Notes under the pieces: model-generated
Databases searched by the model: none
Told to the model about the DNA's origin: nothing
What the model saw: only the letters and a program-made list of their open reading frames with translations
Virus genome (UHGV): UHGV-1710001
Source of the DNA: a virus
DNA: 45,026 nt
Direction: 5' to 3' (one strand)
Shown: piece after piece, positions 1 through 45,026 of the stretch
How the letters are laid out: the number at the start of each line of letters is the position of its first letter
How positions within the stretch are numbered: the stretch's first letter is position 1
Position numbers and translations under genes: made by a program

Positions 1-13
1 AAAGGAGAGTGAT

Positions 14-529
14 ATGGCGTTAACACACCGCGAACTCTGTCAGATTGCGTATAAGTTCCTTAAGCGCAACGGGTTCAAGGTTTGTTTTCATGACCGCTTT
101 ATAGCTGTAACCAGTACCGGAGAACAGCCAGATGCTATGGGATTCAGAAATTCAGCATCATGCCTGATAGAGGCGAAGTGTTCTCGTGCTGACTTGTTGG
201 CAGATAGAAAAAAGCGTTTTCGTAAAAATCCATCTCTTGGAATGGGCGACTGGCGATTCTTTATTAGTGAGCCGGGAATTATTTCAGTTGAGGATTTACC
301 ACCTGGCTGGGGATTACTTCACGTTGTTAACGGAAGAGTACGGAAAGTACATGGGTGGCCCAAGGGTAATTGCTGTTGGGGTAATCCTGACGATAAGCCA
401 TTTACTGGAAATAAGCAGGTTGAATGCGATTACATGTTATCTGCATTAAGGCGCATGGAGTTGAGAGGGCACCTTAATGAAATATATGACGGTGTAATTG
501 TTAATAAGAAAGAAGGAAACGCGGCATGA
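14..529 (+). CDS. hypothetical protein with PD-(D/E)xK nuclease-like motif
   Basis: 171-aa ORF with AGGAG RBS at 3-7; motif GEQPDAMGF...CLIEAK fits the PD...ExK restriction-endonuclease-fold signature. Family not assignable without a search. Confidence 0.5.
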   Translation: MALTHRELCQIAYKFLKRNGFKVCFHDRFIAVTSTGEQPDAMGFRNSASCLIEAKCSRADLLADRKKRFRKNPSLGMGDWRFFISEPGIISVEDLPPGWGLLHVVNGRVRKVHGWPKGNCCWGNPDDKPFTGNKQVECDYMLSALRRMELRGHLNEIYDGVIVNKKEGNAA

Positions 530-1095
530 CCACTATTACCAAAGAGCGACTGCTGACAATCAAGCAGTGGCGCGAAACATACGGACCTGGTAGCAACGTT
601 GTACTGCCAGCAGAAGAAGCGGAAGAACTGGCACGAATTGCTCTGGCATCGCTGGAAGCAGAGCCTGTAAACCAAACTTACAACTTACCAGAATTAATCG
701 AAGGCATGGAAGTTTCCATTGATGTAAGCACTTGTGATGCTGATTTAGGTAATCGCTATTTCGGCACCGTCACCGAGGCGTTAGAACTTGATACAGCCAA
801 GAATGGTTACATCCTCCTGGTTCAGGACGCAGAGCCAAACTTCGATGTAAATGGCAACTCTCCGGTAACTCCGGATGGCTGGATAAGCTGTAGTGAGCGA
901 ATGCCGGATACCAAAACAGCCGTTCTTGTTGCCAGGGAGTTTGACAGGAAAGGTGACTGGCGAATGAAATGGGCGACTTACATCCCGGGGCATCCTGACG
1001 CTAATGATGGGTGGGTAATACCTGGTGCGTCGTGGATACCATCACACTGGATGCCGCTACCAGAACCGCCGCAGGAGGCGAAAAGATGGATGTAA
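526..1095 (+). CDS. phage hypothetical protein, DUF551-like C-terminal Trp-rich domain
   Basis: 189-aa ORF overlapping the upstream stop by 4 nt (ATGA coupling); C-terminal W/P-rich segment typical of small phage DUF551 proteins. Confidence 0.45.
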   Translation: MTTITKERLLTIKQWRETYGPGSNVVLPAEEAEELARIALASLEAEPVNQTYNLPELIEGMEVSIDVSTCDADLGNRYFGTVTEALELDTAKNGYILLVQDAEPNFDVNGNSPVTPDGWISCSERMPDTKTAVLVAREFDRKGDWRMKWATYIPGHPDANDGWVIPGASWIPSHWMPLPEPPQEAKRWM

Positions 1096-1343
1096 AAGAG
1101 AAGGTTTTGCAGGTGATGCGTTACCGGGCTGCCCTGCAAGATAAAGCTCTCGGCGGGGAATATCCATTCAGGATGGCAACCTGGAATCTGCGGTTGGCAA
1201 TGGAGAAGGCATTTCCTGATGAAGAATGGCGTTCGGCAGATTTGCGCAAAATTCTTATGGAGCTGGCTAAAGACGGAACAGTATCCAAAGATACCCATGC
1301 CAGCCGGATTGGTCAGGCGGTATGGAGACTGGAGGTGAGGTAA
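1086..1343 (+). CDS. hypothetical protein (85 aa)
   Basis: In-frame ATG at 1086 preceded by AGGAGG; the longer 1011 start in the ORF track overlaps the upstream gene and has no RBS. Confidence 0.4.
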   Translation: MDVKEKVLQVMRYRAALQDKALGGEYPFRMATWNLRLAMEKAFPDEEWRSADLRKILMELAKDGTVSKDTHASRIGQAVWRLEVR

Positions 1344-1624
1344 TGGCTAACCTGCAACTTGCCGTTAAAGGTGAATACTTCGATGCCATGATTCGCGGGG
1401 AGAAAACGGAAGAGTATCGCCTGTGTAATGACTACTGGAATAAGCGCCTCGTTAACCGTAAGTATTACCGCCTGATTATCACAAAGGGATATCCGAAGCG
1501 CAAAGACTTCAGTCGCAGAATTGACGTCCCGTATAACGGATATGAAATAAAAACAATCACACATCCACACTTCGGTGATAAACCGGTAAAGGTGTTCGCG
1601 ATAAAAGTGAAGATTAATAGCTAA
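1343..1624 (+). CDS. hypothetical protein, ASCH/DUF3850-like
   Basis: ATG at 1343 preceded by GGAGGTGAGG; N-terminus MANLQLAVKGEYFDAMIRGEKTEEYR resembles ASCH-type small RNA-binding domains. Confidence 0.4.
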   Translation: MANLQLAVKGEYFDAMIRGEKTEEYRLCNDYWNKRLVNRKYYRLIITKGYPKRKDFSRRIDVPYNGYEIKTITHPHFGDKPVKVFAIKVKINS

Positions 1625-1647
1625 ATTTCAATTAACACGGAGTAATT

Positions 1648-1941
1648 ATGTGGCGCGGTAATAATCATGGCGGAAGTCAGATGATACTTACCGAATATAC
1701 GTTCGACCACAAAACCAATAAATCACGTTCAGTATATTTGCTTCGGCACAATAGCCGTGTAAGAAATACCGTTCTGGAGCAAAATCTGACCGTTGAAATG
1801 GATAATTTGGGAAACTTCAAGCCAACAATATCGCTTGATGATTTTCCGTGTGGTTTAAGCGAAAGAGAAGCAATGCTGAAATTAGCAGAATGGCTACAAA
1901 GATTAAGCATTGCTATTGAAGATAACTGGTCTGAACCTTAA
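1648..1941 (+). CDS. hypothetical protein (97 aa)
   Basis: ORF with GGAG RBS 7 nt upstream of ATG 1648. Confidence 0.4.
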   Translation: MWRGNNHGGSQMILTEYTFDHKTNKSRSVYLLRHNSRVRNTVLEQNLTVEMDNLGNFKPTISLDDFPCGLSEREAMLKLAEWLQRLSIAIEDNWSEP

Positions 1942-1947
1942 ATTAAT

Positions 1948-2322
1948 ATGATGACACTAAAACATTTTCTTGACCGCCCATTATGGGCGGCAGCCGCAGG
2001 CTATGACTTTAATTATATGGATTGCATGTCTTATACTGCCAATGCATACGACCATTCGTTCAGCCTGCTGTTTAATTCTTTAAGAATATTGCCGGAAACA
2101 GAAGTTGGAGAGCTTCATTTATGGATATTGGGCTTTATCGCGGCTGGAGTTGGTATTGCCGTATGGCCTTTTATTTTCTGGCTGGTGGCTGTTGTAGTGT
2201 GGTTTAAGTGCAAGACGTACCGGAGAAAGTATTTCTTAGGTGATGGAATGACTGATATTGCCAAAATGAACATTGAAAAATGGACTAAGGAATGTGAAAA
2301 GAAATGGCGCAAAAAGAAATGA
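1948..2322 (+). CDS. hypothetical membrane protein (124 aa)
   Basis: Hydrophobic segment WILGFIAAGVGIAVWPFIFWLVAVVVWF consistent with a transmembrane helix. Confidence 0.4.
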   Translation: MMTLKHFLDRPLWAAAAGYDFNYMDCMSYTANAYDHSFSLLFNSLRILPETEVGELHLWILGFIAAGVGIAVWPFIFWLVAVVVWFKCKTYRRKYFLGDGMTDIAKMNIEKWTKECEKKWRKKK

Positions 2323-3242
2323 CCAGAATCACTGAAGAGCGTATATCAGAGATTATTTCCCGTATCGAAATGTATGGTCACGGTGCTGGATATACGGCAG
2401 ATGAAGTATTGGCACTTGCCCAAATGGTTTTGGCGGCTTGCAAAGATGATAAAAAAATGAAGTTTATCGACTTGTTAGTGAAGGAGCTGCCTAAGTGCGG
2501 CGGGTGGCCTGATGGAATGAGTTATTGTTACCTACCCAGTGTCAATTTAATGGCACCATGCGCGACTTTTGCTTTTGGCTCAGACCACAAAAAAGACACT
2601 TTCTTTGGGCGCAATTTTTGTTGTGATATTGAGCTTCCAATTGGTGACCTTGATAGCGATGAATACCAGTCAGTTGTCACTCGCGAACAATACGAATCAG
2701 CTCTCATAGCGTCGCAGAAAGTCGAGTTCAATGGTGATGAACTTGAAAGTAAGACTTACAGGTTGGATTTTGGGCAATGGCTGGAACAGCAACGCGGGAA
2801 AATCGATGTGGACTGTGGTTGTGTGTCCACTGAAACATTCATGCACTGGCTGCGGGTAGCTTACGAGGCTGGCAACTATCCGGATATTCCGGATAGTTCG
2901 GTGCCAGCGCCAGGAAAGGGCGTCACCGGTGAACGTATCCGCATTAAGCCGCATGTTTATCGCGAACTGGTTAACCGTCTCCACGATACAGCGATCAAGT
3001 GTGCTGGCACCCAGCAATTACGAGAAAGAATTAGCCGTGTTTTGGGCGACGTTATTACGCCATATCATCATAAACAAGCCGAGAAAAGCGGTCTGGAAAG
3101 GTGTCGCCTTGAGGCGGCATTAAACATTAAGCCGGGGCATACGCTTGGCATTATTGATGCACTATTGGTTCATAAGATGGCCAGGGCTTTATTGCCGCTG
3201 GTGGCTGAAAAGCATGAGGTGGACCATGCCAACGAAAGCTGA
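2304..3242 (+). CDS. hypothetical protein (312 aa)
   Basis: Long ORF co-oriented with neighbours; no recognisable motif. Confidence 0.45.
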   Translation: MAQKEMTRITEERISEIISRIEMYGHGAGYTADEVLALAQMVLAACKDDKKMKFIDLLVKELPKCGGWPDGMSYCYLPSVNLMAPCATFAFGSDHKKDTFFGRNFCCDIELPIGDLDSDEYQSVVTREQYESALIASQKVEFNGDELESKTYRLDFGQWLEQQRGKIDVDCGCVSTETFMHWLRVAYEAGNYPDIPDSSVPAPGKGVTGERIRIKPHVYRELVNRLHDTAIKCAGTQQLRERISRVLGDVITPYHHKQAEKSGLERCRLEAALNIKPGHTLGIIDALLVHKMARALLPLVAEKHEVDHANES

Positions 3243-3510
3243 ATTACAGGTGCGCGTAGATGAGCTTGAAAAAGAGAACGCGAGCCTCAAAAAAATGCTG
3301 TCGCGGGCGGAAAGGGAATTATCAGGCAAATTATTGCCAGAAGAACTGCCACCAGCAGATATACCTGATCGAGTGTCCTGGTGGATGAAGTATTTCCGTG
3401 CACCGTGGGAGGCGTTTTGGTGCTACGACCATCGCAGATGGTGTGATGAACTTGATAGCAATTTTCCCTACTTTGCGGAAGGGAACACCTGCCCTCAATG
3501 CAGGGGATAG
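3226..3510 (+). CDS. hypothetical coiled-coil protein (94 aa)
   Basis: ATG 3226 preceded by GAGGTGG; the 3145 start in the ORF track overlaps the preceding gene by about 100 nt; heptad-like ELQVRVDELEKENASLKKMLSRAERELS. Confidence 0.35.
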   Translation: MPTKAELQVRVDELEKENASLKKMLSRAERELSGKLLPEELPPADIPDRVSWWMKYFRAPWEAFWCYDHRRWCDELDSNFPYFAEGNTCPQCRG

Positions 3511-3845
3511 CATTTGACGAAATCGATCACCCTATCCTGAACTTCAGAAAGAAGGTCTTTTTCACGCGCCAGGACGTCAGGATATTGACGTTCTGGCCTT
3601 ACCAGATGCCGGAGCTTCCCATTAAGCAGAATGGCCTCAGAAAACACTTTTACGCTGTGCTTTATCCCCTCTGTTTCACTTTTCAGCGTCAAAATAAAGC
3701 GCAATTGCTTATTAGCCTGATTCGGATTCAATACACGAATTTGCAGTTCGTCTATGCTGTTCCGCAATGGGATTGATGCTACCACACTGGTGCAGTCTCT
3801 GATTGTCTGAATTGAACGGCTAACATTGAGAACGTTATTGTGCAT
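3495..3845 (-). CDS. hypothetical protein (116 aa), divergent from hot
   Basis: Minus-strand ORF in the interval before hot; no motif recognised. Confidence 0.3.
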   Translation of the reverse strand: MHNNVLNVSRSIQTIRDCTSVVASIPLRNSIDELQIRVLNPNQANKQLRFILTLKSETEGIKHSVKVFSEAILLNGKLRHLVRPERQYPDVLAREKDLLSEVQDRVIDFVKCYPLH

Positions 3846-3877
3846 GTGCCTGATCCACTAACTCCTGGAGGTTTCTT

Positions 3878-4129
3878 GTGTCAGATCGAAATATAGCAGC
3901 TAAAAGCCAGGAAGAGCGAGACAAGGTGAACGTAGACCTTGCCGCCAGCGGCGTTGCTTACAAAGAACGGCTGAATATACCTGTGATTGCAGAGCAGGTG
4001 GCTCGTGAGCAACCGGAAAACCTGCGCGCCTATTTCATGGAACGGCTACGGCACTACCGGCAGTTAAGCCTCCAGTTGCCAAAAGGGAGCGATCCGGTGT
4101 ATCAGAACGAGGATGCACCAAAAAAATAA
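3878..4129 (+). CDS. hot: DNA polymerase III theta-subunit (HolE) homolog
   Basis: 83-aa ORF with GTG start after CTGGAGG RBS; segment [33 protein letters not shown] closely matches recalled E. coli HolE ([27 protein letters not shown]). Confidence 0.7.
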
Positions 4130-4214
4130 CGGCAAGATGGGGGAGAAATGTGATTAGCCCCCAGCGTGGCGCGCCTACAAACCCCGCTTTCACAAACTAT
4201 GCCTTTTCAATGTA

Positions 4215-4234
4215 TACTGTATGAATAAACAGTA
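4215..4234. promoter_or_regulatory. LexA (SOS) box upstream of humD
   Basis: TACTGTATGAATAAACAGTA matches CTGT-N8-ACAG with consensus flanks TACTGT...ACAGTA; lies about 20 bp upstream of the humD start. Confidence 0.7.
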
Positions 4235-4252
4235 TCATTGAGGTAAAACGCT

Positions 4253-4642
4253 ATGGGCTTCCCTTCTCCTGCGGCGGATTATGTTGAAAGCCGAATTTCT
4301 CTTGATCAGCAGATAATTAGACATCCTTCAGCGACCTACTTCATGCGGGCAGCTGATAGCCATCACCGTGAGGGAATATTGCAGGGAGCTTTGCTGGTGG
4401 TTGATTCCTCGCTTACTCCGGTTGATGGTTCTCTGCTTGTGTGCGCTATGGAGGGTGAATATCGCATAAAGAGATACAGGAAGTATCCGCGCCAGCACCT
4501 GGAGGACTTAAGCACCGGGAAGAAAGAGGCGTTACCAGTAGATGACGATGGATACACGGGCAGCAATGCTGTTTTTGGTGTGATCACTCATGTCATCAAT
4601 GATGCCCGAAGTGGGGAGTTTGATGATTGTCCGGTTATTTAA
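4253..4642 (+). CDS. humD: UmuD-like S24 peptidase / translesion-synthesis accessory protein
   Basis: 129-aa ORF with LexA/UmuD-type C-terminal domain; preceded by a LexA box as in P1 humD. Confidence 0.75.
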   Translation: MGFPSPAADYVESRISLDQQIIRHPSATYFMRAADSHHREGILQGALLVVDSSLTPVDGSLLVCAMEGEYRIKRYRKYPRQHLEDLSTGKKEALPVDDDGYTGSNAVFGVITHVINDARSGEFDDCPVI

Positions 4643-4683
4643 GCTGCAAAGGGCTGGTGCTTTATACCTGTGAAGTTTATAAT

Positions 4684-4707
4684 TGTGTACACATAACGAG
4701 TACATGA
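4684..4707. promoter_or_regulatory. phd-doc operator palindromes
   Basis: Perfect 10-bp palindrome TGTGTACACA followed by a GAGTACATG half-site directly upstream of phd. Confidence 0.5.
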
Positions 4708-4714
4708 GGTGTTT

Positions 4715-4936
4715 ATGCAATCCATTAACTTCCGTACCGCGCGCGGCAACCTTTCTGAAGTGCTCAACAATGTTGAAGCCGGGGAAGAGGTTGAAATCAC
4801 CCGCAGAGGCCGTGAGCCAGCAGTAATTGTCAGCAAGGCTACTTTTGAAGCCTACAAAAAAGCGGCGCTGGATGCTGAATTTGCATCCCTGTTTGACACC
4901 CTGGACTCCACCAACAAGGAACTGGTTAACCGATAA
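4715..4936 (+). CDS. phd: Phd antitoxin (prevent host death)
   Basis: 73-aa product [39 protein letters not shown]... matches recalled P1 Phd; stop overlaps the doc start by 1 nt (TAATG). Confidence 0.9.
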
Positions 4937-5316
4937 TGAGGCATATATCACCGGAAGAACTTATTGCGCTTCATGATGCGAATATAAACCGCTACGGCGG
5001 CCTGCCGGGAATGTCTGATCCGGGTAGGGCAGAGGCCATTATCGGGAGAGTTCAGGCCAGAGTTGCCTACGAAGAGATCACCGACCTTTTCGAAGTCTCC
5101 GCCACCTACCTGGTGGCTACAGCGAGAGGGCATATATTCAATGATGCCAATAAGCGTACCGCGCTAAACAGTGCGCTGCTATTTCTACGCCGTAACGGGG
5201 TGCAGGTATTTGATTCACCTGAACTGGCAGACCTTACCGTAGGGACTGCGACAGGCGAGATATCTGTATCTACTGTCGCCGCCACGTTACGTAGATTGTA
5301 TGGTTCTGCGGAGTAG
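4936..5316 (+). CDS. doc: Doc toxin (Fic-fold kinase, death on curing)
   Basis: 126-aa product [39 protein letters not shown]... matches recalled P1 Doc; classic phd-doc arrangement. Confidence 0.9.
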
Positions 5317-5320
5317 ATTA

Positions 5321-5500
5321 ATGGCACGCAAATACAACAAATTGTCCCGTGAAGCGTTAAAGATGCTTCTTGATGGCGTGAGTCGCCGCAAGGTAAAGCA
5401 ATACCTGGTTGGTAAGCAAATTGGAGTCAGGACCGCTATTGCTGTGTTATGCCGTCAGGAAATGGTTGTGCTTAAACAGAGAATGCCGGGCAGCAGATAA
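5321..5500 (+). CDS. small basic protein downstream of doc (possible P1 pdcA equivalent)
   Basis: ATG 5321 just after the doc stop with GGAG 8 nt upstream; 59 aa, Lys/Arg-rich; pdcA assignment is by position only. Confidence 0.35.
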   Translation: MARKYNKLSREALKMLLDGVSRRKVKQYLVGKQIGVRTAIAVLCRQEMVVLKQRMPGSR

Positions 5501-5527
5501 AGCCCAATCAGTGATTAAAGGTGTGAT

Positions 5528-6571
5528 GTGAAAGCCGTAATTACTCCCTTTGTACAGAAAGAGCTTGGCCTCGCCACGTTCAAAGTGGATCAGGAGGTCA
5601 GAAAGCTGGTGGAGGCTGGCCGTAAATTTATTATGGAGCCGGTGCCGCGTGAGTTAATCGAGCACATGGAAGACGGCCTCGTTGTTACCGAGCAAACCAT
5701 GGCAACAAATGAGGCGTTGCAGCCGTTTTTTAACAGCGATGAACTGTTTCGCCGTATTGGTGGAATTGACTCGCTGGTGGCGTGGTTGCGCAGGAAAGAG
5801 GGGCAATGCCAGGCCGCAGATCGTAGCTGGTGTGACAACCATATTGTCCACGCAGAACGAGACAATAGCGCGGTGTTGTTGTGCTGGCATCACGATAACC
5901 ATTACCGGATGCGTGGTTTTAATGAGCTGAAAGAAACGCTGCACAATAATCGCGTTAACTGGATACTGGATGTCGCCCGTCAGGAAATGGGCCTTTCAAA
6001 TAGCCATGATTTAAGTATTCAGGAGCTGTGCTGGTGGGCTTTCATGCGCAACATGATGCACCTGATGCCGGAAGAAGTCTGCCGCATATCAATAAATAAG
6101 ATGAAGGCTACTCCGCAGGATAGCGGACCTCTGAAAGAGGCGGATATTCGCCCGTATGACGATCGCGCTACAGCATATGTTCAGATGATGGAAGAACGCG
6201 CCGCGCCGATGCGTGCAAAAGTATGCCCTGTGGATGTTGACTCCGACCCAGGTATGGCGCATTTCAAAATACCAAAACTTCAATCGCTAAAATTGCCCGA
6301 GTACATGGACTTTGTGGCTTCCCGTCCATGCTGTGGCTGTGGAGCTGCGGGAGCTGGCGCTCACATTACGCCTTATATCGTTCGTCATAGTCGATTATGC
6401 GCGCATGACATTTATGCTATTCCTCTGTGCCAGTCATGCCAGCGTGATATTGAGCGTGACCGCGATAATTGGGAGAAGACGCACGGTAGGCTGGCGATGC
6501 ATCAACGATTGTTCTTTGATTACGCGCTTGGAGTCGGCGCTATCACAAGTCACTCGTCGAGCGTTAGATAA
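5528..6571 (+). CDS. hypothetical Cys/His-rich protein (possible P1 pdcB equivalent)
   Basis: 347-aa ORF with GTG start; C-terminal cluster CCGCG...[15 protein letters not shown] and His-rich segment [26 protein letters not shown] suggest metal binding. Confidence 0.5.
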
Positions 6572-6572
6572 A

Positions 6573-6589
6573 ATTGCTCTAATGTATTG
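6573..6589 (+). promoter_or_regulatory. C1 repressor operator upstream of lpa
   Basis: ATTGCTCTAATGTATTG, 14/17 match to the recalled C1 operator ATTGCTCTAATAAATTT. Confidence 0.6.
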
Positions 6590-6659
6590 CTATTTCTTTA
6601 ATCGAGGGTATTATATTCCACGTTGATTAGTTGACATGGGCTAATCAGTAGGTGACAGG

Positions 6660-7112
6660 ATGTTACTTAACTGGCAGGGACGCCACTTCATGGAAATAAA
6701 TCACTCACGAATAACATCGTACGAGATTGCGGATTACATGATCCGCACTAAATCTCTTCTATCAGCGAAAGAGCTCGCAGCAATTCTTGAAAAGGAATAC
6801 CCGCATCTGGATGTCGATAAGCGCGATGTTTATCTGCGCTTAAAGGCTATCGCTGTGTCTAAGTATTCGTCTGTTTTGATTGATGACAGTACACGCCCAC
6901 GTAGATTTCAGATCCACTCTCTGAATCCTGAATTCTTTCGCCGTAGCCGCGCTCCGCGCCGGTTTGATGAAAAACTCCAGAACGAACTCTATATGACGCA
7001 GGACGAAAAGGAACGCCGGGAGCACCAGCCTTGGGTAATGGCGCGTCAACTTTTCAATAAGGTGGCCCGTCAGCACCGTCATTACGGTAATGCCACATCC
7101 GCACGTATCTGA
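6660..7112 (+). CDS. lpa: late promoter activator (Lpa)-like protein
   Basis: 150-aa ORF (alternative ATG at 6690) immediately upstream of pacA and behind a C1 operator, as for P1 lpa; assignment by position. Confidence 0.5.
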   Translation: MLLNWQGRHFMEINHSRITSYEIADYMIRTKSLLSAKELAAILEKEYPHLDVDKRDVYLRLKAIAVSKYSSVLIDDSTRPRRFQIHSLNPEFFRRSRAPRRFDEKLQNELYMTQDEKERREHQPWVMARQLFNKVARQHRHYGNATSARI

Positions 7113-7197
7113 TTGATTGCTTGCCCGTTCCGGGCCTTTTGACATGTGACTTTCGTTACCCTCGCGTCAAAAAGAGTTTTTACGAAAGGAAGCATAA

Positions 7198-8391
7198 GTG
7201 ACCTGGGACGATCACAAGAAGAATTTTGCTCGCCTGGCGCGAGATGGTGGTTACACCATCGCACAGTATGCCGCCGAGTTTAATCTTAACCCTAATACTG
7301 CACGTCGTTATCTCCGTGCCTTCAAAGAAGACACCAGGACAGCGGACAGCCGCAAGCCAAATAAGCCAGTCAGGAAGCCACTAAAAAGCATGATCATTGA
7401 TCACTCTAATGATCAACATGCAGGTGATCACATTGCGGCTGAAATAGCGGAAAAACAAAGGGTTAATGCCGTTGTCAGTGCCGCAGTCGAGAACGCTAAG
7501 CGCCAAAATAAGCGCATAAATGATCGTTCTGATGATCATGACGTGATCATCCGCGCCCACCGTACCTTACGTGATCGCCTGGAACGCGACACCCTGGATG
7601 ATGATGGTGAACGCTTTGAATTCGAAGCTGGCGATTACCTGATAGATAACGTTGAAGCGCGGAAGGCCGCGCGCGCTATGTTGCGTCGGTCCGGGGCCGA
7701 TGTTCTGGAAACCACTCTTCTGGAAAAGTCTCTTTCTCATCTCCTTATGCTGGAGAACGCCAGGGATACGTGTATTCGCCTGGTGCAGGAAATGCGCGAT
7801 CAGCAAAAAGACGATGATGAAGGTACTCCGCCTGAATACCGTATCGCGAGCATGCTAAACAGCTGTTCCGCGCAGATAAGCAGCCTGATCAACACCATTT
7901 ACAGCATCCGGAATAACTATCGAAAAGAAAGCCGGGAGGCGGAAAAGCACGCTTTGTCTATGGGGCAAGCTGGCATTGTTAAGCTGGCATACGAACGAAA
8001 GCGTGAAAATAACTGGTCAGTGCTGGAAGCAGCTGAATTCATCGAGGCGCATGGCGGGAAAGTGCCGCCCCTGATGCTGGAGCAAATCAAAGCCGATCTG
8101 CGTGCTCCTAAGACCAATACCGATGATGAGGAAAGGCAAACTGCCGTCGGTGGCCCTTCTCTTGAAGATCTGGACAAAGTTGCGCGAGAACGGGCCGCCA
8201 ACCGCCGCGCCGATGCCGCATTGTGGATTGAGCAACGTAGGGAAGAAATCGCCGATATCGTTGATACAGGCGGTTATGGAGATGTTGATACTGAAGGTGT
8301 ATCAAACGACCCATGGCTGGAACAAGACCTGGACGAAGACGAGGAGGAAGACGAAGAAGTTACCCGCAAGCTATACGGGGATGATGATTAA
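7198..8391 (+). CDS. pacA: terminase small subunit PacA
   Basis: 397-aa ORF with GTG start, N-terminal HTH-like segment, acidic C-terminus; contains the pac site; size matches recalled P1 PacA. Confidence 0.8.
7391..7549. promoter_or_regulatory. pac packaging site with hexanucleotide repeats containing Dam GATC sites
   Basis: Four TGATCA hexamers at about 7391, 7398, 7410 and 7425 and three TGATC(A/G) at about 7521, 7533 and 7544, separated by about 90 bp; matches the 4+3 architecture of P1 pac. Confidence 0.75.
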
Positions 8392-9875
8392 TGGCCAGAA
8401 GTTGCGTAACGGATCCACGTTGGCGCGAGCTGGTGGCGCTATATCGTTATGACTGGATTGCGGCCGCTGATGTTTTGTTCGGCAAAACACCTACCTGGCA
8501 GCAGGATCTGATTATTGAGTCTGTGCAGGAACAGGGTAGCAAGACATCTGTTTCGTCTGGTCACGGTACCGGGAAATCAGACATGACTTCTATCATGATC
8601 ATGTTGTTCATAATCATGTATCCCGGTGCCCGCGCCATTATCGTTGCGAACAAAATTCAGCAGGTAATGACCGGTATATTCAAGTACATCAAGATAAACT
8701 GGGCTACTGCCACCAGCCGTTTTCCATGGCTTGCTGATTATTTTGTTCTGACAGAAACCGCTTTCTATGAGGTTACTGGTAAAGGTGTATGGACTGTAGT
8801 ACCGAAGGGCTTTCGTCTGGGAAGTGAAGAAGCTCTCGCCGGTGAACACGCAGATCATCTTCTGTATATTATCGATGAAGCCTCCGGTGTCAGTGATAGA
8901 GCTTTCGGTATCATCACCGGTGCTCTTACCGGACAGGATAACCGCATCTTATTACTGTCACAGCCTACACGCCCAAGCGGCTATTTCTACGATACTCACC
9001 ATAAACTGGCCAAGCGTCCTGGTAACCCAGATGGCGTTTATACGGCGATCACGCTTAACAGTGAGGAATCACCGCTGGTAACGCCAGAATTTATCAAAAT
9101 GAAGCTGGCGGAGTACGGCGGGCGTGATAACCCTATGTACATGATTAAGGTACGCGGGCTATTCCCTAAATCACAGGACGGCTTCCTTCTTGGACGTGAT
9201 GAGGTTGAACGTGCGACGCGGCGGAAAGTCAAGATTGCCAAAGGATGGGGCTGGCTTGCATGTGTGGACGTTGCTGGTGGTACAGGACGGGATAAGTCCG
9301 TTATCAATATCATGATGGTGTCCGGCCAGCGAAATAAACGCCGTGTAATCAACTATCGAATGCTGGAATACACAGACGTTACAGAAACGCAGCTTGCCGC
9401 CAAAATTTTCGCAGAATGTAATCCTGAGCGATTCCCCAATATCACCATAGCGATAGACGGCGATGGCCTGGGTAAAGCAACGGCGGATCTGATGTACGAG
9501 TATTATGGTATTACCGTACAGCGTATACGCTGGGGTAAAAAGATGCATAGCCGTGAAGATAAGAGCCTGTACTTTGATAAACGTGCTTATGCCAATGTTC
9601 AAGCCGCAGAGGCCGTAAAATCTGGTCGTATGAGACTGGATAAGGGTAATGAAACTATTGAGGAAGCGTCGAAAATCCCTGTAGGGATTAACTCCGCAGG
9701 TCAATGGAAGGTGATGAGTAAGGAGGATATGAAGAAAAAACTCAACCTGCACTCACCAGACCATTGGGATACATATTGTTTCGCTATGCTGGCGGATTAT
9801 GTTCCCCAGGATGAAGTGCTTAGCGTCGAAGACGAAGCGCAGGTTGATGAAGCTCTGGCATGGCTTAATGAATGA
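8391..9875 (+). CDS. pacB: terminase large subunit PacB
   Basis: 494-aa ORF overlapping the pacA stop; Walker A SGHGTGKS, Walker [11 protein letters not shown]. Confidence 0.8.
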
Positions 9876-9878
9876 ATA

Positions 9879-9895
9879 TTTGCTCTAATAAATTG
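9879..9895 (+). promoter_or_regulatory. C1 operator-like site just after pacB
   Basis: TTTGCTCTAATAAATTG, 15/17 match to the C1 operator; positioned to control the downstream structured-RNA/ant unit. Confidence 0.5.
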
Positions 9896-10026
9896 TGTTT
9901 TTTAGCTACCGATGCTACATTGAACCTGACCTCTTGCGCCTTGTGGCATTTTCGGTTTATGCTTATCAGGCACCTCATTAAAACGGGTGCCGGGATTGAG
10001 ACCCCGGATAATGCAAAAGGCGACAC

Positions 10027-10049
10027 AGACGCCAAAAGCGTCTTTTTTT
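10027..10049 (+). terminator. intrinsic terminator-like hairpin plus T-run
   Basis: AGACGC-CAAAA-GCGTCT stem-loop followed by TTTTTTT. Confidence 0.45.
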
Positions 10050-10084
10050 GTGTCATGCCATCGCACAGCCATACGTAGCGTTTA

Positions 10085-10210
10085 GCTCAGAGATCAATGG
10101 TAGTGCTGGCTGGGCTGCCGAAAGGCAGGCCGGTTCCCTTTTGCGCCGGTAGTCTCAACCCAGTCAGTGCTACCGCCATTGAGATTGAGACCTCACGCGG
10201 TAGCTCCTTA
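10085..10210 (+). ncRNA. structured RNA region, candidate c4-like antisense RNA and target
   Basis: Extended imperfect inverted repeats (TCAATGGTAGTGCTGGCTGGG at about 10094-10114 against CCCAGTCAGTGCTACCGCCATTGA at about 10159-10182) and a GAAA-capped hairpin CTGCC-GAAA-GGCAG, directly upstream of a small ORF coupled to ant. Confidence 0.3.
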
Positions 10211-10234
10211 AATTAGCAAAAGGAGGCTGCCATT

Positions 10235-10456
10235 GTGGCTACTATCCCTACCCCTGCTCATCCTGAATTTATCTGGCGCTTTTACTCCTGCCAAAAACGT
10301 CACTATCACTTCGTTATTGCACCGACAGAAGATGAGGCACGTTCTCAGCTTCCTGACGCCCCATGTATTTTCTCTGCCCGTTTTTCCACTGATTCACACA
10401 ATTCTCTCAGTTACTGGTGCCTCCCTGTTAACGCTTCTGCTCTGGAGGGGCTATGA
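10235..10456 (+). CDS. small ORF translationally coupled to ant (icd-like position)
   Basis: 73-aa ORF with GTG start after AAAAGGAGG; its stop overlaps the ant ATG (ATGA). An alternative overlapping 81-aa hydrophobic ORF at 10233..10478 cannot be excluded. Confidence 0.35.
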   Translation: MATIPTPAHPEFIWRFYSCQKRHYHFVIAPTEDEARSQLPDAPCIFSARFSTDSHNSLSYWCLPVNASALEGL

Positions 10457-11568
10457 GAACATCATTAGTCACCCGTAAAGAAATGATCGAGGCAATTGAA
10501 CAGCACACTGCCTGTATCAGTACCAGGGATATACCTGGCGTTATTGCCAACTACTTCATGATCACCAAACAACTTTACCGGAGAAAGGACAAAAACGCGG
10601 TTCACCGCATTCTGCTAACCGATATCCGTGAATACCTGCTCGAACAGGGTCATCTGAATTACGCAACCGTCGCAGCCGAAGCACGCAAGGAGGCACACAG
10701 AATGAAAGCAACTAACGTTAAATCAGAAAAAACTCATGCACCTTCAGTTCAGGAATCGGAGCTGGTGGTTGTTCAGAATCAGTCTGATGAAATTCCCGTT
10801 CTGGAATGGCTGGGAGTGCGTGTAGTGACAACTAAGATCCTTGCTAAGGGGTATGGGACAGATGCGGATAACATCAAGAAGAACTTTTCCCGTAATGCTG
10901 AACGTTTTTGTGAAGGCAAGCATTTCTATAAAGTTATTGGAGATGATTTGAACAATTTGCGGGTGACTTTAAGTAACTCACAAAATCCTATCTCTCCTAA
11001 AGCCCGCTCACTCATCCTCTGGACGGAACGCGGCGCAGCCCGCCACGCTAAAATGATCGAAACCGATCAGGCATGGGCATTCTTTGAAAAACTGGAAGAC
11101 AGCTACTTCCGACAAAAAGAACAGCAACCGATCGCAATCCCCCAGACGCTTCCAGAAGCTCTGCGCCTTGCTGCCGAACTGGCTGAACAAAAGCAACTTC
11201 TGGAACAGAAAGCCCATCAGCTAAATCAGCAGCTGGTGGCCGCAGCCCCCAAAGTCGATTTTGCCGACCGGGTATCAGTGGCTAAGGGGATCCTGATTGG
11301 GAATTTTGCAAAGGTCGTTGGACTTAAACAAAATGCGCTGTTTGCCTGGTTACGGGAGAACGGCATTCTGATAGCGTCCGGCGGCCGTAAAAATGTACCG
11401 TTCCAGCAGTACATAAACGCCGGATATTTCACAGTGAAAGAAGTGGTGCTGGATGATGAAGAGGGCTACCAGATACGGCTGACGCCCCAATTAACGGGGA
11501 AAGGCCAACAGTGGTTGACGCGTAAACTGCTCGATGCTGGCTTGTTAAAACCGGTGGCGGCTGAATAA
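10453..11568 (+). CDS. phage antirepressor (Ant-like, AntA/ORF6N-type N-domain plus KilA-C-type C-domain)
   Basis: 371-aa ORF; segments VLEWLGVRVVTTKILAKGYGTDADNIKKNFSRNAERFCEGKHFYKV and FADRVSVAKGILIGNFAKVVGLKQNALFAWLRENGIL resemble antirepressor domains. Confidence 0.6.
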   Translation: MRTSLVTRKEMIEAIEQHTACISTRDIPGVIANYFMITKQLYRRKDKNAVHRILLTDIREYLLEQGHLNYATVAAEARKEAHRMKATNVKSEKTHAPSVQESELVVVQNQSDEIPVLEWLGVRVVTTKILAKGYGTDADNIKKNFSRNAERFCEGKHFYKVIGDDLNNLRVTLSNSQNPISPKARSLILWTERGAARHAKMIETDQAWAFFEKLEDSYFRQKEQQPIAIPQTLPEALRLAAELAEQKQLLEQKAHQLNQQLVAAAPKVDFADRVSVAKGILIGNFAKVVGLKQNALFAWLRENGILIASGGRKNVPFQQYINAGYFTVKEVVLDDEEGYQIRLTPQLTGKGQQWLTRKLLDAGLLKPVAAE

Positions 11569-11600
11569 TGGAAGAATGCCCGGTTGATGCCGGGCATAAT

Positions 11601-12452
11601 TTATTGCGCGCTTTCGGGGTTGTCGTTTACTGGCTGCCCCTTCTTGGTTTTACGGCTGCGCGTAACTGATGCGGCTGACTTAACCTTTTTCTCTTCGCGA
11701 GTGATGGCAATTTGTTTTTTTACATTTTCAATATCTGCCAGGCGATATATTTTTGCTTGTGGCCAGCGGTCGCAGATGATCGGTTCTATGGAGTCATAAA
11801 GGCTAAATTTTGCTTTTTCGAATTCACCGTTGATGATGATTCCATCACGGAGAGTTTCATCGCAGATAAACACGCCACACAGCGGTACATGGTAACTAAC
11901 TGATTTACCATCATTGTAGTTAGGGCTACTGGAGATGTAGTGGACGCGCAGCATTGTTTCGCTAAAGCCGTGTACGCGCATACGGAATTTTTCATCCTCC
12001 GGGTACTGCTTCATTAGCTCTTTTGTTGCTTCCAGGTTCTCTATGTATTTCGCACTGTGCTCATTGATCCCCGCGCTTTTTTGGATGCGAATGTCCTTAT
12101 CAATCAGATGAATAATGCGGCCAGCGGTCATGTTGACGCTGTTCACAGCTTCTGTCTGATAAGTTGTAACCTTGCGCACACCGCGAAGGATGTTAGGCAC
12201 TGGATATAAAATAGTCTTTGGGATATTGAGGTCTGGGTACTGTTCCAGTTCCCGCGCCATTAAAGTCCATTTATCAATTTCAGCCTGAATGCTGTCAGTT
12301 TCTTTGAACGGTAGAACGACAACCGGGCGTACAGGACGACCGTCGCTGGCTGTATCAACGTGTTGGGCGCGTGCAACAGCTTTTTTTAGAAAGAGATCCC
12401 TGAAGCTGACGAACTCCTGGTACAGTTGTTCGCCGTAGACATAATTTATCAT
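11601..12452 (-). CDS. c1: C1 repressor of lysis
   Basis: 283-aa product MINYVYGEQLYQEFVSFRDLFLKKAVARAQHVD... matches recalled P1 C1 in sequence and length. Confidence 0.9.
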   Translation of the reverse strand: MINYVYGEQLYQEFVSFRDLFLKKAVARAQHVDTASDGRPVRPVVVLPFKETDSIQAEIDKWTLMARELEQYPDLNIPKTILYPVPNILRGVRKVTTYQTEAVNSVNMTAGRIIHLIDKDIRIQKSAGINEHSAKYIENLEATKELMKQYPEDEKFRMRVHGFSETMLRVHYISSSPNYNDGKSVSYHVPLCGVFICDETLRDGIIINGEFEKAKFSLYDSIEPIICDRWPQAKIYRLADIENVKKQIAITREEKKVKSAASVTRSRKTKKGQPVNDNPESAQ

Positions 12453-12546
12453 TGATCCTCCTCCAGAATTGACATGGTCAATAACGCCCGGCTGAGAAAA
12501 CCGGTCATTACTGACCTATATTATAGAGGGATCAAACAAAAATAAT

Positions 12547-12563
12547 AGATTTATTAGTGCATT
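12547..12563 (-). promoter_or_regulatory. C1 operator-like site between coi and c1
   Basis: Reverse complement AATGCACTAATAAATCT, about 14/17 match to the operator consensus. Confidence 0.35.
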
Positions 12564-12772
12564 TATTGTGAGTCTAACTGGTTAGTTGCCATGAGATATT
12601 CGATTGTGTCAGTGAGGTCATCCAGGTCGTCTTGGGTGATGCGGTACTCCTGATTGGATATCTTTGAGTAGTGTTCAGCAATGGCGCGGGCAGCGTCGGT
12701 TTCGGCAGGGTCTACAGATAAAGCGTTAGAGCAATGTCTAACGTCGTCGATGGTTGGTTGAATGAAAGCCAT
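12563..12772 (-). CDS. coi: Coi, C1 inactivator
   Basis: 69-aa product MAFIQPTIDDVRHCSNALSVDPAETDAARAIAEHYSK... directly upstream of c1 on the same strand, as in P1 immC. Confidence 0.8.
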   Translation of the reverse strand: MAFIQPTIDDVRHCSNALSVDPAETDAARAIAEHYSKISNQEYRITQDDLDDLTDTIEYLMATNQLDSQ

Positions 12773-13010
12773 AATTATGCCTCACTGTATTGACAACACA
12801 GAGCCTGAAGCTCTGACCTACTGTTTCACCCATGATCCATGCTGGGGTAATCTAACAACATTGCGCTGTGTGTAAGATGAGCAATGCATAGCTGTAATGC
12901 CGTTGTATAAGGTTTCCCTGTTTGCTCATTTCCTTCTGAGCCGCTCTACAACGCTGAAGACACATTAAATAGTGAATCCAAAGTCGTATTACGTAACGGC
13001 GGCAAAACTA

Positions 13011-13027
13011 TAATTTATTAGAGCAAT
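13011..13027 (-). promoter_or_regulatory. C1 operator (Op99-type) upstream of coi/c1
   Basis: Reverse complement ATTGCTCTAATAAATTA, 16/17 match. Confidence 0.65.
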
Positions 13028-13093
13028 TGTCAAACAACTATGAAAAACAATCCAGTTTTTAGCTGGTGGAGTGGGATTTTTCTCTCAAAATTT

Positions 13094-13110
13094 ATTGCTC
13101 TAATAATTAT
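13094..13110 (+). promoter_or_regulatory. C1 operator (Op99-type) upstream of coi/c1
   Basis: ATTGCTCTAATAATTAT, 14-15/17 match; 36 bp from the transposon left inverted repeat. Confidence 0.6.
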
Positions 13111-13145
13111 TGATTTTTGTGCGCAGCTGGACGTAAACTCCTCTT

Positions 13146-13183
13146 GGGGGAACCGCAGAATTCGGAAAAAATCGTACGCTAAG
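13146..13183. repeat. left 38-bp terminal inverted repeat of the transposon
   Basis: GGGGGAACCGCAGAATTCGGAAAAAATCGTACGCTAAG. Confidence 0.9.
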
Positions 13184-13334
13184 CTAACGGTGTTCTCGTG
13201 ACAGCTCTTTGACTAGGCTTTCTAAGGCCATTCTGATAGCCCTGACTTCCTGAAAAGCCATGGCTAAAATTTGTGCGGCTAAAAGGGATAACCGATGGTA
13301 AAGTAAGTTATCCCTGTCGAGATACTGAAAAGCG

Positions 13335-14912
13335 TTATCCTCGTTTTTCCCAAAACTGTTTTGCCAGTTCGCTCAGAGCGCTAGTTAACTGAGCGACAGA
13401 TTTCGCACTTTGCAAATTATTCTGCCCGGTCTGTACATTGGTATCAGCAGCATCGCGTATATTGATAATACTGCGGTTTATGTCTTCACTTACTGCTCCC
13501 TGCTGCTCGACCGCAGTCGCTATTTGCGCGTTCATGTCGGTAATTTCGTTAACGCGTTGGCCAATTCCATCAAGAGCTGTAGCTGCTTCCTCTGCGTGAG
13601 CTACACTCGTGTGCGCTTGCCGACTACTTTGCTCCATGACTGTAACAGCGGATTGCGCTCGCTCTTGTAGAGCGCTGATCATGCTTTGAATATCCGTTGT
13701 CGATTGCTGTGTGCGAGCAGCAAGACTGCGAACCTCATCGGCGACAACAGCAAAACCACGCCCCTGCTCACCAGCACGCGCGGCCTCAATTGCTGCGTTG
13801 AGTGCCAACAAATTCGTTTGCTCGGCGATCCCTCGTATAACGTCAAGAACTTTTGATATCTCGTTACTTTGACCTTCAAGCTCATGAATAACCTGAGTGG
13901 CTTGCCTAATTTCACCTTCAAGGGCAGTGATTGACTGGCTTGTGTGGGCTACCAGACGCTGGCCAGATGCCGTCTCAGTGTCTGCTCTTCCGGCCGCATC
14001 TGCAGCATGCTGTGCATTGCTCGCAACCTCTTGAATGCTTGCCACCATTTGGTTTACTGCCGTTGCTATTTGATCTGTCTCTGCCTGCTGCTCAACTGTA
14101 AGTACATTGCTTGACTCAATATCCTTTAGTAGGCCTCGGGTGTGTTCGCTAAGCCGATTTGATGCATCACCTATGCGACCTACTATGGCGCCTGTTTCAG
14201 CTTGCATCATTCGTAAAGCAAACTCTATTTGGCCAAACTCATCGGTGCGCCCAGTGTAGAGGGATTGACTTAATGGGTTATTGGAAATATTCCTGGCTCT
14301 TTCAACCAGTCTTCCAAGAGGAGAGAGAATAGCCAAAACACTAACAGAGCTTAAGCTTCCTGACATTAAAGTGGCTAACAATAAGCTGCTTATTGATGTA
14401 TCAGTAAGCATGCCGGCAGCCATTGCGCTTGATATAATACTACCCCATATGAGCAAGAGTATTTTCACGGAAAAGCTAGCAGCCAATTTCGGCCTCGCGG
14501 CCTTCCCGCTTCTCAATTGAGCATATAATTTTTCCGCAGCCAAAACCTGCTCAGGTTCAGGCTTGGTCCTTACAGACTGGTATTCAACAATCGAACCATT
14601 CTTAGCTATTGGCGTTACATAAGCACTTACCCAATAGTGGTCGCCATTTTTACAGCGATTTTTTACTAGCCCCATCCATGAGCGGCCAGATTTTAATGTA
14701 CTCCACATATGCTCAAATGCAGCAGGCGGCATATCTGGGTGTCTTACGATGTTGTGAGGCTGGCCTAATAGTTCTTCCTCAGTGAAACCACTGATTTTAA
14801 TGAAGTCAGGATTAACGTACGTGATATGGCTTTGAGGGGAGGTAGTCGAAAGAATATTGGCATCTTTTGGGAGTTCTAAGTTTCGACCCGTCACTGGTAA
14901 ATTCTGGCGCAT
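13335..14912 (-). CDS. methyl-accepting chemotaxis protein-like protein (transposon passenger)
   Basis: 525-aa ORF with N-terminal PAS-like region, hydrophobic segment and C-terminal MCP signalling domain ([31 protein letters not shown]); matches the known MCP-like ORF of Tn1721. Confidence 0.8.
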
Positions 14913-15059
14913 AAGAACCTCAAGGGTTGGCTGTTTTATTTTATTGTTTTCGGCATTAAGCCCAATTTCTTGAGCGTTACGATAAAGCTAGCATGGAAAC
15001 GATAGGTGCAAGCAAGTTAAGGGTTGCATCGCGCATGTCAATCTAGGCTATACCCTAAC

Positions 15060-15200
15060 TTGATGTCAGGCAGGGCCGCGCCGCTTCGTCAGAATAGAGT
15101 CTGCTTTCCCATTTTTTGACACATGCCCGCGAAGGTTATAGATTTCAGCCTGACAGAAATGGGCTTTGAGGCACAACGGAACAGAAAGTGCACTTAAGCC
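15060..15200. promoter_or_regulatory. res resolution site region
   Basis: Between the mcp-like gene and tnpR; contains inverted TGTCAGGC / GCCTGACA motifs typical of resolvase binding subsites. Boundaries approximate. Confidence 0.45.
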
Positions 15201-15221
15201 GCCTTCAACCAAGGAGACATC

Positions 15222-15782
15222 GTGCAGGGGCACCGCATCGGCTACGTCCGGGTCAGCAGCTTTGACCAGAACCCGGAACGCCAGCTGGAACAAACCCAGG
15301 TGAGCAAGGTGTTCACCGACAAGGCATCGGGCAAGGACACCCAGCGCCCCCAGCTCGAAGCGCTGCTGAGCTTCGTCCGCGAAGGCGATACAGTGGTGGT
15401 GCACAGCATGGATCGGCTGGCCCGCAACCTCGATGACCTGCGTCGCTTGGTACAGAAGCTGACTCAGCGCGGCGTGCGCATCGAGTTCCTGAAGGAGGGC
15501 CTGGTGTTCACTGGCGAGGACTCGCCGATGGCCAACCTGATGCTGTCGGTGATGGGGGCCTTCGCTGAGTTCGAGCGCGCCCTGATCCGCGAGCGGCAGC
15601 GTGAGGGCATCGCCTTGGCCAAGCAGCGTGGCGCGTACCGGGGCCGCAAGAAAGCCCTGTCCGATGAGCAGGCTGCTACCCTGCGGCAGCGAGCGACGGC
15701 CGGCGAGCCCAAGGCGCAGCTTGCCCGCGAGTTCAACATCAGCCGGGAAACCCTCTACCAGTACCTCCGCACGGACGACTGA
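15222..15782 (+). CDS. tnpR: serine recombinase resolvase TnpR
   Basis: 186-aa ORF with GTG start after AAGGAGA; N-terminal catalytic motif GYVRVSSFDQN and C-terminal HTH, typical Tn21/Tn1721 resolvase. Confidence 0.9.
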   Translation: MQGHRIGYVRVSSFDQNPERQLEQTQVSKVFTDKASGKDTQRPQLEALLSFVREGDTVVVHSMDRLARNLDDLRRLVQKLTQRGVRIEFLKEGLVFTGEDSPMANLMLSVMGAFAEFERALIRERQREGIALAKQRGAYRGRKKALSDEQAATLRQRATAGEPKAQLAREFNISRETLYQYLRTDD

Positions 15783-15785
15783 CAC

Positions 15786-18752
15786 ATGCCGCGTCGCTTG
15801 ATCCTCTCGGCCACGGAGCGGGACACCCTGCTTGCGCTGCCGGAAAGCCAGGATGACCTGATCCGCTACTACACCTTCAACGACTCCGACCTGTCGCTGA
15901 TCCGCCAGCGACGCGGCGACGCCAACCGCCTCGGCTTCGCCGTGCAGCTCTGCCTGCTGCGCTACCCCGGTTACGCGCTGGGAACCGACAGCGAGCTGCC
16001 CGAGCCGGTCATCCTGTGGGTGGCGAAGCAAGTCCAGGCCGAGCCGGCGAGCTGGGCAAAGTACGGCGAGCGCGACGTGACCCGTCGCGAGCATGCCCAG
16101 GAACTGCGCACCTACCTGCAACTGGCCCCGTTCGGCCTGTCCGACTTCCGCGCCCTGGTGCGCGAGCTAACCGAGCTGGCCCAGCAGACCGACAAAGGCT
16201 TGCTGCTGGCCGGTCAGGCCCTGGAGAGCCTACGGCAGAAACGACGCATCCTGCCGGCGCTGAGCGTGATTGACCGGGCCTGCTCGGAAGCCATTGCGCG
16301 AGCCAATCGGCGGGTCTACCGCGCCCTGGTCGAACCACTCACGGACTCGCATCGGGCCAAGCTGGACGAGCTGTTGAAGCTCAAGGCCGGCAGCAGCATC
16401 ACCTGGTTGACCTGGCTGCGCCAGGCACCGCTGAAACCCAACTCTCGGCACATGCTGGAACACATCGAGCGGCTGAAGACATTTCAGTTGGTGGACTTGC
16501 CCGAAGGCCTGGGCCGGCACATCCACCAGAACCGCCTGCTCAAGCTGGCCCGCGAGGGTGGGCAGATGACGCCCAAAGACCTCGGTAAGTTCGAGCCGCA
16601 GCGCCGCTACGCGACCCTGGCCGCCGTGGTGCTGGAGAGCACCGCGACCGTGATCGATGAGCTGGTCGATCTGCATGACCGCATCCTGGTCAAGCTGTTC
16701 AGCGGCGCGAAGCACAAGCATCAGCAGCAGTTCCAGAAGCAGGGCAAGGCGATCAACGACAAGGTGCGCCTGTACTCCAGGATCGGCCAGGCGCTGCTGG
16801 AAGCGAAGGAAAGCGGCAGCGACCCCTATGCCGCCATCGAGGCGGTGATTCCCTGGGACGAGTTCACCGAGAGCGTCAGCGAGGCCGAGCTGCTGGCCCG
16901 GCCGGAAGGCTTCGACCACCTGCACCTGGTCGGCGAGAACTTCGCCACCCTGCGCCGTTACACGCCGGCCTTGCTGGAGGTGCTGGAACTGCGCGCCGCG
17001 CCGGCCGCGCAAGGCGTGCTGGCAGCCGTGCAGACCCTGCGTGAGATGAACGCCGACAACCTGCGCAAGGTGCCGGCCGATGCACCCACGGCCTTCATCA
17101 AGCCGCGCTGGAAGCCGCTGGTGATCACCCCGGAAGGCCTCGACCGGAAATTCTACGAAATCTGCGCCCTGTCCGAGCTGAAGAACGCCCTGCGCTCCGG
17201 CGACATCTGGGTCAAGGGCTCGCGGCAGTTCCGCGACTTCGACGACTACCTGCTGCCGGCCGAGAAGTTCGCCGCACTCAAGCGCGAGCAGGCCCTGCCC
17301 CTGGCGATCAACCCGAACAGCGACCAGTACCTGGAAGAGCGTTTGCAGCTGCTGGACGAGCAGTTGGCCACCGTCACCCGCCTGGCCAAGGACAACGAGC
17401 TGCCCGATGCCATCCTCACCGAGTCAGGGCTGAAAATCACCCCGCTGGATGCGGCGGTGCCGGATCGGGCGCAGGCGCTGATCGACCAAACCAGCCAGTT
17501 ACTGCCGCGCATCAAGATCACCGAACTGCTGATGGACGTGGACGACTGGACGGGCTTCAGCCGCCACTTCACCCACTTGAAGGACGGGGCCGAGGCCAAA
17601 GACAGGACGTTGCTGCTGTCCGCAATCCTCGGTGATGCGATCAACCTCGGGCTGACCAAGATGGCCGAGTCGAGCCCCGGCCTGACCTACGCCAAGCTGT
17701 CCTGGCTGCAAGCCTGGCACATCCGCGACGAAACCTATTCGGCGGCCTTGGCCGAGCTGGTCAACCACCAGTATCGCCACGCCTTTGCCGCCCACTGGGG
17801 CGACGGCACGACCTCATCCTCCGATGGCCAGCGCTTCCGCGCGGGTGGCCGGGGCGAGAGCACCGGGCACGTCAACCCGAAGTACGGTAGCGAGCCGGGA
17901 CGGCTGTTCTATACCCATATCTCCGACCAGTACGCGCCGTTCAGCACCCGCGTGGTGAATGTCGGCGTCCGCGATTCCACCTATGTGCTCGACGGCCTGC
18001 TGTACCACGAGTCCGACCTGCGGATCGAGGAGCACTACACCGACACGGCCGGCTTCACCGATCACGTCTTTGCCCTGATGCACCTGCTAGGCTTCCGCTT
18101 CGCGCCGCGCATCCGCGACCTCGGCGAAACCAAGCTGTACGTGCCGCAGGGCGTGCAAGCCTACCCGACGTTGCGCCCGCTGATCGGCGGCACCCTGAAC
18201 ATCAAGCACGTGCGTGCCCACTGGGACGACATCCTGCGCCTGGCCAGCTCGATCAAGCAGGGCACCGTCACCGCCTCGCTGATGCTGCGCAAGCTCGGCA
18301 GCTACCCGCGCCAGAACGGACTGGCCGTGGCCCTGCGCGAGCTGGGCCGGATCGAGCGCACGCTGTTCATCCTGGACTGGCTGCAAAGTGTTGAACTGCG
18401 CCGCCGCGTGCATGCCGGCCTGAACAAAGGTGAGGCGCGCAACTCGCTGGCCAGGGCGGTGTTCTTCAACCGCCTTGGGGAAATCAGGGATCGGAGCTTC
18501 GAGCAGCAGCGCTACCGGGCCAGCGGCCTCAACCTGGTGACGGCGGCTATCGTGCTGTGGAACACGGTGTACCTGGAACGCGCCACCCAGGGGTTGGTCG
18601 AGGCCGGCAAGCCGGTGGACGGCGAGCTGCTGCAATTCCTGTCGCCGCTGGGCTGGGAGCACATCAACCTAACCGGCGATTACGTCTGGCGGCAGAGCCG
18701 CAGACTGGAAGACGGGAAGTTTCGGCCCTTACGGATGCCCGGAAAACCTTAG
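15786..18752 (+). CDS. tnpA: Tn3-family transposase TnpA
   Basis: 988-aa ORF, the length of Tn21-subgroup transposases, ending inside the right inverted repeat. Confidence 0.9.
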
Positions 18753-18785
18753 CGTACGATTTTTTCCGAATTCTGCGGGCTCCCC
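18748..18785. repeat. right 38-bp terminal inverted repeat of the transposon
   Basis: Reverse complement reads GGGGAGCCCGCAGAATTCGGAAAAAATCGTACGCTAAG; overlaps the tnpA stop. Confidence 0.9.
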
Positions 18786-18798
18786 CTCTTCGGATCTG

Positions 18799-18832
18799 AT
18801 AACTTCGTATAGCATACATTATACGAAGTTAT
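18799..18832 (+). other. loxP: loxP recombination site
   Basis: Exact ATAACTTCGTATA-GCATACAT-TATACGAAGTTAT (13-bp inverted repeats, 8-bp spacer). Confidence 0.97.
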
Positions 18833-18850
18833 CTTAAGGGTTATTGAACA

Positions 18851-18925
18851 TGATCAATTTACCTGTAAATCCATACAGTTCAATACCTTATCAGGTCAAA
18901 TAGTGATCACTTGATCATTTGATCA
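18851..18925 (+). promoter_or_regulatory. cre upstream regulatory region with clustered Dam GATC sites
   Basis: Four GATC sites within about 75 bp (ATGATCAATT, GTGATCACTTGATCATTTGATCAAGG) between loxP and cre; Dam-regulated cre promoters are established for P1. Confidence 0.4.
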
Positions 18926-19021
18926 AGGTTGCGCTACGTAAAATCTGCGAAATGTTGGCAGTGTTAGTGCTCCAGATTTCGCGTAGCGCACTTAGCACCA
19001 CCAATCAATCAGAGGTGAAAA

Positions 19022-19243
19022 ATGGGATATTCAGCTGCTAAAGTGTCCACTCATCTTGAGCTTGAGAAAAACCGTGGTTACTGGCGGGCAAAAGGGTTTG
19101 ATCGTGATAGTTGCCAACTGTCATTATCGCGCGGTGAAGAGAAAATAGAACGCACGCGCGGTCGCTGGCGTTTCTATGACGAGAACCATAAACAGGTAAA
19201 GGCAGAGCCGATCCTGTACACTTTACTTAAAACCATTATCTGA
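19022..19243 (+). CDS. small ORF upstream of cre (possible cra equivalent)
   Basis: 73-aa ORF ending 8 nt before the cre ATG; identity by position only. Confidence 0.35.
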   Translation: MGYSAAKVSTHLELEKNRGYWRAKGFDRDSCQLSLSRGEEKIERTRGRWRFYDENHKQVKAEPILYTLLKTII

Positions 19244-19250
19244 GTGTTAA

Positions 19251-20282
19251 ATGTCCAATTTACTGACCGTACACCAAAATTTGCCTGCATTACCGGTCGA
19301 TGCAACGAGTGATGAGGTTCGCAAGAACCTGATGGACATGTTCAGGGATCGCCAGGCGTTTTCTGAGCATACCTGGAAAATGCTTCTGTCCGTTTGCCGG
19401 TCGTGGGCGGCATGGTGCAAGTTGAATAACCGGAAATGGTTTCCCGCAGAACCTGAAGATGTTCGCGATTATCTTCTATATCTTCAGGCGCGCGGTCTGG
19501 CAGTAAAAACTATCCAGCAACATTTGGGCCAGCTAAACATGCTTCATCGTCGGTCCGGGCTGCCACGACCAAGTGACAGCAATGCTGTTTCACTGGTTAT
19601 GCGGCGGATTCGAAAAGAAAACGTTGATGCCGGTGAACGTGCAAAACAGGCATTGGCGTTCGAACGCACTGATTTCGACCAGGTTCGTTCACTCATGGAA
19701 AATAGCGATCGCTGCCAGGATATACGGAATCTGGCATTTCTGGGGATTGCTTATAACACCCTGTTACGTATAGCCGAAATTGCCAGGATCAGGGTTAAAG
19801 ATATCTCACGTACTGACGGTGGGAGAATGTTAATCCATATTGGCAGAACGAAAACGCTGGTTAGCACCGCAGGTGTAGAGAAGGCACTTAGCCTGGGGGT
19901 AACTAAACTGGTCGAGCGATGGATTTCTGTCTCTGGTGTGGCTGATGATCCGAATAACTACCTGTTTTGCCGTGTCAGAAAAAATGGTGTTGCCGCGCCA
20001 TCTGCCACCAGCCAGCTATCAACTCGCGCTCTGGAAGGGATTTTTGAAGCAACTCATCGATTGATTTACGGCGCTAAGGATGACTCTGGGCAGAGATACC
20101 TGGCCTGGTCTGGACACAGTGCCCGTGTCGGAGCCGCGCGAGATATGGCCCGCGCCGGAGTTTCAATACCGGAGATCATGCAAGCTGGTGGCTGGACCAA
20201 CGTAAATATTGTCATGAACTATATCCGTAACCTGGATAGTGAAACAGGGGCAATGGTGCGCCTGCTGGAAGATGGCGATTAG
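19251..20282 (+). CDS. cre: Cre tyrosine site-specific recombinase
   Basis: 343-aa product beginning MSNLLTVHQNLPALPVDATSDEVRKNLMDMFRDRQAFSEHTWKMLLSVCRSWAAWCKLNNRKWFPAEPEDVRDYLLYLQARGLAVKTIQQHLGQLNMLHRRSGLPRPSDSNAVSLVMRRIRKENVDAGERAK..., as recalled for P1 Cre; adjacent loxP. Confidence 0.97.
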   Translation: MSNLLTVHQNLPALPVDATSDEVRKNLMDMFRDRQAFSEHTWKMLLSVCRSWAAWCKLNNRKWFPAEPEDVRDYLLYLQARGLAVKTIQQHLGQLNMLHRRSGLPRPSDSNAVSLVMRRIRKENVDAGERAKQALAFERTDFDQVRSLMENSDRCQDIRNLAFLGIAYNTLLRIAEIARIRVKDISRTDGGRMLIHIGRTKTLVSTAGVEKALSLGVTKLVERWISVSGVADDPNNYLFCRVRKNGVAAPSATSQLSTRALEGIFEATHRLIYGAKDDSGQRYLAWSGHSARVGAARDMARAGVSIPEIMQAGGWTNVNIVMNYIRNLDSETGAMVRLLEDGD

Positions 20283-20299
20283 CCATTAACGCGTAAATG

Positions 20300-20316
20300 A
20301 TTGCTCTAATTCTTTG
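20300..20316 (+). promoter_or_regulatory. C1 operator-like site downstream of cre
   Basis: ATTGCTCTAATTCTTTG, 13-14/17 match. Confidence 0.45.
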
Positions 20317-20332
20317 ATATTTATGGTGACAT

Positions 20333-20644
20333 ATGAGAAAGGATTTCAACATCGACGGAAAATATGTAGTGCTGTCTGTAAGCACTAATATTCAGTCGCC
20401 AGCCGTCATTGTCACCGTAAAGTTGAGCGATAGGATGCCTGATATCGACTCGATATCTGTTGCGTTCCCCGTTAAAAGCATGCGGAGTGCTGAACATTTT
20501 GTGATGAATGCAACGGAGGAGGAAGCGCGGCGCGGGCTTACTAGAGTGATGGGGGAATTTGGCGAACTCCTGGGTAAGGTAAACAATGCCCTTTCAATCA
20601 GTTCAGCAAGGTCCAAAGCGTTAACAGCTTCCATGATGAAATAA
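20333..20644 (+). CDS. hypothetical protein (103 aa) between cre and ref
   Basis: ORF following an operator-like site; no motif recognised; overlapped by an antisense ORF that I reject. Confidence 0.4.
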   Translation: MRKDFNIDGKYVVLSVSTNIQSPAVIVTVKLSDRMPDIDSISVAFPVKSMRSAEHFVMNATEEEARRGLTRVMGEFGELLGKVNNALSISSARSKALTASMMK

Positions 20645-20652
20645 AAAAAAGC

Positions 20653-20671
20653 CTGGCAAGGAGCCAGGCTG
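20653..20671 (-). terminator. hairpin with T-run on the minus strand
   Basis: GCCTGGC-AAGGA-GCCAGGC preceded on the plus strand by AAAAAAAA, giving a U-run after the hairpin for a leftward transcript. Confidence 0.35.
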
Positions 20672-20775
20672 CACAAAAGAGCGGGTTTGTATTCCGCATC
20701 CAATCAATCAAGAAGGAGTATAGCACACAGGTACTGAAGTGAAAAAATGTGATTCGCGAGAAACAAAATATCTAC

Positions 20776-20792
20776 CATTGCTCTAATTTGTC
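20776..20792 (+). promoter_or_regulatory. C1 operator upstream of ref (Op2-type)
   Basis: ATTGCTCTAATTTGTCC, 13/17 match with the conserved ATTGCTCTAAT core; C1-controlled ref is established for P1. Confidence 0.55.
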
Positions 20793-20878
20793 CGCAGTTT
20801 TTGTCAACTACGAAGACGTTGCCATTACTTCACTCCTTGACATCATTGGCGGCCATTAGGCCGCCTTTTTTTTGCCAT

Positions 20879-21439
20879 ATGAAAACAATCGAACAAAAAC
20901 TTGAACAGCGCCGCGAGTGGCAGAAGGCAGCCAGAGAACGAGCGATCGCTCGGCAACGGAAAAAGTTGGCTGACCCCGCCTGGCGAGAATCGCAATATCA
21001 GAAAATGCGGGATTCTATCGACCGACGTATCGCTAAACAGAAAGAGCGCCCACCAGCCAGCAAAACGCGGAAAAGTGCGGTAAAAATAAAATCTCGTGGC
21101 TTGAAGGGGCGAACACCGACGGCGGAGGAACGGACCATCGCCAATGCTCTTGGCACTCTCCCCTGCATTGCCTGCTACATGCATGGAGTAATATCTGAAG
21201 AGGTGTCTCTGCACCATATCTCCGGTCGTACCGCGCCGGGTTGTCACAAAAAGCAATTGCCCCTTTGTAGATGGCACCACCAGCATGCTGCACCGGCTGA
21301 AGTAAGAGCAAAATACCCCTGGCTGGTCCCTGTTCATGCCGATGGTGTGGTTGGAGGCAAGAAAGAATTCACCTTGCTGAACAAGTCAGAGATGGAGTTA
21401 CTGGCTGACGCCTATGAGATGGCAAACATCATGCACTAA
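20879..21439 (+). CDS. ref: Ref, HNH-type recombination enhancement endonuclease
   Basis: 186-aa product from ATG 20879; the 20801 start in the ORF track lies upstream of the operator; HNH-like core SLHHISGRTAPGCHKKQLPLCRWHH; size matches P1 Ref. Confidence 0.75.
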   Translation: MKTIEQKLEQRREWQKAARERAIARQRKKLADPAWRESQYQKMRDSIDRRIAKQKERPPASKTRKSAVKIKSRGLKGRTPTAEERTIANALGTLPCIACYMHGVISEEVSLHHISGRTAPGCHKKQLPLCRWHHQHAAPAEVRAKYPWLVPVHADGVVGGKKEFTLLNKSEMELLADAYEMANIMH

Positions 21440-21477
21440 TAAATATATTATTTTTAATGATAAATGATTGACAACTG

Positions 21478-21487
21478 ACAAGTGACT
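21478..21487 (+). promoter_or_regulatory. late-promoter-like motif ACAAGTGACT upstream of mat
   Basis: The motif ACAAGTGA(C/T)T recurs upstream of mat, prt/darB and lyz in this window. Confidence 0.4.
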
Positions 21488-21628
21488 TCAGTCAGAATCA
21501 TCACATGCCCGGTACGGATGGATCCCTTTTCAAATATTCCATGGACGGCACAGTCTGAGTACCGGGCGCTACCTTCAGTTGTATTGCTAAGCCGCCGCTG
21601 GTGGCTTTTCTTTTTTGTAGGGGGCGCT

Positions 21629-22270
21629 ATGGATAAGAAAATATGCGTTGTTTCGATGAGCGTCGGCAAACCGGCGTCAATGACTGCTGCATGGATCAAT
21701 AACGAGCTGATAATGGCTGAGCGGACCAGCTACCCTGAACGCCGCCGCGATATGGAACTCCAGCTGCTGCGCGAATTGCGAGAAAAAGAGGAAAAGGGTT
21801 TTATCGTGCTGGTGGAAGAGGAAAACAGCTTTATTACTGGTCGAGTTGGCCAGCGTGTAAGGTTGCGCGATCCCTTCATGAACGGCAGGCCGGTACTAAT
21901 TGAGGCAATGCAGATTTATAAGGAGCTGGAACGCCAGAAAGCAATCAAGTTACCGCGCAAGGAATCCGGCAAATACATTCTCCACCAAAGCATCTTCGAT
22001 TCCGAACACGATAAAAAAGGCGATGAATTTTTCAACATCAACTGGAGCGAAATAACGACAGAGCATGTTCTGACGTTACTATGTTGCTTTGCGACGGAAT
22101 ACAACAACGTTGCCAGCGCCGACTACATCAGGGCAATGGCTGGAGAAGTTGAGGCCCGCCAAGAACCATCGTTACTAAGTCCACTGATTAACATAATTCT
22201 GGGTACCCAGACACTGGAACAAAAAAAAGTGCCGAAAGGGGTATTAACAGGCAAGCATAATTATTTCTAA
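21629..22270 (+). CDS. hypothetical protein (possible Mat equivalent)
   Basis: 213-aa product from ATG 21629; the upstream GTG at 21482 lies inside the promoter-like motif. Confidence 0.45.
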   Translation: MDKKICVVSMSVGKPASMTAAWINNELIMAERTSYPERRRDMELQLLRELREKEEKGFIVLVEEENSFITGRVGQRVRLRDPFMNGRPVLIEAMQIYKELERQKAIKLPRKESGKYILHQSIFDSEHDKKGDEFFNINWSEITTEHVLTLLCCFATEYNNVASADYIRAMAGEVEARQEPSLLSPLINIILGTQTLEQKKVPKGVLTGKHNYF

Positions 22271-22437
22271 TAATTTATAGTGGGGACTTTTGATGGTGTA
22301 AAACCCCATGAATTATTATTTTTTAGTTTTTTGATTCTATTTTTTTTTGCATTACCCGTCATAAAAATGAGCTTGCTTACATAATAGAAAATTATTTTAT
22401 CAACACTATTACAACAAACGATTATCACTGATAACAT

Positions 22438-22461
22438 GAGTCCTTTGAAAACAAAGGACTC
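22438..22461. promoter_or_regulatory. perfect 10-bp inverted repeat (GAGTCCTTTG-AAAA-CAAAGGACTC) abutting the GNAT start
   Basis: Seen directly; right arm contains the only AAGGA RBS-like sequence 10 nt before ATG 22470, so the hairpin would occlude the RBS; could also be a protein-binding operator. Confidence 0.5.
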
Positions 22462-22469
22462 ACCATACT

Positions 22470-23078
22470 ATGTCTAATACCTCGGCAAATGAAATTGTAC
22501 CGCACTTACCGCTAATTTTCGAAAATGAAGCTAATGGGATTCTTCAGGATCTGGCCTATACTCCATCGCTTATGGGGTTGATGATGTTCCCGACAGAAGA
22601 GGAGCTGAAAGCAGCGAGAAGCTACATAATTAACGTTTTTGAAGAGTGTTACCGAGCCGGTCATTTGCGCATTATGGGCTTTACTAATGAAGAAAACTTG
22701 TTCGGATACGCCTTAATCTTCGGACATCCATCGGGAAATTTTCCGTTGTACTGTCATAAAATATATGTATATGAGCAATATCGTGGTAATGGACTTGGAA
22801 GTAATATACTGGCAGAAATACTTGCATTTCCAAATGAGGTCGCTTTGATTTGCCAGTCTGATTTGGTTCCTTTTTATGAATCAGCCGGAATGCACTTTAA
22901 AGGAAATTACACCACTCCATCAGTCGCCAATTTCAAAAAAACTCGCGGCATGTATGAGGGGCTTTGTTTGATGAGCACTGAAAAAAATGCAAACTCTAAT
23001 GGTGTACCTATATTCATGCTGAACGATAACGATATTGATAACATCATACAGGCTATCGCATCATCGGAACCACGATAA
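22470..23078 (+). CDS. GNAT-family N-acetyltransferase
   Basis: 202-aa ORF; acetyl-CoA binding motif A YEQYRGNGLGSNIL (R/Q-x-x-G-x-G/A) and motif B LVPFYESAGMHFKG; flanked by AT-rich DNA. Confidence 0.65.
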   Translation: MSNTSANEIVPHLPLIFENEANGILQDLAYTPSLMGLMMFPTEEELKAARSYIINVFEECYRAGHLRIMGFTNEENLFGYALIFGHPSGNFPLYCHKIYVYEQYRGNGLGSNILAEILAFPNEVALICQSDLVPFYESAGMHFKGNYTTPSVANFKKTRGMYEGLCLMSTEKNANSNGVPIFMLNDNDIDNIIQAIASSEPR

Positions 23079-23132
23079 TATTAATAATTCATCTCGCCGC
23101 AGGAACTACAAACCAGTTGATTGTTTGTGAAA

Positions 23133-23151
23133 CGCCCGGTGCAAACCGGGC
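23133..23151 (-). terminator. hairpin downstream of the minus-strand darB-146aa-82aa operon
   Basis: GCCCGG-TGCAAA-CCGGGC immediately after the stop of the 82-aa gene; weak U-tract. Confidence 0.3.
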
Positions 23152-23160
23152 CAACAAAAC

Positions 23161-23409
23161 TCAATCAGCATTGAGAAGCAATGCATTATCTATGATGATC
23201 TGCTCCCATTCTTCGAATGCCCGGTCGCGGACGCCCTGGGGAACACTGTTTGTTTTGAAATCGACGACTGTACGCCATTTCCCGTCCGGACGGTACATGC
23301 GCAGAGCTTTACTTCCCCCTTCCCTGCGCACCTCAACGTTATGCTTGTCAGCAAACTCTTGTAATGCTCGTAGCGTCCCATGCTTTACTGTGTAGTATCG
23401 CTTTTTCAA
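23161..23409 (-). CDS. small protein downstream of darB (possible Lxc equivalent)
   Basis: 82-aa ORF, last gene of the darB operon; 4-nt overlap with the upstream gene; assignment by position and size only. Confidence 0.4.
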   Translation of the reverse strand: MKKRYYTVKHGTLRALQEFADKHNVEVRREGGSKALRMYRPDGKWRTVVDFKTNSVPQGVRDRAFEEWEQIIIDNALLLNAD

Positions 23410-23846
23410 GTTTTCTCTCCAGCCTGTGCCAAGGCTTCAACTTCCAAATCGTAAGACTCAAACTCATAGTCCTGGTCGTCAACTTCTTCAGGCACTGGCA
23501 GTAAATGCCAGGCTGAGTATATCTGACCATTATCAAAACGCTCCTGGCTGTAGAGCGTCGCGGCTATGAGTGTTAGCGCCGGGCGGTCATAACGGTAAAT
23601 TTTGCGAACGTCACGGTCAACGAGACGACCGAAATTACCATAACCGCGCTCCAGTAATAATTTTTTAATTTCCGGCCAGTATGGACCATAGCTGCGGTAC
23701 AGGCGGGGATTTTTCAGTAATCGCCCGCGTAGCCCTGACAGGAAGAAATCAACGTATTCGTCTTCTGTCTTTCCTAACAACGCTGTACGGAGTACCGCCT
23801 CAAGATATGTTTTATTCGGTTTTATTGTATCAGATAGTGTGGCCAT
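23406..23846 (-). CDS. acidic protein between darB and the 82-aa gene (possible Ulx equivalent)
   Basis: 146-aa ORF with acidic C-terminus EEVDDQDYEFESYDLEVEALAQ; immediately downstream of darB. Confidence 0.4.
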   Translation of the reverse strand: MATLSDTIKPNKTYLEAVLRTALLGKTEDEYVDFFLSGLRGRLLKNPRLYRSYGPYWPEIKKLLLERGYGNFGRLVDRDVRKIYRYDRPALTLIAATLYSQERFDNGQIYSAWHLLPVPEEVDDQDYEFESYDLEVEALAQAGEKT

Positions 23847-23879
23847 ATTATGCGACGCCCGGCGAACCGGGCGCTCCTG

Positions 23880-26800
23880 TTATGCGTATTGTTGGATGAC
23901 GGCCAGAACGTCCGCCACGTTGTGTTTTGTCTCGATAATCCACCAGTTACCTGGGAAGTCGCTGTTCTTCGCCTTCGCTGGCAACCAGCGAGCGCCGAAT
24001 TTCGCCTTGATTGCGTCTTTCGCACGGAAAAGAACCCCTTTCATGCCGGAGGCTTCCTGAAGTCCAAATACCTCGCCAGCGGCGAATTTTGGTGCGTACA
24101 TCATCTTCAGGTCGGCGGTGGATACGCGATAATTCAGACCAAGAGACTGAGCTATGCTGGTGGCATCACCCTGTATTGATGATAACTCTTCTTGTTTCTC
24201 GTTTCTGGCGGCAATTTCTTCCTCCGTGATGTTGCCAAGGGCCAGGTTTATCCGATCAGCGTCTGCCTGTTTCTCTTCATCGGTGCGCCCGGCAAGTACC
24301 GTGTTAATTCTGTGCAATATCTCCACATGATTCTTGCGCATGCTGAGCAATTCCGGCGTAACCTCGTTAAGGTCCACCAGCCCAAGGATGGCAAGGTCGG
24401 TAAACATTGATACCAGGTTGTAGGTCATGCGATAGCTGAGTTGCCCATAGGCTGATGGCAACTGCACCGCATCCATTTGATAGGCATCCATAAATTTAGA
24501 GCCGTCGTTTACGACATCCGCAATTGCCGGTGTGATTTTCCCTGTGGTGGCGGCCTCCCTGATTGCTGTTACCCACGATTGAGTCAGCGCGGCGACTGCA
24601 TGATTCAGATTGGCTTTCCGTTCTGCTGCAATGCGCGCGCTTGCTGCGTCCATTGTCTGCTTGATCTCGTCTTTATTGCTGTAAATGCCAATGGTGCCAA
24701 ACTGTGCTGTGGTGATCTCATAATCTGACGCCCGGAACTCATTGGTACCGAAAATGGCATTGGTGACTTCAAGTTCAGAATCCCCGTTACGAGTAGCCCC
24801 CTGGCTTGTTTTTTCCGGCATTCTGGCGATCGCATCCGCTATTTTCTCCTGAATTGCTTCAGGGGATAGCGTATCTCCGTATGACGCGATTACATCGCCA
24901 TAATTGGAGCCAAACAGTTCAACCAGGAATGTTTCTGCCGAACGGATCTGGCGGTTATTCCCTTCCGACATCATACCAAGCACCCATTTTGCAATTGACG
25001 ACTTCAGCGCGCCGTCACGGCGATCCGGGTAAACCGCATGCTTCAGTGGGTCCGTATAGGTACCAACAAAATCAATGCTATAGCCTGACTCTGTAGTCTG
25101 AACGCCGTATGAGTCAGTGATTTTGATCATGCCGCGCTGCTGGAAACGGTAGAAATCGTCACAGGAAACGATGTCGTTAATCCCGGCGATGGAGACGCCA
25201 CCACTGATTTTCTGCATAACAGCATCTTCATCGGGAGTTACATCAACCTGTTTATCCAGCGTCTTCACATCCCAGTTACCCGATTTGGTGCCTTTGAAGG
25301 TAAAGATGATCTCCACGTCTGCGCGCTGGCTGTCGAAGTCCAGCGACTTAATGCGAACGATATCACCGGCACAATCATAGTATTGGCCTACACGCCATGA
25401 GCGATCGCCGATAACAAGGAACTCATTCGCATGGTTAACCAGATCAGGATCAACATCCAGAATGCCTTTATTTATTGCATCCTCCACCAGCGGGCGCAGG
25501 CGTTTGATATCCGTCGCGGCCTTCTGAGTACGGTTCAATAATTTCTCATAGCGGGAGATGGCCTGAGAGATATTAGCCTTGCGCTGAATGGCGCTTTTCA
25601 ACGACGCGCGATACTGTGCTAACAACATACGGTCTGTGTGATGGACGCTACCCCAGCGGGCTTTCCAGTCTGCGTTATCAGCTGCTTTGGCCATTACCGC
25701 CTGTTTGAATTTGGCGACGTCGGCGGTGGTCTTTTCAAGTTCCGCTTTGCTTCGCTCCAATTCAGCGGTAAGTACCTCCACATCCTCACCAGCTGCGTGC
25801 TGCGCCTTGATGTAGTTCTGAAGGTCGATAGTAGCCTGTTCTTTCTGGCGAGCGCGTTTCGCAGCTTTCGCCTTATCCATTTGAACCTGCATCATTGCCA
25901 GACGTTCGCCGTCATCCTTCGCGGTATACATCTGCATTTCGATCATATCGTTGGCGTCGGCGTTCTCCATTTCTGACTTATCTGAACGGAGGATATCGGA
26001 GATCCAGCCTGCTTTACGCTTCAGCGTCTTCAGTCGGTATTCATCGAAAGACCCCTTGCCGCAGTAGTAGTGAACGCGAATGCTTGCACGGTTGGAGCCA
26101 ACTCGGGCACCGCGACCGTTTCGTTGCGCAATACTGGCTGGAGTCCATGGCAACGTCAGATGATGGATGTCAGTCGTTCCTCGATGCAGGTTGATACCCA
26201 CCTCTGCCTTTTTGTTGCAGATGATGATCGGAGTCCGGCCCTCCTGGAAGTCGGCTGCAATCTTTTCCAGACCGCCCAACGACATTTCATTTTGCTGCGC
26301 GATATAGGCGTCATACAGAGCCATTTGCTCGTTGTATTTCGCTATCTGTGCATCTGTTGGTTCATCCGGTAACTCTTTCGGCGGTTTAACCGCTTTCAGT
26401 TTCTTACCGGTTTTACCTGCCTCGGCAACCGTCTGAGCATTCAGTATCCCCACCTTTGAAGGTTCAAGGTTAAGAGCATTGCAGATAATGCGCTTGAGCT
26501 TCTGGTGCTGCGTTTTTTCATCGGTGAAGATGATTTGCTTACCTTCCGGGAAAAACTCCTTCAGCGTGGCAATCAGCTTCGCGTATTTGGGCGTAACGGG
26601 GTGAGTTACGGTCTGTTCGTCAATGCCAAACCTGGCCAGGCGCTTATTCACTTCCTGCTCGAACGCTTCCGGAACCTGCAACTGAATAAACTCGCCCTTA
26701 TCTATCAGGGAGTATTGCGATTGCTGCGTGATTGAATCATCACTGTCGTCGTCTTCACTGGTGGCTTGTTTAGGCAAACTGTCCGCCAGCTGCTGCACCG

Positions 26801-29800
26801 CATCGGCGTACTCCGGCAGGAAACGATAGGTGATCCGGCGATAGTACAGGTCCATGTCAGTACATACGCGGTCCATATCCCTGATTATTGAGAAGATCGG
26901 ACGGGCTTTCTCGTGCTCAATCACGCCGTCTTCATTGACCGAGGTCGTTACGCCATTGTTGGCTTTGGCCGCCGCTTCCGCCTGCTGGCGCAATTCTTCA
27001 TACGCCGCCAGTTGTTCTTCAGTAAGTGGTGCATCCTGCTGGTGTTCGTCCAGCTCCGGGATCTCCACGGTATCCTTAACGTCTTCCGCCGTTTTAAGCG
27101 TTACCCAGCGATGGAATATACCGCGCAGCGCATCAAGGTTTTCAAAGCCCACCAGCGCCATTTTTTCTTCAACTTCACCGCTAATTTTCTGTACCGTTTC
27201 CAGCCTGGTCTTGCCGAAGAATTTAACGAAGTCATCAGGACCGTAGATCCCCATGTTCTGCCAGTATTCCTTCGGCAGAACATGAGAAAGCATGTTGTAT
27301 GCATCGATCGGGGTGTTAACGACTGGCGTTGCAGTCAGGAGAACCGGCCCGCGCCCACCATTCTTTTTCATCAGGTACGCGTTTTTAATTGCCATATCTC
27401 GCGCCGATTGCGCCACCGCGCTGGTGGGCAGATAGGCCAGTTGTGACGCTTCGCGACCATTTTTATAGCTATTGCGGTAGTTGTGACCTTCGTCAGCGAT
27501 CACACTATCGAAGCCCATATCCTCAAAGTACGGATACTTCTCTGCTTTTACGGTGCCGGTATCTGAATACTCCGACAATACCCGGCGACGCGCGGCCTCT
27601 TTGCGGTGGGAGTCGGAGTCCATTGCGCTGGCTACGCGTCCGGCGGCAACGAAGTCATAAAGCATATCCTGTGCATGCTCATCTACGGTGTCATCACGTA
27701 GCGGAATGCGGGCGTATTGTTCTTTGGTAAACACGACTGCACGGTAATTTGAGTGCGGGATCGCGTTCATCCGCGCCGTGATAGTGGCTTCATCTGCCAG
27801 CTTAAGAGCATCGCGCATAACTGGAGTGCCATCAGTACCAAGAACAGGTTTACCGTTCTCATCGAGCACCTGCACCTGGCGAATCTGATCGCCATCCATC
27901 AGCACATCAAGACCGACGAACAGGTAGTTACTGAATGCCTCTTCACTCAGGAATTCTTTTGCTTCGTAATACCAGTTTTCCAGCACTGATTTAGGCACTA
28001 CATACGCAGTACGGGTGGAGCGACCGTTCTCATAGTTGAACGCCTCAAGCGCCAGCGCGGTCGTGGTTTTACCCAGCCCGGTGCCGAAGCCCAGGATGCC
28101 GCGCCCATCTTCGGACAGTCGGCGCACCTCGCTATTCTGGTAATCAAATGGCTGGCGCTTACCGCTTAATCCCTTCAACCCAAGCGGATCGCCAGAGTGT
28201 TCATACGGGATATTGCTATTGAACACATCGTTGTATTTGGCAACCAGCTCATCGTAGCGATCGTGCGTCTTGATCCACTTATTGAACTGGTCCTCAAGCA
28301 GTGCCATCTGCTCGCGGTAGCCGTTCGCCGTCGCGCTATCTTTGCCACCGATACGCGCACCATTGAGATACTTTTCCAGCTGTGCCGGGAACCCGGTCGC
28401 GTTTTCACCTGATTTACGGTCCCACTCGTAGCGAATCTCACCTGTTTCTTTATCCTTGCGCTGGACGACACCGTATCGGTGCCCGACGAACAGACCATCA
28501 CCACCGTGATAGGTGTCAGAAACCATTTCGTCGCCTTCCAGCTGCACTGACTGCACATAGCGCAGATCCGGATAGCCGTTTTCCTGCAAAAATTCCAGAA
28601 TGACGGAACGGTCGAACCAACGGCTATTGAGCTTAAACCGGATATTCTCTGCTGGCGTCTTGATGCGCTTCTCTTCGATAGCTGCCATCTGATTAAGGAC
28701 GTTGTTCTTTACTGGACCGTCGGGGAGTGTGGCGAGGAATTCCTGTTTTGGAGCCACTATCTCGTTAATGTCGCCGCTGGTGGCGCGGGCGAACGGAACA
28801 ATCCCGCCATACGGTGAAACCGCAATACCAGGGGTGCTGGCCAATAAATTAAGCAACTCTTCATCACTGGCTGGCAGTTCGCCGGTAAACGCAAGGCGGA
28901 AATCATCGAGCTGGATTGGATCGCGGGTGAGATCGCTATAGAGATAACGCAGGGTGTCCTGATAGCTGGTGGAGTCATAACTTGCGCTGGAATCATGCGT
29001 AACCAGCTTCCCTGTCAGCTCGTCAGAAATAGTGCCATCCAGCTTAATTGCACCACGGAAAGCAAACCAGGCGCGCGCACCGCTCCCCGACAATTTCGCT
29101 ATCGGACCGCGACCGGGGTTACCAAAACGGTCAATCTCTGCCTGCAAACGGGATACCAGAGAAAGGCGCTGCTGTTCGATTTGTTCAGCACTATGCCCGG
29201 CGGCCTTCATATCCTGATATTCAATTAACATCCGGCCAATCATCGCCCCGCGATACAAGCGTTCACGGTATTTTTCAGGCTGGCTGTTAATCCAGTCCAC
29301 CAGCTGCACCATATCGTCGCTGATTGATGTGGTGTACTTATCGCGGACATTTGCCATCTGGGTAAATGTCATACCGAGACGGCCTTCTGTTGTAGTCAGG
29401 TTACGCTGAAGAGCCTCCCAGCTATCCGCGCCATAACTGGCAGCATCGATCTTAAGTTCCTTCCCGGCATCAGCTTCAATCCAGCGACCACCAGCATATT
29501 TTTGCCATACGCCATTAATCAGGCGCATTTCCCCTTCACCAACAACGTCTGCGGTCGGTGACGGTTCAGCCATATCGAGCAAAGACCAGTCGATACGGCT
29601 TTCGAAACGATGAATCAGCTTCGCTTTAAGAGCCTGGTTATCAATCTGACCGTCGGCACGAACCTCAATACGCCCCTGGAAGCCCTTTTCCTGGGTGCCA
29701 TGAACAAACCGGCGGCCATCCTTTTCAAACCACTTGCCAGAAATAAACGTTGGCCAAAGCACATTTGCCGATTCAAGAGTGCTTTCATCCACCAAGGGGA

Positions 29801-30647
29801 TTTTCTCAGCCATCTCTGCCGGATGTTTGCGCATCAGCACCACATCTACGACCGTACTGGTCCCGTTTGCGTCAAAAGTACCGGTAGGCAAGCGGTGGGC
29901 ACCAAGAAATTCAGCTTTCCGTGATAGGCGCAGGCGTAACCGCTTCATGTTTGAACCTGAAACAATGGACGGCGGCACAATCACGCACATGAATCCGCCT
30001 GGCTTTATCTTGTCCAGCATGCGGAGCATGAAGTAAGAACCCATGTCCGTTTCTTCTGCGTAAGGCTTATCGATGTTGCGTGTGTTATCACGACCGCCGA
30101 ACGGAACGTTACCCACAACATGGTCGAATGAATCGTTAGGCGTGTTTATAGCCAGCTGTTCGAACGGGGAAATCTGTACGCTGTCTTCCGGGTGTAACAA
30201 CTGGTTTATACGACCGGAAACACTGCTGATCTCAGTCGCGGTCATCACCGTACCAACCGGTTTTGTCTCATTAAAAACGCCGGTTCCCGCCGATGGTTCC
30301 AGAGTGTTACCTACGTCCGCGCCGTAGAGCTTCATGATCTCCCAGACACCTTCAGCGATAGGCTTTGGTGTGTAATATTCGGAGACGGACCCGCCAATGC
30401 CGCCTTCACCAGTGTACCCGGCCAGGATCTGGCGCTGTTCATCTGTCAGTGTCGCGCCGTCCACCAGCGAATTAAGCAAATCTATCGCCTTCTGATTCGC
30501 CTCCCGGCGCAGTCGGTCATAGCTTTTGCCTTCCACCTTTTCCACGCCGTATTTAATCGGCGCTCGGTGAGATGTTATTGTCCTAATGTATTTCAATATT
30601 TCGCTGACACTTGAACAGCGAAACACACCCATAGATAGCTTGTTCAT
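23880..30647 (-). CDS. darB: DarB-like antirestriction protein: N6-adenine methyltransferase fused to SF2 helicase
   Basis: 2255-aa ORF; N-terminal methyltransferase motifs EPSAGTGVF and NVPFG; central helicase motif I GFGTGLGKTT, motif II VIADEGHNYRN, C-terminal motif VI QRNGRGARVG; size matches recalled P1 DarB. Confidence 0.8.
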   Translation of the reverse strand: MNKLSMGVFRCSSVSEILKYIRTITSHRAPIKYGVEKVEGKSYDRLRREANQKAIDLLNSLVDGATLTDEQRQILAGYTGEGGIGGSVSEYYTPKPIAEGVWEIMKLYGADVGNTLEPSAGTGVFNETKPVGTVMTATEISSVSGRINQLLHPEDSVQISPFEQLAINTPNDSFDHVVGNVPFGGRDNTRNIDKPYAEETDMGSYFMLRMLDKIKPGGFMCVIVPPSIVSGSNMKRLRLRLSRKAEFLGAHRLPTGTFDANGTSTVVDVVLMRKHPAEMAEKIPLVDESTLESANVLWPTFISGKWFEKDGRRFVHGTQEKGFQGRIEVRADGQIDNQALKAKLIHRFESRIDWSLLDMAEPSPTADVVGEGEMRLINGVWQKYAGGRWIEADAGKELKIDAASYGADSWEALQRNLTTTEGRLGMTFTQMANVRDKYTTSISDDMVQLVDWINSQPEKYRERLYRGAMIGRMLIEYQDMKAAGHSAEQIEQQRLSLVSRLQAEIDRFGNPGRGPIAKLSGSGARAWFAFRGAIKLDGTISDELTGKLVTHDSSASYDSTSYQDTLRYLYSDLTRDPIQLDDFRLAFTGELPASDEELLNLLASTPGIAVSPYGGIVPFARATSGDINEIVAPKQEFLATLPDGPVKNNVLNQMAAIEEKRIKTPAENIRFKLNSRWFDRSVILEFLQENGYPDLRYVQSVQLEGDEMVSDTYHGGDGLFVGHRYGVVQRKDKETGEIRYEWDRKSGENATGFPAQLEKYLNGARIGGKDSATANGYREQMALLEDQFNKWIKTHDRYDELVAKYNDVFNSNIPYEHSGDPLGLKGLSGKRQPFDYQNSEVRRLSEDGRGILGFGTGLGKTTTALALEAFNYENGRSTRTAYVVPKSVLENWYYEAKEFLSEEAFSNYLFVGLDVLMDGDQIRQVQVLDENGKPVLGTDGTPVMRDALKLADEATITARMNAIPHSNYRAVVFTKEQYARIPLRDDTVDEHAQDMLYDFVAAGRVASAMDSDSHRKEAARRRVLSEYSDTGTVKAEKYPYFEDMGFDSVIADEGHNYRNSYKNGREASQLAYLPTSAVAQSARDMAIKNAYLMKKNGGRGPVLLTATPVVNTPIDAYNMLSHVLPKEYWQNMGIYGPDDFVKFFGKTRLETVQKISGEVEEKMALVGFENLDALRGIFHRWVTLKTAEDVKDTVEIPELDEHQQDAPLTEEQLAAYEELRQQAEAAAKANNGVTTSVNEDGVIEHEKARPIFSIIRDMDRVCTDMDLYYRRITYRFLPEYADAVQQLADSLPKQATSEDDDSDDSITQQSQYSLIDKGEFIQLQVPEAFEQEVNKRLARFGIDEQTVTHPVTPKYAKLIATLKEFFPEGKQIIFTDEKTQHQKLKRIICNALNLEPSKVGILNAQTVAEAGKTGKKLKAVKPPKELPDEPTDAQIAKYNEQMALYDAYIAQQNEMSLGGLEKIAADFQEGRTPIIICNKKAEVGINLHRGTTDIHHLTLPWTPASIAQRNGRGARVGSNRASIRVHYYCGKGSFDEYRLKTLKRKAGWISDILRSDKSEMENADANDMIEMQMYTAKDDGERLAMMQVQMDKAKAAKRARQKEQATIDLQNYIKAQHAAGEDVEVLTAELERSKAELEKTTADVAKFKQAVMAKAADNADWKARWGSVHHTDRMLLAQYRASLKSAIQRKANISQAISRYEKLLNRTQKAATDIKRLRPLVEDAINKGILDVDPDLVNHANEFLVIGDRSWRVGQYYDCAGDIVRIKSLDFDSQRADVEIIFTFKGTKSGNWDVKTLDKQVDVTPDEDAVMQKISGGVSIAGINDIVSCDDFYRFQQRGMIKITDSYGVQTTESGYSIDFVGTYTDPLKHAVYPDRRDGALKSSIAKWVLGMMSEGNNRQIRSAETFLVELFGSNYGDVIASYGDTLSPEAIQEKIADAIARMPEKTSQGATRNGDSELEVTNAIFGTNEFRASDYEITTAQFGTIGIYSNKDEIKQTMDAASARIAAERKANLNHAVAALTQSWVTAIREAATTGKITPAIADVVNDGSKFMDAYQMDAVQLPSAYGQLSYRMTYNLVSMFTDLAILGLVDLNEVTPELLSMRKNHVEILHRINTVLAGRTDEEKQADADRINLALGNITEEEIAARNEKQEELSSIQGDATSIAQSLGLNYRVSTADLKMMYAPKFAAGEVFGLQEASGMKGVLFRAKDAIKAKFGARWLPAKAKNSDFPGNWWIIETKHNVADVLAVIQQYA

Positions 30648-30654
30648 TGGTAAT

Positions 30655-30675
30655 CCTTAACAAGTGACTAGTGTT
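30655..30675. promoter_or_regulatory. divergent late-promoter-like element between darB and prt
   Basis: AACAAGTGACTAGTGTTAAAT is near-palindromic around ACTAGT and sits between the divergent darB and prt starts. Confidence 0.4.
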
Positions 30676-30713
30676 AAATTCCGTTCAAACACGATGCGAA
30701 TTATTCTAATTAA

Positions 30714-33444
<2,731 letters not shown>

Positions 33445-33455
33445 CCACCAAAAAT

Positions 33456-33477
33456 AACCCCGGCAGCTGCCGGGGTT
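33456..33477 (+). terminator. palindromic hairpin after pro
   Basis: AACCCCGGCAG-CTGCCGGGGTT perfect palindrome 12 bp after the pro stop. Confidence 0.5.
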
Positions 33478-33488
33478 CTCGTTAACTA

Positions 33489-33749
33489 TTATCGCCTTCG
33501 CCTTCGTGCCATATATTTGCGCACCGCGCGGCGTGGACAATCTGAAGCGGTTTCTTTCTGCTGCATCAATCTCGCAGCCATGCTCAAAAATGTCAGGCAC
33601 AGCCGAAGCCCGGCATACAATAGCGGTTCCAGTGGCCACGTCTCATTGAGCACATATACCGCCATGAAAATCGAGTCAAAAACTATCGCCGCCAGCGATA
33701 ACTTCATTGTCGAAAGTCGGCGGAGCTGCCGGAGTTTATTCATTGACAA
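33489..33749 (-). CDS. small membrane protein with Arg-rich tail downstream of lyz (possible lysis accessory)
   Basis: 86-aa ORF overlapping the lyz stop; hydrophobic LSLAAIVFDSIFMAVYVL and C-terminal RRAVRKYMARRRRR. Confidence 0.3.
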   Translation of the reverse strand: MSMNKLRQLRRLSTMKLSLAAIVFDSIFMAVYVLNETWPLEPLLYAGLRLCLTFLSMAARLMQQKETASDCPRRAVRKYMARRRRR

Positions 33750-34293
33750 GCCCCGTCAGGCAAAGCTGGCGTTCTTTTTCACGGCGAATCTTTAAACCTC
33801 GCAGGGGCACGCCGTTACTGTTCACGAAATCAGGGAGATGGTTACACATATTCACCCATTCCCCTTTCTGCGCCCACTTGTGGATGGACGTTTCTACTCG
33901 CATGCCTCGCGCTTTGCTGTAGTAGGTCCGTAAGCTATTGCATCCCATATTGAATGCCGCGCTTGTCATTGCACTGAAGGCATTATCGGGCATGTCTTTG
34001 CCCCGGAAGTGCTGATTAATACAGCGTTCAGCGATCAGGATATTCTTTTCCCAATCAGCGGCGATTTGCTGGTCGGTTTTTCGCACACCCGGCGTTACCC
34101 CGTGTGTATTACCGATCCCGTCAGTCCATACCCCCGCCGGGCACATGTATGGATCACGTCGGCAACCTTCAGCGTTACCAATCAGCTCAAGCCCCGCCTG
34201 GTTGGTTCGCACATTGCCATTACCCATCACGATGGTAATCATCACCGCGATAGCGCAAATTGCACCGCCTCCTGCGGCTGTTTTCCCCTTCAT
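33736..34293 (-). CDS. lyz: SAR endolysin (T4-lysozyme-like muramidase with N-terminal signal-arrest-release domain)
   Basis: 185-aa product from the internal ATG (MKGKTAAGGGAICAIAVMITIVMG...), a Gly/Ala-rich weakly hydrophobic N-terminus characteristic of P1 Lyz. Confidence 0.8.
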   Translation of the reverse strand: MKGKTAAGGGAICAIAVMITIVMGNGNVRTNQAGLELIGNAEGCRRDPYMCPAGVWTDGIGNTHGVTPGVRKTDQQIAADWEKNILIAERCINQHFRGKDMPDNAFSAMTSAAFNMGCNSLRTYYSKARGMRVETSIHKWAQKGEWVNMCNHLPDFVNSNGVPLRGLKIRREKERQLCLTGLVNE

Positions 34294-34390
34294 AAAGACC
34301 TCATAAGCGAATTTTTTACGCTCCAGGACAAACACTCATTCACAGCCAATACCGACTGACTCGATCCCTTTAGAAGGCACAGGATAATGC

Positions 34391-34402
34391 AAATCACTTG
34401 TT
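34391..34402 (-). promoter_or_regulatory. late-promoter-like motif upstream of lyz
   Basis: Reverse complement AACAAGTGATTT, matching the motif seen upstream of prt and mat. Confidence 0.4.
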
Positions 34403-34426
34403 AGCCACGTTTCAAAGATATACATT

Positions 34427-34443
34427 ATTGCTCTAATTAATTT
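34427..34443 (+). promoter_or_regulatory. C1 operator upstream of ssb
   Basis: ATTGCTCTAATTAATTT, 16/17 match, 20 bp upstream of ssb. Confidence 0.7.
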
Positions 34444-34462
34444 ATTTTATTAGGTAAGAAAA

Positions 34463-34951
34463 GTGGCACAACGCGGTGTAAACAAAGTCATCCTGATTGG
34501 TACCCTGGGGCAAGACCCGGAGATCAGGTATATACCAAATGGCGGCGCAGTCGGAAGACTCAGCATCGCAACGAATGAATCATGGCGCGATAAGCAAACG
34601 GGCCAACAGAAAGAGCAAACAGAATGGCATAAAGTCGTTTTGTTCGGAAAACTTGCTGAAATTGCGAGTGAGTATTTACGAAAAGGTTCTCAGGTCTACA
34701 TCGAAGGGAAACTTAAAACCCGTAAGTGGACTGATGACGCCGGTGTAGAACGTTACACGACGGAAATTATCGTCAGCCAGGGCGGCACCATGCAAATGAT
34801 CGGCACTCGCCGTGACGATTCACAGTCCTCAAATGGCTGGGGGCAATCAAACCAACCTCAAAACCACCAGCAATACAGCGGTGGCGGCAAACCTCAGAGC
34901 AGCGCCAATAACGAACCTCCAATGGACTTTGACGACGATATTCCGTTTTAG
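34463..34951 (+). CDS. ssb: single-stranded DNA-binding protein
   Basis: 162-aa ORF with GTG start; OB-fold N-terminus [22 protein letters not shown], Gly/Gln-rich linker and C-terminal acidic tail DFDDDIPF. Confidence 0.9.
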
Positions 34952-34956
34952 AGTTT

Positions 34957-35139
34957 ATGAGTAAAAAACGACTGAAAGAAAAGCGGTGGTCAAGACGCCG
35001 ACAAAAGCACGAACTCGCAAAAAAACGCCAAAGTTGGCAATGGCACGCGCTTTTCACGAAAAGAACACCCCGAGATATTGCTTTCGCTGGTGGGAAAACA
35101 TTCCTGACCCACCTGAAGGCGCAATACATCAGTTTTTAA
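34957..35139 (+). CDS. small highly basic ORF (60 aa), uncertain
   Basis: MSKKRLKEKRWSRRRQKHELAKKRQSW...; immediately after ssb; no clear RBS. Confidence 0.2.
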   Translation: MSKKRLKEKRWSRRRQKHELAKKRQSWQWHALFTKRTPRDIAFAGGKTFLTHLKAQYISF

Positions 35140-35153
35140 GCAGAGAAAAGACT

Positions 35154-35942
35154 ATGACAGCACAAAATACTAAAACAATTCAATACCGCCTGCGTAATGG
35201 CCAGAGTGTCGAAGTGACCATCAATAATGATGGTGTACCTGGCGAAAAGGTTTCTATCTCTGATCTGGCTATCGAAAAAACCATCATGTGCCACCTTGGC
35301 TTTACTGAAGAAGTGAGCAAAAAGCATGGTGTAGCAATCTGGAGCGCAATGGATACTGGTATGCGCAAATTCATTACTGCTCGTACCCCAGGGATGACCA
35401 TGATGGACCTCATGCAGATTGCGCCGCTGTTTGAATGTGAGCCTTTAGATGTATTCAGCAATCCAGCTATCTGCCAGCAGTTATATGGTGAGATGAAACT
35501 CGCGGTTACCCCCATTGTGCTGCATGAAGGATCGCTTGCTGGCGTGTGGAAAGTAGAGCGTATTTCAAGCTACATGCCTTTCCATGTCAACGGCGTAATC
35601 ACTGGTGAAAATCAACCTGTTTCTGTTATAAAGTCAGACCTCAAGCGCGCAATTCTTGAAGCAAGTTGTCGAGTTGTCGGCCTGGGCAAACAGTCTTATG
35701 TTTCCTTCCCGGCTGGCCCTGAAGGCCCGGCAGAAATTCTGATTATGGATGCCGATCTGCTATGGCAAATACAGTTTCTGATTGGCAAAAGCATCATCCG
35801 CGCTGAAGAACTCGATCAGTACATTACCTGCACGATGACGGATGAAGTCAAAAGTGTGGCTATAGCCAATGCCCGGAACCTATGTCGTGCTGCATTAACA
35901 GAACTGCAAGAAAACACCACGGAAGAGGTGGAAAGTGATTAA
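35154..35942 (+). CDS. hypothetical protein upstream of the PacB-like paralog
   Basis: 262-aa product from ATG 35154 (the ORF track's longer frame starts at 34986 with GTG); stop overlaps the start of the next gene. Confidence 0.4.
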   Translation: MTAQNTKTIQYRLRNGQSVEVTINNDGVPGEKVSISDLAIEKTIMCHLGFTEEVSKKHGVAIWSAMDTGMRKFITARTPGMTMMDLMQIAPLFECEPLDVFSNPAICQQLYGEMKLAVTPIVLHEGSLAGVWKVERISSYMPFHVNGVITGENQPVSVIKSDLKRAILEASCRVVGLGKQSYVSFPAGPEGPAEILIMDADLLWQIQFLIGKSIIRAEELDQYITCTMTDEVKSVAIANARNLCRAALTELQENTTEEVESD

Positions 35943-37029
35943 TCGTATACAGAATGAATCTGCCTGGTTAGCACTGATAGAACGGTATAAAGACAATTGG
36001 GAACTGGCAGCAAAAGAGTTGCTTGATATTGAGTTAACACCTCATCAAGCAAAAATTATTAACGCGATAAAGAACACCGGAGCCAAAATCACTGCCACCA
36101 CACCACATGGTATTGGGGAAACCTCTATTGTGGCAGTGATTAGCATCCTGCAAACAATACTGTATTCGTGTTCCCGTACAGTGGTTGTTTCTCCTGCGAT
36201 TAACGATTGTCGAAAAACAATAATTGACTATATGTTCCGTTATTGGGAGCGAGTTACCCAAAAACACCCTTTTCTTGGCAATTATTTCAGAATACACCCT
36301 GACAAAGGGTTGGTGCATATCAGTGAAACATGGGGATGCGTCTATATAACCTATTGTCTGAATAACGAAGAGTCTCTGGCTGGTTTTACTGGACCGCACG
36401 ATCTTTTCATCGTTATTAACTCGGCGGAAATCAGCGATCGCGCTCATGCAGTGATAACTGGCAATTTAACCAATTATGACTCGCGCCTGCTGTTGCTGTC
36501 GAAACCATCGGAACGCGAGAAAGGGTACTTTTATGATTCGCATCACCGGTTGGCCCATAGTAAAAACAATCCTGCTGGTTTTTTCACGGCGATAACTCTA
36601 AACACAGAGGATTCACCTCTCGTTTCTGAAGCATATCTTGAATTCAAAGCCAAAGAGTTTGGTGGGCGCAATAGCGATGAATATCGCCGATTGATCTTGG
36701 GGAAATTCCCCGGGATTCGGGAGTTGATGGAAAAGTCATCTGTTCCCCGTAATATGCACTTCACAATGACTGACGGTAGTAAATGGGTAGTGCCTACGAT
36801 CGTGATCGCCAAACACCATGCGAAACATCACGCTCAAAAACACAACTCCAGCACATTAGACTGGCTGAAGGCCTATACAATACCGTTATTCTCGGCAAAC
36901 CATAACGCTATAACTGAATGGGCTAAACAAATCCCCTGGCAGGATGTGGCTGAAGAGGCATTTGTCGAAAAACCACCAAGAGATATGCACGAGCACTGTT
37001 GGCTGACATCAGAAAAGAGTTTCTCGTGA
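35935..37029 (+). CDS. PacB N-terminal (terminase ATPase-domain) paralog with degenerate Walker motifs
   Basis: 364-aa ORF with GTG start after GGAAGAGGTGGAAA; aligns by eye to PacB over about 250 aa (SRLLLLSKPSEREKGYFYDSHHRLAHSKNNPAGFFTAITLNTEDSPLVSEAYLEF against [54 protein letters not shown]); Walker A lysine replaced (HGIGETS against HGTGKSD) and Walker B DE replaced (IVINSAE against IIDEASG); no nuclease domain. Confidence 0.6.
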   Translation: MINRIQNESAWLALIERYKDNWELAAKELLDIELTPHQAKIINAIKNTGAKITATTPHGIGETSIVAVISILQTILYSCSRTVVVSPAINDCRKTIIDYMFRYWERVTQKHPFLGNYFRIHPDKGLVHISETWGCVYITYCLNNEESLAGFTGPHDLFIVINSAEISDRAHAVITGNLTNYDSRLLLLSKPSEREKGYFYDSHHRLAHSKNNPAGFFTAITLNTEDSPLVSEAYLEFKAKEFGGRNSDEYRRLILGKFPGIRELMEKSSVPRNMHFTMTDGSKWVVPTIVIAKHHAKHHAQKHNSSTLDWLKAYTIPLFSANHNAITEWAKQIPWQDVAEEAFVEKPPRDMHEHCWLTSEKSFS

Positions 37030-37034
37030 GGTAA

Positions 37035-37058
37035 AAATCCCGCCAATTGGCGGGATTT
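37035..37058. terminator. bidirectional intrinsic terminator
   Basis: AAATCCCGCC-AATT-GGCGGGATTT hairpin between convergent genes, with an A-run on the plus strand that gives a U-run for the minus-strand dar operon transcript. Confidence 0.6.
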
Positions 37059-37060
37059 CT

Positions 37061-37372
37061 TCAATATACGATCTGGTCTACATGATCACCAAAATCATCG
37101 TCGTCGTCGTCCTCATCGCCACCATCTACTGCTGGCCAATCAACAAACCAGCCAGCGTAAAGATGCAGCGTTCGGAGAACATCACTTGCGGGAGCATCAA
37201 GGGTGTTAACGAATCCCATATAGCTATTGGGATTTGCCCCAGCTATGGCTTCAGCGATCATGTCCTCGGTAATGTCACCGGAGATAATGCTTAAACGCCC
37301 GGAAACTTCTTCATTATCATCAAATTCGATAATGGCATCTCCGCCTAATGGCGCTGCGATTTTAATCTGCAT
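37061..37372 (-). CDS. small acidic protein, last gene of the dar operon
   Basis: 103-aa ORF with poly-Asp tail DGGDEDDDDDDFGD; overlaps the ddrB stop region. Confidence 0.45.
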   Translation of the reverse strand: MQIKIAAPLGGDAIIEFDDNEEVSGRLSIISGDITEDMIAEAIAGANPNSYMGFVNTLDAPASDVLRTLHLYAGWFVDWPAVDGGDEDDDDDDFGDHVDQIVY

Positions 37373-40349
37373 TATTTAGCTCCTTTGCCACACCTAATAA
37401 CAGTTCCAGCAATCCGTCACCATTCATCAGTGATGCGGCAGCGGCCTCTTTGTCATGATACAACTGAAGAGCCATAGAGAATACTTCCGTTGCTGACGTT
37501 TTGGAAATAGTCGGTGATTTCTGCCGAATTTTCCCGGTGTTACTTACTGAGGCTGGCGGGTATACCTTCGCCATATAAATATTACTCAATCGAGATCTGA
37601 AGCACCATTCAGGCTTGCCACGCCCACCGATATTAACGAAAGATGGCTTATCCCCTTCAACATTGGCCTTCAGGAATGACCGGGCTTTCTCTAACAAACC
37701 AGGGTTACTGTACTCAAGATGATGACCCAGCTCGTGCCACAGTGCACTTGCATTTTCATCGTTCAAATTGACAGCAACAACACCATTAAGATTTGCATAT
37801 GCCCTTCCCTGGTGGTGAACCACCTTTGATAAGGTCGAAATTTTACCGCCGGTCAGGCGATAAATATCAGCAAGTTCCTTGCGCAGGTCTATCCCACCAT
37901 TCTGTCCAGCGCGGGCTTCTTCCACTTCTTCCGTGATAAAAGAGTCGGCCCACTCAAGAGCTTTTTCTTCAGATACGGATGAGTTTGCGATCGCACTGTT
38001 CATGGCAGATAACACTTTCTCGTGGACCGAACCCATACTTCGCTGATTCATTTGCCAGCGTGTCTGCGGGTTATATGAGAATCGCTTAAGTAGTTGGTCA
38101 AGCTGCTCAAGTTCTTCTTCACTGACATACCTTTTAGCCTCACCAATAATGCCAGGGAGAATATTGCCGTTAGGATTAAACGCTCGCGAAAGGAAGAGTT
38201 TCAGCGCCCCCATGCCCTCCGATGCTTCAATATCACCAATAACCCGGTTAACAATGGCCGCACTCTTCGGATTAGCATCCGCCAACGCTCTGGCTACAAT
38301 TTGCAGGGACGATACGACCTCACGCTGCATATCCGTCCTGATCTCATCAATAAACTCTGGCGTTATGCCGTGCTCTTTAAGGATATCCCTGCCTTCCGCC
38401 GTTACCCCATCGATATCACCGACATGTTTATTAACCCGACTTTGCAATGCCTTAAATGCCTTCAGAATTCCACGGGCATCATCCGCTTTACTAACGGCCT
38501 TCCTGAATGCTGGCAAGAAGTCTGAGTTAACCTCATTTTGTTGATCGGCCCACTGAATGGAGGCTTCTTTCATCTCGTCCAGAGTCAGATCACCCAACGC
38601 AGTATGGTCTGTGAATATGAGCGACAACCTCTGAACCATTTCTGCCAATGGTGATGCCGAATGCGCCGCGCTAAGGAATGCTTTCACCCTGGTTGGGCGA
38701 ATGGAAAACCAGTCAATAGCTGGTGGCATATCTCCGTTTTTTATCGCCTGCGCTATCTCGTCAAAGCCATCGCGCCCAAGGGAGGATGCGTGATTTAACA
38801 AGCCGCGAAGTAACGAATTGCTGATACCGAATAATCGGCACCATTTTTTCACGTCGGCAACAGGCATTCGAACAAAATGCGCAAGCACTTGTACAAGCTG
38901 TTCATCCTGGGGATCTGTACGGGAAAGCAGCCTGATCAGATGAATAATGTCTTTGATGCCGGATGCCCGATGTAATAGCAAACTGGTATATGGAGCAACA
39001 CCATTGTAACTACCGCCGGAAACGGACTCGAAAAGACCGCCGGATATCCCTTGCATGCCTTCGTTTTCCAGTTCCTGAGACACCTGGCGAAGGATATCCT
39101 GTAACGACACATCACCACCGCCAAACATATCCCCCAGCGCCTGGCCCTGGTGCTGTAACTCATCATTGATACGTTGAGCCATCAACTTAAAGGCGGTGGC
39201 CATACGCTTCGCGCTACGGTTATTCGCGACGATGAACAACGCGAGTGCTTTCACTTCCGGGGCCGTTTCGCTGAACATATCCCCCTGAGCAATAACATCG
39301 GTAATATGCTGGCCTGACTCCTTCGATTGCCTTACCAGGTCTACCGCATCTTTCAATGCCGCCAGCGCCTTTTTATCGAGGCTATCCGCTGTCTCAATGC
39401 CATCAACAATAGTTGTCACAGCCTGCTTGTGCGCTTCTCCTGATAAAGCCTGCATCTGGACAAAATCATTGGCTGCCGCATTAAGCGCCGTCAGAACATT
39501 ACGCATATCCGGATCAGGTTCTTCTGCAACCATCCTTACCAGGCGCGCATCCTTATATGCCTTGGCAAAGATCGCGTTTTGTATACGGTCAACAAGTTGC
39601 CGCGTTGGTCGCCCATCTTCCGTTACAAGGCCAGCCGCCTGTGTGGCACCAACTTGCGTCATAAATCCGCGAATAAACGCGTCATTACTGCGGCTAAGCA
39701 GATCTCCGCTTTCTGACGGGTTAAAAAGCGCCATCATCGCCGGTGTTATGCTGTCGGCATCAACAAAAGCCTTTTCACTGGCTGCCATTTCCTGAAGATC
39801 AGAAATATTTGAGTCCTTGGCAAACTGAACGCGGTCAACCTTGGTTAACCGGCGGCGCACCAGTACCGGAGCCGTCATTGATTCAACCTTTTCAGGTCGT
39901 ATGCCGAATTCGGTCGCATGATCAATCAGGTACTCACGATACCGATCCGCATTGCCGTCCTGATAGGCTTTGATGATCCCCATGGTCCGTCCATTACCTG
40001 ACTCAACGGCATTGTCCTCACCAATTATCGGCGCACCATGGCTGGATAAACCGGAATCAGTAAGCTGAGCAGGCCGCAAATCTTTGGATATCTGGTTAAC
40101 CTGAAGAAGGCTGGATGCGCGGGTCCGGTCGCGCGGCTGAAGTTCCTGGGGATAGTCAGGATTAATTTTCCCATCCAGAGTATTGGATACCAAAAGAGCT
40201 GAGGCATCGACGATATCAAACGCTGTTTTTACCTCGTCTCCCTTCGCTGTCACCACATACGAAACCCGCCCATAACCGGGCAGGTTCTTTAGCAGCTCGA
40301 TCAGCGTTTCTATGCTGGTGGCCATTACCACCTGATCGCTTAAGCTCAT
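37362..40349 (-). CDS. ddrB: DdrB-like large virion-associated protein with HExxH motif
   Basis: 995-aa ORF downstream of darA/ddrA; contains ALWHELGHHLEY (HExxH zinc-metallopeptidase-like signature); assignment by operon position and size. Confidence 0.5.
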   Translation of the reverse strand: MSLSDQVVMATSIETLIELLKNLPGYGRVSYVVTAKGDEVKTAFDIVDASALLVSNTLDGKINPDYPQELQPRDRTRASSLLQVNQISKDLRPAQLTDSGLSSHGAPIIGEDNAVESGNGRTMGIIKAYQDGNADRYREYLIDHATEFGIRPEKVESMTAPVLVRRRLTKVDRVQFAKDSNISDLQEMAASEKAFVDADSITPAMMALFNPSESGDLLSRSNDAFIRGFMTQVGATQAAGLVTEDGRPTRQLVDRIQNAIFAKAYKDARLVRMVAEEPDPDMRNVLTALNAAANDFVQMQALSGEAHKQAVTTIVDGIETADSLDKKALAALKDAVDLVRQSKESGQHITDVIAQGDMFSETAPEVKALALFIVANNRSAKRMATAFKLMAQRINDELQHQGQALGDMFGGGDVSLQDILRQVSQELENEGMQGISGGLFESVSGGSYNGVAPYTSLLLHRASGIKDIIHLIRLLSRTDPQDEQLVQVLAHFVRMPVADVKKWCRLFGISNSLLRGLLNHASSLGRDGFDEIAQAIKNGDMPPAIDWFSIRPTRVKAFLSAAHSASPLAEMVQRLSLIFTDHTALGDLTLDEMKEASIQWADQQNEVNSDFLPAFRKAVSKADDARGILKAFKALQSRVNKHVGDIDGVTAEGRDILKEHGITPEFIDEIRTDMQREVVSSLQIVARALADANPKSAAIVNRVIGDIEASEGMGALKLFLSRAFNPNGNILPGIIGEAKRYVSEEELEQLDQLLKRFSYNPQTRWQMNQRSMGSVHEKVLSAMNSAIANSSVSEEKALEWADSFITEEVEEARAGQNGGIDLRKELADIYRLTGGKISTLSKVVHHQGRAYANLNGVVAVNLNDENASALWHELGHHLEYSNPGLLEKARSFLKANVEGDKPSFVNIGGRGKPEWCFRSRLSNIYMAKVYPPASVSNTGKIRQKSPTISKTSATEVFSMALQLYHDKEAAAASLMNGDGLLELLLGVAKELNNAD

Positions 40350-40361
40350 CCCTGTTACGCC

Positions 40362-40727
40362 TTATGCTGCCTCTTTAATGTTGGCGGCTATCCATGCCGC
40401 CGTGTGCTGTTTAACCTGGTCCAGGTCGATGTATGTGCCAACATATTGACTCAAATCCTGCAAGGTACCGATAAATGCATCGGTGCTCTGATCGACGAAT
40501 TTATCAGCCAGGAAATCAGCAACCAGTTTTGGCACACCATCATGTACCGAAGGTTGTTTTTCCTCGCCACTACTGCCGCCGGACACACCGTACCCCATCT
40601 GTTGCATGATCTGGTCAATTTCATCGCTGATATCCAGCAACTCCATGCCACTCGCGGTAGCCGCTTTGGACATCAAAGCATCCAACTTATCGCTGAGATC
40701 CATTAACTCAATAGCTGATAGTGTCAT
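40362..40727 (-). CDS. ddrA: DdrA-like small protein
   Basis: 121-aa ORF between darA and ddrB; 4-nt overlap with the darA stop. Confidence 0.45.
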   Translation of the reverse strand: MTLSAIELMDLSDKLDALMSKAATASGMELLDISDEIDQIMQQMGYGVSGGSSGEEKQPSVHDGVPKLVADFLADKFVDQSTDAFIGTLQDLSQYVGTYIDLDQVKQHTAAWIAANIKEAA

Positions 40728-42643
40728 GCCGCTACCCCCGCTTTCTGGATTGCTACCAGCAGATCAGCCAAGTGGCGAGCAGCGCCATTAACCAGCTCTT
40801 CGTTTTCCTCAAAACGCCCGGCAGCCTGAAGGGCTGCAATCGCTTCCCGGACATTACCCCGGGCGTTACGGATCTCCGCCATGTCAGTGCTTTGCATATC
40901 CATCACGTTATTGAGATATTCAATGGCTTTATTAGCCTCTGCATCTGCTTCGCTAACCGTTTCATCAGGCTGTGCCGGGGCAGGTTCTGGCTGAGTAATC
41001 TCACCGACTTCGGCCTGCAATGCATTGATCATGCTCTGCACCATTTTCTCGGTGCCAGCGCCCCCCGGAAACGCAATATTGGGGAAAGTTTTTTGAAACT
41101 GAGTTTTCAGCATTACGCGGAACTCGTCTGGTGAGCTGGTGGCCAGCTCCAGAGCTTTTTGTGCATATTTGCCAAACGGACCATTAGTAAGTGTCTTCGC
41201 CAGGAAGTCGAAAGAATCCTCGCGAGGCAATAACTTCAGGTCGTACTCACTCATTTGCTGATCAGAAAGCGGGGTATCGTAAGTAGCAATGCCGTAGCGT
41301 GCATATTCATAATACGGGTCACCTTCATCAGGGCGCGGCAGAATTGCTTTGTTACCTTCAGGTATTGCGCCAGGGGCCGCCGGACGCATTTGCAGGGCAT
41401 ATCGATATGCACCTACAGAGACTTCTGGTTCAGGCGAAGAGCTACCGGTATCCTCCGCTGGTTCAGGTTCGACGTTTTCCGGTTTATGTTCTTCTGGTTG
41501 GACCAGGTATTCCGATACATTACCCGCTTTATAGGCTTTAAACAGCTTGCCGATCGCATCTGCCATGTCCACACCCTGTATGGATTTAGCCTTGATCATG
41601 TACACGCTGCCATCCGAATCGGTTAACTGGATATACCCTTCGCCGTCCTCAATGAATTGCTTCATTGATGCACCATTACTGAGCGTCGCTTCACCGTCCA
41701 TATGCATGCGATTTTTGATACTGGCAAGGCGATCCGTCAACGCGCGTGAGTGCCCACCAGTTATTGTCACTGGAGCAATGGTATCGCGCCCACCTGTTCG
41801 ATTGAGCTGATCAATCTCCGTCTGCAAACGCTCATTCTCTTCATAAAGAGAATCCGCTTCCGATGCAACAGCGTTAATTTTCTGCTCCAGATCTGCCTTC
41901 TGCCCTTCTACCGCTGCCACCTGATCCGCGAGGTCGCTCATGGCATCCTCTTTCTGGTCACTGTCAGCCTGTAGTTGGGTTATTTCATCAACAAGGGCTT
42001 TTTTCTTCTTCTGCGCACGCTGGAATTTTGCCGAGTTTTTCTCTGCAAGGTTGGCAAGTTTCATGGTGACCTGCGCCAGCGTCATATCACGTCCACTCAT
42101 CGGAGCAACGGTGTGAGTAACGTCTTTTTTATTCAGTAAGAACTGGAAAGCAACCAGCGTATCGCTATTGGTGATCCGGTTTTCCGCTGTCGGGCTATGA
42201 AACAGAATGCTGATAGTCTGACCATCACTGAGCGGAATAATGGCTGGCAGGACTGGCAGCCCGTTAACGTTACGTGCCCGGCCAATTTCAGCGCCGCCGA
42301 TCGCGCGCGCGCCGCTCTGGGCCACATCCCCCGTTTTATCACTCCCCGCAGAGATTCCGGTACCATTCAGCTTCTGGTTCAATGCCCGGACAAATGCCTG
42401 CATGGTCCGGTGTAACTGCAAACGAGTAGAACTAATCGCCTCCAGTAAATCCGTAGCACACCAGTGGATCGGCGTGTCATAGAAGAACGTAGCCTCGATT
42501 TCCTCCAGGGTGTTGGATTCCGTCATCAGATAGCGGTCCTCACCGGCCATTAATGCGCGATATTCATCATCAGTCACTGGCGGGGGAAGCACGTCAAGCC
42601 CAGGTTTGATCGTCACCCCTTTATTGATATTGAACTGTTCCAT
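40724..42643 (-). CDS. darA: DarA-like antirestriction / capsid-internal protein
   Basis: 639-aa ORF in a lydA-lydB-hdf-darA order; coiled-coil central region; size matches recalled P1 DarA. Confidence 0.6.
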   Translation of the reverse strand: MEQFNINKGVTIKPGLDVLPPPVTDDEYRALMAGEDRYLMTESNTLEEIEATFFYDTPIHWCATDLLEAISSTRLQLHRTMQAFVRALNQKLNGTGISAGSDKTGDVAQSGARAIGGAEIGRARNVNGLPVLPAIIPLSDGQTISILFHSPTAENRITNSDTLVAFQFLLNKKDVTHTVAPMSGRDMTLAQVTMKLANLAEKNSAKFQRAQKKKKALVDEITQLQADSDQKEDAMSDLADQVAAVEGQKADLEQKINAVASEADSLYEENERLQTEIDQLNRTGGRDTIAPVTITGGHSRALTDRLASIKNRMHMDGEATLSNGASMKQFIEDGEGYIQLTDSDGSVYMIKAKSIQGVDMADAIGKLFKAYKAGNVSEYLVQPEEHKPENVEPEPAEDTGSSSPEPEVSVGAYRYALQMRPAAPGAIPEGNKAILPRPDEGDPYYEYARYGIATYDTPLSDQQMSEYDLKLLPREDSFDFLAKTLTNGPFGKYAQKALELATSSPDEFRVMLKTQFQKTFPNIAFPGGAGTEKMVQSMINALQAEVGEITQPEPAPAQPDETVSEADAEANKAIEYLNNVMDMQSTDMAEIRNARGNVREAIAALQAAGRFEENEELVNGAARHLADLLVAIQKAGVAA

Positions 42644-42644
42644 G

Positions 42645-43256
42645 TTAATTTCCTGCTTTCAGTTGCTTAAGACGGCGTTTGAGTTCGCCATTCCGTGCCT
42701 TTTCGTTATTGAGTCGGCCTGTCTCCTTATCCAGCTTCGCCCGCAAATCAGTGATCTGCTGTTGAGTGAAAGACACCGAGTTCTGCGCTGATTTATAAGC
42801 GGCAACCACCTGAGCATTCCGCTGTTTTGCTTCTTGCAGGCGCTGAAAGTTGGATTTAACTGCCGGTTTCTTGTCTACCGGATTGGCAACACGCTTCGCT
42901 TTGGCGGTCAGTGATTTCTGGAATTTTGCGGAGTTTTTGCGGGCCGCCTGTCCCATGACGGTACCAAGCGTCTTGATATCCGGCGACTGAGCGTTAGGAA
43001 TAGCTTTTCCATTCAGTTTCACAGACGATATATCGCCAGTATCGTTTACCTGTATGGCAAGAATTTGTCCGTCGTTAAGAACCAGCTTTGCGGTTTTAAC
43101 TTTAACGCCATCTTTCGTTGTTGCGCGGTTGCTGGAGTCAACCTCAATTACCGTAACCCCGGTTTTATTGATCGCCGCGATAAGGGATTTCAGCCCCTTT
43201 TCATTAACCTGGTCAAAATCGACCGTTGCATACTTATTTTTCGTCATCTGACACAT
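42645..43256 (-). CDS. hdf: Hdf-like protein
   Basis: 203-aa ORF between lydB and darA; basic coiled-coil C-terminus; assignment by position. Confidence 0.45.
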   Translation of the reverse strand: MCQMTKNKYATVDFDQVNEKGLKSLIAAINKTGVTVIEVDSSNRATTKDGVKVKTAKLVLNDGQILAIQVNDTGDISSVKLNGKAIPNAQSPDIKTLGTVMGQAARKNSAKFQKSLTAKAKRVANPVDKKPAVKSNFQRLQEAKQRNAQVVAAYKSAQNSVSFTQQQITDLRAKLDKETGRLNNEKARNGELKRRLKQLKAGN

Positions 43257-43677
43257 CCTGTGCGAGATTTATTACGTAACTTCTGCGGATTTGCTGAGTA
43301 ACAGGGAAAATCCGATACAACGGGTTAATGAACGAGTCACCATGCGTAACCATGACGTTGAAATGCCACAGCCGTTCTCCTTTACCCATATATTCAGTGG
43401 GTATGTACAACCATTCACTGTTTTCGCCCTGTTCAGCCGACGTCAGACAACGTTGTTCGCCTTCAATCACTGTCGTTGGCTTCTGAACATCGCGGATCCA
43501 ATATCTGACCGTTGCGCCGCGCAAAAACGGGAATTTAGACCGGTATTTGAACGGCACCCGGATGAAGCCCTGTTTAATTTCCACATCACCAAGTTCTAAA
43601 TGCGTGATGTCCTTGCGTTTTAGCAAATAGCGATCGGCTAAGGCTAACGCAAGAACGCATACACCCCAGCCAATCAT
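43234..43677 (-). CDS. lydB: LydB-like antiholin / lysis regulator
   Basis: 147-aa ORF following the holin-like gene, N-terminal hydrophobic segment; 4-nt overlap with lydA. Confidence 0.5.
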   Translation of the reverse strand: MIGWGVCVLALALADRYLLKRKDITHLELGDVEIKQGFIRVPFKYRSKFPFLRGATVRYWIRDVQKPTTVIEGEQRCLTSAEQGENSEWLYIPTEYMGKGERLWHFNVMVTHGDSFINPLYRIFPVTQQIRRSYVINLAQDVSDDEK

Positions 43678-44003
43678 TTCCCACCTCCCTTTTTCACCAA
43701 ACTTGTAAGAACATTCAGAATGCTATCGATATTCACTCGTTTCATCCCTGAAATCACCTCATGACCGTTATTGCTGGCTATCGTTACCATTAAGTACGTA
43801 ATTGATAACTCCCAGCCCTCGTGTTGCCCCAATAGGTACGCCACCGCGCCAGCTGTCACTGCAACAAAGATCTCCGTAACCAATCCCAACAAATTGCCAG
43901 ACTGGCGACCATCTCGGACATCCATCAGGAACGTGCCTATCCCACCAATTACTGAAAGCAGGAGCGCAATAGCAACTGGAGCTAATTCCTGTGTGTCAAG
44001 CAC
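43674..44003 (-). CDS. lydA: LydA-like holin
   Basis: 109-aa ORF with GTG start after AGGAGGGAA; two or three predicted TM helices (VAIALLLSVIGGIGTFLM, IFVAVTAGAVAYLLG, ITYLMVTIA) and a charged C-terminus. Confidence 0.6.
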   Translation of the reverse strand: MLDTQELAPVAIALLLSVIGGIGTFLMDVRDGRQSGNLLGLVTEIFVAVTAGAVAYLLGQHEGWELSITYLMVTIASNNGHEVISGMKRVNIDSILNVLTSLVKKGGGK

Positions 44004-44072
44004 AAGTTCCCTCCTACGTTGTCAGGAGGTAATGGTATGCAAAGTAACTTCTCAACCGGTCATGTTGCTTGA

Positions 44073-44104
44073 CATCCTCCACGTCCTTTAGAGCGTGGAG
44101 GATG
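44073..44104. other. perfect 11-bp stem hairpin immediately 5' of the GC-rich element
   Basis: CATCCTCCACG-(10-nt loop)-CGTGGAGGATG; one nucleotide separates it from the GTGCG at 44106. Confidence 0.7.
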
Positions 44105-44105
44105 T

Positions 44106-45026
44106 GTGCGCCCAGCATGGGCGCGATCTTGGAGGTGAAAGCCCTCCCGCGAGCTGACCACAGCGAGCGAAATGAAGTGCAACTGCGTGAGGGCGACCGG
44201 GCGTGGGGAGGAAGCACGGAATGAACCCGTGAGCCGATGAACGAGAATCGGATATGAGGCGCGATGGAGCAAGGCGAGCAGGCACATCACTGCGAAGCTT
44301 TCGTGGTCAAGTCGAAGTCGCGCAGATCCGACGGTTGTGCGGGGAAGGATCGCGTTCTTACCTGGGGAGTTCTCGCCTCATGCCTGAAAGGGCAACGTCG
44401 TAAGACGGAGCGAGAAGTCAGCAGAGGCCGTTGTAGTCAGGACTCCGACGAAGGGCCGAACGAGAAGGAAAGCCAGAAGATATGACTCTTGACAGGACAT
44501 TGCGTCAGAAGCCGGGGAAGCCCGGTACGGACCCGCATGCCGGGTGGTGTGGCAGGGGCGCAGCCCTTGTGCTCCCCCCTATGCCGATCAAGCAGAACAT
44601 TGTGCTGGGCCTCTGACGCAGCTCCTTGATGGTCTTGGCATCGTGCTTAAGTGGATTGGTGTCGTCCCTGATAGGATCATGGAGGCAGAATGAAACTCAA
44701 AAATCCGGGATAGCACGCAAAACAGGCTGCACAAAAAGCGCAGGTTGCGTAGGAGTGAAATCCCGCTCCCAAAAAATGGTGCAGAAGTTGCGGCAGTGGT
44801 CATCCGACGCACTGGAAAATAACAAACCCGCCGTGACCAGAATCGGAGGCCTGAGGGAGTGACCGAAAAACCGGACAACCCAGGCAGCAAATACCCGCTG
44901 GATGAGGCATGGTTCCGGCAGATAATACCGAAAACCGCCAGACACACTGGATAATCAGTAGAAATAATCCATTAAAGTTATTATAATAATTGGTCACATT
45001 ATTATATTATGCTGAACAATAGAAAT
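44106..45026 (+). mobile_element. GC-rich structured element with group II intron-like 5' end (truncated by window edge or degenerate)
   Basis: Begins GTGCGCCCAGCATGGGCG, matching the GUGYG 5' consensus and resembling the Ll.LtrB intron start GTGCGCCCAGATAGGG; about 870 bp of GC-rich sequence with many short helices and no convincing ORF, then AT-rich sequence to the window end; no domain V seen in the window. Confidence 0.35.

Follow-up and report, generated by a model that had tools for sequence, protein, structure and literature searches.

A probable immI-type anti-immunity operon as a frequent accessory insert between pacB and c1 of P1-like phage-plasmids

The immI regions of phages P1 and P7, which lie between sim and kilA-repL, share a fixed order of parts (Op51-P51a/P51b, a1 b1, c4, a2 b2, icd, ant1/ant2), in which two recognition segments of the C4 antisense RNA pair with upstream a1/b1 and downstream a2/b2 sites and b2 lies over the icd ribosome-binding site. 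Their leader is of the c4-a1b1 type (RF03163). Phage D6 carries a c4-icd-ant locus of its own, whose ant encodes a Phage_pRha/winged-helix protein and not a P1-type Ant. A related arrangement occurs in the isrK-orf45-anrP locus of Gifsy-1 (Salmonella), where an IsrK-type leader with its terminator and a C4 homologue are followed by an ORF6N antirepressor. The Gifsy-1 leader RNA base-pairs with the a' region and acts in trans to turn on antirepressor translation via a coupled upstream ORF, raising this translation approximately 140-fold, and the homology of the locus to C4 was not identified in that study (Hershko-Shalev et al. 2016, PMC4825925). Finally, Stx-converting and other lambdoid phages feature an isrK-C4 cassette upstream of Rha/antirepressor genes, which is annotated as such in LC710660.

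Here, we describe an operon with the same order of parts as P1/P7 immI in a 45-kb stretch of viral DNA (UHGV-1710001, hereafter the window), where it is located between pacB and c1.

An immI-type operon in place of the pacB/c1 spacer

Reference P1 has 24 bp between the end of pacB (93206) and that of c1 (93231), and its immI is found at 48.1-49.7 kb. In the window, this spacer is replaced by a 1725-bp insert (9876-11600) that comprises, in order, a C1 operator, a distal and a second promoter, an IsrK-type leader, C4, a2/b2, icd, ant and a terminator (Table 1). A first-pass annotation of the sequence had proposed an immI-type organisation for this interval, in which c4, icd and ant follow a C1-controlled promoter at a site outside canonical immI, and had stated correctly that pacB of P1 is followed directly by c1, with immI elsewhere; every element that it listed is present, with small shifts in coordinates. 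Taken as a whole, the interval is likely to be a complete and probably functional immI-type anti-immunity operon that forms a frequent accessory insert between pacB and c1 of P1-like phage-plasmids. Rewired lysis-lysogeny control and superinfection sensing had been put forward as possible functions of the unit. Neither direct repeats nor inverted ends are visible at the insert junctions. A transposon origin was therefore rejected, and it is more likely that the insert arose by recombinational replacement.

Table 1. Predicted features of the pacB-c1 insert and the adjoining c1 gene (window coordinates)
Feature	Coordinates	Strand	Evidence
C1 repressor operator-like site, TTTGCTCTAATAAATTG	9879-9895	+	15/17 vs P1 consensus ATTGCTCTAATAAATTT; aligns with annotated P1 Oc4 operator
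Distal promoter, putative homologue of P1 P2c4/P51a	9893-9921	+	Positional alignment with annotated P1 promoter (inferred)
Proximal promoter, putative homologue of P1 P1c4/P51b and Gifsy-1 PisrK	9934-9963	+	Positional homology (inferred for the window)
IsrK-type leader RNA, two hairpins and intrinsic terminator	9970-10048	+	Rfam RF01394, 59 bits (gathering score 50)
C4 antisense RNA gene	10093-10180	+	Rfam RF01695, 75 bits (gathering score 45)
C4 target sites in icd leader	10185-10226	+	Exact complementarity; a2 TTGAGAC 10185-10191, b2 GCAAAAGG 10216-10223
icd-like gene, 73 aa, GTG start	10235-10456	+	NCBIfam NF033153 phage_ICD_like, 49.8 bits
ant (Ant1-like, 371 aa)	10453-11568	+	Pfam ANT/KilAC and ORF6N; P1-Ant-like N-terminus
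Ant2-like in-frame internal product, 288 aa (probable)	10702-11568	+	ATG 10702, AAGGAGG before start
Terminator-like hairpin between convergent ant and c1	11576-11597		Scan: 9-bp stem, 6 G-C pairs, + strand only
c1 (context, outside insert)	11601-12452	-	NCBIfam phage_rep_C1 equivalog, 611.6 bits

The C1-operator-like site that had been noted at about 9879 is borne out, and its alignment makes it the predicted positional homologue of P1 Oc4/Op51. As in P1 immI, the operator overlaps the -35 element of the first promoter, and among the loci compared here a C1 operator at the start of the operon is common only to the module and P1 immI. Such sites are strongly enriched in the window, with six matches at three or fewer mismatches against an expectation of 0.15, a number reached by none of 100 shuffles. 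The distal promoter would consist of a -35 element (TTGTGT, 9893-9898), a 17-nt spacer and a -10 element (TACATT, 9916-9921), and the proximal promoter of TTGCGC (9934-9939), an 18-nt spacer and TATGCT (9958-9963), with a predicted start near 9970. Both assignments rest on positional homology: a scan for sigma-70 consensus promoters picked up neither, since each matches the consensus at 7/12 positions only. The register of the proximal promoter relative to the first leader hairpin is the same in P1, D6, an Stx phage and Gifsy-1, where the start site used in the alignment was validated against the published numbering.

The 73-aa ORF, which had been described at first as ending over the start of a 371-aa gene, matches the phage_ICD_like family and shares 78% identity with P1 Icd across residues 10-73, although it differs from the P1 and P7 genes in its GTG start. 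Its TGA overlaps the ant ATG as ATGA (10453-10456), from which translational coupling of icd and ant is predicted. The 371-aa protein had been called antirepressor-like, an assignment that domain analysis supports. An ANT/KilAC domain (PF03374) occupies the C-terminal residues 259-360 (E = 5e-31, 107.7 bits) and an ORF6N domain the central residues 117-201 (E = 4e-18), while the whole protein is 54% identical to P1 Ant1 (E = 2e-128). The likeness is clear over the N-terminal 85 and C-terminal 140 residues, and from residue 228 to the end of the alignment identity to P1 Ant1 is roughly 90%, as judged by eye. In contrast, the ORF6N domain, which makes up the central third of the protein, is an insertion relative to P1 and P7 Ant and is absent from P1 Ant1, so C1 may not be the only target of this protein, or its target at all. 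An in-frame ATG at 10702, whose context (AAGGAGGCACAcAGA followed by ATG) is nearly identical to that of the annotated P1 ant2 start (AAGGAGGCACAtAGA followed by ATG), probably begins an Ant2-like internal product, as the internal ant2 start does in P1.

The product of the convergent c1 gene is the presumed target of Ant and the presumed repressor acting at the 9879 operator. We read the hairpin between ant and c1 as a bidirectional terminator from its position between convergent genes; leakage through it could let ant transcription run towards c1 and disturb expression of that gene.

Two annotated reading frames in the insert overlie these elements. A 68-aa ORF (9872-10078; gp120 in JL22) covers the operator, the promoters and the IsrK-type RNA, matches no family and was treated as non-coding, and the 39-aa translation of 10097-10216, which PGAP annotates as an 'ash family protein' CDS, gave no NCBIfam match. 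The drawing of 'ash family protein' and other short hypothetical ORFs over the RNA genes is a recurrent annotation error.

Leader RNA, C4 and the a/b code

The leader differs in type from the c4-a1b1 leader of P1 and P7. Its match to RF01394 spans model positions 1-77 in full, including a strong intrinsic terminator that consists of a hairpin (10027-10043) followed by seven T. The terminator-like hairpin reported in the first-pass annotation is this structure, at the 3' end of the isrK match; that it forms part of an IsrK-type leader carrying copies of the C4 target, a1 (TTGAGAC, 9996-10002) and b1 (GCAAAAGG, 10013-10020), had been overlooked. These copies are candidate decoy sites.

A self-complementary region had likewise been recorded at 10085-10210; it is present and corresponds to C4, although the range given extends about 30 nt too far 3'. 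The Rfam C4 search and folding that had been proposed for it gave a match above the gathering score and a minimum free energy of -46.4 kcal/mol (z = -5.6), and none of 200 shuffles folded as well. The b' recognition segment (CCUUUUGC, 10137-10144) lies in the loop of hairpin 2 and the a' segment (GUCUCAA, 10152-10158) is single-stranded. Against a2/b2, C4 forms 7 + 8 perfect pairs, and b2 overlaps the icd Shine-Dalgarno sequence AAGGAGG (10220-10226). A hairpin hiding this Shine-Dalgarno sequence in the leader downstream of C4 was no better than in shuffles (z = -0.4).

To assess conservation of pairing, we used an alignment (A1) of 27 variant leaders with approximately six distinct a/b combinations. 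Between a'/b' and a2/b2, 405 of 405 cells were paired and 9 of 15 pairs had changed on both sides, where the sequences are related and several alleles contribute many near-identical rows, so there are fewer independent events than the cell counts suggest. No shuffle out of 500 was as good, and slid registers paired at 24-54%. The same leaders showed 100% of cells paired between a'/b' and a1/b1, again with 9/15 pairs changed on both sides; in the C4 stems, pairing was likewise 100% and two-sided changes were seen at 11 pairs.

The a/b code of the window allele, TTGAGAC/GCAAAAGG, is unlike that of P1 (TTGACAG/GTTAGTGA), P7 (TTAGCAG/GATTGTGA) and every co-resident module examined; this difference in C4 specificity from both P1 and P7 had escaped the first-pass annotation. 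Full 8/7 pairing was found in cognate C4/target pairs only, and the window allele reached 5/5 against P1 and 3/4 against P7. P1 and P7 are heteroimmune, and pairing between them (6/6) is above that of the window allele with either. Because its a/b code differs from those of P1, P7 and co-resident modules, the module should be blind to other C4 RNAs and is predicted to provide its element with a second, independent immunity and anti-immunity specificity.

D6 immI uses the same code: its a' and b' segments match those of the module exactly, as do its four target sites, and the predicted specificity is the same. From the proximal promoter through the IsrK-type leader and C4 to the 5' part of icd, the two share 86-95% identity (95% over insert positions 94-421, 86% over 51-508), and the leader is nearer to D6 immI than to P1. 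Homology begins at insert position 51; D6 has neither the P1-type operator nor the distal promoter, and its genomic context also differs. In Gifsy-1, a1/b1, a'/b' and a2/b2 are arranged as in the module and the a1:a' complementarity is the same. The compensatory mutations published for Gifsy-1, G28-C162 and G31-C159 (PMC4825925), coincide exactly with a1:a' pairs of a C4 homologue. However, Gifsy-1 lacks icd and uses a coupling ORF (orf45) that overlaps C4 itself; AnrP is without a KilAC domain, and the repressor is lambdoid rather than C1. The cassettes of lambdoid phages contain the same two RNAs at 67-70% identity and have their own covarying a/b code, but they belong to integrated phages, lack the C1 operator and icd, and precede different effector proteins.

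Distribution among P1-like elements

The junction between pacB and the module was found in 272 of approximately 589 P1-like plasmids in PLSDB, about half, while 315 have the P1-type empty junction. The prospect that P1-family genomes would carry the same genes at the same position as core backbone therefore holds in part, as the module is a frequent accessory locus of P1-like phage-plasmids, neither rare nor core. That the insert is far from unusual in this group had gone unnoticed at first. It is also present in RCS47, JL22 and vB_EcoM-673R5. Literature searches for earlier functional work on the pacB-c1 module turned up only a one-sentence mention, for pTZ20_1P and RCS47 (Venturini 2019, PMC6906374), and an earlier description of multiple immI regions or C4 types may exist.

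The module had been proposed to be either additional or relocated. In pE148-2, whose module is 99.7% identical to that of the window, the full record also contains a canonical c4-icd-ant-kilA-repL locus with a P7-type C4, so there the module is additional and not relocated; the window excludes the canonical immI of its own genome, and the additional status is established for pE148-2 only. For RCS47 and JL22, a second matching place in each record suggests an additional copy. P1-like genomes carry up to three C4/Ant modules, at canonical immI, at pacB-c1 and at a third site next to cre, which corresponds to the stretch between window positions 20871 and 21431. No two modules of the same contig or plasmid had the same b' (six elements); three more IMG/VR sample pairs lie on different contigs, for which origin from one element is not established. 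Codes at the pacB-c1 site comprise 2 x 2 a/b combinations plus one divergent allele, and modules of the c4-a1b1 type feature five b types and two a types. Both icd and ant are alignable in nearly all complete loci, a comparison at the level of alignment and not of individual ORF integrity. Mosaicism among alleles is greatest in the middle of ant, where identity is 72-100% and alignment is sometimes only partial.

Proposed working, alternative readings and implications

By homology to P1 P51a/Op51 and P51b, two promoters would drive the operon, the upstream one being overlapped by the C1 operator. Most transcripts are expected to end at the leader terminator, as in Gifsy-1, yielding an IsrK-type RNA of about 80 nt with a1/b1, and read-through transcripts would reach c4-icd-ant; partial read-through has been measured in Gifsy-1 (PMC4825925). 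Because a strong terminator (10027-10043 and seven T) separates the promoters from c4, production of C4, Icd and Ant should depend on such read-through. RNase P, which releases C4 from its precursor in P1, would cut it from the precursor here. Once bound to a2 and b2, the a' and b' segments would lie over the icd ribosome-binding site, an arrangement that the computed complementarity and covariation support and that would be repressive. Without translation of icd, ant would also remain untranslated through the ATGA coupling; in P1, an untranslated icd leads to early termination of transcription as well. Synthesis of Icd and the Ant1/Ant2-like proteins would follow if C4 were missing, did not match the code or were titrated by a surplus of a1/b1 leader RNA, and the close similarity of its C-terminus to that of P1 Ant suggests that Ant would inactivate C1.

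This last step is where one alternative departs. Regulation by C4, IsrK and icd coupling could be just as described while Ant targets the repressors of other prophages (D6-like, lambdoid or Gifsy-type) or has another role, which would make the module a means of cross-talk or an induction weapon against unrelated prophages. The central ORF6N domain, a domain of Gifsy-1 AnrP that P1 Ant1 lacks, speaks for this, as do the mosaicism of the middle of ant and a leader that, from the proximal promoter to the 5' end of icd, is closest to D6 immI and not P1. The P1-Ant-like terminal regions and conserved ant2 start point the other way, and a C1 operator heads the operon, as only in P1 immI, with c1 directly adjoining; we consider this alternative unlikely. 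A chiefly defensive role, in which constitutive C4 silences ant of incoming phages with the same code, such as D6, and so widens superinfection immunity with ant as baggage, is less doubtful. It would fit the identity of recognition segments and a2/b2 sites with D6, and the gathering of up to three modules with different codes by P1-like plasmids. However, pure defence would not maintain icd and ant, which appear intact and conserved at almost every locus examined, and in P1 both roles belong to one circuit, so this is a difference of emphasis more than an alternative.

It is also conceivable, if highly improbable, that recombination left a duplicated fragment of immI here as a scar, inert or decaying and without current function. 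Nearly identical P1-like plasmids do differ only in carriage of the insert, many plasmids have an empty junction, and both promoters are weak by consensus. Against this, alignable icd and ant are retained in nearly all complete loci, conservation extends to the ATGA overlap and the ant2 start, and complementarity among a1/b1, a'/b' and a2/b2 is perfect through at least six codes, which requires selection on pairing.

Beyond the operon itself, we tentatively propose that P1-like phage-plasmids use a combinatorial RNA lock-and-key. This idea, which is possible rather than probable, draws on the multiple modules per element, their differing b' and the apparently independent reassortment of the a and b halves. 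If true, immunity would fail in any resident that does not have all of the C4 codes of an incoming element, only a complete set would keep a resident repressed, and diversification would be favoured. In this scheme, the threshold for C4 would be set by the IsrK-type leader, whose a1/b1 sites precede a terminator and would serve as an RNA decoy, and Salmonella IsrK/orf45 would be the same circuit, previously unrecognised as such.

The basic picture of how immI works is unchanged by the pacB-c1 module, and the Salmonella IsrK system becomes open to reinterpretation as a C4-type circuit. P1-like phage-plasmids have a major part in carrying resistance genes (CTX-M, SHV and mcr among them), and whether two of them coexist, or one displaces or induces the other, depends on the immunity systems that they have. 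Should the pacB-c1 module function as predicted, approximately half of these elements would possess a further specificity for immunity and anti-immunity, separate from the P1 and P7 types, and cross-immunity between any pair of elements could then be predicted from a simple a/b code of 15 nt.

An immI-type operon in place of the pacB/c1 spacer

The window belongs to a P1-like phage-plasmid. Comparison with reference P1 showed that 1725 bp of the window (9876-11600) stand where P1 has 24 bp between the stop codons of pacB and c1, while P1 immI lies at 48.1-49.7 kb, in line with the mid-genome position given in the first-pass annotation. All five features named in that annotation (an operator-like site, a terminator-like hairpin, a self-complementary region, and a small ORF coupled to an antirepressor-like gene) were found within this interval, and its reading of the unit as an immI-type c4-icd-ant module holds on the basis of a P1-like operator, an Rfam C4 match, an icd matching NCBIfam and a P1-like ant.

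Features of the pacB-c1 region and its surroundings (window coordinates)
Feature	Position	Strand	Details
pacA	7198-8391
pacB	8391-9875
C1 operator-like site	9879-9895		TTTGCTCTAATAAATTG; 15/17 consensus positions; counterpart of P1 Oc4/Op51
Predicted distal promoter			TTGTGT, 17 nt, TACATT; colinear with P1 P2c4/P51a
Predicted proximal promoter	9934-9963		TTGCGC, 18 nt, TATGCT
isrK Rfam match	9970-10048		59 bits (gathering score 50)
a1 upstream site	9996-10002		within isrK match
b1 upstream site	10013-10020		within isrK match
Terminator ending isrK match	10027-10043		followed by U tract
C4 Rfam match	10093-10180		75 bits (gathering score 45)
b' segment of C4	10137-10144		CCUUUUGC
a' segment of C4	10152-10158		GUCUCAA
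a2 target site	10185-10191		TTGAGAC
b2 target site	10216-10223		GCAAAAGG; overlaps Shine-Dalgarno AAGGAGG
icd	10235-10456		GTG start; NCBIfam phage_ICD_like match; 78% identity to P1 Icd
ant	10453-11568		ORF6N and KilAC domains
Hairpin terminator	11576-11597		between ant and convergent c1
c1	11601-12452	minus	NCBIfam equivalog, 611.6 bits
coi	12563-12772	minus
PAS-domain methyl-accepting chemotaxis protein	13335-14912	minus	passenger of TnAs1-like transposon
Transposase	15786-18752		988 aa; TnAs1-like transposon
cre	19251-20282
ORF of darB size	23880-30647

The first 50 bp of the insert can be aligned to the beginning of P1 immI, and six operator-like sites occur in the window against a chance expectation of 0.15. 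The operator within the insert overlaps the -35 element of the distal promoter. The proximal promoter has the same register to the first leader hairpin as P1 P1c4/P51b and the D6, Stx-phage and Gifsy-1 PisrK promoters, among which Gifsy-1 PisrK has been mapped experimentally. Both promoters are predicted from homology; a consensus scan picked up neither, each having only 7/12 consensus positions. The five further operator-like sites (6573, 12547, 13011, 13094 and 34427) have 1-3 mismatches each. The site at 6573 lies directly upstream of an lpa-like ORF, and we take those in 12547-13110 to be, probably, counterparts of the P1 Oc1 operators around c1/coi.

The icd gene overlaps ant via ATGA. 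Judged by eye from the alignment, Ant residues 1-85 and 228-369 share ~65-70% and ~90% identity with P1 Ant1, respectively, whereas the centre is an ORF6N domain in the window and P1 Ant1 has KilAC only. The internal ant2 start is as in P1, almost base for base (AAGGAGGCACAxAGA immediately before the ATG, window 10702). Elsewhere in the window, a Tn3-family TnAs1-like transposon (13335-18752) lies between coi/immC and cre, and group II intron domain matches are present at the 3' end (44187-44456; Rfam group-II-D1D4-3, 96.9 bits, and D1D4-1, 41.6 bits).

Leader RNA, C4 RNA and their pairing

According to the annotation of the P1 record, the a'/b' segments of C4 pair with a2/b2 and with upstream a1/b1, and b2 covers the icd ribosome-binding site. 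This arrangement is also found in the window, with different letters. The Rfam search and fold that had been proposed for the region returned the tabulated C4 match and a structure of -46.4 kcal/mol (z = -5.6). For comparative analysis, an Icd query against IMG/VR supplied 79 related loci, and 27 distinct IsrK-type leaders, from IMG/VR loci plus RCS47, 673R5, D6 and one Stx phage, were aligned. The icd start is GTG in the allele group of the window (the window and five of the 26 other leaders), and ATG at the same position in the remainder.

In this alignment, a'/b' and a2/b2 were paired in 100% of 405 cells, with two-sided change in 9 of 15 pairs, a'/b' and a1/b1 were likewise paired in 100% of cells with two-sided change in 9 of 15 pairs, and the C4 stems were paired in 100% of cells with two-sided change in 11 pairs, although the rows are related and independent events are therefore fewer than these counts (~6 distinct a/b combinations). 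For a'/b' with a2/b2, none of 500 shuffles was as good and slid registers gave 24-54%. The three-way match between a1/b1, a'/b' and a2/b2 was kept through all ~6 combinations. An antisense mechanism for the module is thus well supported by comparative sequence analysis.

A parallel comes from Gifsy-1 (NC_010392, 34076-34316, minus strand), where a C4 homologue (34131-34214; Rfam, 69 bits) lies directly 3' of isrK (34240-34316). A transcription start at 34316 fits all of the residue numbers of Hershko-Shalev et al. 2016 (AUG107, AUG119, C18, G28, G31, C159, C162 and G173). It follows that the C4 gene is overlapped by orf45, which in Salmonella lies between isrK and anrP, that the processed ~80-nt RNA orf45' (STnc1160 in the Salmonella transcriptome) agrees with the C4 gene in size and position, and that G28-C162 and G31-C159, the two compensatory pairs of that paper, are pairings of a1 with a' in the C4 circuit. 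In Gifsy-1, b2 lies immediately next to the Shine-Dalgarno sequence of anrP. Hershko-Shalev et al. 2016 reported that transcription partly reads through the IsrK terminator and that IsrK in trans raised antirepressor translation ~140-fold; that paper mentions neither P1 nor C4, and a 2025 review lists IsrK and C4 apart, with no link from IsrK to C4 or P1. By analogy, the Gifsy-1 data provide the best available experimental support for viewing the window leader RNA as a C4 decoy. We infer both the target of Ant and the specific role of the leader RNA.

Origin, distribution and annotation

By sequence likeness, the module is a chimera of P1-, D6- and Gifsy-1-like parts. P1 immI alone shares module positions 1-50 (operator and distal promoter), whereas D6 immI is 86% identical over positions 51-508 (95% over 94-421) and has the same a/b code as the window. 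Both ends of ant resemble P1, and its centre is ORF6N as in Gifsy-1 AnrP.

In PLSDB, the pacB 3' end was found in ~589 plasmids, the pacB-to-module junction in 272 and the direct P1-type pacB/c1 junction in 315. The module is also present in phages RCS47, JL22 and vB_EcoM-673R5 (in the last with a truncated annotated ant), and pTZ20_1P and RCS47 are mentioned in connection with it by Venturini et al. 2019 (PMC6906374). Hundreds of records have PGAP annotations of the Icd-like and KilAC proteins, and in one Stx-phage record isrK and C4 are already annotated as a pair. The module is a common accessory locus, annotated before, with all parts of known type. Our literature search, which did not cover the D6 genome paper (where one may exist), found no account of the pacB-c1 site as a complete immI carrying a code of its own.

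In pE148-2 and in many more plasmids, PGAP places a CDS of 39-40 aa, named 'ash family protein', over the C4 RNA gene, with its start at the AUGG of the C4 5' stem (equivalent to window 10097-10216, plus strand; locus L007, 30367-30486). In all likelihood this is an RNA gene mistaken for a protein. JL22 gp120 and gp121 cover the operator, promoters, IsrK region and icd read off-frame, as do the ORFs that Venturini et al. 2019 (PMC6906374) call 'two short hypothetical orfs'.

Recognition codes among related loci

Across pacB-c1 loci, conservation covers the operator/promoter (92-99% identity), icd (91-100%) and the 5' portion of ant, and C4 and its targets are exchanged as one unit. Five distinct a/b codes were seen at this site. 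The first four combine two b' with two a' segments, so the a and b halves reassort, while the 673R5-type allele has diverged from them: its stems differ and its spacer is shorter.

Codes of C4 recognition segments at the pacB-c1 site
b'	a'	Examples	Loci
CCUUUUGC	GUCUCAA	this window, JL22, pE148-2	18
CCUUUGAC	GUCUCAA	RCS47	8
CCUUUUGC	GUUCCAA	locus L038	10
CCUUUGAC	GUUCCAA	locus L045	4
CCUUGGAC	AGGCCAA	673R5	28

Modules with the c4-a1b1-type leader have two a types and five b types, with b' CACUAAC (as P1), CACAAUC (as P7), CGUAAGU, CAUUCGU or CAUGUAC. A third c4-icd-ant module of this kind (b' CAUGUAC) adjoins cre in reverse orientation in relatives (L081 and L084, 2083-3758), at a site corresponding to window 20871-21431; one relative with it, an 86-kb contig, matches window positions 7735-12953 at 99.4% identity. 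This module is missing from the window itself, with just a weak 15-aa Icd-like remnant at 20495-20539 (E = 0.05). In the IMG/VR contig L017, the same C4 allele occurs twice (2363 and 3929), the copies lying 1.57 kb from each other on either side of a truncated ant; this reflects either a tandem partial module duplication or a contig-end assembly artefact.

Complete 8 + 7 pairs were formed by cognate C4/target combinations only. P1 and P7 are heteroimmune to each other, and the window C4 scored 5/5 with P1 targets and 3/4 with those of P7, below the 6/6 of the P1/P7 pair. In all six multi-module contigs or plasmids the b' segments differ, as they do in three more same-sample IMG/VR locus pairs on separate contigs. 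Plasmid pE148-2 carries a module 99.7% identical to that of the window plus the canonical locus, c4-icd-ant-kilA-repL, whose C4 is of the P7 type. From these sequences, the description of the window unit as a second immI-type operon beside immC, with a predicted specificity of its own, holds. Of greater interest, several orthogonal C4/Ant modules might together provide P1-like plasmids with a combinatorial code of immunity.

Follow-up and report, generated by a model that had tools for sequence, protein, structure and literature searches.

Organization of the locus

The analysed window, a stretch of 45,026 nucleotides, carries the c1-coi-loxP-cra-cre module collinear with that of phage P1, as is characteristic of P1-like phage-plasmids (Punavirus), and a complete Tn1722 of 5640 bp (13146-18785) is inserted between coi and loxP (Table 1). 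The c4/icd/ant module, which offers another route of induction, adjoins c1 in the same backbone, and the P3cre, P2cre and P1cre promoters are located to the right of the insertion. The map of promoters and operators is the GenBank annotation of P1 (AF234172), transferred through a gap-free alignment. For P4cre, P2coi and the LexA box we rely on P1 database annotations that are partly predictions.

Table 1. Features of the coi-cre region and of the inserted transposon (window coordinates)
Feature	Position	Strand	Description
c1 repressor gene	11601-12452	-	283 aa, intact; NF041318 611.6 bits; 281/283 residues vs P1 C1.100
coi	12563-12772	-	intact; 67/69 residues match P1
imcB	12738-12833	-	intact; protein identical to P1
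imcA	12852-12965	-	intact; 1 change vs P1
C1 operator Oc1d (Op99d)	13011-13027	-	operator match and P1 annotation; overlaps P1coi promoter (13004-13033)
C1 operator Oc1e (Op99e)	13094-13110	+	operator match and P1 annotation
P4cre promoter	13110-13139	+	-35 TTGATT 13110-13115, -10 TAAACT 13134-13139; P1 94740-94769
Target-site duplication CTCTT, left copy	13141-13145		single copy in P1 (94771-94775) and in empty-site relatives
IRL of Tn1722	13146-13183	+	38 bp, GGGGGAACCGCAGAATTCGGAAAAAATCGTACGCTAAG; same in Tn1721/Tn1722 copies of 5 other P1-like plasmids
Candidate weak intrinsic terminator after mcp	13285-13314	-	10-bp stem, 12-nt loop; UUUU at 13281-13284
mcp-like gene (orfI of Tn1721)	13335-14912	-	525 aa; PAS, HAMP and MCPsignal domains; at IRL end
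res region	14913-15221		309-bp intergenic; divergent promoter-like sites, repeated TGTCA/TGACA; putative core ~15010-15160
tnpR, serine resolvase	15222-15782	+	186 aa; Pfam Resolvase PF00239 and HTH_7 PF02796
tnpA, Tn3-family DDE transposase	15786-18752	+	988 aa; DUF4158 and DDE_Tnp_Tn3
IRR of Tn1722	18748-18785	-	38 bp, as reverse complement GGGGAGCCCGCAGAATTCGGAAAAAATCGTACGCTAAG
Target-site duplication CTCTT, right copy	18786-18790		perfect 5-bp repeat of left copy
loxP	18799-18832	+	intact, single copy, 34/34 to canonical site
P2coi promoter with LexA box	18856-18883	-	LexA CTGTAAATCCATACAG at 18863-18878; P1 41-68, LexA 46-65
cra	19022-19243	+	intact
cre	19251-20282	+	intact; protein identical to P1 Cre

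The first-pass annotation of this DNA had described a Tn1722-type element of the Tn3 family with an mcp-like gene, res, tnpR, tnpA and 38-bp inverted repeats, and all of these features are present. It had also placed the insertion 8 bp from loxP, which indeed begins 8 bp beyond the right CTCTT, and had proposed that the immC operators are separated from loxP and cre, as is the case, since Oc1d and Oc1e are on the left of the element and loxP on its right. The orientation assigned to the mcp-like gene was likewise correct: it is encoded on the minus strand, and its transcription runs toward coi and c1.

Identity of the transposon

In the literature (PMC5736529), Tn1722 is described as the minor transposon of Tn1721; its inverted repeats measure 38 bp, its direct repeats 5 bp, and its IRL is a variant. 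We judged the identity of the element against annotated Tn1721 and Tn1722 copies in other plasmids. It matches over 5640 of 5640 positions the Tn1722 copies that occupy four different sites in P1-like plasmids other than this one, each of them with its own 5-bp duplication. One of these copies belongs to the full Tn1721 of CP056619, which has three inverted repeats, 11.1 kb and the tetR/tetA module; thus, the comparison with Tn1721 suggested in the first-pass annotation gave complete identity over the Tn1722 part. The element of the window itself is not a full Tn1721, because only two inverted repeats occur in the window, IRR directly adjoins P1 DNA and the length is that of Tn1722 (about 5.6 kb), with neither a tetR/tetA module nor a third inverted repeat. 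No resistance gene is present in it. IRL and IRR agree at 35 of 38 positions, a slight difference that is a trait of Tn1722 and Tn1721, and the 30-nt core of the repeats occurs exactly twice in the window, where no occurrence is expected by chance.

The tnpA product scores 517 bits with PF01526 and 1289 bits with NF033527 (cut-off 500), and its size agrees with the ~990 aa of Tn3-type transposases. The gene points outward, to loxP, cra and cre. The tnpR gene is co-directional with tnpA, and res is located upstream of tnpR, an arrangement typical of the Tn3 family. The res region contains an inverted repeat (15013-15022/15053-15062) and promoter-like sites in both directions (15116-15144 on the plus strand and 15069-15040 on the minus strand); the boundaries of its subsites can be placed only tentatively from such motifs. 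The mcp-like protein is as long as WP_001323889.1, the annotated protein of the 100%-identical copies. A pattern-based scan yielded no terminator downstream of tnpA or mcp. Nevertheless, direct folding revealed a hairpin 20 nt past the mcp stop codon (-12.9 kcal/mol, z = -2.8), which the scan had overlooked because its loop is longer than 8 nt, and which might function as a weak terminator. Given its intact ORFs and ends, the element is likely active in transposition and, being intact and identical in sequence to circulating copies, it is presumably still mobile.

Origin of the insertion

The empty site was rebuilt by deleting positions 13146-18790, i.e., the element and one CTCTT. The rebuilt site aligns with P1 AF234172 over 1356 bp with 0 gaps and 96.5% identity, and retains one CTCTT at P1 94771-94775. 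The first-pass annotation had predicted the sequence of the empty site, and the exact 38-mer was found verbatim in a near-isogenic public contig, CATVGR010000027.1 (GCA_958335915.1), that shares 100% identity with positions 8248-13145 of the window and 99.94% with positions 18785-40647. In addition, three other public assemblies share the right junction over 40 nt, i.e., ENA ERZ28647276, whose scaffold_125 is 100% identical to positions 13880-40647 of the window, GCA_003123085.1 (QBCI01000147.1) and ENA ERZ652037 (NODE_305). These assemblies were found only when the protein of the adjacent DarB gene was looked up for exact matches. Equivalent look-ups of C1 and of the GNAT protein did not recover the left junction elsewhere, as they returned only contigs with an empty or differently occupied site.

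To place the insertion among curated sequences, we compared the entire region (7 kb) and segments of 240 bp spanning each junction with INPHARED, PLSDB and the complete RefSeq genomes of E. coli, and neither junction was covered by any phage, plasmid or E. coli record of these collections. The top matches with apparent full coverage, such as SJ46, CP056619 and p548b, were discarded, since they are made up of rearranged pieces and carry the transposon elsewhere. Exact-pattern scans for both junctions in IMG/VR, the GTDB species representatives and the JGI metagenomes returned nothing.

These data leave a practically negligible probability that the insertion is an assembly artefact, in which the repeated transposon would have been collapsed or misjoined into a P1-like contig. 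Such an error could be suspected because Tn1722 is highly abundant, with matches in more than 5000 plasmid records, and because short-read contigs often break within it, as two of the retrieved contigs do. However, no target duplication would result from a misjoin, and here the two copies of CTCTT are perfect and the rebuilt site has no gaps; moreover, an isogenic empty site exists, and three other datasets yielded the same right junction in independent assemblies, so that an artefact is effectively refuted. This result upholds the earlier reading of the perfect CTCTT duplication as the mark of a genuine transposition. It is also highly improbable that homologous recombination, or fusion of plasmids via a Tn1722 copy, brought in the element, e.g., in an unresolved or aberrantly resolved cointegrate. 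Complex islands bounded by transposons or IS26 do occur in the same interval of other P1-like plasmids, such as NZ_CP048823, but here both ends adjoin P1 DNA that is contiguous in the relatives, the same 5-bp repeat is found on both flanks, no foreign DNA lies between the inverted repeats and the P1 DNA, and the window contains neither additional DNA nor a third inverted repeat or another copy. We have rejected this origin on these grounds.

Thus, the insertion is almost certainly the outcome of a recent, simple event of replicative transposition, by which Tn1722 entered a P1-like phage-plasmid between coi and loxP, and we have found no evidence that contradicts this structural conclusion. According to the known biology of the Tn3 family, TnpA would have worked on the two 38-bp ends and opened the target CTCTT with a 5-bp stagger, a cointegrate between the donor and the P1-like replicon would then have been formed, and TnpR would have resolved it at res, leaving one copy between the CTCTT repeats.

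A different question is whether the insertion has been functionally selected, i.e., whether the uncoupling of LexA-P2coi from coi and of C1-P4cre from cre, together with read-through of mcp or tnpA into coi/c1 and cra/cre, alters inducibility or plasmid stability and so explains its persistence in several isolates. We consider this unlikely. The position relative to the annotated promoters speaks for it, as do the occurrence of the same insertion in at least four assemblies and the fact that the coi-loxP interval has been hit repeatedly in other P1-like plasmids by IS1, IS5-type elements and Tn1721-family ends. However, the four assemblies are identical or nearly so and possibly represent one clone, in which case the recurrence reflects descent, and repeated insertions into non-coding DNA are equally explained by tolerance at that place.

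Possible regulatory consequences

Judging from position, the insertion may have functional consequences for the phage. It is located 6 bp downstream of the -10 box of P4cre and cuts off this C1-controlled promoter from cra and cre. The P2coi region is identical in sequence to that of P1 and lies to the right of loxP, so that it is now 5.6 kb further from imcA-imcB-coi-c1. Therefore, P4cre and the LexA-controlled P2coi both appear to be uncoupled from their target genes, which would be the only unusual aspect of this insertion. The transcript of P4cre, controlled by C1 through Oc1e, would now begin at the first bases of IRL and run antisense to mcp; as P4cre would fire into the transposon, cra and cre would depend on P3cre, P2cre, P1cre and any read-through from tnpA. 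A LexA site that overlaps a coi promoter is cited as the link between the SOS response and lysis (PMC4713147). Since P2coi has been displaced and its transcript would first run antisense through tnpA and tnpR, the route proposed from SOS to Coi is probably weakened or lost.

Transcription in the same two directions, at a low level and independent of SOS and C1, could come from the outward genes, mcp on the left and tnpA on the right. Read-through from mcp into coi and c1 is geometrically possible, but it is probably weak, because a hairpin and a UUUU follow mcp and the only promoter-like site for this gene is inside res, where binding of the resolvase is expected. P1coi/Oc1d and Pc1, the main promoters of coi and c1, are untouched by the insertion, and hence the immunity phenotype may be unchanged. 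That the insertion rewires the lysis-lysogeny switch of P1, with P2coi severed from coi and replaced by constitutive or TnpR-controlled read-through from mcp, appears quite doubtful to us. If it were true, induction of the prophage would be detached from the host SOS response and the expression of cre would be blind to C1, and the cargo-less transposon would represent a natural regulatory mutation leading to a more plasmid-like or a leakier phage-plasmid.

An influence of the insertion on Cre-mediated recombination, raised in the first-pass annotation, is not expected and is probably nil, as loxP is intact and its 34-bp core is enough. Cre needs only the 34-bp loxP, and the natural upstream flank has no effect in vitro (PMC2409434), which led us to reject a role of the DNA around loxP in the chemistry of Cre. 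That TnpR/res is redundant with Cre/loxP, as proposed at the same time, seems reasonable for the resolution of plasmid dimers, which TnpR/res could also perform, and for that function only. The distance between loxP and the pac cluster would now be ~11.3 kb, compared with ~5.7 kb before. The P1-like phage SJ46, with an 8.6-kb Tn1721 derivative elsewhere, is still inducible and transducing (PMC11117986), and thus the added size alone is tolerated.

Significance and comparison with known insertions

As a discovery this insertion carries little weight, since Tn1722 is a textbook transposon and the event, although real, is an ordinary one; insertions of the Tn1721 family in P1-like phage-plasmids have already been published as a route to acquire resistance genes. 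Its value lies elsewhere. It documents a "seed" transposon without cargo between coi and loxP, an interval which in other P1-like plasmids is the home of multiresistance islands bounded by Tn1721. The near-isogenic public plasmids with and without the insertion offer a natural experiment on the roles of two little-studied promoters, P2coi/LexA and P4cre/Oc1e. Finally, the native control region is split, and this matters for any use of the loxP/cre region or for the prediction of inducibility.

Transposons of several kb are tolerated by other temperate phage-plasmids of the P1 group, such as P7 with its Tn3-type bla transposon and P1Cm with Tn9, where both the transposons and the sites are different. 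With respect to known Tn1722 (Schmitt laboratory; Tn3 family, its transposase being labelled "TnAs1 family" by PGAP), the element shows the same IRL-mcp-res-tnpR-tnpA-IRR order and no difference at all, and only its insertion site is particular.

Tn1721 is known to move into P1-like phages (PMC11117986), and the closest parallel is Tn1721-blaCTX-M-27 in Salmonella phage SJ46/P1-CTX and related phage-plasmids, where the same transposon backbone is found in the same kind of host replicon, a few kb from cre. The shared parts of the SJ46 element are 99.9-100% identical to ours. However, it is located between ref and mat, carries ISEcp1-blaCTX-M-27-IS903 within mcp and is flanked by the duplication TATGAA, whereas the element of the window is cargo-free and lies between coi and loxP. 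Six P1-like plasmids, e.g., pEcQE11-421-2 (NZ_CP048823) and pLR-29-1_1 (NZ_AP027516), have resistance islands ended by Tn1721 about 175 bp to the left of loxP, with a Tn1721-family IRL and mcp end in the same imcA-loxP interval. These islands occupy another exact site (...CCCCC/ATTAAGTAGTG) in the opposite orientation, and in them the transposon, which has been truncated, continues into IS26, a class 1 integron and cargo of the oxqAB type (annotated oqxAB). Taken together, the 100%-identical Tn1722 copies and the published Tn1721-family insertions in P1-like phages show that both the element and its kind of host are already known, and the site has no other example in the curated plasmid, phage and complete E. 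coli collections.

Structure of the element

We have delimited the element by reading its boundaries and checking them with a script. It is 5640 bp long, its terminal repeats IRL and IRR are identical at 35 of 38 positions, and CTCTT stands directly outside both ends (13141-13145 and 18786-18790). A 30-nt core of the inverted repeat occurs exactly twice in the 45 kb, where no occurrence is expected by chance. The element contains three long ORFs, and the GC content rises from about 45-47% in the phage backbone and mcp to 60-66% across tnpR-tnpA. The motifs in the gap between mcp and tnpR are as expected of a res site. The first-pass annotation had described the repeats, the CTCTT duplication, the genes and the distance to loxP exactly as found here.

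Features of the element, its surroundings and the comparison plasmids (window positions unless a plasmid or contig is named)
Feature	Position	Strand	Details
IRL	starts 13146		38 bp; GGGGGAACCGCAGAATTCGGAAAAAATCGTACGCTAAG
IRR	ends 18785		inverted partner of IRL; inward reading GGGGAGCCCGCAGAATTCGGAAAAAATCGTACGCTAAG
mcp-like ORF		-	525 aa; PAS, HAMP, MCP-signalling domains
mcp-tnpR gap			309 bp; divergent promoter-like hexamers, repeated TGTCA/TGACA motifs
tnpR		+	186 aa; serine resolvase
tnpA	after tnpR	+	988 aa; Tn3-family DDE transposase
loxP	18799-18832		perfect, single copy; 8 bp from right CTCTT
P4cre	-35 13110-13115; -10 13134-13139		overlaps Oc1e (13094-13110); in P1, annotated as possibly driving cra and cre under C1 control
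P2coi	18856-18883	leftward	just right of loxP; overlapping LexA box CTGTAAATCCATACAG (18863-18878), identical to P1
pac hexamer cluster	7391-7577, within pacA		eight TGATCA/TGATCG-type hexamers; matches expected P1 pac site
C1-operator-like site	9879-9895		beside isrK-C4-icd-ant module
isrK-like RNA	9970-10048
C4 antisense RNA	10093-10180
icd-like ORF	in 9970-11568 module		small
ORF6N/ANT (KilAC) antirepressor	10453-11568		371 aa
GNAT acetyltransferase-like ORF	22470-23078	+	202 aa; low-GC (0.39) patch between mat and darB
Tn1721-end junctions	L009 930-945; L010 ~16000-16335		NZ_AP027516, NZ_CP048823 and four others
IS1/IS5-type insertions	L003 (p548b) 2561-3541; L005 2544-3241; also L019, L022, L028		coi-loxP/cra spacer
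CP056619 copy			duplication AATGC; full Tn1721, third inverted repeat and tetR/tetA, 11.1 kb
p548b copy	within ref		duplication CTCTT at 6307-6311 and 11952-11956
pEP91B-3 copy	between icd-like gene and ant		duplication CTGTT
FDAARGOS_1337 plasmid copy			duplication TCATA

A genuine and recent insertion

When 13146-18790 is removed, the window aligns to the P1 reference (AF234172) across 1356 bp with zero gaps, and P1 has a single CTCTT at the insertion point (94771-94775), in agreement with the empty site that the first-pass annotation expected around loxP. The restored sequence shares 98.9% identity with phage vB_EcoM-673R5. We located occupied and empty sites by looking for exact copies of the 2255-aa DarB protein encoded nearby, and both states are present in one lineage. 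An identical 40-nt right junction is found in three independent assemblies (ENA ERZ28647276 scaffold_125, GCA_003123085.1 QBCI01000147.1 and ENA ERZ652037 NODE_305), the first of which shows 100% identity with the window across 13880-40647. The predicted empty-site sequence has an exact copy in contig CATVGR010000027.1 of GCA_958335915.1, which matches the window at 100% identity from 8248 to 13145 and at 99.94% from 18785 to 40647. Both site states, together with the restored P1 alignment, thus demonstrate that the insertion is a genuine and recent event, polymorphic within one P1-like plasmid lineage.

An assembly artefact is rejected by the gap-free restored site, the recurrence of the same junction in three assemblies and the empty-site relative, and a fusion product by that restored site and by the empty and occupied states in a single lineage. 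We found neither junction in the INPHARED phages, PLSDB plasmids, complete RefSeq E. coli genomes, IMG/VR, GTDB species representatives and JGI metagenomes. The exact site is missing from the curated sets of phages, plasmids and complete genomes that we searched, and present in a few draft or metagenome assemblies of the same lineage.

Where the window has an intact 103-aa c8 (20333-20644), some contigs, including the near-isogenic empty-site contig L011 (20017-20226), carry a 69-aa ORF; this is consistent with the single indel separating them from the window.

Consequences for the control region around loxP

The P1 promoter and operator annotations were carried to the window via the gap-free alignment, and we infer the bearing of the insertion on phage control from position. 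The target CTCTT lies 6 bp downstream of the P4cre -10 hexamer, and P4cre, as placed, would fire into IRL, antisense to mcp; cra and cre retain P3cre, P2cre and P1cre, all to the right of the insertion. The transposon also separates P2coi from imcA-imcB-coi-c1 by 5.6 kb, and a transcript crossing this stretch would run antisense to tnpA and tnpR for about 3.5 kb. A LexA site overlapping a coi promoter is the cited link from the SOS response through the Coi anti-repressor to lytic growth (PMC4713147). Such a long untranslated antisense transcript from P2coi probably would not survive, and therefore the LexA-P2coi route to coi has likely been weakened or abolished. The insertion leaves the main promoters, P1coi with Oc1d (13004-13033) and Pc1, untouched. 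The displacement of P4cre and P2coi is a concrete consequence missing from the first-pass list, and the splitting of this bidirectional control region by Tn1722 is the only mildly interesting aspect of the insertion; near-isogenic plasmids with and without the insertion make its effect testable.

The mcp gene has the orientation toward coi/c1 needed for read-through. A pattern scan found no terminator after mcp; folding gave a 10-bp hairpin followed by UUUU, 20 nt past the stop codon (13285-13314; -12.9 kcal/mol, z = -2.8). The sole promoter-like site for mcp is inside res and would presumably be repressed by bound resolvase. Read-through from mcp is possible, though probably weak. No terminator was predicted downstream of tnpA, which reads outward to loxP, cra and cre. 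Since both genes point outward, the latter without a predicted terminator, transcription could leak from the transposon to either side, in the directions of the two displaced promoters.

The insertion, suggested at first pass to affect Cre recombination, is not expected to alter its chemistry: loxP is intact, and its 34 bp suffice for Cre. The natural upstream flank of loxP had no effect in vitro and bound neither ArgR nor PepA (PMC2409434). The distance from loxP to the pac cluster is about 11.3 kb with the transposon versus about 5.7 kb without it. Depending on replicon length and packaging direction, this longer distance and the larger genome could leave loxP outside the terminally redundant part of the first headful. 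The proposed redundancy of TnpR/res with Cre/loxP would be reasonable for dimer resolution, because a plasmid dimer has two res sites in direct repeat.

A recurrent landing site in a P1-like phage-plasmid

In six P1-like plasmids of PLSDB, a Tn1721-family IRL and mcp 3' end meet P1 DNA about 175 bp to the left of loxP (...CTGCGGTTCCCCC joined to ATTAAGTAGTG), in the orientation opposite to the window element. In pEcQE11-421-2 (NZ_CP048823), this end bounds an IS26/class 1 integron/oqxAB island. Several other P1-like plasmids carry IS1 or IS5-type (ISKpn26) elements between coi and cra. This repeated occupancy shows that the coi-loxP spacer is a tolerated and recurrent landing site, where a cargo-less Tn1722 could plausibly serve as the seed for later resistance-gene accretion.

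By its gene content (lpa, pacA, pacB, c1, coi, loxP, cra, cre, c8, ref, mat, darB and further P1 genes), the window is classed as a typical P1-like phage-plasmid, and it shares about 98% identity with many Escherichia plasmids in the range of roughly 95-100 kb. The phage genes on either side of the insertion are all intact; Cre does not differ from its P1 counterpart, and C1, Coi, Cra, ImcA and ImcB differ by 0-2 residues. A second immunity-I-like module, common to many P1-like plasmids, lies between pacB and c1 (9970-11568), where P1 is empty. The mat-darB region holds the EcoP1 res/mod restriction genes in P1 and some relatives (such as comparison sequence L024), and RelA/SpoT, SIR2 or YaaC genes in others; it is thus a variable cargo slot. 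Near the right end, group II intron domains D1-D4 matched Rfam at 44187-44456 (+; 96.9 and 41.6 bits). This match may be a fragment, since no intron-encoded protein ORF is visible in the remaining ~570 bases.

Comparison with Tn1721 and related elements

Tn1721 combines a complete "minor transposon", Tn1722, with a tet region; it carries three inverted repeats of 38 bp, with IRL as a variant, duplicates 5 bp of its target, and has a Tn1722 part that is independently mobile (PMC5736529). All the testable defining features of Tn1722 were found in the window element, which is assigned to Tn1722 rather than Tn1721 because its sequence has no tet module and no third inverted repeat. The comparison to Tn1721 proposed at first pass gave a base-for-base match: all 5640 bp recur without a single difference in four other P1-like plasmids, where each copy is flanked by a 5-bp duplication of its own. 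The p548b copy is an independent Tn1722 insertion with the same pentamer in a different context (GCCAATG-CTCTT-GGCGCTC), probably by coincidence or a mild target preference. Salmonella phage SJ46 has the same transposon backbone, but it carries blaCTX-M-27 and is sited between ref and mat. Experiments have shown that Tn1721 derivatives move into P1-like phages (PMC11117986). The element is already known, being the same as circulating copies, and this kind of event is already published.

Follow-up and report, generated by a model that had tools for sequence, protein, structure and literature searches.

A solitary GNAT acetyltransferase gene in the mat–lxc slot of a P1-like phage-plasmid: a possible phage-host conflict enzyme

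What is a single GNAT-family acetyltransferase gene doing at the site where P1 carries its res-mod restriction system? The question is raised by positions 22271-23160 of the window, by which we mean the whole 45,026-nucleotide stretch of virus genome UHGV-1710001 that was analysed. This interval is exactly the DNA between the stop codon of mat (maturation control; 21629..22270, + strand), annotated in near-identical plasmids, and that of lxc (C1 modulator; 23161..23409, − strand), which opens the lxc-ulx-darB block; the order is Cre, C8-like, Ref and Mat upstream, and lxc, ulx and darB downstream. The sequence can be aligned with P1, RCS47 and SJ46 as far as 22215-22272 and again from 23163; up to 22215, mat shares 96% identity with its P1 counterpart, and the lxc side shares 98% with P1. 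As backbone homology breaks at these points, the interval delimited in the sequence-only reading is the variable cargo interval (res-mod slot, or RD-1) of these elements. Reference P1 has res (3544-6456) and mod::IS5 between these two genes, so the gene order assumed for P1 in that reading was correct.

The slot and its occupants

The res-mod interval has been described as variable region 1 of P1-like elements (PMC9603915) and as RD-1 (PMC6906374). In RCS47 the slot is empty (43 bp), and in SJ46 it holds CapRelSJ46, identical to PDB 7ZTB and described as an antiphage toxSAS (bioRxiv 10.64898/2026.04.06.716658). Further cargos in P1-like plasmids are SIR2, PIN and DUF2971 proteins, and the SIR2, PIN, DUF2971 and RelA/SpoT cargos match PADLOC PDC-S25/ThsA-like, PDC-S34, PDC-S31 and PDC-S33 respectively. 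CapRelSJ46 is a validated defence protein; the SIR2, PIN and DUF2971 matches are PADLOC single-gene defence candidates. Comparison of the interval across P1-like elements, as had been suggested, therefore bears out the idea of a defence locus, with res-mod, CapRelSJ46, SIR2, PIN and DUF2971 sharing the site. The GNAT gene recurs as an occupant: about 22 of 707 P1-like plasmids (about 3%) carry it, as do 19 of 5426 complete E. coli genomes (0.35%), every time on a plasmid; it already has a RefSeq annotation and is a member of phrog_10454. To call it unusual cargo was therefore an overstatement for a published hypervariable region. The cassette had no match in P1, P7, SJ46, RCS47 or any other phage-collection record, in keeping with the expectation that reference P1 would lack it.

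We have high confidence that the insert is a self-contained one-gene cargo cassette in a swappable slot. The mat–lxc interval contains no ORF of at least 60 aa besides the GNAT gene, which is thus as solitary as first described, and near-identical plasmids have no annotated partner for it. One near-miss, a 56-aa ORF on the minus strand (22267-22437), was rejected as a partner, being unannotated in relatives and lying almost wholly in leader sequence that has no counterpart in the second allele of the gene. The surroundings are AT-rich, as had been noted, with 28% GC in the leader (199 bp) and 40% in the GNAT gene vs 50% in the whole window. Between the convergent GNAT and lxc genes lies a GC-rich hairpin, GCCCGG-TGCAAA-CCGGGC (23134..23151), that is likely to be a terminator common to both; it lacks a T-run and was therefore missed by a simple terminator scan. 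Its stems are kept, and its loops differ, in RCS47 and in plasmids with the second allele. A 16-nt imperfect inverted repeat flanking the GNAT gene (22308-22323 / 23077-23092) was considered as possible transposon ends and was taken to be due to chance, as it is AT-rich and lies outside the segment common to both alleles.

The GNAT gene, its product and its leader

The 202-aa ORF (22470..23078, + strand), with the motifs YEQYRGNGLGSNIL and PFYESAGMHF, is present as described, and we conclude with high confidence that it specifies a folded acetyl-CoA-dependent N-acetyltransferase, predicted from its conserved residues and modelled structure to be catalytically intact. It scores above the Pfam gathering cut-offs for Acetyltransf_10 (27.3 bits vs 23.6) and Acetyltransf_1 (25.6 bits vs 20.7), and its AF2 model (pLDDT 88) has the GNAT alpha/beta fold as a single domain, the only additions being a long N-terminal helix and a C-terminal helix. 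Chain A of PDB 9S30 differs from the window protein by one residue, A200, which is also found in the two other plasmids with this first allele that were aligned; given that residue's natural occurrence and the lack of any active-site substitution in the 9S30 sequence, the crystallized protein is apparently wild type. A full-text literature search that included 9S30 and WP_000072647 found no paper on the protein, and among BFVD viral structures only generic GNATs were matched (TM <0.5). Motif A, R105-G-N-G108-L-G110, fits Q/R-x-x-G-x-G/A, and R105, G106, G108 and G110 are invariant in 18 homologues, as are E102, H96 and Y136 in the family alignment. In alignments with serotonin N-acetyltransferase (AANAT), H96 falls on the second His of its HLH motif and Y136 on the Tyr of its PFY motif, residues that we take to be His122 and Tyr168; PDB 1L0C is titled as a study of the catalytic residues of this enzyme. 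The protein has a net charge of −10 and a pI of 4.87, and all 18 homologues are acidic (pI 4.3-5.9), as expected, judging by sequence, for an enzyme with cationic substrates.

Upstream, the AT-rich leader (22271..22469, + strand) has weak sigma-70-like matches, for example TTGATG-18-TATTAT at 22290-22319, and shares only its last ~47 nt with the second allele. It contains no C1 operator at up to 3 mismatches and no Lpa late-promoter box, and it had no match in Rfam. A poly-T tract at 22340..22348 (+ strand) has 7, 8 or 9 T depending on the plasmid, reflecting either real variation or homopolymer sequencing error. The inverted repeat before the start codon (22437..22462, + strand) is real and has the AAAA loop reported for it, with arms at 22437-22447 and 22452-22462; its stem is a perfect 11 bp where 10 bp had been described, and there are 8 nt, not 9, between the shorter arm of that description and the ATG. 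As RNA, the 71-nt hairpin region folds at −17.9 kcal/mol (z = −4.6), with none of 200 shuffles folding as well, and a 24-mer of the hairpin has no second copy in the window (chance expectation 0). The AAGGA motif read as a possible Shine-Dalgarno sequence (22454..22458, + strand) does lie within the repeat, in its 3' arm and 11 nt before the ATG, and this Shine-Dalgarno zone is the second most occluded among 30 long ORFs of the window.

Translational or operator control by this hairpin had been suggested. Occlusion of the Shine-Dalgarno zone in the window allele is consistent with the idea, and the hairpin is invariant in the three aligned copies of the allele (the window, a ~99.9% copy and a 97.3% copy). 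Neither the second allele (84% identical) nor more distant homologues have it, so it does not serve as a control element across the family. At the normal spacing of 7-8 nt, homologues carry GAAGG(A/G), and they fall just slightly below the window median for Shine-Dalgarno accessibility, and occlusion was rejected as a trait of the family. The hairpin was likewise discounted as a terminator or repeated element, having no T-run and being unique in the window. A weak antisense promoter-like match overlaps it. The 13-codon upstream ORF that had been seen to overlap the GNAT start (MSPLKTKDSPYYV*; 22436..22477, + strand) exists as an ORF reading and is probably a chance one: it has no GGAG- or AAGGA-like motif directly upstream, the second allele has ATC where its ATG stands, and the 97% allele encodes Ser at one of its Pro positions.

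Relatives of the gene and its possible role

With high confidence, the enzyme belongs to a small gammaproteobacterial GNAT subfamily of about 57 clusters at 50% identity that is nearly always found on mobile elements or in defence islands. Defence genes lie within 8 kb of the homologue in six of eight species-representative Pseudomonas and Serratia loci, a raw count from a small sample (40-76% identity to the window GNAT); together with cargo status in the P1 slot, this places the family at defence loci in two settings. Five Pseudomonas chromosomal homologues are within defence islands. Strong matches near homologues were to Dsr1, 60 nt downstream in one Pseudomonas locus that also has MkoA, to GajA and GajB (Gabija), to PsyrT and PsyrA in two loci, and to a Septu-like PtuA/PDC-M01 pair with an adjoining AbiJ-like protein; the match to PDC-S49 in one locus was weaker. 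A Klebsiella IncFII plasmid carries a homologue near McrBC, and in a Raoultella lambdoid prophage the homologue is an opposite-strand moron beside HicAB-like genes. In Serratia integrative conjugative elements the neighbours are an LPD38 polyvalent-protein domain and an orphan C-5 methylase, and one Pseudomonas element has the homologue near DUF4942; such surroundings are characteristic of genes for counter-defence or establishment.

None of the contexts examined, whether on plasmids, prophages, phage-plasmids or chromosomes, contained an RHH or DUF1778 gene, and no neighbour was conserved across them. Among candidate partners, translationally coupled 95-aa and 149-aa ORFs upstream of the gene in a Serratia-type phage-plasmid were rejected as neither informative in their domains nor recurrent, a 168-aa upstream ORF in Pseudomonas as lacking informative domains and limited to its context, and a 270-aa downstream ORF in three Pseudomonas loci as lacking informative domains and not seen in other contexts.

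We propose that the GNAT is an enzyme of phage-host conflict, expressed in the lysogen and probably acting in the defensive direction, and put the probability of this reading as a whole at roughly 0.45. Transcription would be driven by the gene's own AT-rich leader, outside the C1 and late-promoter circuits of P1, and in the window allele the hairpin that buries the Shine-Dalgarno sequence would keep translation low. The enzyme would acetylate a primary amine on a positively charged target, which may be a small molecule (polyamine-like or arylalkylamine-like) or a basic protein, and this acetylation would disturb phages or other mobile elements that enter the cell and thereby protect the lysogen, in parallel with the EcoP1 restriction-modification, CapRelSJ46, SIR2, PIN and DUF2971 occupants of the slot. 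Several observations count against a defensive role: the protein matched no family among the PADLOC-DB v2 models at E up to 1; the Serratia integrative conjugative elements and the Pseudomonas DUF4942 context are of another kind; the gene is dispensable for plasmid persistence; and the association with islands comes from the eight loci described above, at 40-76% identity. More tentatively, the GNAT could be the founder of a new family of single-protein anti-phage immunity that blocks infection by acetylating an amine of a phage component or of a metabolite needed by the phage; immunity through GNAT acetylation is a mechanism not represented in PADLOC-DB v2 (2023).

One alternative is that the enzyme acts in counter-defence, acetylating an immune protein of the host, or an immune signal that bears an amine, to disable it and so aid establishment or lytic growth of the element, as AcrVA5 does against Cas12a. 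That acetyltransferase anti-CRISPR, carried on a prophage, is a precedent (PMC13131331). The GNAT gene also adjoins lxc-ulx-darB, whose annotations name DarB ('defense against restriction') and a Ulx-like anti-restriction protein. With no predicted terminator separating mat from the gene, transcripts started at the C1-controlled and late promoters of mat could run on into it. The LPD38/orphan methylase and DUF4942 neighbourhoods point the same way. We nevertheless regard this role as unlikely, since the other tested and classifiable occupants of the slot are defensive and not anti-defensive, the Raoultella prophage copy opposes the lytic operon in the manner typical of lysogen-expressed genes, and five Pseudomonas homologues, one of them 60 nt from Dsr1, lie in islands where defence and not counter-defence genes cluster. 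Detoxification for the benefit of the host is a further possibility that we also consider improbable, with the enzyme as ordinary plasmid cargo outside phage conflict that modifies an aminoglycoside-like antibiotic, a microcin-type aminoacyl nucleotide, a polyamine or another xenobiotic. Its nearest characterised relatives in profile searches are small-molecule amine acetyltransferases, and its carriage on plasmids of clinical and livestock Enterobacterales would suit such a function, as would its acidity; many enzymes that act on cationic drugs or polyamines are acidic. No NCBIfam model, those for resistance acetyltransferases included, scored close to its threshold, the best scores of 12-13 bits being far under cut-offs of 86-171, the AMRFinder layer of PLSDB gives the gene no resistance flag in pCFSAN004176P_03, and a detoxifying role leaves the systematic placement in defence slots and islands unexplained.

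The sequence-only reading had offered, among other options, a toxin that acetylates aminoacyl-tRNA. A translation-blocking enzyme of the TacT/AtaT/ItaT kind, held in check by a cryptic antitoxin in the form of a small peptide, an sRNA or the hairpin and upstream ORF together, would fit a solitary gene with a strongly occluded ribosome-binding site, a weak antisense promoter-like match over the hairpin and a same-slot relative in cargo, CapRelSJ46, that is a tRNA-targeting fused toxin-antitoxin. We judge it the least probable of the explanations considered. The family is uniformly acidic by sequence pI, as opposed to the exposed positive residues that TacT needs (PMC5959882), the nearest structures and sequences include no GNAT toxin, and the absence of an RHH or DUF1778 gene in the contexts examined removes the usual partner. 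The search of 22271-22469 and the hairpin for an antitoxin peptide or sRNA was no more encouraging: it gave no Rfam match, the 56-aa ORF is unannotated, and neither hairpin nor upstream ORF is kept in other alleles. Nor does the GNAT model contain an added domain able to serve as a fused antitoxin. It is also conceivable, though hardly probable, that the gene is a neutral hitchhiker, intact and of no benefit in Escherichia and kept because the slot tolerates any insert. In pHYEC7-mcr1 it is interrupted at codon 95 by Tn6330 (ISApl1-mcr-1-pap2-ISApl1), which is why we regard it as dispensable for persistence of the plasmid; shortened forms of 159-182 aa occur in databases; and the gene is rare in complete E. 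coli genomes. Neutrality is at odds with the purifying selection indicated by dN/dS values of 0.13-0.16 (about 0.14) vs other alleles, with 47 invariant residues that include the cofactor motif, and with intact genes across elements of Escherichia, Salmonella, Klebsiella, Serratia, Raoultella and Pseudomonas. It is also at odds with the presence in one slot of two alleles (84% protein identity) that differ in their flanks, from which it follows that the gene has been repeatedly acquired or retained.

If the phage-host conflict reading is right and the enzyme does protect the lysogen, stand-alone GNAT acetylation would join the known chemistries of bacterial immunity, and the mat–lxc slot of P1-like phage-plasmids, with CapRel as the precedent, would be a productive source of one-gene defence systems. 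These phage-plasmids are widespread in clinical and livestock Enterobacterales, where they carry mcr-1 and ESBL genes, so that their cargo influences which phages, therapeutic ones included, infect their hosts.

Comparison with known systems

The TacT, AtaT, ItaT and KacT toxins resemble the window GNAT in fold, in the acetyl-CoA motif A and in frequent carriage on mobile elements. They differ in having an adjacent RHH antitoxin and a positively charged tRNA-binding surface, whereas the GNAT family is acidic by sequence pI. Activity of TacT depends on exposed positive residues, and purification of TacT toxins required co-expression of the antitoxin (PMC5959882), whereas the 9S30 protein was apparently made as wild type. 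Comparison with these toxins, which had been put forward as a check, thus points away from them. The best profile matches among characterised proteins were AANAT (6.6e-5), SSAT1/2 (~3e-4 to 1e-3), plant NATA1 and an integron-cassette GNAT; for AANAT, SSAT1/2 and NATA1 these are weak, covering ~75 core residues at E ~1e-4. The catalytic His and Tyr of AANAT are conserved by alignment (H96, Y136), whereas the window family has features of its own in an N-terminal helix (LPxIFENEAxGILQDL), a YCHK signature and a C-terminal helix (PIFMLND-DI).

AcrVA5 is, like the window GNAT, a single small acetyltransferase on a prophage-type element, and it acetylates a lysine of the immune protein Cas12a (PMC13131331). 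It comes from Moraxella, has 92 residues against 202 and does not appear in the PDB sequence and fold matches listed for the window protein; its direction is counter-defence, whereas the context of the GNAT leans to defence. EcoP1I res-mod is the reference occupant of the same slot, where it likewise lies in DNA of low GC content, under sigma-70 promoters of its own (PMC9603915, PMC6906374). It differs in comprising two genes over 6 kb on the opposite strand, a nuclease and a methylase that are unrelated to the GNAT protein. CapRelSJ46 is a RelA/SpoT pyrophosphokinase, unrelated to the acetyltransferase in fold and chemistry; it has a separate C-terminal antitoxin and sensor domain where the GNAT is single-domain, and it matches PDC-S33 whereas the GNAT matches nothing in PADLOC. 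In arrangement the two are alike, each being one gene in the same mat–lxc slot and orientation, preceded by a leader of its own and separated from lxc by a terminator hairpin.

The mat-lxc slot and its occupants

The window is a P1-like phage-plasmid in which the GNAT ORF (202 aa, 22470-23078) is preceded on its 5' side by Cre (19251-20282), a C8-like ORF, Ref and Mat, and is convergent with the minus-strand genes lxc (23161-23409), ulx and then DarB (2255 aa). The sequence-only reading had placed a res-mod system at this position in P1 and was correct in this, as the reference P1 mat-lxc interval contains res and mod::IS5. By BLAST, backbone homology to P1, RCS47 and SJ46 stops at 22215-22272 and restarts at 23163, so that the interval singled out by that reading (22271-23160) is exactly the variable one. 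Its AT-richness was confirmed (the leader has 28% GC and the gene 40%, compared with 50% across the window), and there is no ORF of at least 60 aa beside the GNAT gene in the interval. The description of the gene as unusual cargo was not supported, as its setting is an already known swap slot. The slot is empty in RCS47 (43 bp), is filled by res-mod in P1, and in SJ46 encodes a 373-aa RelA/SpoT protein identical to PDB 7ZTB, which is CapRelSJ46; cargos listed among 707 flank-matching plasmid records include RelA/SpoT, SIR2, PIN, DUF2971, YaaC and GNAT. Two comparative papers had already classed the res-mod region of P1-like elements as hypervariable and low in GC, naming it variable region 1 (PMC9603915) or RD-1 (PMC6906374). 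When representatives of the slot cargo were compared with PADLOC models, SIR2 matched PDC-S25 and ThsA-like models, PIN matched PDC-S34, DUF2971 matched PDC-S31 and RelA/SpoT matched PDC-S33; the YaaC pair had no PADLOC match. A GC-rich hairpin lies directly past the lxc stop in every slot variant compared (23134-23151 in the window). Its stems (GCCCGG/CCGGGC) are the same in three of four variants (the window, RCS47 (L003) and the E. albertii plasmid pESA138_1 (L017)) with differing loops, and SJ46 (L004) has a different hairpin at the corresponding place. Recombination on the right-hand side of the slot thus seems to be bounded by this terminator hairpin.

The GNAT protein, its family and its alleles

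The protein scores above the Pfam GNAT thresholds and corresponds to phrog_10454 (202 residues, annotated as function unknown). A single residue (A200 for E200) separates it from chain A of PDB 9S30, whose deposited name is 'GNAT family N-acetyltransferase'; codon 200 (23067-23069) encodes Glu in the window and Ala in 9S30 and in two other aligned plasmids with the window-type gene (allele 1), and the near-identical copy on pCFSAN004176P_03 differs in protein sequence at this codon alone. The entry is absent from a fold library with releases up to 2026-04-08, which indicates a very recent release, and a literature search found no paper on it. The family is small (23 clusters at 90% identity among 5.8 billion proteins; 57 clusters at 50% identity, with E below 1e-10, among 1.84 billion), and its named members are all from Gammaproteobacteria and annotated only as GNAT. 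Across 18 homologues 47 residues are invariant, including motif A (R105, G106, G108, G110), E102, the YCHK signature (94-97), PFYE-AG, an N-terminal helix and the C-terminal PIFMLND-DI helix. The best characterised profile relatives are serotonin N-acetyltransferase (6.6e-5), with whose catalytic HLH and PFY motifs H96 and Y136 align, and diamine/polyamine acetyltransferases. The protein and all homologues are acidic (pI 4.3-5.9). The Pfam match, invariant motifs, aligned catalytic residues and a between-allele dN/dS of 0.13-0.16 together argue for a catalytically equipped, presumably expressed enzyme under selection, and the intact motifs and dN/dS speak against a non-expressed remnant, an alternative that the sequence-only reading had allowed for. 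The original observation is real, and the GNAT is an enzyme without prior characterisation.

The 890-bp interval matched none of 50,697 phage records and was found in 22 plasmids from E. coli, E. fergusonii and Salmonella, 19 of them full-length at at least 97% identity; of 5426 complete E. coli genomes 19 had the GNAT, each time on a plasmid of 91-110 kb, and family members occur on 14 viral contigs in IMG/VR. A second allele (84% protein identity, dS about 0.6) is the occupant of this slot in two plasmids, E. albertii pESA138_1 (3043-3648) and E. coli pUTME-12-1 (L018, 3003-3608). The alleles share no more than the gene and about 47 nt of 5' UTR; the second allele has a shorter, unrelated leader and a different 3' flank, which implies independent capture or replacement of this gene family at the slot. 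A 16-nt inverted repeat brackets the window gene (22308-22323 and 23077-23092, 88% complementary); as it is AT-rich and outside the segment common to both alleles, it is probably due to chance. In pHYEC7-mcr1 (L002, KX518745; 8484-13233) an ISApl1-mcr-1-pap2-ISApl1 composite transposon splits the GNAT at codon 95 (window 22753-22755), inside the invariant YCHK signature, leaving gene halves with a 3-nt overlap at the junction. A colistin-resistance plasmid in circulation thus carries a natural knockout of the GNAT, which is therefore dispensable for the plasmid.

The GNAT leader

The inverted repeat reported before the start codon is real and contains the AAGGA, its arms being 11 nt (22437-22447, 22452-22462) and not 10. 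A 71-nt RNA around this hairpin folds at -17.9 kcal/mol (z = -4.6). The hairpin is unique in the window, where it makes the GNAT ribosome-binding site the second most occluded among 30 long ORFs. It does not vary between three aligned allele-1 copies, one of them a 97.3% copy, and is absent from the second allele and more distant homologues; homologues lacking it have GAAGG(A/G) at normal spacing and only weak alternative pairings. We interpret it as damping translation in this allele specifically, or possibly as an operator, and not as a control element of the whole family. The 13-codon upstream ORF exists as described, has lost its ATG in the second allele and is read as chance. The leader contains no C1 operator within three mismatches, no Lpa late-promoter box and only weak sigma-70 promoter matches; as mat and GNAT have no predicted terminator between them, read-through from mat promoters is possible. 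Six C1-operator-like sites (consensus ATTGCTCTAATAAATTT, up to three mismatches) occur in the window, at 6573, 9879, 12547, 13011, 13094 and 34427, none of them near ref, mat or GNAT. A poly-T tract about 120 nt before the start codon (22340-22348) has nine T in the window and pCFSAN004176P_03, eight in three other plasmids and seven in p15648-1, which may reflect phase variation of the promoter context or sequencing error in a homopolymer.

Genomic surroundings and the role of the GNAT

A survey of homologues with one genome per species gave eight loci; ORFs were called up to 8 kb from each, and 123 neighbours were scanned, the large ones being rechecked singly. Six loci lie in defence neighbourhoods. 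In Pseudomonas these comprise Dsr1 (E = 0) with MkoA upstream (L029), GajA and GajB (L030), PsyrT and PsyrA (L031 and L032), and PtuA/PDC-M01A with PDC-M01B and an AbiJ-like protein alongside (L033); in Serratia, PDC-S49 was found at L034, only a weak mad8 match at L028, and no defence-related neighbour at the phage-plasmid locus L027. In Pseudomonas sp. ERMR1:02 (L029, 9956-14387) the 45%-identical homologue lies 60 nt before the Dsr1 sirtuin, which is split into two ORFs, in the same orientation, and might be co-transcribed with it; Mokosh MkoA is within 8 kb. In Pseudomonas syringae and petroselini (L031, 7227-10543; L032, 5567-8866) multiubiquitin, E1 (ThiF/DUF6791) and DUF6527 genes, a ubiquitin-like conjugation conflict system, directly precede the homologue, with PsyrTA nearby. 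On two metagenome contigs (L025/L026, around 8001-8636) a distant member (E 1.9e-37) lies between genes of a Dot/Icm-type IVB secretion cluster (IcmW, DotM_C), a placement from which some relatives could be secreted effectors. In a Serratia-type phage-plasmid whose C1 repressor is P7-like (L014, 6599-8603), the end of a 95-aa ORF overlaps the GNAT start by 8 nt, and the product encoded two genes further upstream has 176 aa and a faint match to Acetyltransf_3; this may be an operon arrangement, none such being seen in the P1 slot.

We tentatively propose, as the reading with the most support and with a probability of about 0.45, that the GNAT provides a one-gene phage-host conflict function for the benefit of the lysogen, more probably in defence than in counter-defence, and probably acetylates a cationic amine target; here we infer substrate, expression timing and phenotype. 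A counter-defence role is unlikely, and draws on L028 and L034, both chromosomal in Serratia. With DUF4400, DUF3438 and LPD38 domains as well as an orphan C-5 methylase, these two loci resemble integrative conjugative elements. Such a setting, with LPD38 and an orphan methylase, is also used by counter-defence genes. Detoxification unrelated to conflict appears equally doubtful. That the gene is a hitchhiker would fit its dispensability and its disruption in pHYEC7-mcr1, but the dN/dS between alleles and the 47 invariant residues make this very improbable.

A translation-blocking toxin is likewise a distant prospect. The suggestion of a TacT-like enzyme acting on aminoacyl-tRNA was rejected as unlikely, since an antitoxin partner is lacking, the family is acidic and the nearest sequences and structures include no GNAT toxins. 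No RHH antitoxin or conserved neighbour was found in any context examined (P1 slot, Klebsiella IncFII plasmid, Raoultella lambdoid prophage, Serratia-type phage-plasmid, Pseudomonas elements and Dot/Icm cluster), and the structural model has no extra domain able to act as a fused antitoxin. TacT toxins rely on exposed positive residues, and their purification needed antitoxin co-expression (PMC5959882); the window family, in contrast, is acidic, and the crystallised 9S30 chain carries no active-site substitution.

Follow-up and report, generated by a model that had tools for sequence, protein, structure and literature searches.

The psT (pseudo-terminase) gene encodes a conserved, intact and non-catalytic paralog of the PacB-type large-terminase ATPase domain, in which a small domain stands in place of the nuclease. 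It was studied in the virus genome UHGV-1710001, a P1-like phage-plasmid, and the window refers to the whole stretch of 45,026 nucleotides analysed. We tentatively read the product as a mimic of the terminase ATPase domain that may be made early after derepression. The features are listed in Table 1.

Table 1. Features of the window discussed in the text.
Feature	Position	Strand	Description
pacB	8391..9875	+	Resident active large terminase; intact SGHGTGKS and IIDEAS; phrog_2 terminase large subunit
C1 repressor operator	34427..34443	+	Ossb/Op21 type; 1 mismatch to consensus; overlaps ssb promoters
ssb	34463..34951	+	First gene of the predicted transcription unit; annotated Ssb in P1 relatives
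Tiny Arg/Lys-rich ORF	34957..35139	+	60 aa; in the ssb-isaA spacer; probably not a gene
isaA	35154..35942	+	262 aa from ATG; 95% identical to P1 IsaA
psT	35935..37029	+	364 aa; non-catalytic PacB-type large-terminase ATPase-domain paralog with C-terminal domain
psT ATPase-like domain	35935..36729	+	Residues 1-265; aligns with PacB residues 11-274; structural matches to TerL ATPase domains
Degenerate Walker A	36103..36126	+	PHGIGETS; Lys position is Glu in alignments with PacB-type terminases
Degenerate Walker B and catalytic Glu	36403..36429	+	LFIVINSAE; D to I, E to N
psT C-terminal domain	36742..36984	+	Residues ~270-350; two strands and three helices; in place of nuclease domain
GC-rich hairpin	37035..37058		Between convergent psT and hxr; likely bidirectional terminator closing the operon
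hxr	37061..37372	-	Right-hand boundary of variable slot; annotated Hxr

An earlier note on this DNA had proposed that the 364-aa product is homologous to the N-terminal ATPase domain of the resident PacB. In this study, the ORFs were found at the coordinates given there, and the proposal was confirmed: the sequence blocks it had quoted could be aligned, and BLASTP of psT against PacB gave 35% identity over 266 aa (E 3e-54), with the similarity stopping at about residue 270. The ATPase-domain fold of PacB-type TerLs, including P1 PacB, is homologous to that of psT at 35-45% identity. Common to PacB and psT are an N-terminal helical region, a Gln upstream of the P-loop, the P-loop glycines and the blocks EExLAG, GYFYDSHH and YGGR..Y..G.FP. 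The AF2 model of psT had a pLDDT of 89, and its best Foldseek matches were the ATPase domains of the large terminases Sf6 gp2, P74-26, D6E and T4 gp17; such domains were the top structural matches in both PDB and BFVD. psT was matched by phrog_5902 (E 3e-187), and a word-index homolog search with the psT alignment returned mostly ordinary terminases. No match was obtained when Pfam and NCBIfam were searched with psT and IsaA, or in PDB sequence-profile searches with psT, IsaA and the psT C-terminal domain. Databases label psT as 'hypothetical protein' or, wrongly, as 'terminase large subunit'.

Both Walker motifs had been described as ablated, and the alignments with PacB bore this out. Walker A reads SGHGTGKS in PacB and PHGIGETS in psT, and Walker B reads LYIIDEAS and FIVINSAE, respectively, so that Lys is replaced by Glu, D by I and E by N. 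The coupling (C) motif is S-Q-P-T-R in the PacB type and SKPSE in psT, and its columns are variable across the pseudo clade, the group of motif-degenerate, nuclease-less paralogs to which psT belongs. The Walker A Lys column holds E/R/H/R/T/M/I/C/T/R/R in this clade, whereas it is K in all active PacB-type terminases compared. Outside the pseudo-terminase set, the lysine (G/T-K-S/T/G/D) was kept save in the fragment-like P0063 and P0131, in a survey in which the motif was not covered by four further fragments. In a comparison with 24 active PacB-type terminases, the residues lost by the pseudo clade among those conserved in at least 85% of the actives were exactly the Walker A S, G, T and K, the Walker B D and E, S165 and Q-P-T-R. 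Compared with PacB, psT lacks the Lys of Walker A, the Asp of Walker B, the catalytic Glu and QPT(R), and it also lacks the RNaseH-like nuclease domain. Because these catalytic residues are lost, ATP hydrolysis, DNA translocation and DNA cutting by psT are almost certainly excluded, as judged from its sequence, and a protein without catalysis would have to work by binding.

The part of psT that follows the ATPase domain is a tail of about 95 aa. When it was compared with PacB-type nuclease domains using hhalign, the probability was 0.3% and there was no profile similarity, in agreement with the earlier claim that psT has no nuclease domain. The tail was likewise rejected as a nuclease-domain remnant or a PacA-derived segment (hhalign probability <1%). 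The C-terminal domain within it, of ~85 aa, was modelled by AF2 at a pLDDT of ~80-87 and matches phrog_17928 at positions 407-501. Homologs of this domain are standalone, N-terminally fused, or the C-terminal part of other phage proteins. The standalone homolog in Cronobacter phage JK004 is one small gene apart from a DnaB-like helicase gene, and in Xanthomonas phage Tenjo the homolog is the C-terminus of a 471-aa protein within a recombinase-exonuclease-SSB module.

psT was found in 100 of 5,426 complete E. coli genomes, all 100 matches being full length, and at full length in ~162 PLSDB records. Orthologs at 48-53% identity have unchanged length and domain order. The dN/dS of psT was 0.09 for L003 versus L010 and 0.39 for L003 versus L004; it was 0.3-0.8 among nearly identical window-type alleles, which differ by only 6-15 substitutions. 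These values indicate that psT is under purifying selection, where substitutions suffice to tell. Between two backbones, psT shows 50% identity and PacB 63%, so that psT diverges faster. The pseudo clade comprises eleven 50%-identity clusters; psT groups with P0002, P0004, P0006, P0007, P0009, P0010, P0013, P0014, P0043 and P0062, apart from active terminases. Its monophyly was recovered in 95 of 100 NJ bootstraps, with PacB-type terminases as sister group, in a tree built by a distance method only, for which long-branch effects are possible. The tree indicates that the psT family is a monophyletic clade of dead PacB-type paralogs in the P1-related or similar phage contexts examined.

The gene upstream of psT was identified as the ortholog of P1 IsaA (P1_gp017; 95% identity, 320 aa). 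Its ORF is open from a GTG at 34986 (318 aa), and phrog_2326 matches residues 60-318 of this long ORF (E 1e-148). The dN/dS of isaA was ~0.1. According to a CRISPRi study, isaA and isaB are non-essential in P1 (PMC10695390). psT starts with GTG, which is preceded by GAGGTGG, and the isaA stop overlaps this start by 8 nt (GTGATTAA), so the tight coupling to the upstream 262-aa gene claimed earlier was upheld. Phage operons often have start and stop codons that overlap, which by itself is no proof of a functional pair. In reference P1, IsaA ('IS1-associated') is followed by IS1 and then the unrelated IsaB, unlike here and in a second plasmid lineage, where psT overlaps isaA translationally. Different psT-type genes follow different upstream partners, namely IsaA, a Ref-like nuclease, a radical SAM protein or SSB; none of these is small-terminase-like. 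No small-terminase (PacA-type) gene adjoins psT, which in this respect differs from PacB; its upstream neighbour is IsaA. The idea that IsaA is a PacA paralog and the pair a duplicated pacAB was rejected, as there was no BLASTP similarity and the hhalign probability was 0.4%. With low confidence, we suggest that IsaA and psT are co-translated in E. coli elements and that IsaA is no obligate partner.

A tiny Arg/Lys-rich ORF had also been noted before the pair. The ORF exists, but it is not conserved: its start motif is absent and indels occur in the alignments to reference P1, MH422554, L009 and L027, and in the alignment to L030 most of the region (~100 nt) is missing. The ORF is thus probably not a gene, and it was dropped as a component of the system.

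The isaA-hxr region is the known hypervariable region RD-2 (PMC6906374, PMC9603915). In reference P1 (NC_005856), DNA homology to the window is lost after the stop codon of isaA and is found again from that of hxr (window 37063) onwards. In place of psT, the interval between the two stops has 94 nt, IS1, 134 nt and the unrelated isaB. tblastn of psT against this interval gave chance matches only, and P1 IsaB was rejected as a diverged C-terminal half of psT, having no similarity to psT or PacB. psT is thus wholly absent from reference P1, and it is also absent from P7 and SJ46. Among 331 PLSDB records carrying the isaA 3' end, ~120 contain psT. These results demonstrate that psT is an optional cassette of the hypervariable isaA-hxr slot of P1-like phage-plasmids. 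The slot adjoins the hxr-ddrB-ddrA-darA-hdf genes, listed as antirestriction (PMC10695390).

It had been supposed that reference P1 carries its IS1 within or next to the pair and that the window is an uninterrupted ancestral version. IS1 does lie 94 nt downstream of isaA, but it does not split psT. The IsaA and psT pair was found in a second phage-plasmid lineage at 46-53% identity; since the pair recurs there, it is old and the P1 arrangement is plausibly derived. To that extent the window may be called ancestral. However, reference P1 has a cassette replacement and not a gene split by IS1, with its isaA-IS1-isaB arrangement plausibly substituting for the older isaA-psT pair.

The operon structure was deduced from consensus scans and P1 annotation. 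A scan for C1 operators gave 6 matches in the window against 0.15 expected, and in P1 the corresponding stretch is annotated with Ossb, P1ssb and P2ssb. A consensus scan of the + strand inside ssb-isaA-psT gave neither a promoter-like nor a terminator-like site. The hairpin between psT and hxr folds at -21.1 kcal/mol (z -4.3) and is also visible as an inverted self-match in blastn. psT is thereby predicted to be the last gene of a C1-operator-controlled ssb-isaA-psT unit, an accessory operon that distinguishes it from PacB. With the operator at the head, no internal + strand site and a strong hairpin at the end, the unit should be switched on early after derepression, ahead of the late packaging genes.

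Large terminases rank with the best-conserved proteins of phages and are a prime target of pattern-recognition immunity in bacteria. With low confidence, we consider it possible that psT is an early-made terminase ATPase-domain mimic that serves phage-host or phage-phage conflict and not core morphogenesis. Its most likely use would be counter-defence against host sensors of the terminase ATPase domain (Avs1-3, Upx). In a previous report, the ATPase domain of terminase by itself sufficed to activate EcAvs2 and Upx, and Avs2 and Avs3 made contacts with the active site of terminase and with the ATP it binds (PMC13601566). psT could occupy or titrate such sensors, yet would not offer Avs2 and Avs3 the ATP-loaded active site that they touch. 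Another possible use of the same class would be to interfere with the packaging machinery of a rival phage. The more specific proposal, that the whole clade consists of early mimics which neutralise or evade Avs1-3 and Upx, and that loss of the ATP residues is an adaptation to engage or escape sensors reading the ATP site, is in our judgement improbable.

The RD-2 slot, the patchy presence, the non-essentiality of isaA and isaB, the fast divergence and the Tad2-like and antirestriction neighbours speak for a conflict role. In the second lineage, isaA is immediately preceded by a Tad2-like (PF11195) gene, and some window-type elements have such a gene in the ssb-isaA interval. This kind of neighbourhood evidence is weak, as DNA-metabolism genes (ssb, dut, Ref-like nuclease, DnaB-like helicase) occur in the same neighbourhoods. 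Counter-defence decoys, sponges and clusters (Tad2, Dar) resemble psT in predicted early expression, patchiness, cassette hot spot and neighbours, whereas described anti-defence proteins have no homology to psT. Known proteins that act against Avs comprise a DNA ligase and one that is DprA/Smf-like, and neither of them is a terminase mimic (bioRxiv 10.1101/2025.06.06.658234). The sole analogue found in the literature on dead terminase paralogs or terminase decoys was T4 vs.8, which, like psT, is a phage-encoded second, nuclease-less copy of a terminase ATPase domain. As described, this standalone paralog is of the T4 gp17 type, has both Walker motifs intact and causes toxicity in combination with EcAvs2 (PMC13601566). 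psT, on the other hand, has lost these motifs, is of the PacB lineage and has an extra C-terminal domain. Binding is what activates Avs and Upx, so that a mimic might trigger them and not block them, as T4 vs.8 appears to do; Avs2 and Avs3 may also not bind psT at all without ATP.

psT might instead act on packaging itself, binding PacA, PacB or the portal by its retained surfaces, so that dead complexes would delay or limit pac cleavage and packaging of its own phage or of a co-resident or superinfecting P1-type rival. PacB-type terminases are its closest relatives, and the blocks outside the catalytic motifs (DPRW..Y..NW..Q, EExLAG, GYFYDSHH, SP, YGGR..Y..G.FP) are well conserved between the two. 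psT and a PacB-type terminase also reside together in all three elements that could be checked, namely the window, the L006/L085 contig and the L003-type plasmids, in the last of which psT follows pacAB at a distance of ~5 kb. Expression before the late genes would fit a brake on premature cleavage. However, P1, P7 and SJ46 package normally without psT, which is optional and sits in an accessory slot away from the morphogenetic genes, and none of the variable upstream partners resembles a small terminase. Co-evolution with the resident PacB was rejected: in the window, psT is 34.6% identical to the resident PacB and 35.8-36.5% to foreign PacBs, with similar values in the other two lineages, which gives no support for a specific partnership. 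We regard a packaging role as rather doubtful. A similar degree of doubt applies to a role of psT beside the early replication or recombination proteins (SSB, nucleases, helicase), be it as a scaffold without catalysis or as a DNA-binding subunit, with the C-terminal domain as docking module. psT or its relatives come directly after ssb (window; L013), the L011 relative follows a Ref-like RecA-dependent nuclease with a 4-nt overlap, and others are near RdgC and methylase genes; the JK004 and Tenjo contexts of the C-terminal domain point the same way. Such adjacency may reflect only that all of these are early genes, and we know of no recombination system with a dead terminase ATPase domain. 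Moreover, the structure model of IsaA is poor (pLDDT 59), its fold class also matches dsRBDs and ribosomal protein S5, and the wider IsaA family has no conserved catalytic acidic, Lys or His pattern.

That P1-like plasmids carry defence cargo in their variable regions (PMC6906374, PMC9603915) would agree with a prophage-encoded role of IsaA-psT in abortive infection or exclusion, psT being the part that senses or traps the terminase or small terminase of a foreign phage; the slot is a hot spot of cassette exchange, and a dead paralog could serve as bait. This is very unlikely. With E values up to 0.1 allowed, none of 5,027 PADLOC models (PADLOC-DB v2) matched psT, IsaA, Hxr or the tiny ORF, and neither IsaA nor psT has a recognisable effector domain. 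With the C1 operator over its promoters and no internal promoter found, the unit should be off in lysogens, and this control together with the lack of a PADLOC match argues against an Abi sensor expressed there. It is hardly credible that psT is the drifting leftover of a pacB duplication, as might be read from the lost Walker motifs and nuclease domain and from the higher dN/dS among near-identical alleles. The conservation data contradict it: the ORF is intact in all the E. coli and plasmid matches, diverged orthologs keep their architecture, dN/dS is 0.09-0.39 between diverged alleles, and the clade is old, monophyletic and made up of many clusters, with a conserved new C-terminal domain gained.

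These results suggest that the psT clade is an overlooked family, in which phages keep under selection a terminase ATPase domain that is catalytically dead and comes without a nuclease. They also correct the picture of reference P1, whose isaA-IS1-isaB segment represents a cassette replacement. If psT is a sensor decoy or a packaging brake, phages would have one more, new means of regulating or protecting the packaging motor, and part of a recurrent variable region in medically relevant P1-like phage-plasmids would be explained. If it is a mimic directed at Avs and Upx, the anti-defence proteins would gain a new class, one that stems from the sensed antigen itself.

The earlier note had described psT, the 364-aa product of the ORF at 35935-37029, as a PacB paralog with both Walker motifs ablated. 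Alignment with the element's own PacB bore this out (35% identity over 266 residues, E 3e-54), and the blocks quoted in that note lay inside the alignment. Walker A is PHGIGETS in psT versus SGHGTGKS in PacB, and Walker B is FIVINSA versus YIIDEAS, with Asp replaced by Ile and the catalytic Glu by Asn. The pseudo clade, comprising motif-degenerate, nuclease-less PacB-type ATPase-domain paralogs including psT, was compared with 24 active PacB-type terminases. Among positions that at least 85% of the active enzymes share, those lost from the clade are the S, G, T and K of Walker A, the D and E of Walker B, S165 and the Q-P-T-R coupling motif. The clade retains the Q preceding the P-loop, the glycines of the P-loop, EExLAG, GYFYDSHH, SP and YGGR..Y..G.FP. 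The AlphaFold2 model of psT was confident (pLDDT 89, pTM 0.85), and its top PDB and viral matches were large-terminase ATPase domains (Sf6 gp2, P74-26, D6E and T4 gp17). Similarity to PacB stopped near residue 270 and was followed by a tail of two strands and three helices. Profile comparison found nothing in this tail similar to the nuclease domain of PacB-type terminases, in agreement with the proposed absence of that domain, or to PacA. Since none of the ATPase catalytic and coupling motifs examined is present in psT, and neither is a nuclease domain, catalysis is predicted to be very unlikely. These results indicate that psT is a terminase-derived pseudoenzyme.

We found no description of the psT family in the literature. 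It is labelled hypothetical by PGAP and "unknown function" in phrog_5902, which lumps psT with PacB. The ortholog in MH422554 (locus L002 3037-4131; MH422554.1 16006-17100) is annotated "terminase large subunit", a wrong and misleading label for a protein in which the catalytic motifs and the nuclease domain are missing.

By gene order, the window is a P1-like phage-plasmid. Three deposited P1-like phages matched window 34400-37400 (3 kb) over its full length at 96.6-98.8% identity, and reference P1 (NC_005856) shared only 63% of it.

Features of the window
Feature	Coordinates	Strand	Remarks
pacA and pacB	7198-9875		terminase genes of the window
darB	23880-30647	minus	P1-like gene order; prt, pro and lyz also present
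C1 operator	34427-34443		1 mismatch to consensus; at the position where P1's Ossb overlaps both ssb promoters
ssb	34463-34951		ahead of the isaA and psT ORFs
hxr	37061-37372	minus	beyond psT; followed by ddrB, darA and hdf
C1-operator matches	6573-6589, 9879-9895, 12547-12563, 13011-13027, 13094-13110, 34427-34443		consensus scan

The scan for the P1 C1-operator consensus gave six sites with at most three mismatches, where 0.15 would be expected by chance; one lay just after pacB and another upstream of the ORF preceding pacA. No plus-strand promoter-like or terminator-like site was found inside ssb-isaA-psT, and a strong hairpin (-21 kcal/mol, z -4.3) was located between psT and the convergent hxr. 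We infer that psT and ssb share a transcript made early after derepression, with psT silent in the lysogen. In line with the proposed translational coupling to the upstream ORF, the GTG start of psT lies 8 nt inside that ORF, after a Shine-Dalgarno-like GAGGTGG. The upstream ORF encodes P1 IsaA (95% identity), and the conserved IsaA family (phrog_2326 and homologs) starts at the ATG giving 262 aa. IsaA had no match among Pfam, NCBIfam and PADLOC families. A PacA-like identity was considered for it and ruled out. The tiny Arg/Lys-rich 60-aa reading frame reported ahead of isaA exists, but it is probably not a gene: in reference P1, MH422554, L009 and L027 its start motif is not present and indels interrupt the alignment, and L030 lacks most of this stretch.

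It had also been suggested that P1 may carry its IS1 within or next to this pair. An IS1 does lie 94 nt past isaA, but psT is not split by it in P1. DNA homology between NC_005856 and the window ends exactly at the isaA stop codon and restarts exactly at the hxr stop codon; between them P1 has 94 nt, IS1, 134 nt, isaB and 112 nt. IsaB shows no relationship to either psT or PacB. This homology break and the unrelated isaB show that P1 has undergone cassette replacement and does not have an IS1-split copy. The isaA-hxr interval has been published as hypervariable region RD-2, "isaA-IS1-isaB" (PMC6906374, PMC9603915), and a CRISPRi screen of P1 classed both isaA and isaB as non-essential (PMC10695390). 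The isaA 3' end was present in 331 PLSDB records, P1's junction in only 12, and most alignments broke at the isaA stop codon, which acts as a cassette boundary across PLSDB. Of the 784 PLSDB records with any PacB-like match, about 120 had psT at 80% identity or more. SJ46 has the order ssb, a 281-aa gene, isaA and hxr, without psT. Between window 35154-37029 and MH422554, dS was 0.23 for isaA and only 0.03 for the adjacent psT, which indicates a putative recombination breakpoint near their junction.

The IsaA and psT pair is old. A second phage-plasmid lineage, PLSDB rep_cluster_1704 (L003, L004, L010 and IMG/VR loci L036-L046, L083 and L088), has dut and DUF2829 followed by genes for an IsaA-like protein (46% identity) and a psT-like protein (48-53%), with the same start-stop overlap as in the window, about 5 kb downstream of its own pacAB. 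Its Walker A remnants are GIGRPQ and GIGHKS, and in Walker B another residue stands in for the Asp (V/M-D for D-E). These differing remnants show that the motifs drift while the rest of psT is kept. The dN/dS of psT was 0.09 between the close alleles of L003 and L010 and 0.39 for L003 against L004, which is more distant; that of IsaA was about 0.1. Window-type psT alleles had too few substitutions for dN/dS to be judged. Between the two backbones, psT is 50% identical and the PacB ATPase domain 63%, so psT diverges faster. Full-length window-type psT occurred in 100 of 5,426 complete E. coli genomes, and 99 of 101 copies were on plasmids.

When 1.84 billion cluster representatives were searched exhaustively with HMMER, 749 matched, of which 140 were aligned. 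Almost all non-pseudo sequences covering the motifs had the lysine of Walker A and an acidic pair in Walker B (DE, few EE); the exceptions were two fragment-like sequences. Both motifs were degenerate in twelve clusters, counting that of psT, and these are only 230-270 aa long or have other C-terminal domains. Eleven of the twelve group together as the sister clade of PacB-type terminases in 95 of 100 neighbour-joining bootstraps, and the P0041 cluster appears to be an independent motif loss. In six PacB-type terminases (P0030, P0038, P0051, P0070, P0111 and P0118), the P-loop of Walker A is interrupted by an intein-like insertion (GHGC...HNTGK[ST]). Upstream genes of distant pseudo-terminases vary: a Ref-like RecA-dependent nuclease with a 4-nt overlap in L011 (7336-8792), a P1-like contig whose C1 repressor is of the P7 type; a tightly linked radical SAM protein in L005 (5027-6795); and a tightly linked ssb in L013 (1-1197). 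The window has a 212-aa ORF at 20801-21439, 51% identical to the L011 Ref-like protein (PF16786 RecA_dep_nuc), which is probably its ref gene. IsaA-like genes also occur without adjacent psT. Given this and the other upstream genes of distant pseudo-terminases, the pairing is not obligate for either protein.

The C-terminal domain of psT (~85 aa) is distinct and portable. It occurs standalone (P0125; Cronobacter phage JK004, L094 3501-3797, where a single small gene separates it from an upstream gene for a DnaB-like helicase) and lies N-terminal to the pseudo-ATPase in P0025. It also makes up the C-terminal end of a 471-aa protein that Xanthomonas phage Tenjo (L093 1894-3309) encodes within its recombinase-exonuclease-SSB module.

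These data show that psT is conserved and optional; its unit is early and C1-controlled and lies in a cassette hot spot. Simple decay is contradicted by the conservation data and is extremely improbable, and a lysogen-expressed Abi sensor, disfavoured by C1 control and by the absence of PADLOC matches, is very doubtful. Modulation of packaging would fit the particular relatedness of psT to PacB and its presence alongside PacB-type terminases; however, psT is dispensable and no closer to the resident PacB than to others, and its upstream partners are unlike a small terminase, so that we consider this role unlikely. The recurring ssb, nuclease, helicase and recombinase neighbours, together with the distribution of the C-terminal domain, would suit an adaptor in DNA metabolism, to which we likewise assign a low probability.

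psT may act as a binder that mimics the terminase ATPase domain. A role in conflict, either counter-defence against terminase-sensing receptors or interference with rival phages, was tentatively ranked first because of its accessory, fast-diverging behaviour, early timing and anti-defence neighbours. DUF2829 (PF11195, "Tad2-like") is a Thoeris anti-defence 2-like domain; its gene lies immediately upstream of isaA in the second lineage (L003 2521-3222). Some elements of the window type (L018 4422-5219, L020 1951-2796, L023 4422-5219 and L032 4512-5213) have it inserted after ssb and before isaA, and it is absent from the window. On the other side of the slot, hxr-ddrB-ddrA-darA-hdf are listed as antirestriction genes (PMC10695390). 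The terminase ATPase domain is by itself sufficient to activate EcAvs2 and Upx, ATP bound to the terminase is contacted by Avs2 and Avs3, and T4 vs.8, a standalone terminase-ATPase paralog, is toxic with EcAvs2 (PMC13601566). vs.8 is the nearest published analogue of psT, but it keeps its Walker motifs whereas psT does not. Recent work thus supports the relevance of terminase sensing, and it cuts both ways, since a mimic could be a trigger instead of a blocker.

Follow-up and report, generated by a model that had tools for sequence, protein, structure and literature searches.

Near the right edge of UHGV virus genome UHGV-1710001, just upstream of the lydA promoter region, a perfect hairpin is followed by a GC-rich, structured sequence that bears no annotated gene. 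This locus raises the question of what the GC-rich sequence is, where it begins and ends, how it came to lie behind a hairpin, and whether it is still active. Throughout, the window refers to the whole stretch of DNA that was analysed, 45,026 nucleotides long. Our reading, to which we assign a probability of about 0.8, is that the sequence is a decayed, internally deleted class C (IIC) group II intron that was reverse-spliced into the solo right-end hairpin of an insertion sequence (IS) in one lineage of P1-like phage-plasmids.

Boundaries and class of the insert

The elements that define the locus are as follows.

44032 to 44050, minus strand: late promoter LPdar of the lydA-lydB-hdf-darA operon, transferred by alignment from P1 (NC_005856, 31212-31230) and given for context only
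44072 to 44105, plus strand: target hairpin, which forms the 5' exon, with a 13-bp stem and an 8-nt loop
44106 to 44588, plus strand: class C group II intron with an internal deletion, now 483 nt long, starting with GTGCG and ending with GAT, delimited by the empty site, Rfam and full-length homology
44187 to 44357, plus strand: domain I core, matched by Rfam model RF02001
44375 to 44456, plus strand: match to Rfam model RF01998
44589 to 45026, plus strand: non-coding spacer of 438 bp, not part of the intron, 94% identical to the intron-free plasmid L008 with indels of 1-2 nt

The boundaries are set by L008 (NZ_CP033848), an intron-free sister plasmid in which the lydA-side sequence and the acetyltransferase-side sequence are both as in the window. 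Its empty site runs uninterrupted from GCGTGGAGGATGT into CAAGCAGAACATTG, joining GGATGT to CAAGCAG, and its counterpart in the window reads GGATGT followed by GTGCG and, at the far end, TATGCCGAT followed by CAAGCAGAACATTG. Because the empty site reads straight through, the insert is exactly positions 44106 to 44588. The target is not duplicated, which is what reverse splicing would be expected to give. The GC content is 0.613 within the insert, 0.531 from 44589 to 44940 and 0.244 from 44941 to 45026, with 0.503 for the window as a whole; the initial annotation, which gave the GC-rich element an extent of about 870 bp, had merged the intron with the spacer behind it. It had also expected the intron-encoded protein and domains V and VI to lie beyond the window. 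Instead, domains V and VI occupy 44517-44588, where an internal deletion has fused them to the start of the protein ORF, and the next gene, which starts just past the window end, encodes a serine acetyltransferase and not an intron protein. Since both intron ends are inside the window, nothing intronic lies beyond 45026.

The insert is not conserved P1 backbone. Homology to P1 ends at 44070, right before the hairpin, at a point where P1 itself continues into lydC, cin and the invertible C segment, and a megablast search of 44040-45026 against 50,697 phage records gave no match. The spacer to the right of the insert holds two ORFs, of 119 aa on the minus strand and 78 aa on the plus strand, for which Pfam returned nothing and which frameshifting indels relative to L008 argue against as genes. 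A search for distant relatives of the spacer gave a single match of 83 nt, annotated as serine acetyltransferase in its record.

Within the insert, two Rfam models match on the plus strand, and these are the sole intron matches across the whole window. RF02001 (group-II-D1D4-3) aligns to 44187-44357 over all 170 positions with 96.9 bits (E=3.7e-20; gathering score, 32), and RF01998 (group-II-D1D4-1) aligns to 44375-44456 over the full 84-position model with 41.6 bits (gathering score, 35). With both models above their gathering scores, the proposed likeness to group II introns goes far beyond chance. The 5' end that had been compared with the GUGYG consensus is GTGCG at 44106-44110 and falls exactly on the empty-site boundary. 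Class C introns are characterized by an AGGAA bulge, by a CGC triad in domain V, whose short distal stem has 2 bp fewer than that of IIA and IIB introns, and by an upstream stem-loop (PMC1702495). The window has AGGAA at 44209-44213, aligned to the invariant AGGAA of RF02001, and the upstream stem-loop; the CGC triad and the short distal stem are present in a full-length copy.

That copy, L007, is located at 4029-5860 of an E. coli MFDS1022581 chromosomal sequence, is 1832 nt long and carries a 456-aa ltrA gene. The window element is 98% identical to its two ends: the first 420 nt differ at 8 positions, and the last 63 nt (44526-44588) correspond to the last 63 nt of L007. Pfam recognizes RVT_1 and GIIM domains in the L007 protein but no endonuclease (HNH) domain. 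It is nearest to the GsI-IIC reverse transcriptase (6ar1; E=8e-129 over residues 48-455 of 456) and also matches the E. rectale IIC maturase (3.5e-92); its other best solved relatives are the R. intestinalis and E. rectale IIC RT domains, whereas matches to the IIB protein T.el4h (2e-42) and the IIA protein LtrA (6.5e-38) are far weaker. Folded with RNAfold, L007 domain V is a 32-nt hairpin with the CGC triad, a 3-bp distal stem and a 2-nt bulge. A Ralstonia relative (L010) has an identical 5' end and domain V and lies directly behind GGGACCGCCGGCGCGGTCCC and a run of seven T residues, a textbook terminator. Proteobacterial relatives in Sinorhizobium, Ralstonia, Burkholderia and Azospirillum also match the 3' part of the element, at 44520-44598. 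The parent protein and the position of the Ralstonia relative both support the class proposed at the outset, and the insert at 44106-44588 is a bacterial class C group II intron.

Two further analyses had no bearing on this assignment. The domain V/VI model RF00029 has no match in the window even at E values up to 10. This absence does not count against an intron: the intact full-length introns L007 and L010 are likewise unmatched, so the silence of RF00029 is uninformative for this intron lineage. Folding of the whole element with RNAfold gave a z of -2.0 and was left out of the domain assignment because the group II fold was not reproduced; domains V and VI were assigned by homology and single-sequence folding.

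The target hairpin and its origin in an IS right end

Recognition of the insertion site involves three short elements in addition to the hairpin itself.

44101 to 44105, plus strand: candidate IBS1, GATGT, the 5 nt with which the 5' exon ends, able to pair with ACATC at 44284-44288
44284 to 44288, plus strand: EBS1 candidate ACATC in the 8-nt terminal loop GCACATCA, the loop being placed by the RF02001 alignment
44589 to 44592, plus strand: CAAG, the final 4 nt of the IS200/IS605 right end, defined by the divergence point of L016 and L017

The hairpin arms, CATCCTCCACG (44073-44083) and CGTGGAGGATG (44094-44104), are perfectly complementary, which verifies the 11-bp stem first described, and RNAfold lengthens the stem to 13 pairs by adding A44072-T44105 and an inner U-G pair. 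The fold at 44072-44105 has an energy of -25.5 kcal/mol, compared with a shuffle mean of -12.2 (z = -5.25), and was equaled or bettered by 0 of 200 shuffles. One nucleotide, T44105, stands between the 11-bp stem and the intron, which opens with GTGCGCCCAGCATGGGCG from 44106, again as described. The initial annotation went on to see here the habit of class C introns of inserting just 3' of a terminator-like stem-loop. The intron is indeed of class C and lies directly 3' of a stem-loop, but the stem-loop is not terminator-like, because it has no T run. At the empty site it is flanked by TCAAGCAG and TCAAGCAAC, a terminator scan of 44072-44105 called none on either strand, and the absence of a T run on both strands rules out a rho-independent terminator. 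Weak Rfam matches to miRNA and sRNA families on the hairpin and on domain VI were put down to chance.

Judged by its sequence, the target hairpin is the terminal 32 nt of the right end of an IS200/IS605-family (InsQ/TnpB) insertion sequence. From 44078 onward, the window hairpin is identical to the right-end hairpin of such an element. The empty-site hairpin of 33 nt, which differs from the window hairpin at a single loop position, is 100% identical in one independent IS copy (L016) and identical at 32 of the 33 positions in another (L017), and both of these hairpins lie 12 nt 3' of InsQ/TnpB genes in unrelated places. The two copies diverge immediately past GGATGTCAAG, which is therefore the transposon end, and the intron is inserted 4 nt inside it. 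No tnpB gene adjoins the hairpin in the window, so the hairpin there is a solo right-end remnant. Just before these 32 IS-derived nt, the P1-like backbone has CTTGACATCC, which repeats the IS end in inverted orientation, and at the empty site the two together form a 17-bp perfect palindrome.

The same setting is found around other copies of the intron. All four examined copies with all or most of the protein gene, namely L007, a second chromosome with an identical match, L019 (where the gene is broken into two ORFs) and plasmid pHum4b (L003), are in a genuine IS right end in the order GGATGT, intron, CAAx. The hairpin with 5' fragments of the intron also occurs on two F-type plasmids (L005 and L006). 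The end of the 5' exon is identical at every other copy compared, and the first nucleotide of the 3' exon is C at all intron copies, with C44589 as the candidate IBS3. The RF02001 alignment puts the ACATC loop where EBS1 would be expected. The target was probably recognized by its stem-loop, by pairing of GAUGU (IBS1) with ACAUC (EBS1) over 5 bp, and by a C as IBS3. Lack of an EBS2-IBS2 pairing is a further trait of class C introns.

We propose that the history of the locus began with a full-length class C intron, encoding an RT-maturase without an endonuclease domain, that would normally have homed to the right-end hairpin of IS200/IS605 (TnpB) elements. The recipient would have been a solo hairpin between LPdar and the serine acetyltransferase module in one P1-like phage-plasmid lineage. 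There, guided by the stem-loop together with IBS1 and IBS3, the intron ribonucleoprotein would have reverse-spliced into the bond joining T44105 to C44589, a step that we infer from the precise boundaries and the established behavior of class C introns. The IS origin of the hairpin, its presence with intron 5' fragments on the F-type plasmids and the break in P1 homology exactly at the hairpin would also suit a different course, in which hairpin and intron piece came together by recombination from an intron-bearing IS200/IS605 fragment and the "empty" plasmids arose by secondary loss. We regard this course as very improbable: the empty site is nucleotide-exact at both ends and has its 17-bp palindrome restored without error, and the right-hand spacer, at 94% identity, is common to occupied and empty plasmids. 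Because of the exactness of the empty site at both ends, retrohoming is far likelier than a precise loss at the DNA level.

The internal deletion and the damage to domain V

The 3' part of the insert is made up of four overlapping or adjacent features.

44482 to 44523, plus strand: remnant of the intron protein ORF, ATG and first 14 codons (MTLDRTLRQKPGKP), within the ORF at 44482-44616; the L007 protein starts with MTPDRTLRQKPGKPGRIV
44517 to 44548, plus strand: crippled domain V, with ACC changed to GAA at the 5' end and G changed to A at 44527, breaking 3 of 13 pairs
44520 to 44525, plus strand: deletion junction, a GCCCGG microhomology common to ORF codons 13-15 and the domain V 5' strand
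44551 to 44588, plus strand: domain VI and the 3' end, with GGCA at 44551-44554 facing TGCC at 44582-44585 and A44581 as the candidate bulged branch point

Relative to L007, about 1349 nt are missing between two copies of GCCCGG. In L007, the first copy is in ORF codons 13-15, where GGGGAAGCCCGG is followed by GCGCATC, and the second is in the 5' strand of domain V, where GAACCGCCCGG is followed by TGCGGACCC. The deletion took the RT/maturase ORF beyond its 14th codon and, from the ribozyme, the J4/5 linker, the 3' half (3' strand) of domain IV and the opening nucleotides of domain V. Of the RT-maturase gene, the window retains 14 codons only, and the 44-aa ORF at 44482-44616 consists of these codons running on into the non-coding sequence of domains V and VI, in keeping with the earlier statement that the region has no credible long ORF. 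Since the protein gene is gone after codon 14 and both intron ends are kept, the element is an ORF-less derivative, one of the two forms that the initial annotation had considered; the other, an intact element, does not fit, as domain V is damaged and the element looks dead. In the history proposed above, the loss of about 1.35 kb between the GCCCGG repeats would have followed insertion and may have come about by template jumping during cDNA synthesis or by later slipped or illegitimate recombination.

The damage to domain V is of two kinds. At the junction, the CGC triad has become AGC, with the A facing a G. Away from the junction, G44527A breaks a distal pair, and every relic copy reads GGTACGG where every full-length copy reads GGTGCGG. 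The canonical domain V fold has an energy of -10.8 kcal/mol in the window versus -22.1 kcal/mol in the full-length intron, and its pair probabilities are 0-0.1 versus 0.62-1.0, with 12 of the 13 full-length pairs at or above 0.93. In the predicted fold, a new hairpin, CCGGGGAAGCCCGG, takes up the 5' strand. Seven basal pairs survive. Because of these losses, the window copy is a damaged derivative and not an intact class C member. In class C introns, domain VI has a bulged branch-point A 7-8 nt from a 3' end of the form AY. The pairing of domain VI was read by inspection: the candidate A44581 lies at a distance of 8 nt, the terminal dinucleotide is AU, and the domain is homologous to the 3' ends of L007, L003 and L010, although RNAfold favors another pairing in the window copy.

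After the deletion, the 483-nt element would have gathered point changes, one of them breaking the further pair in domain V. Compared with full-length L007 and the partial copies L003 and L004, the window is unique at 6 of the 8 differences in the 5' 420 nt. Its scores with RF02001 and RF01998 (96.9 and 41.6 bits) compare with 104.1 and 46.8 for the best-preserved relic, L014, and 103.6 and 46.8 for L007, from which it falls short by 6.7 and 5.2 bits; other relic copies likewise reach 46.8 with RF01998. The substitutions differ from relic to relic, with a C-to-T change at intron position 7 in L014 and a G-to-A change in the hairpin of L013, and copies with such differing changes show a pattern of drift, not constraint.

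Given the modeled state of domain V, the element has most likely lost the ability to splice or move. Preservation is nevertheless good, at 98% identity to the full-length intron, in domain VI, at the 5' end, in EBS1 and across most of domain I, and this would also fit a young element that has not yet decayed. A residue of hydrolytic splicing is unlikely but conceivable, because the junction has recreated an AGC triad, which is usual outside class C, and seven basal pairs are kept. ORF-less introns of cyanobacteria and archaea splice or move with a maturase supplied in trans, and the start of the ORF region is known in other introns to contain a high-affinity maturase binding site. The 483-nt RNA could be active in the same manner, spliced or mobilized by the maturase of a full-length copy, since it keeps both ends, EBS1, an intact domain I core, the start of the ORF region and, through the junction, an AGC triad, and since one relic (L014) equals the full-length intron on RF02001. 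We consider such activity improbable. An RNA with 3 of 13 domain V pairs lost and the 5' strand of that domain predicted to be captured elsewhere, with the domain IV 3' strand and J4/5 gone, does not have complete domains I-VI, and derived substitutions have fallen on positions conserved in the Rfam models. The identity as a class C intron, the exact boundaries, the deletion, the damage to domain V, the single location and the source of the target hairpin are shown directly, whereas we infer in what order the events took place, how the deletion arose and that activity was lost.

Distribution and significance of the relic

The 987 bp from 44040 to 45026 recur at 97-100% identity in 35 PLSDB plasmids, almost all of them IncY or P1-like E. 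coli plasmids. The deletion junction is present in three IMG/VR contigs and one metagenome contig, all with identical P1-like flanks, and in none of the GTDB species representatives. From these sequences, the deletion form appears to go back to one event with no later movement. Among 5426 complete E. coli genomes, the lydA upstream region of P1 type occurs in 474 and the contiguous empty site in 3. At least 80% of 44060-44530 is matched by 34 of the 5426; among the matches listed, 17 of 19 have a P1-like flank, with full coverage from 44060, and 2 of 19 are full-length chromosomal copies, a proportion from which we estimate about 31 occupied P1-like sites. PGAP annotates nothing in the 483-bp stretch, either in the approximately 35 PLSDB plasmids or in the approximately 31 complete E. 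coli genomes. Between ygiV and parC, 1358 of the 5426 genomes, K-12 DH5alpha included, have a fragment of the same intron family that is truncated at its 5' end and about 240 nt long.

The full protein gene was counted in only 3 of the 5426 complete E. coli genomes. This scarcity of a helper, together with the confinement of the relic copies to one site, argues further against an RNA mobilized in trans. Among genomes that match the intron's 5' part, the median copy number is one and the maximum 2; a few genomes do carry two 5'-region copies, so occasional help in trans may occur. In the history we favor, the relic would have been inherited passively and would have spread solely with its host replicon. 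Carried along by a successful element, it is about ten times as common in E. coli as the live intron.

Such a frequency could also mean that the relic was taken up as a structured spacer, insulating LPdar from the acetyltransferase module or driving or attenuating acetyltransferase transcription. Of about 34 hairpin-bearing members of the lineage in complete E. coli genomes, about 31 carry it and 3 have the empty site, and outward promoters are documented for IIC-attC introns (PMC3001079). Clonal descent accounts equally for the high frequency, however, and the gene arrangement is unchanged in intron-free relatives. The scan found no promoter-like or terminator-like site inside 44106-44588; all promoter-like sites are downstream, at 44939-44987 (one at 44959-44987), in AT-rich DNA before the serine acetyltransferase gene. 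Because substitutions also vary between copies, we give a spacer function hardly any weight at all.

The window element shares with the class C introns B.h.I1 of Bacillus halodurans, O.i.I1 of Oceanobacillus iheyensis and GsI-IIC of Geobacillus stearothermophilus the GUGCG start, the compact ribozyme, the AGGAA bulge, the position directly after a stem-loop and a short IBS1 pairing. Its full-length parent also shares their domain V CGC triad and short distal stem and has an RT-maturase without an endonuclease, nearest to that of GsI-IIC. The window copy differs from them in having no protein gene, no domain IV 3' half and only part of domain V; its target is an IS right-end hairpin without a T run and not a rho-independent terminator, and its IBS1-EBS1 pairing extends to up to 5 bp and not 3-4. 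With the ORF-less group II introns of Thermosynechococcus and Methanosarcina it has in common a ribozyme without a protein gene and with both ends present. The known functional ORF-less introns have domains I-VI intact, are present at several different sites and have a helper protein alongside them, whereas the window element has a clipped domain V, a single site and a helper that is almost never present.

An apparent specialization on the recombination hairpin of another mobile element, in place of terminators, is shared with the IIC-attC introns of integrons (PMC3001079); here, the target is an IS200/IS605 right end and not attC, and no outward promoter was found. Like truncated group II introns such as the ygiV-parC fragment, the window element is a non-autonomous, vertically inherited leftover of retrohoming, but it is an internal deletion with both ends and not the usual 5' truncation. 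Bacterial genomes commonly contain truncated or ORF-less copies of group II introns, and the relic is a new, unannotated example of this ordinary kind of genomic fossil. In the literature on group II introns in P1-like phage-plasmids, we found only an unrelated integron-borne maturase gene and no account of the window relic.

Taken together, these results describe a real but ordinary and probably inactive intron relic. It explains an unannotated 483-bp stretch, records the insertion of a group II intron in a phage-plasmid, and serves as a lineage marker for the P1-like branch in which lydC-cin and the invertible C segment have been replaced by an acetyltransferase module. The more interesting lead concerns its parent, since the live intron was always inside the right end of a TnpB-carrying IS. 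In the literature on class C introns at IS605 ends, only HNH-type introns in cyanobacterial IS605 elements were found. We raise tentatively, as an idea much more likely wrong than right, that the parent belongs to a IIC lineage specialized on the TnpB right-end hairpin of IS200/IS605 elements, and that the P1-like relic was an off-target event, perhaps with residual ribozyme activity. If this is true, the insertion would fall between the omega-RNA scaffold and its guide, and splicing would either be tied to the making of the guide RNA or interfere with it, a group II analog of the conflict seen in group I "IStrons".

Empty target and neighboring phage regions

Without the intron, the target is a perfect 17-bp palindrome, GCTTGACATCCTCCACG / CGTGGAGGATGTCAAGC, as seen when window positions 44066-44105 and 44589-44605 are joined and at the empty site of the intron-free sister plasmid NZ_CP033848 (L008:5005-5065). 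The left arm of the palindrome repeats the IS200/IS605 end in inverted orientation and starts exactly where phage P1 homology stops (44070).

The spacer downstream of the relic contains two weak terminator-like sites on the minus strand, facing the lydA operon (44727-44743 and 44871-44883), which is not an excess over the 1.6 expected from shuffles. P1 lydC, cin, and the invertible C segment are missing from the window's P1-like lineage, and in their place is a serine acetyltransferase gene of low GC content (L001:6988-7533 in the sequence covering the region past the window end; the window side is 44941-45026) that is convergent to the tail fibre assembly gene and overlaps it. An extra macro-domain gene is present in the tail fibre cluster of NZ_CP033848. 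A function in modifying the host surface is possible. Elsewhere in the window, at 9970-10180, a C4 antisense RNA (75 bits) adjoins isrK (59 bits), a pair consistent with the P1 immI immunity region.

Related intron fragments in E. coli

Behind variants of the relic's target hairpin, 5' fragments of a sister intron (91% identical) occur on F-type E. coli plasmids, near sopA and in ETEC plasmids. A ~240-nt 5'-truncated fragment of the relic's intron family occurs in 1,358 of 5,426 complete E. coli genomes, K-12 among them.

Intron fragments in E. coli loci
L005:4001-4213, F-type plasmid, sister intron 5' fragment
L006:4001-4262, F-type plasmid, sister intron 5' fragment
L018:2001-2235, E. coli DH5alpha, 5'-truncated fragment between ygiV and parC

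The ygiV-parC fragment consists of the last part of the protein ORF with domains V and VI, terminates at CTATGCCGAT/CAAG (the slash marks the intron boundary), and in DH5alpha carries no annotated feature. The L006 locus also holds a second, different group II intron (5499-5645, RF02012, 112.9 bits).

Introns within TnpB element ends

In some P1-like relatives, an intact InsQ/TnpB insertion sequence adjoins ddrA (L008:55-1263, and L014, the best-preserved relic copy, where it lies on the minus strand and its right-end hairpin ends at about position 1158 in the reverse complement). The right-end hairpin of this element (GGATGT/CACG) offers the same intron a vacant target; no second right-end hairpin of InsQ/TnpB type is present in the window.

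In the E. coli MFDS1022581 chromosome (L007:3170-5860), a copy with a split protein gene (L019:979-3840), and plasmid pHum4b (L003:4029-5850), the same class C intron interrupts the right end of an InsQ/TnpB element of the IS200/IS605 family, 4 nt in from the terminus. All examined copies of this intron with the whole or most of the protein gene share this position, GGATGT/intron/CAAG. A short way upstream of it in L007 is a weak RAGATH-18 match (3915-3958, 29.5 bits). The insertion point is where the omega-RNA scaffold would meet the guide, and because the intron sits at this joint, production of guided omega-RNA might require intron splicing.
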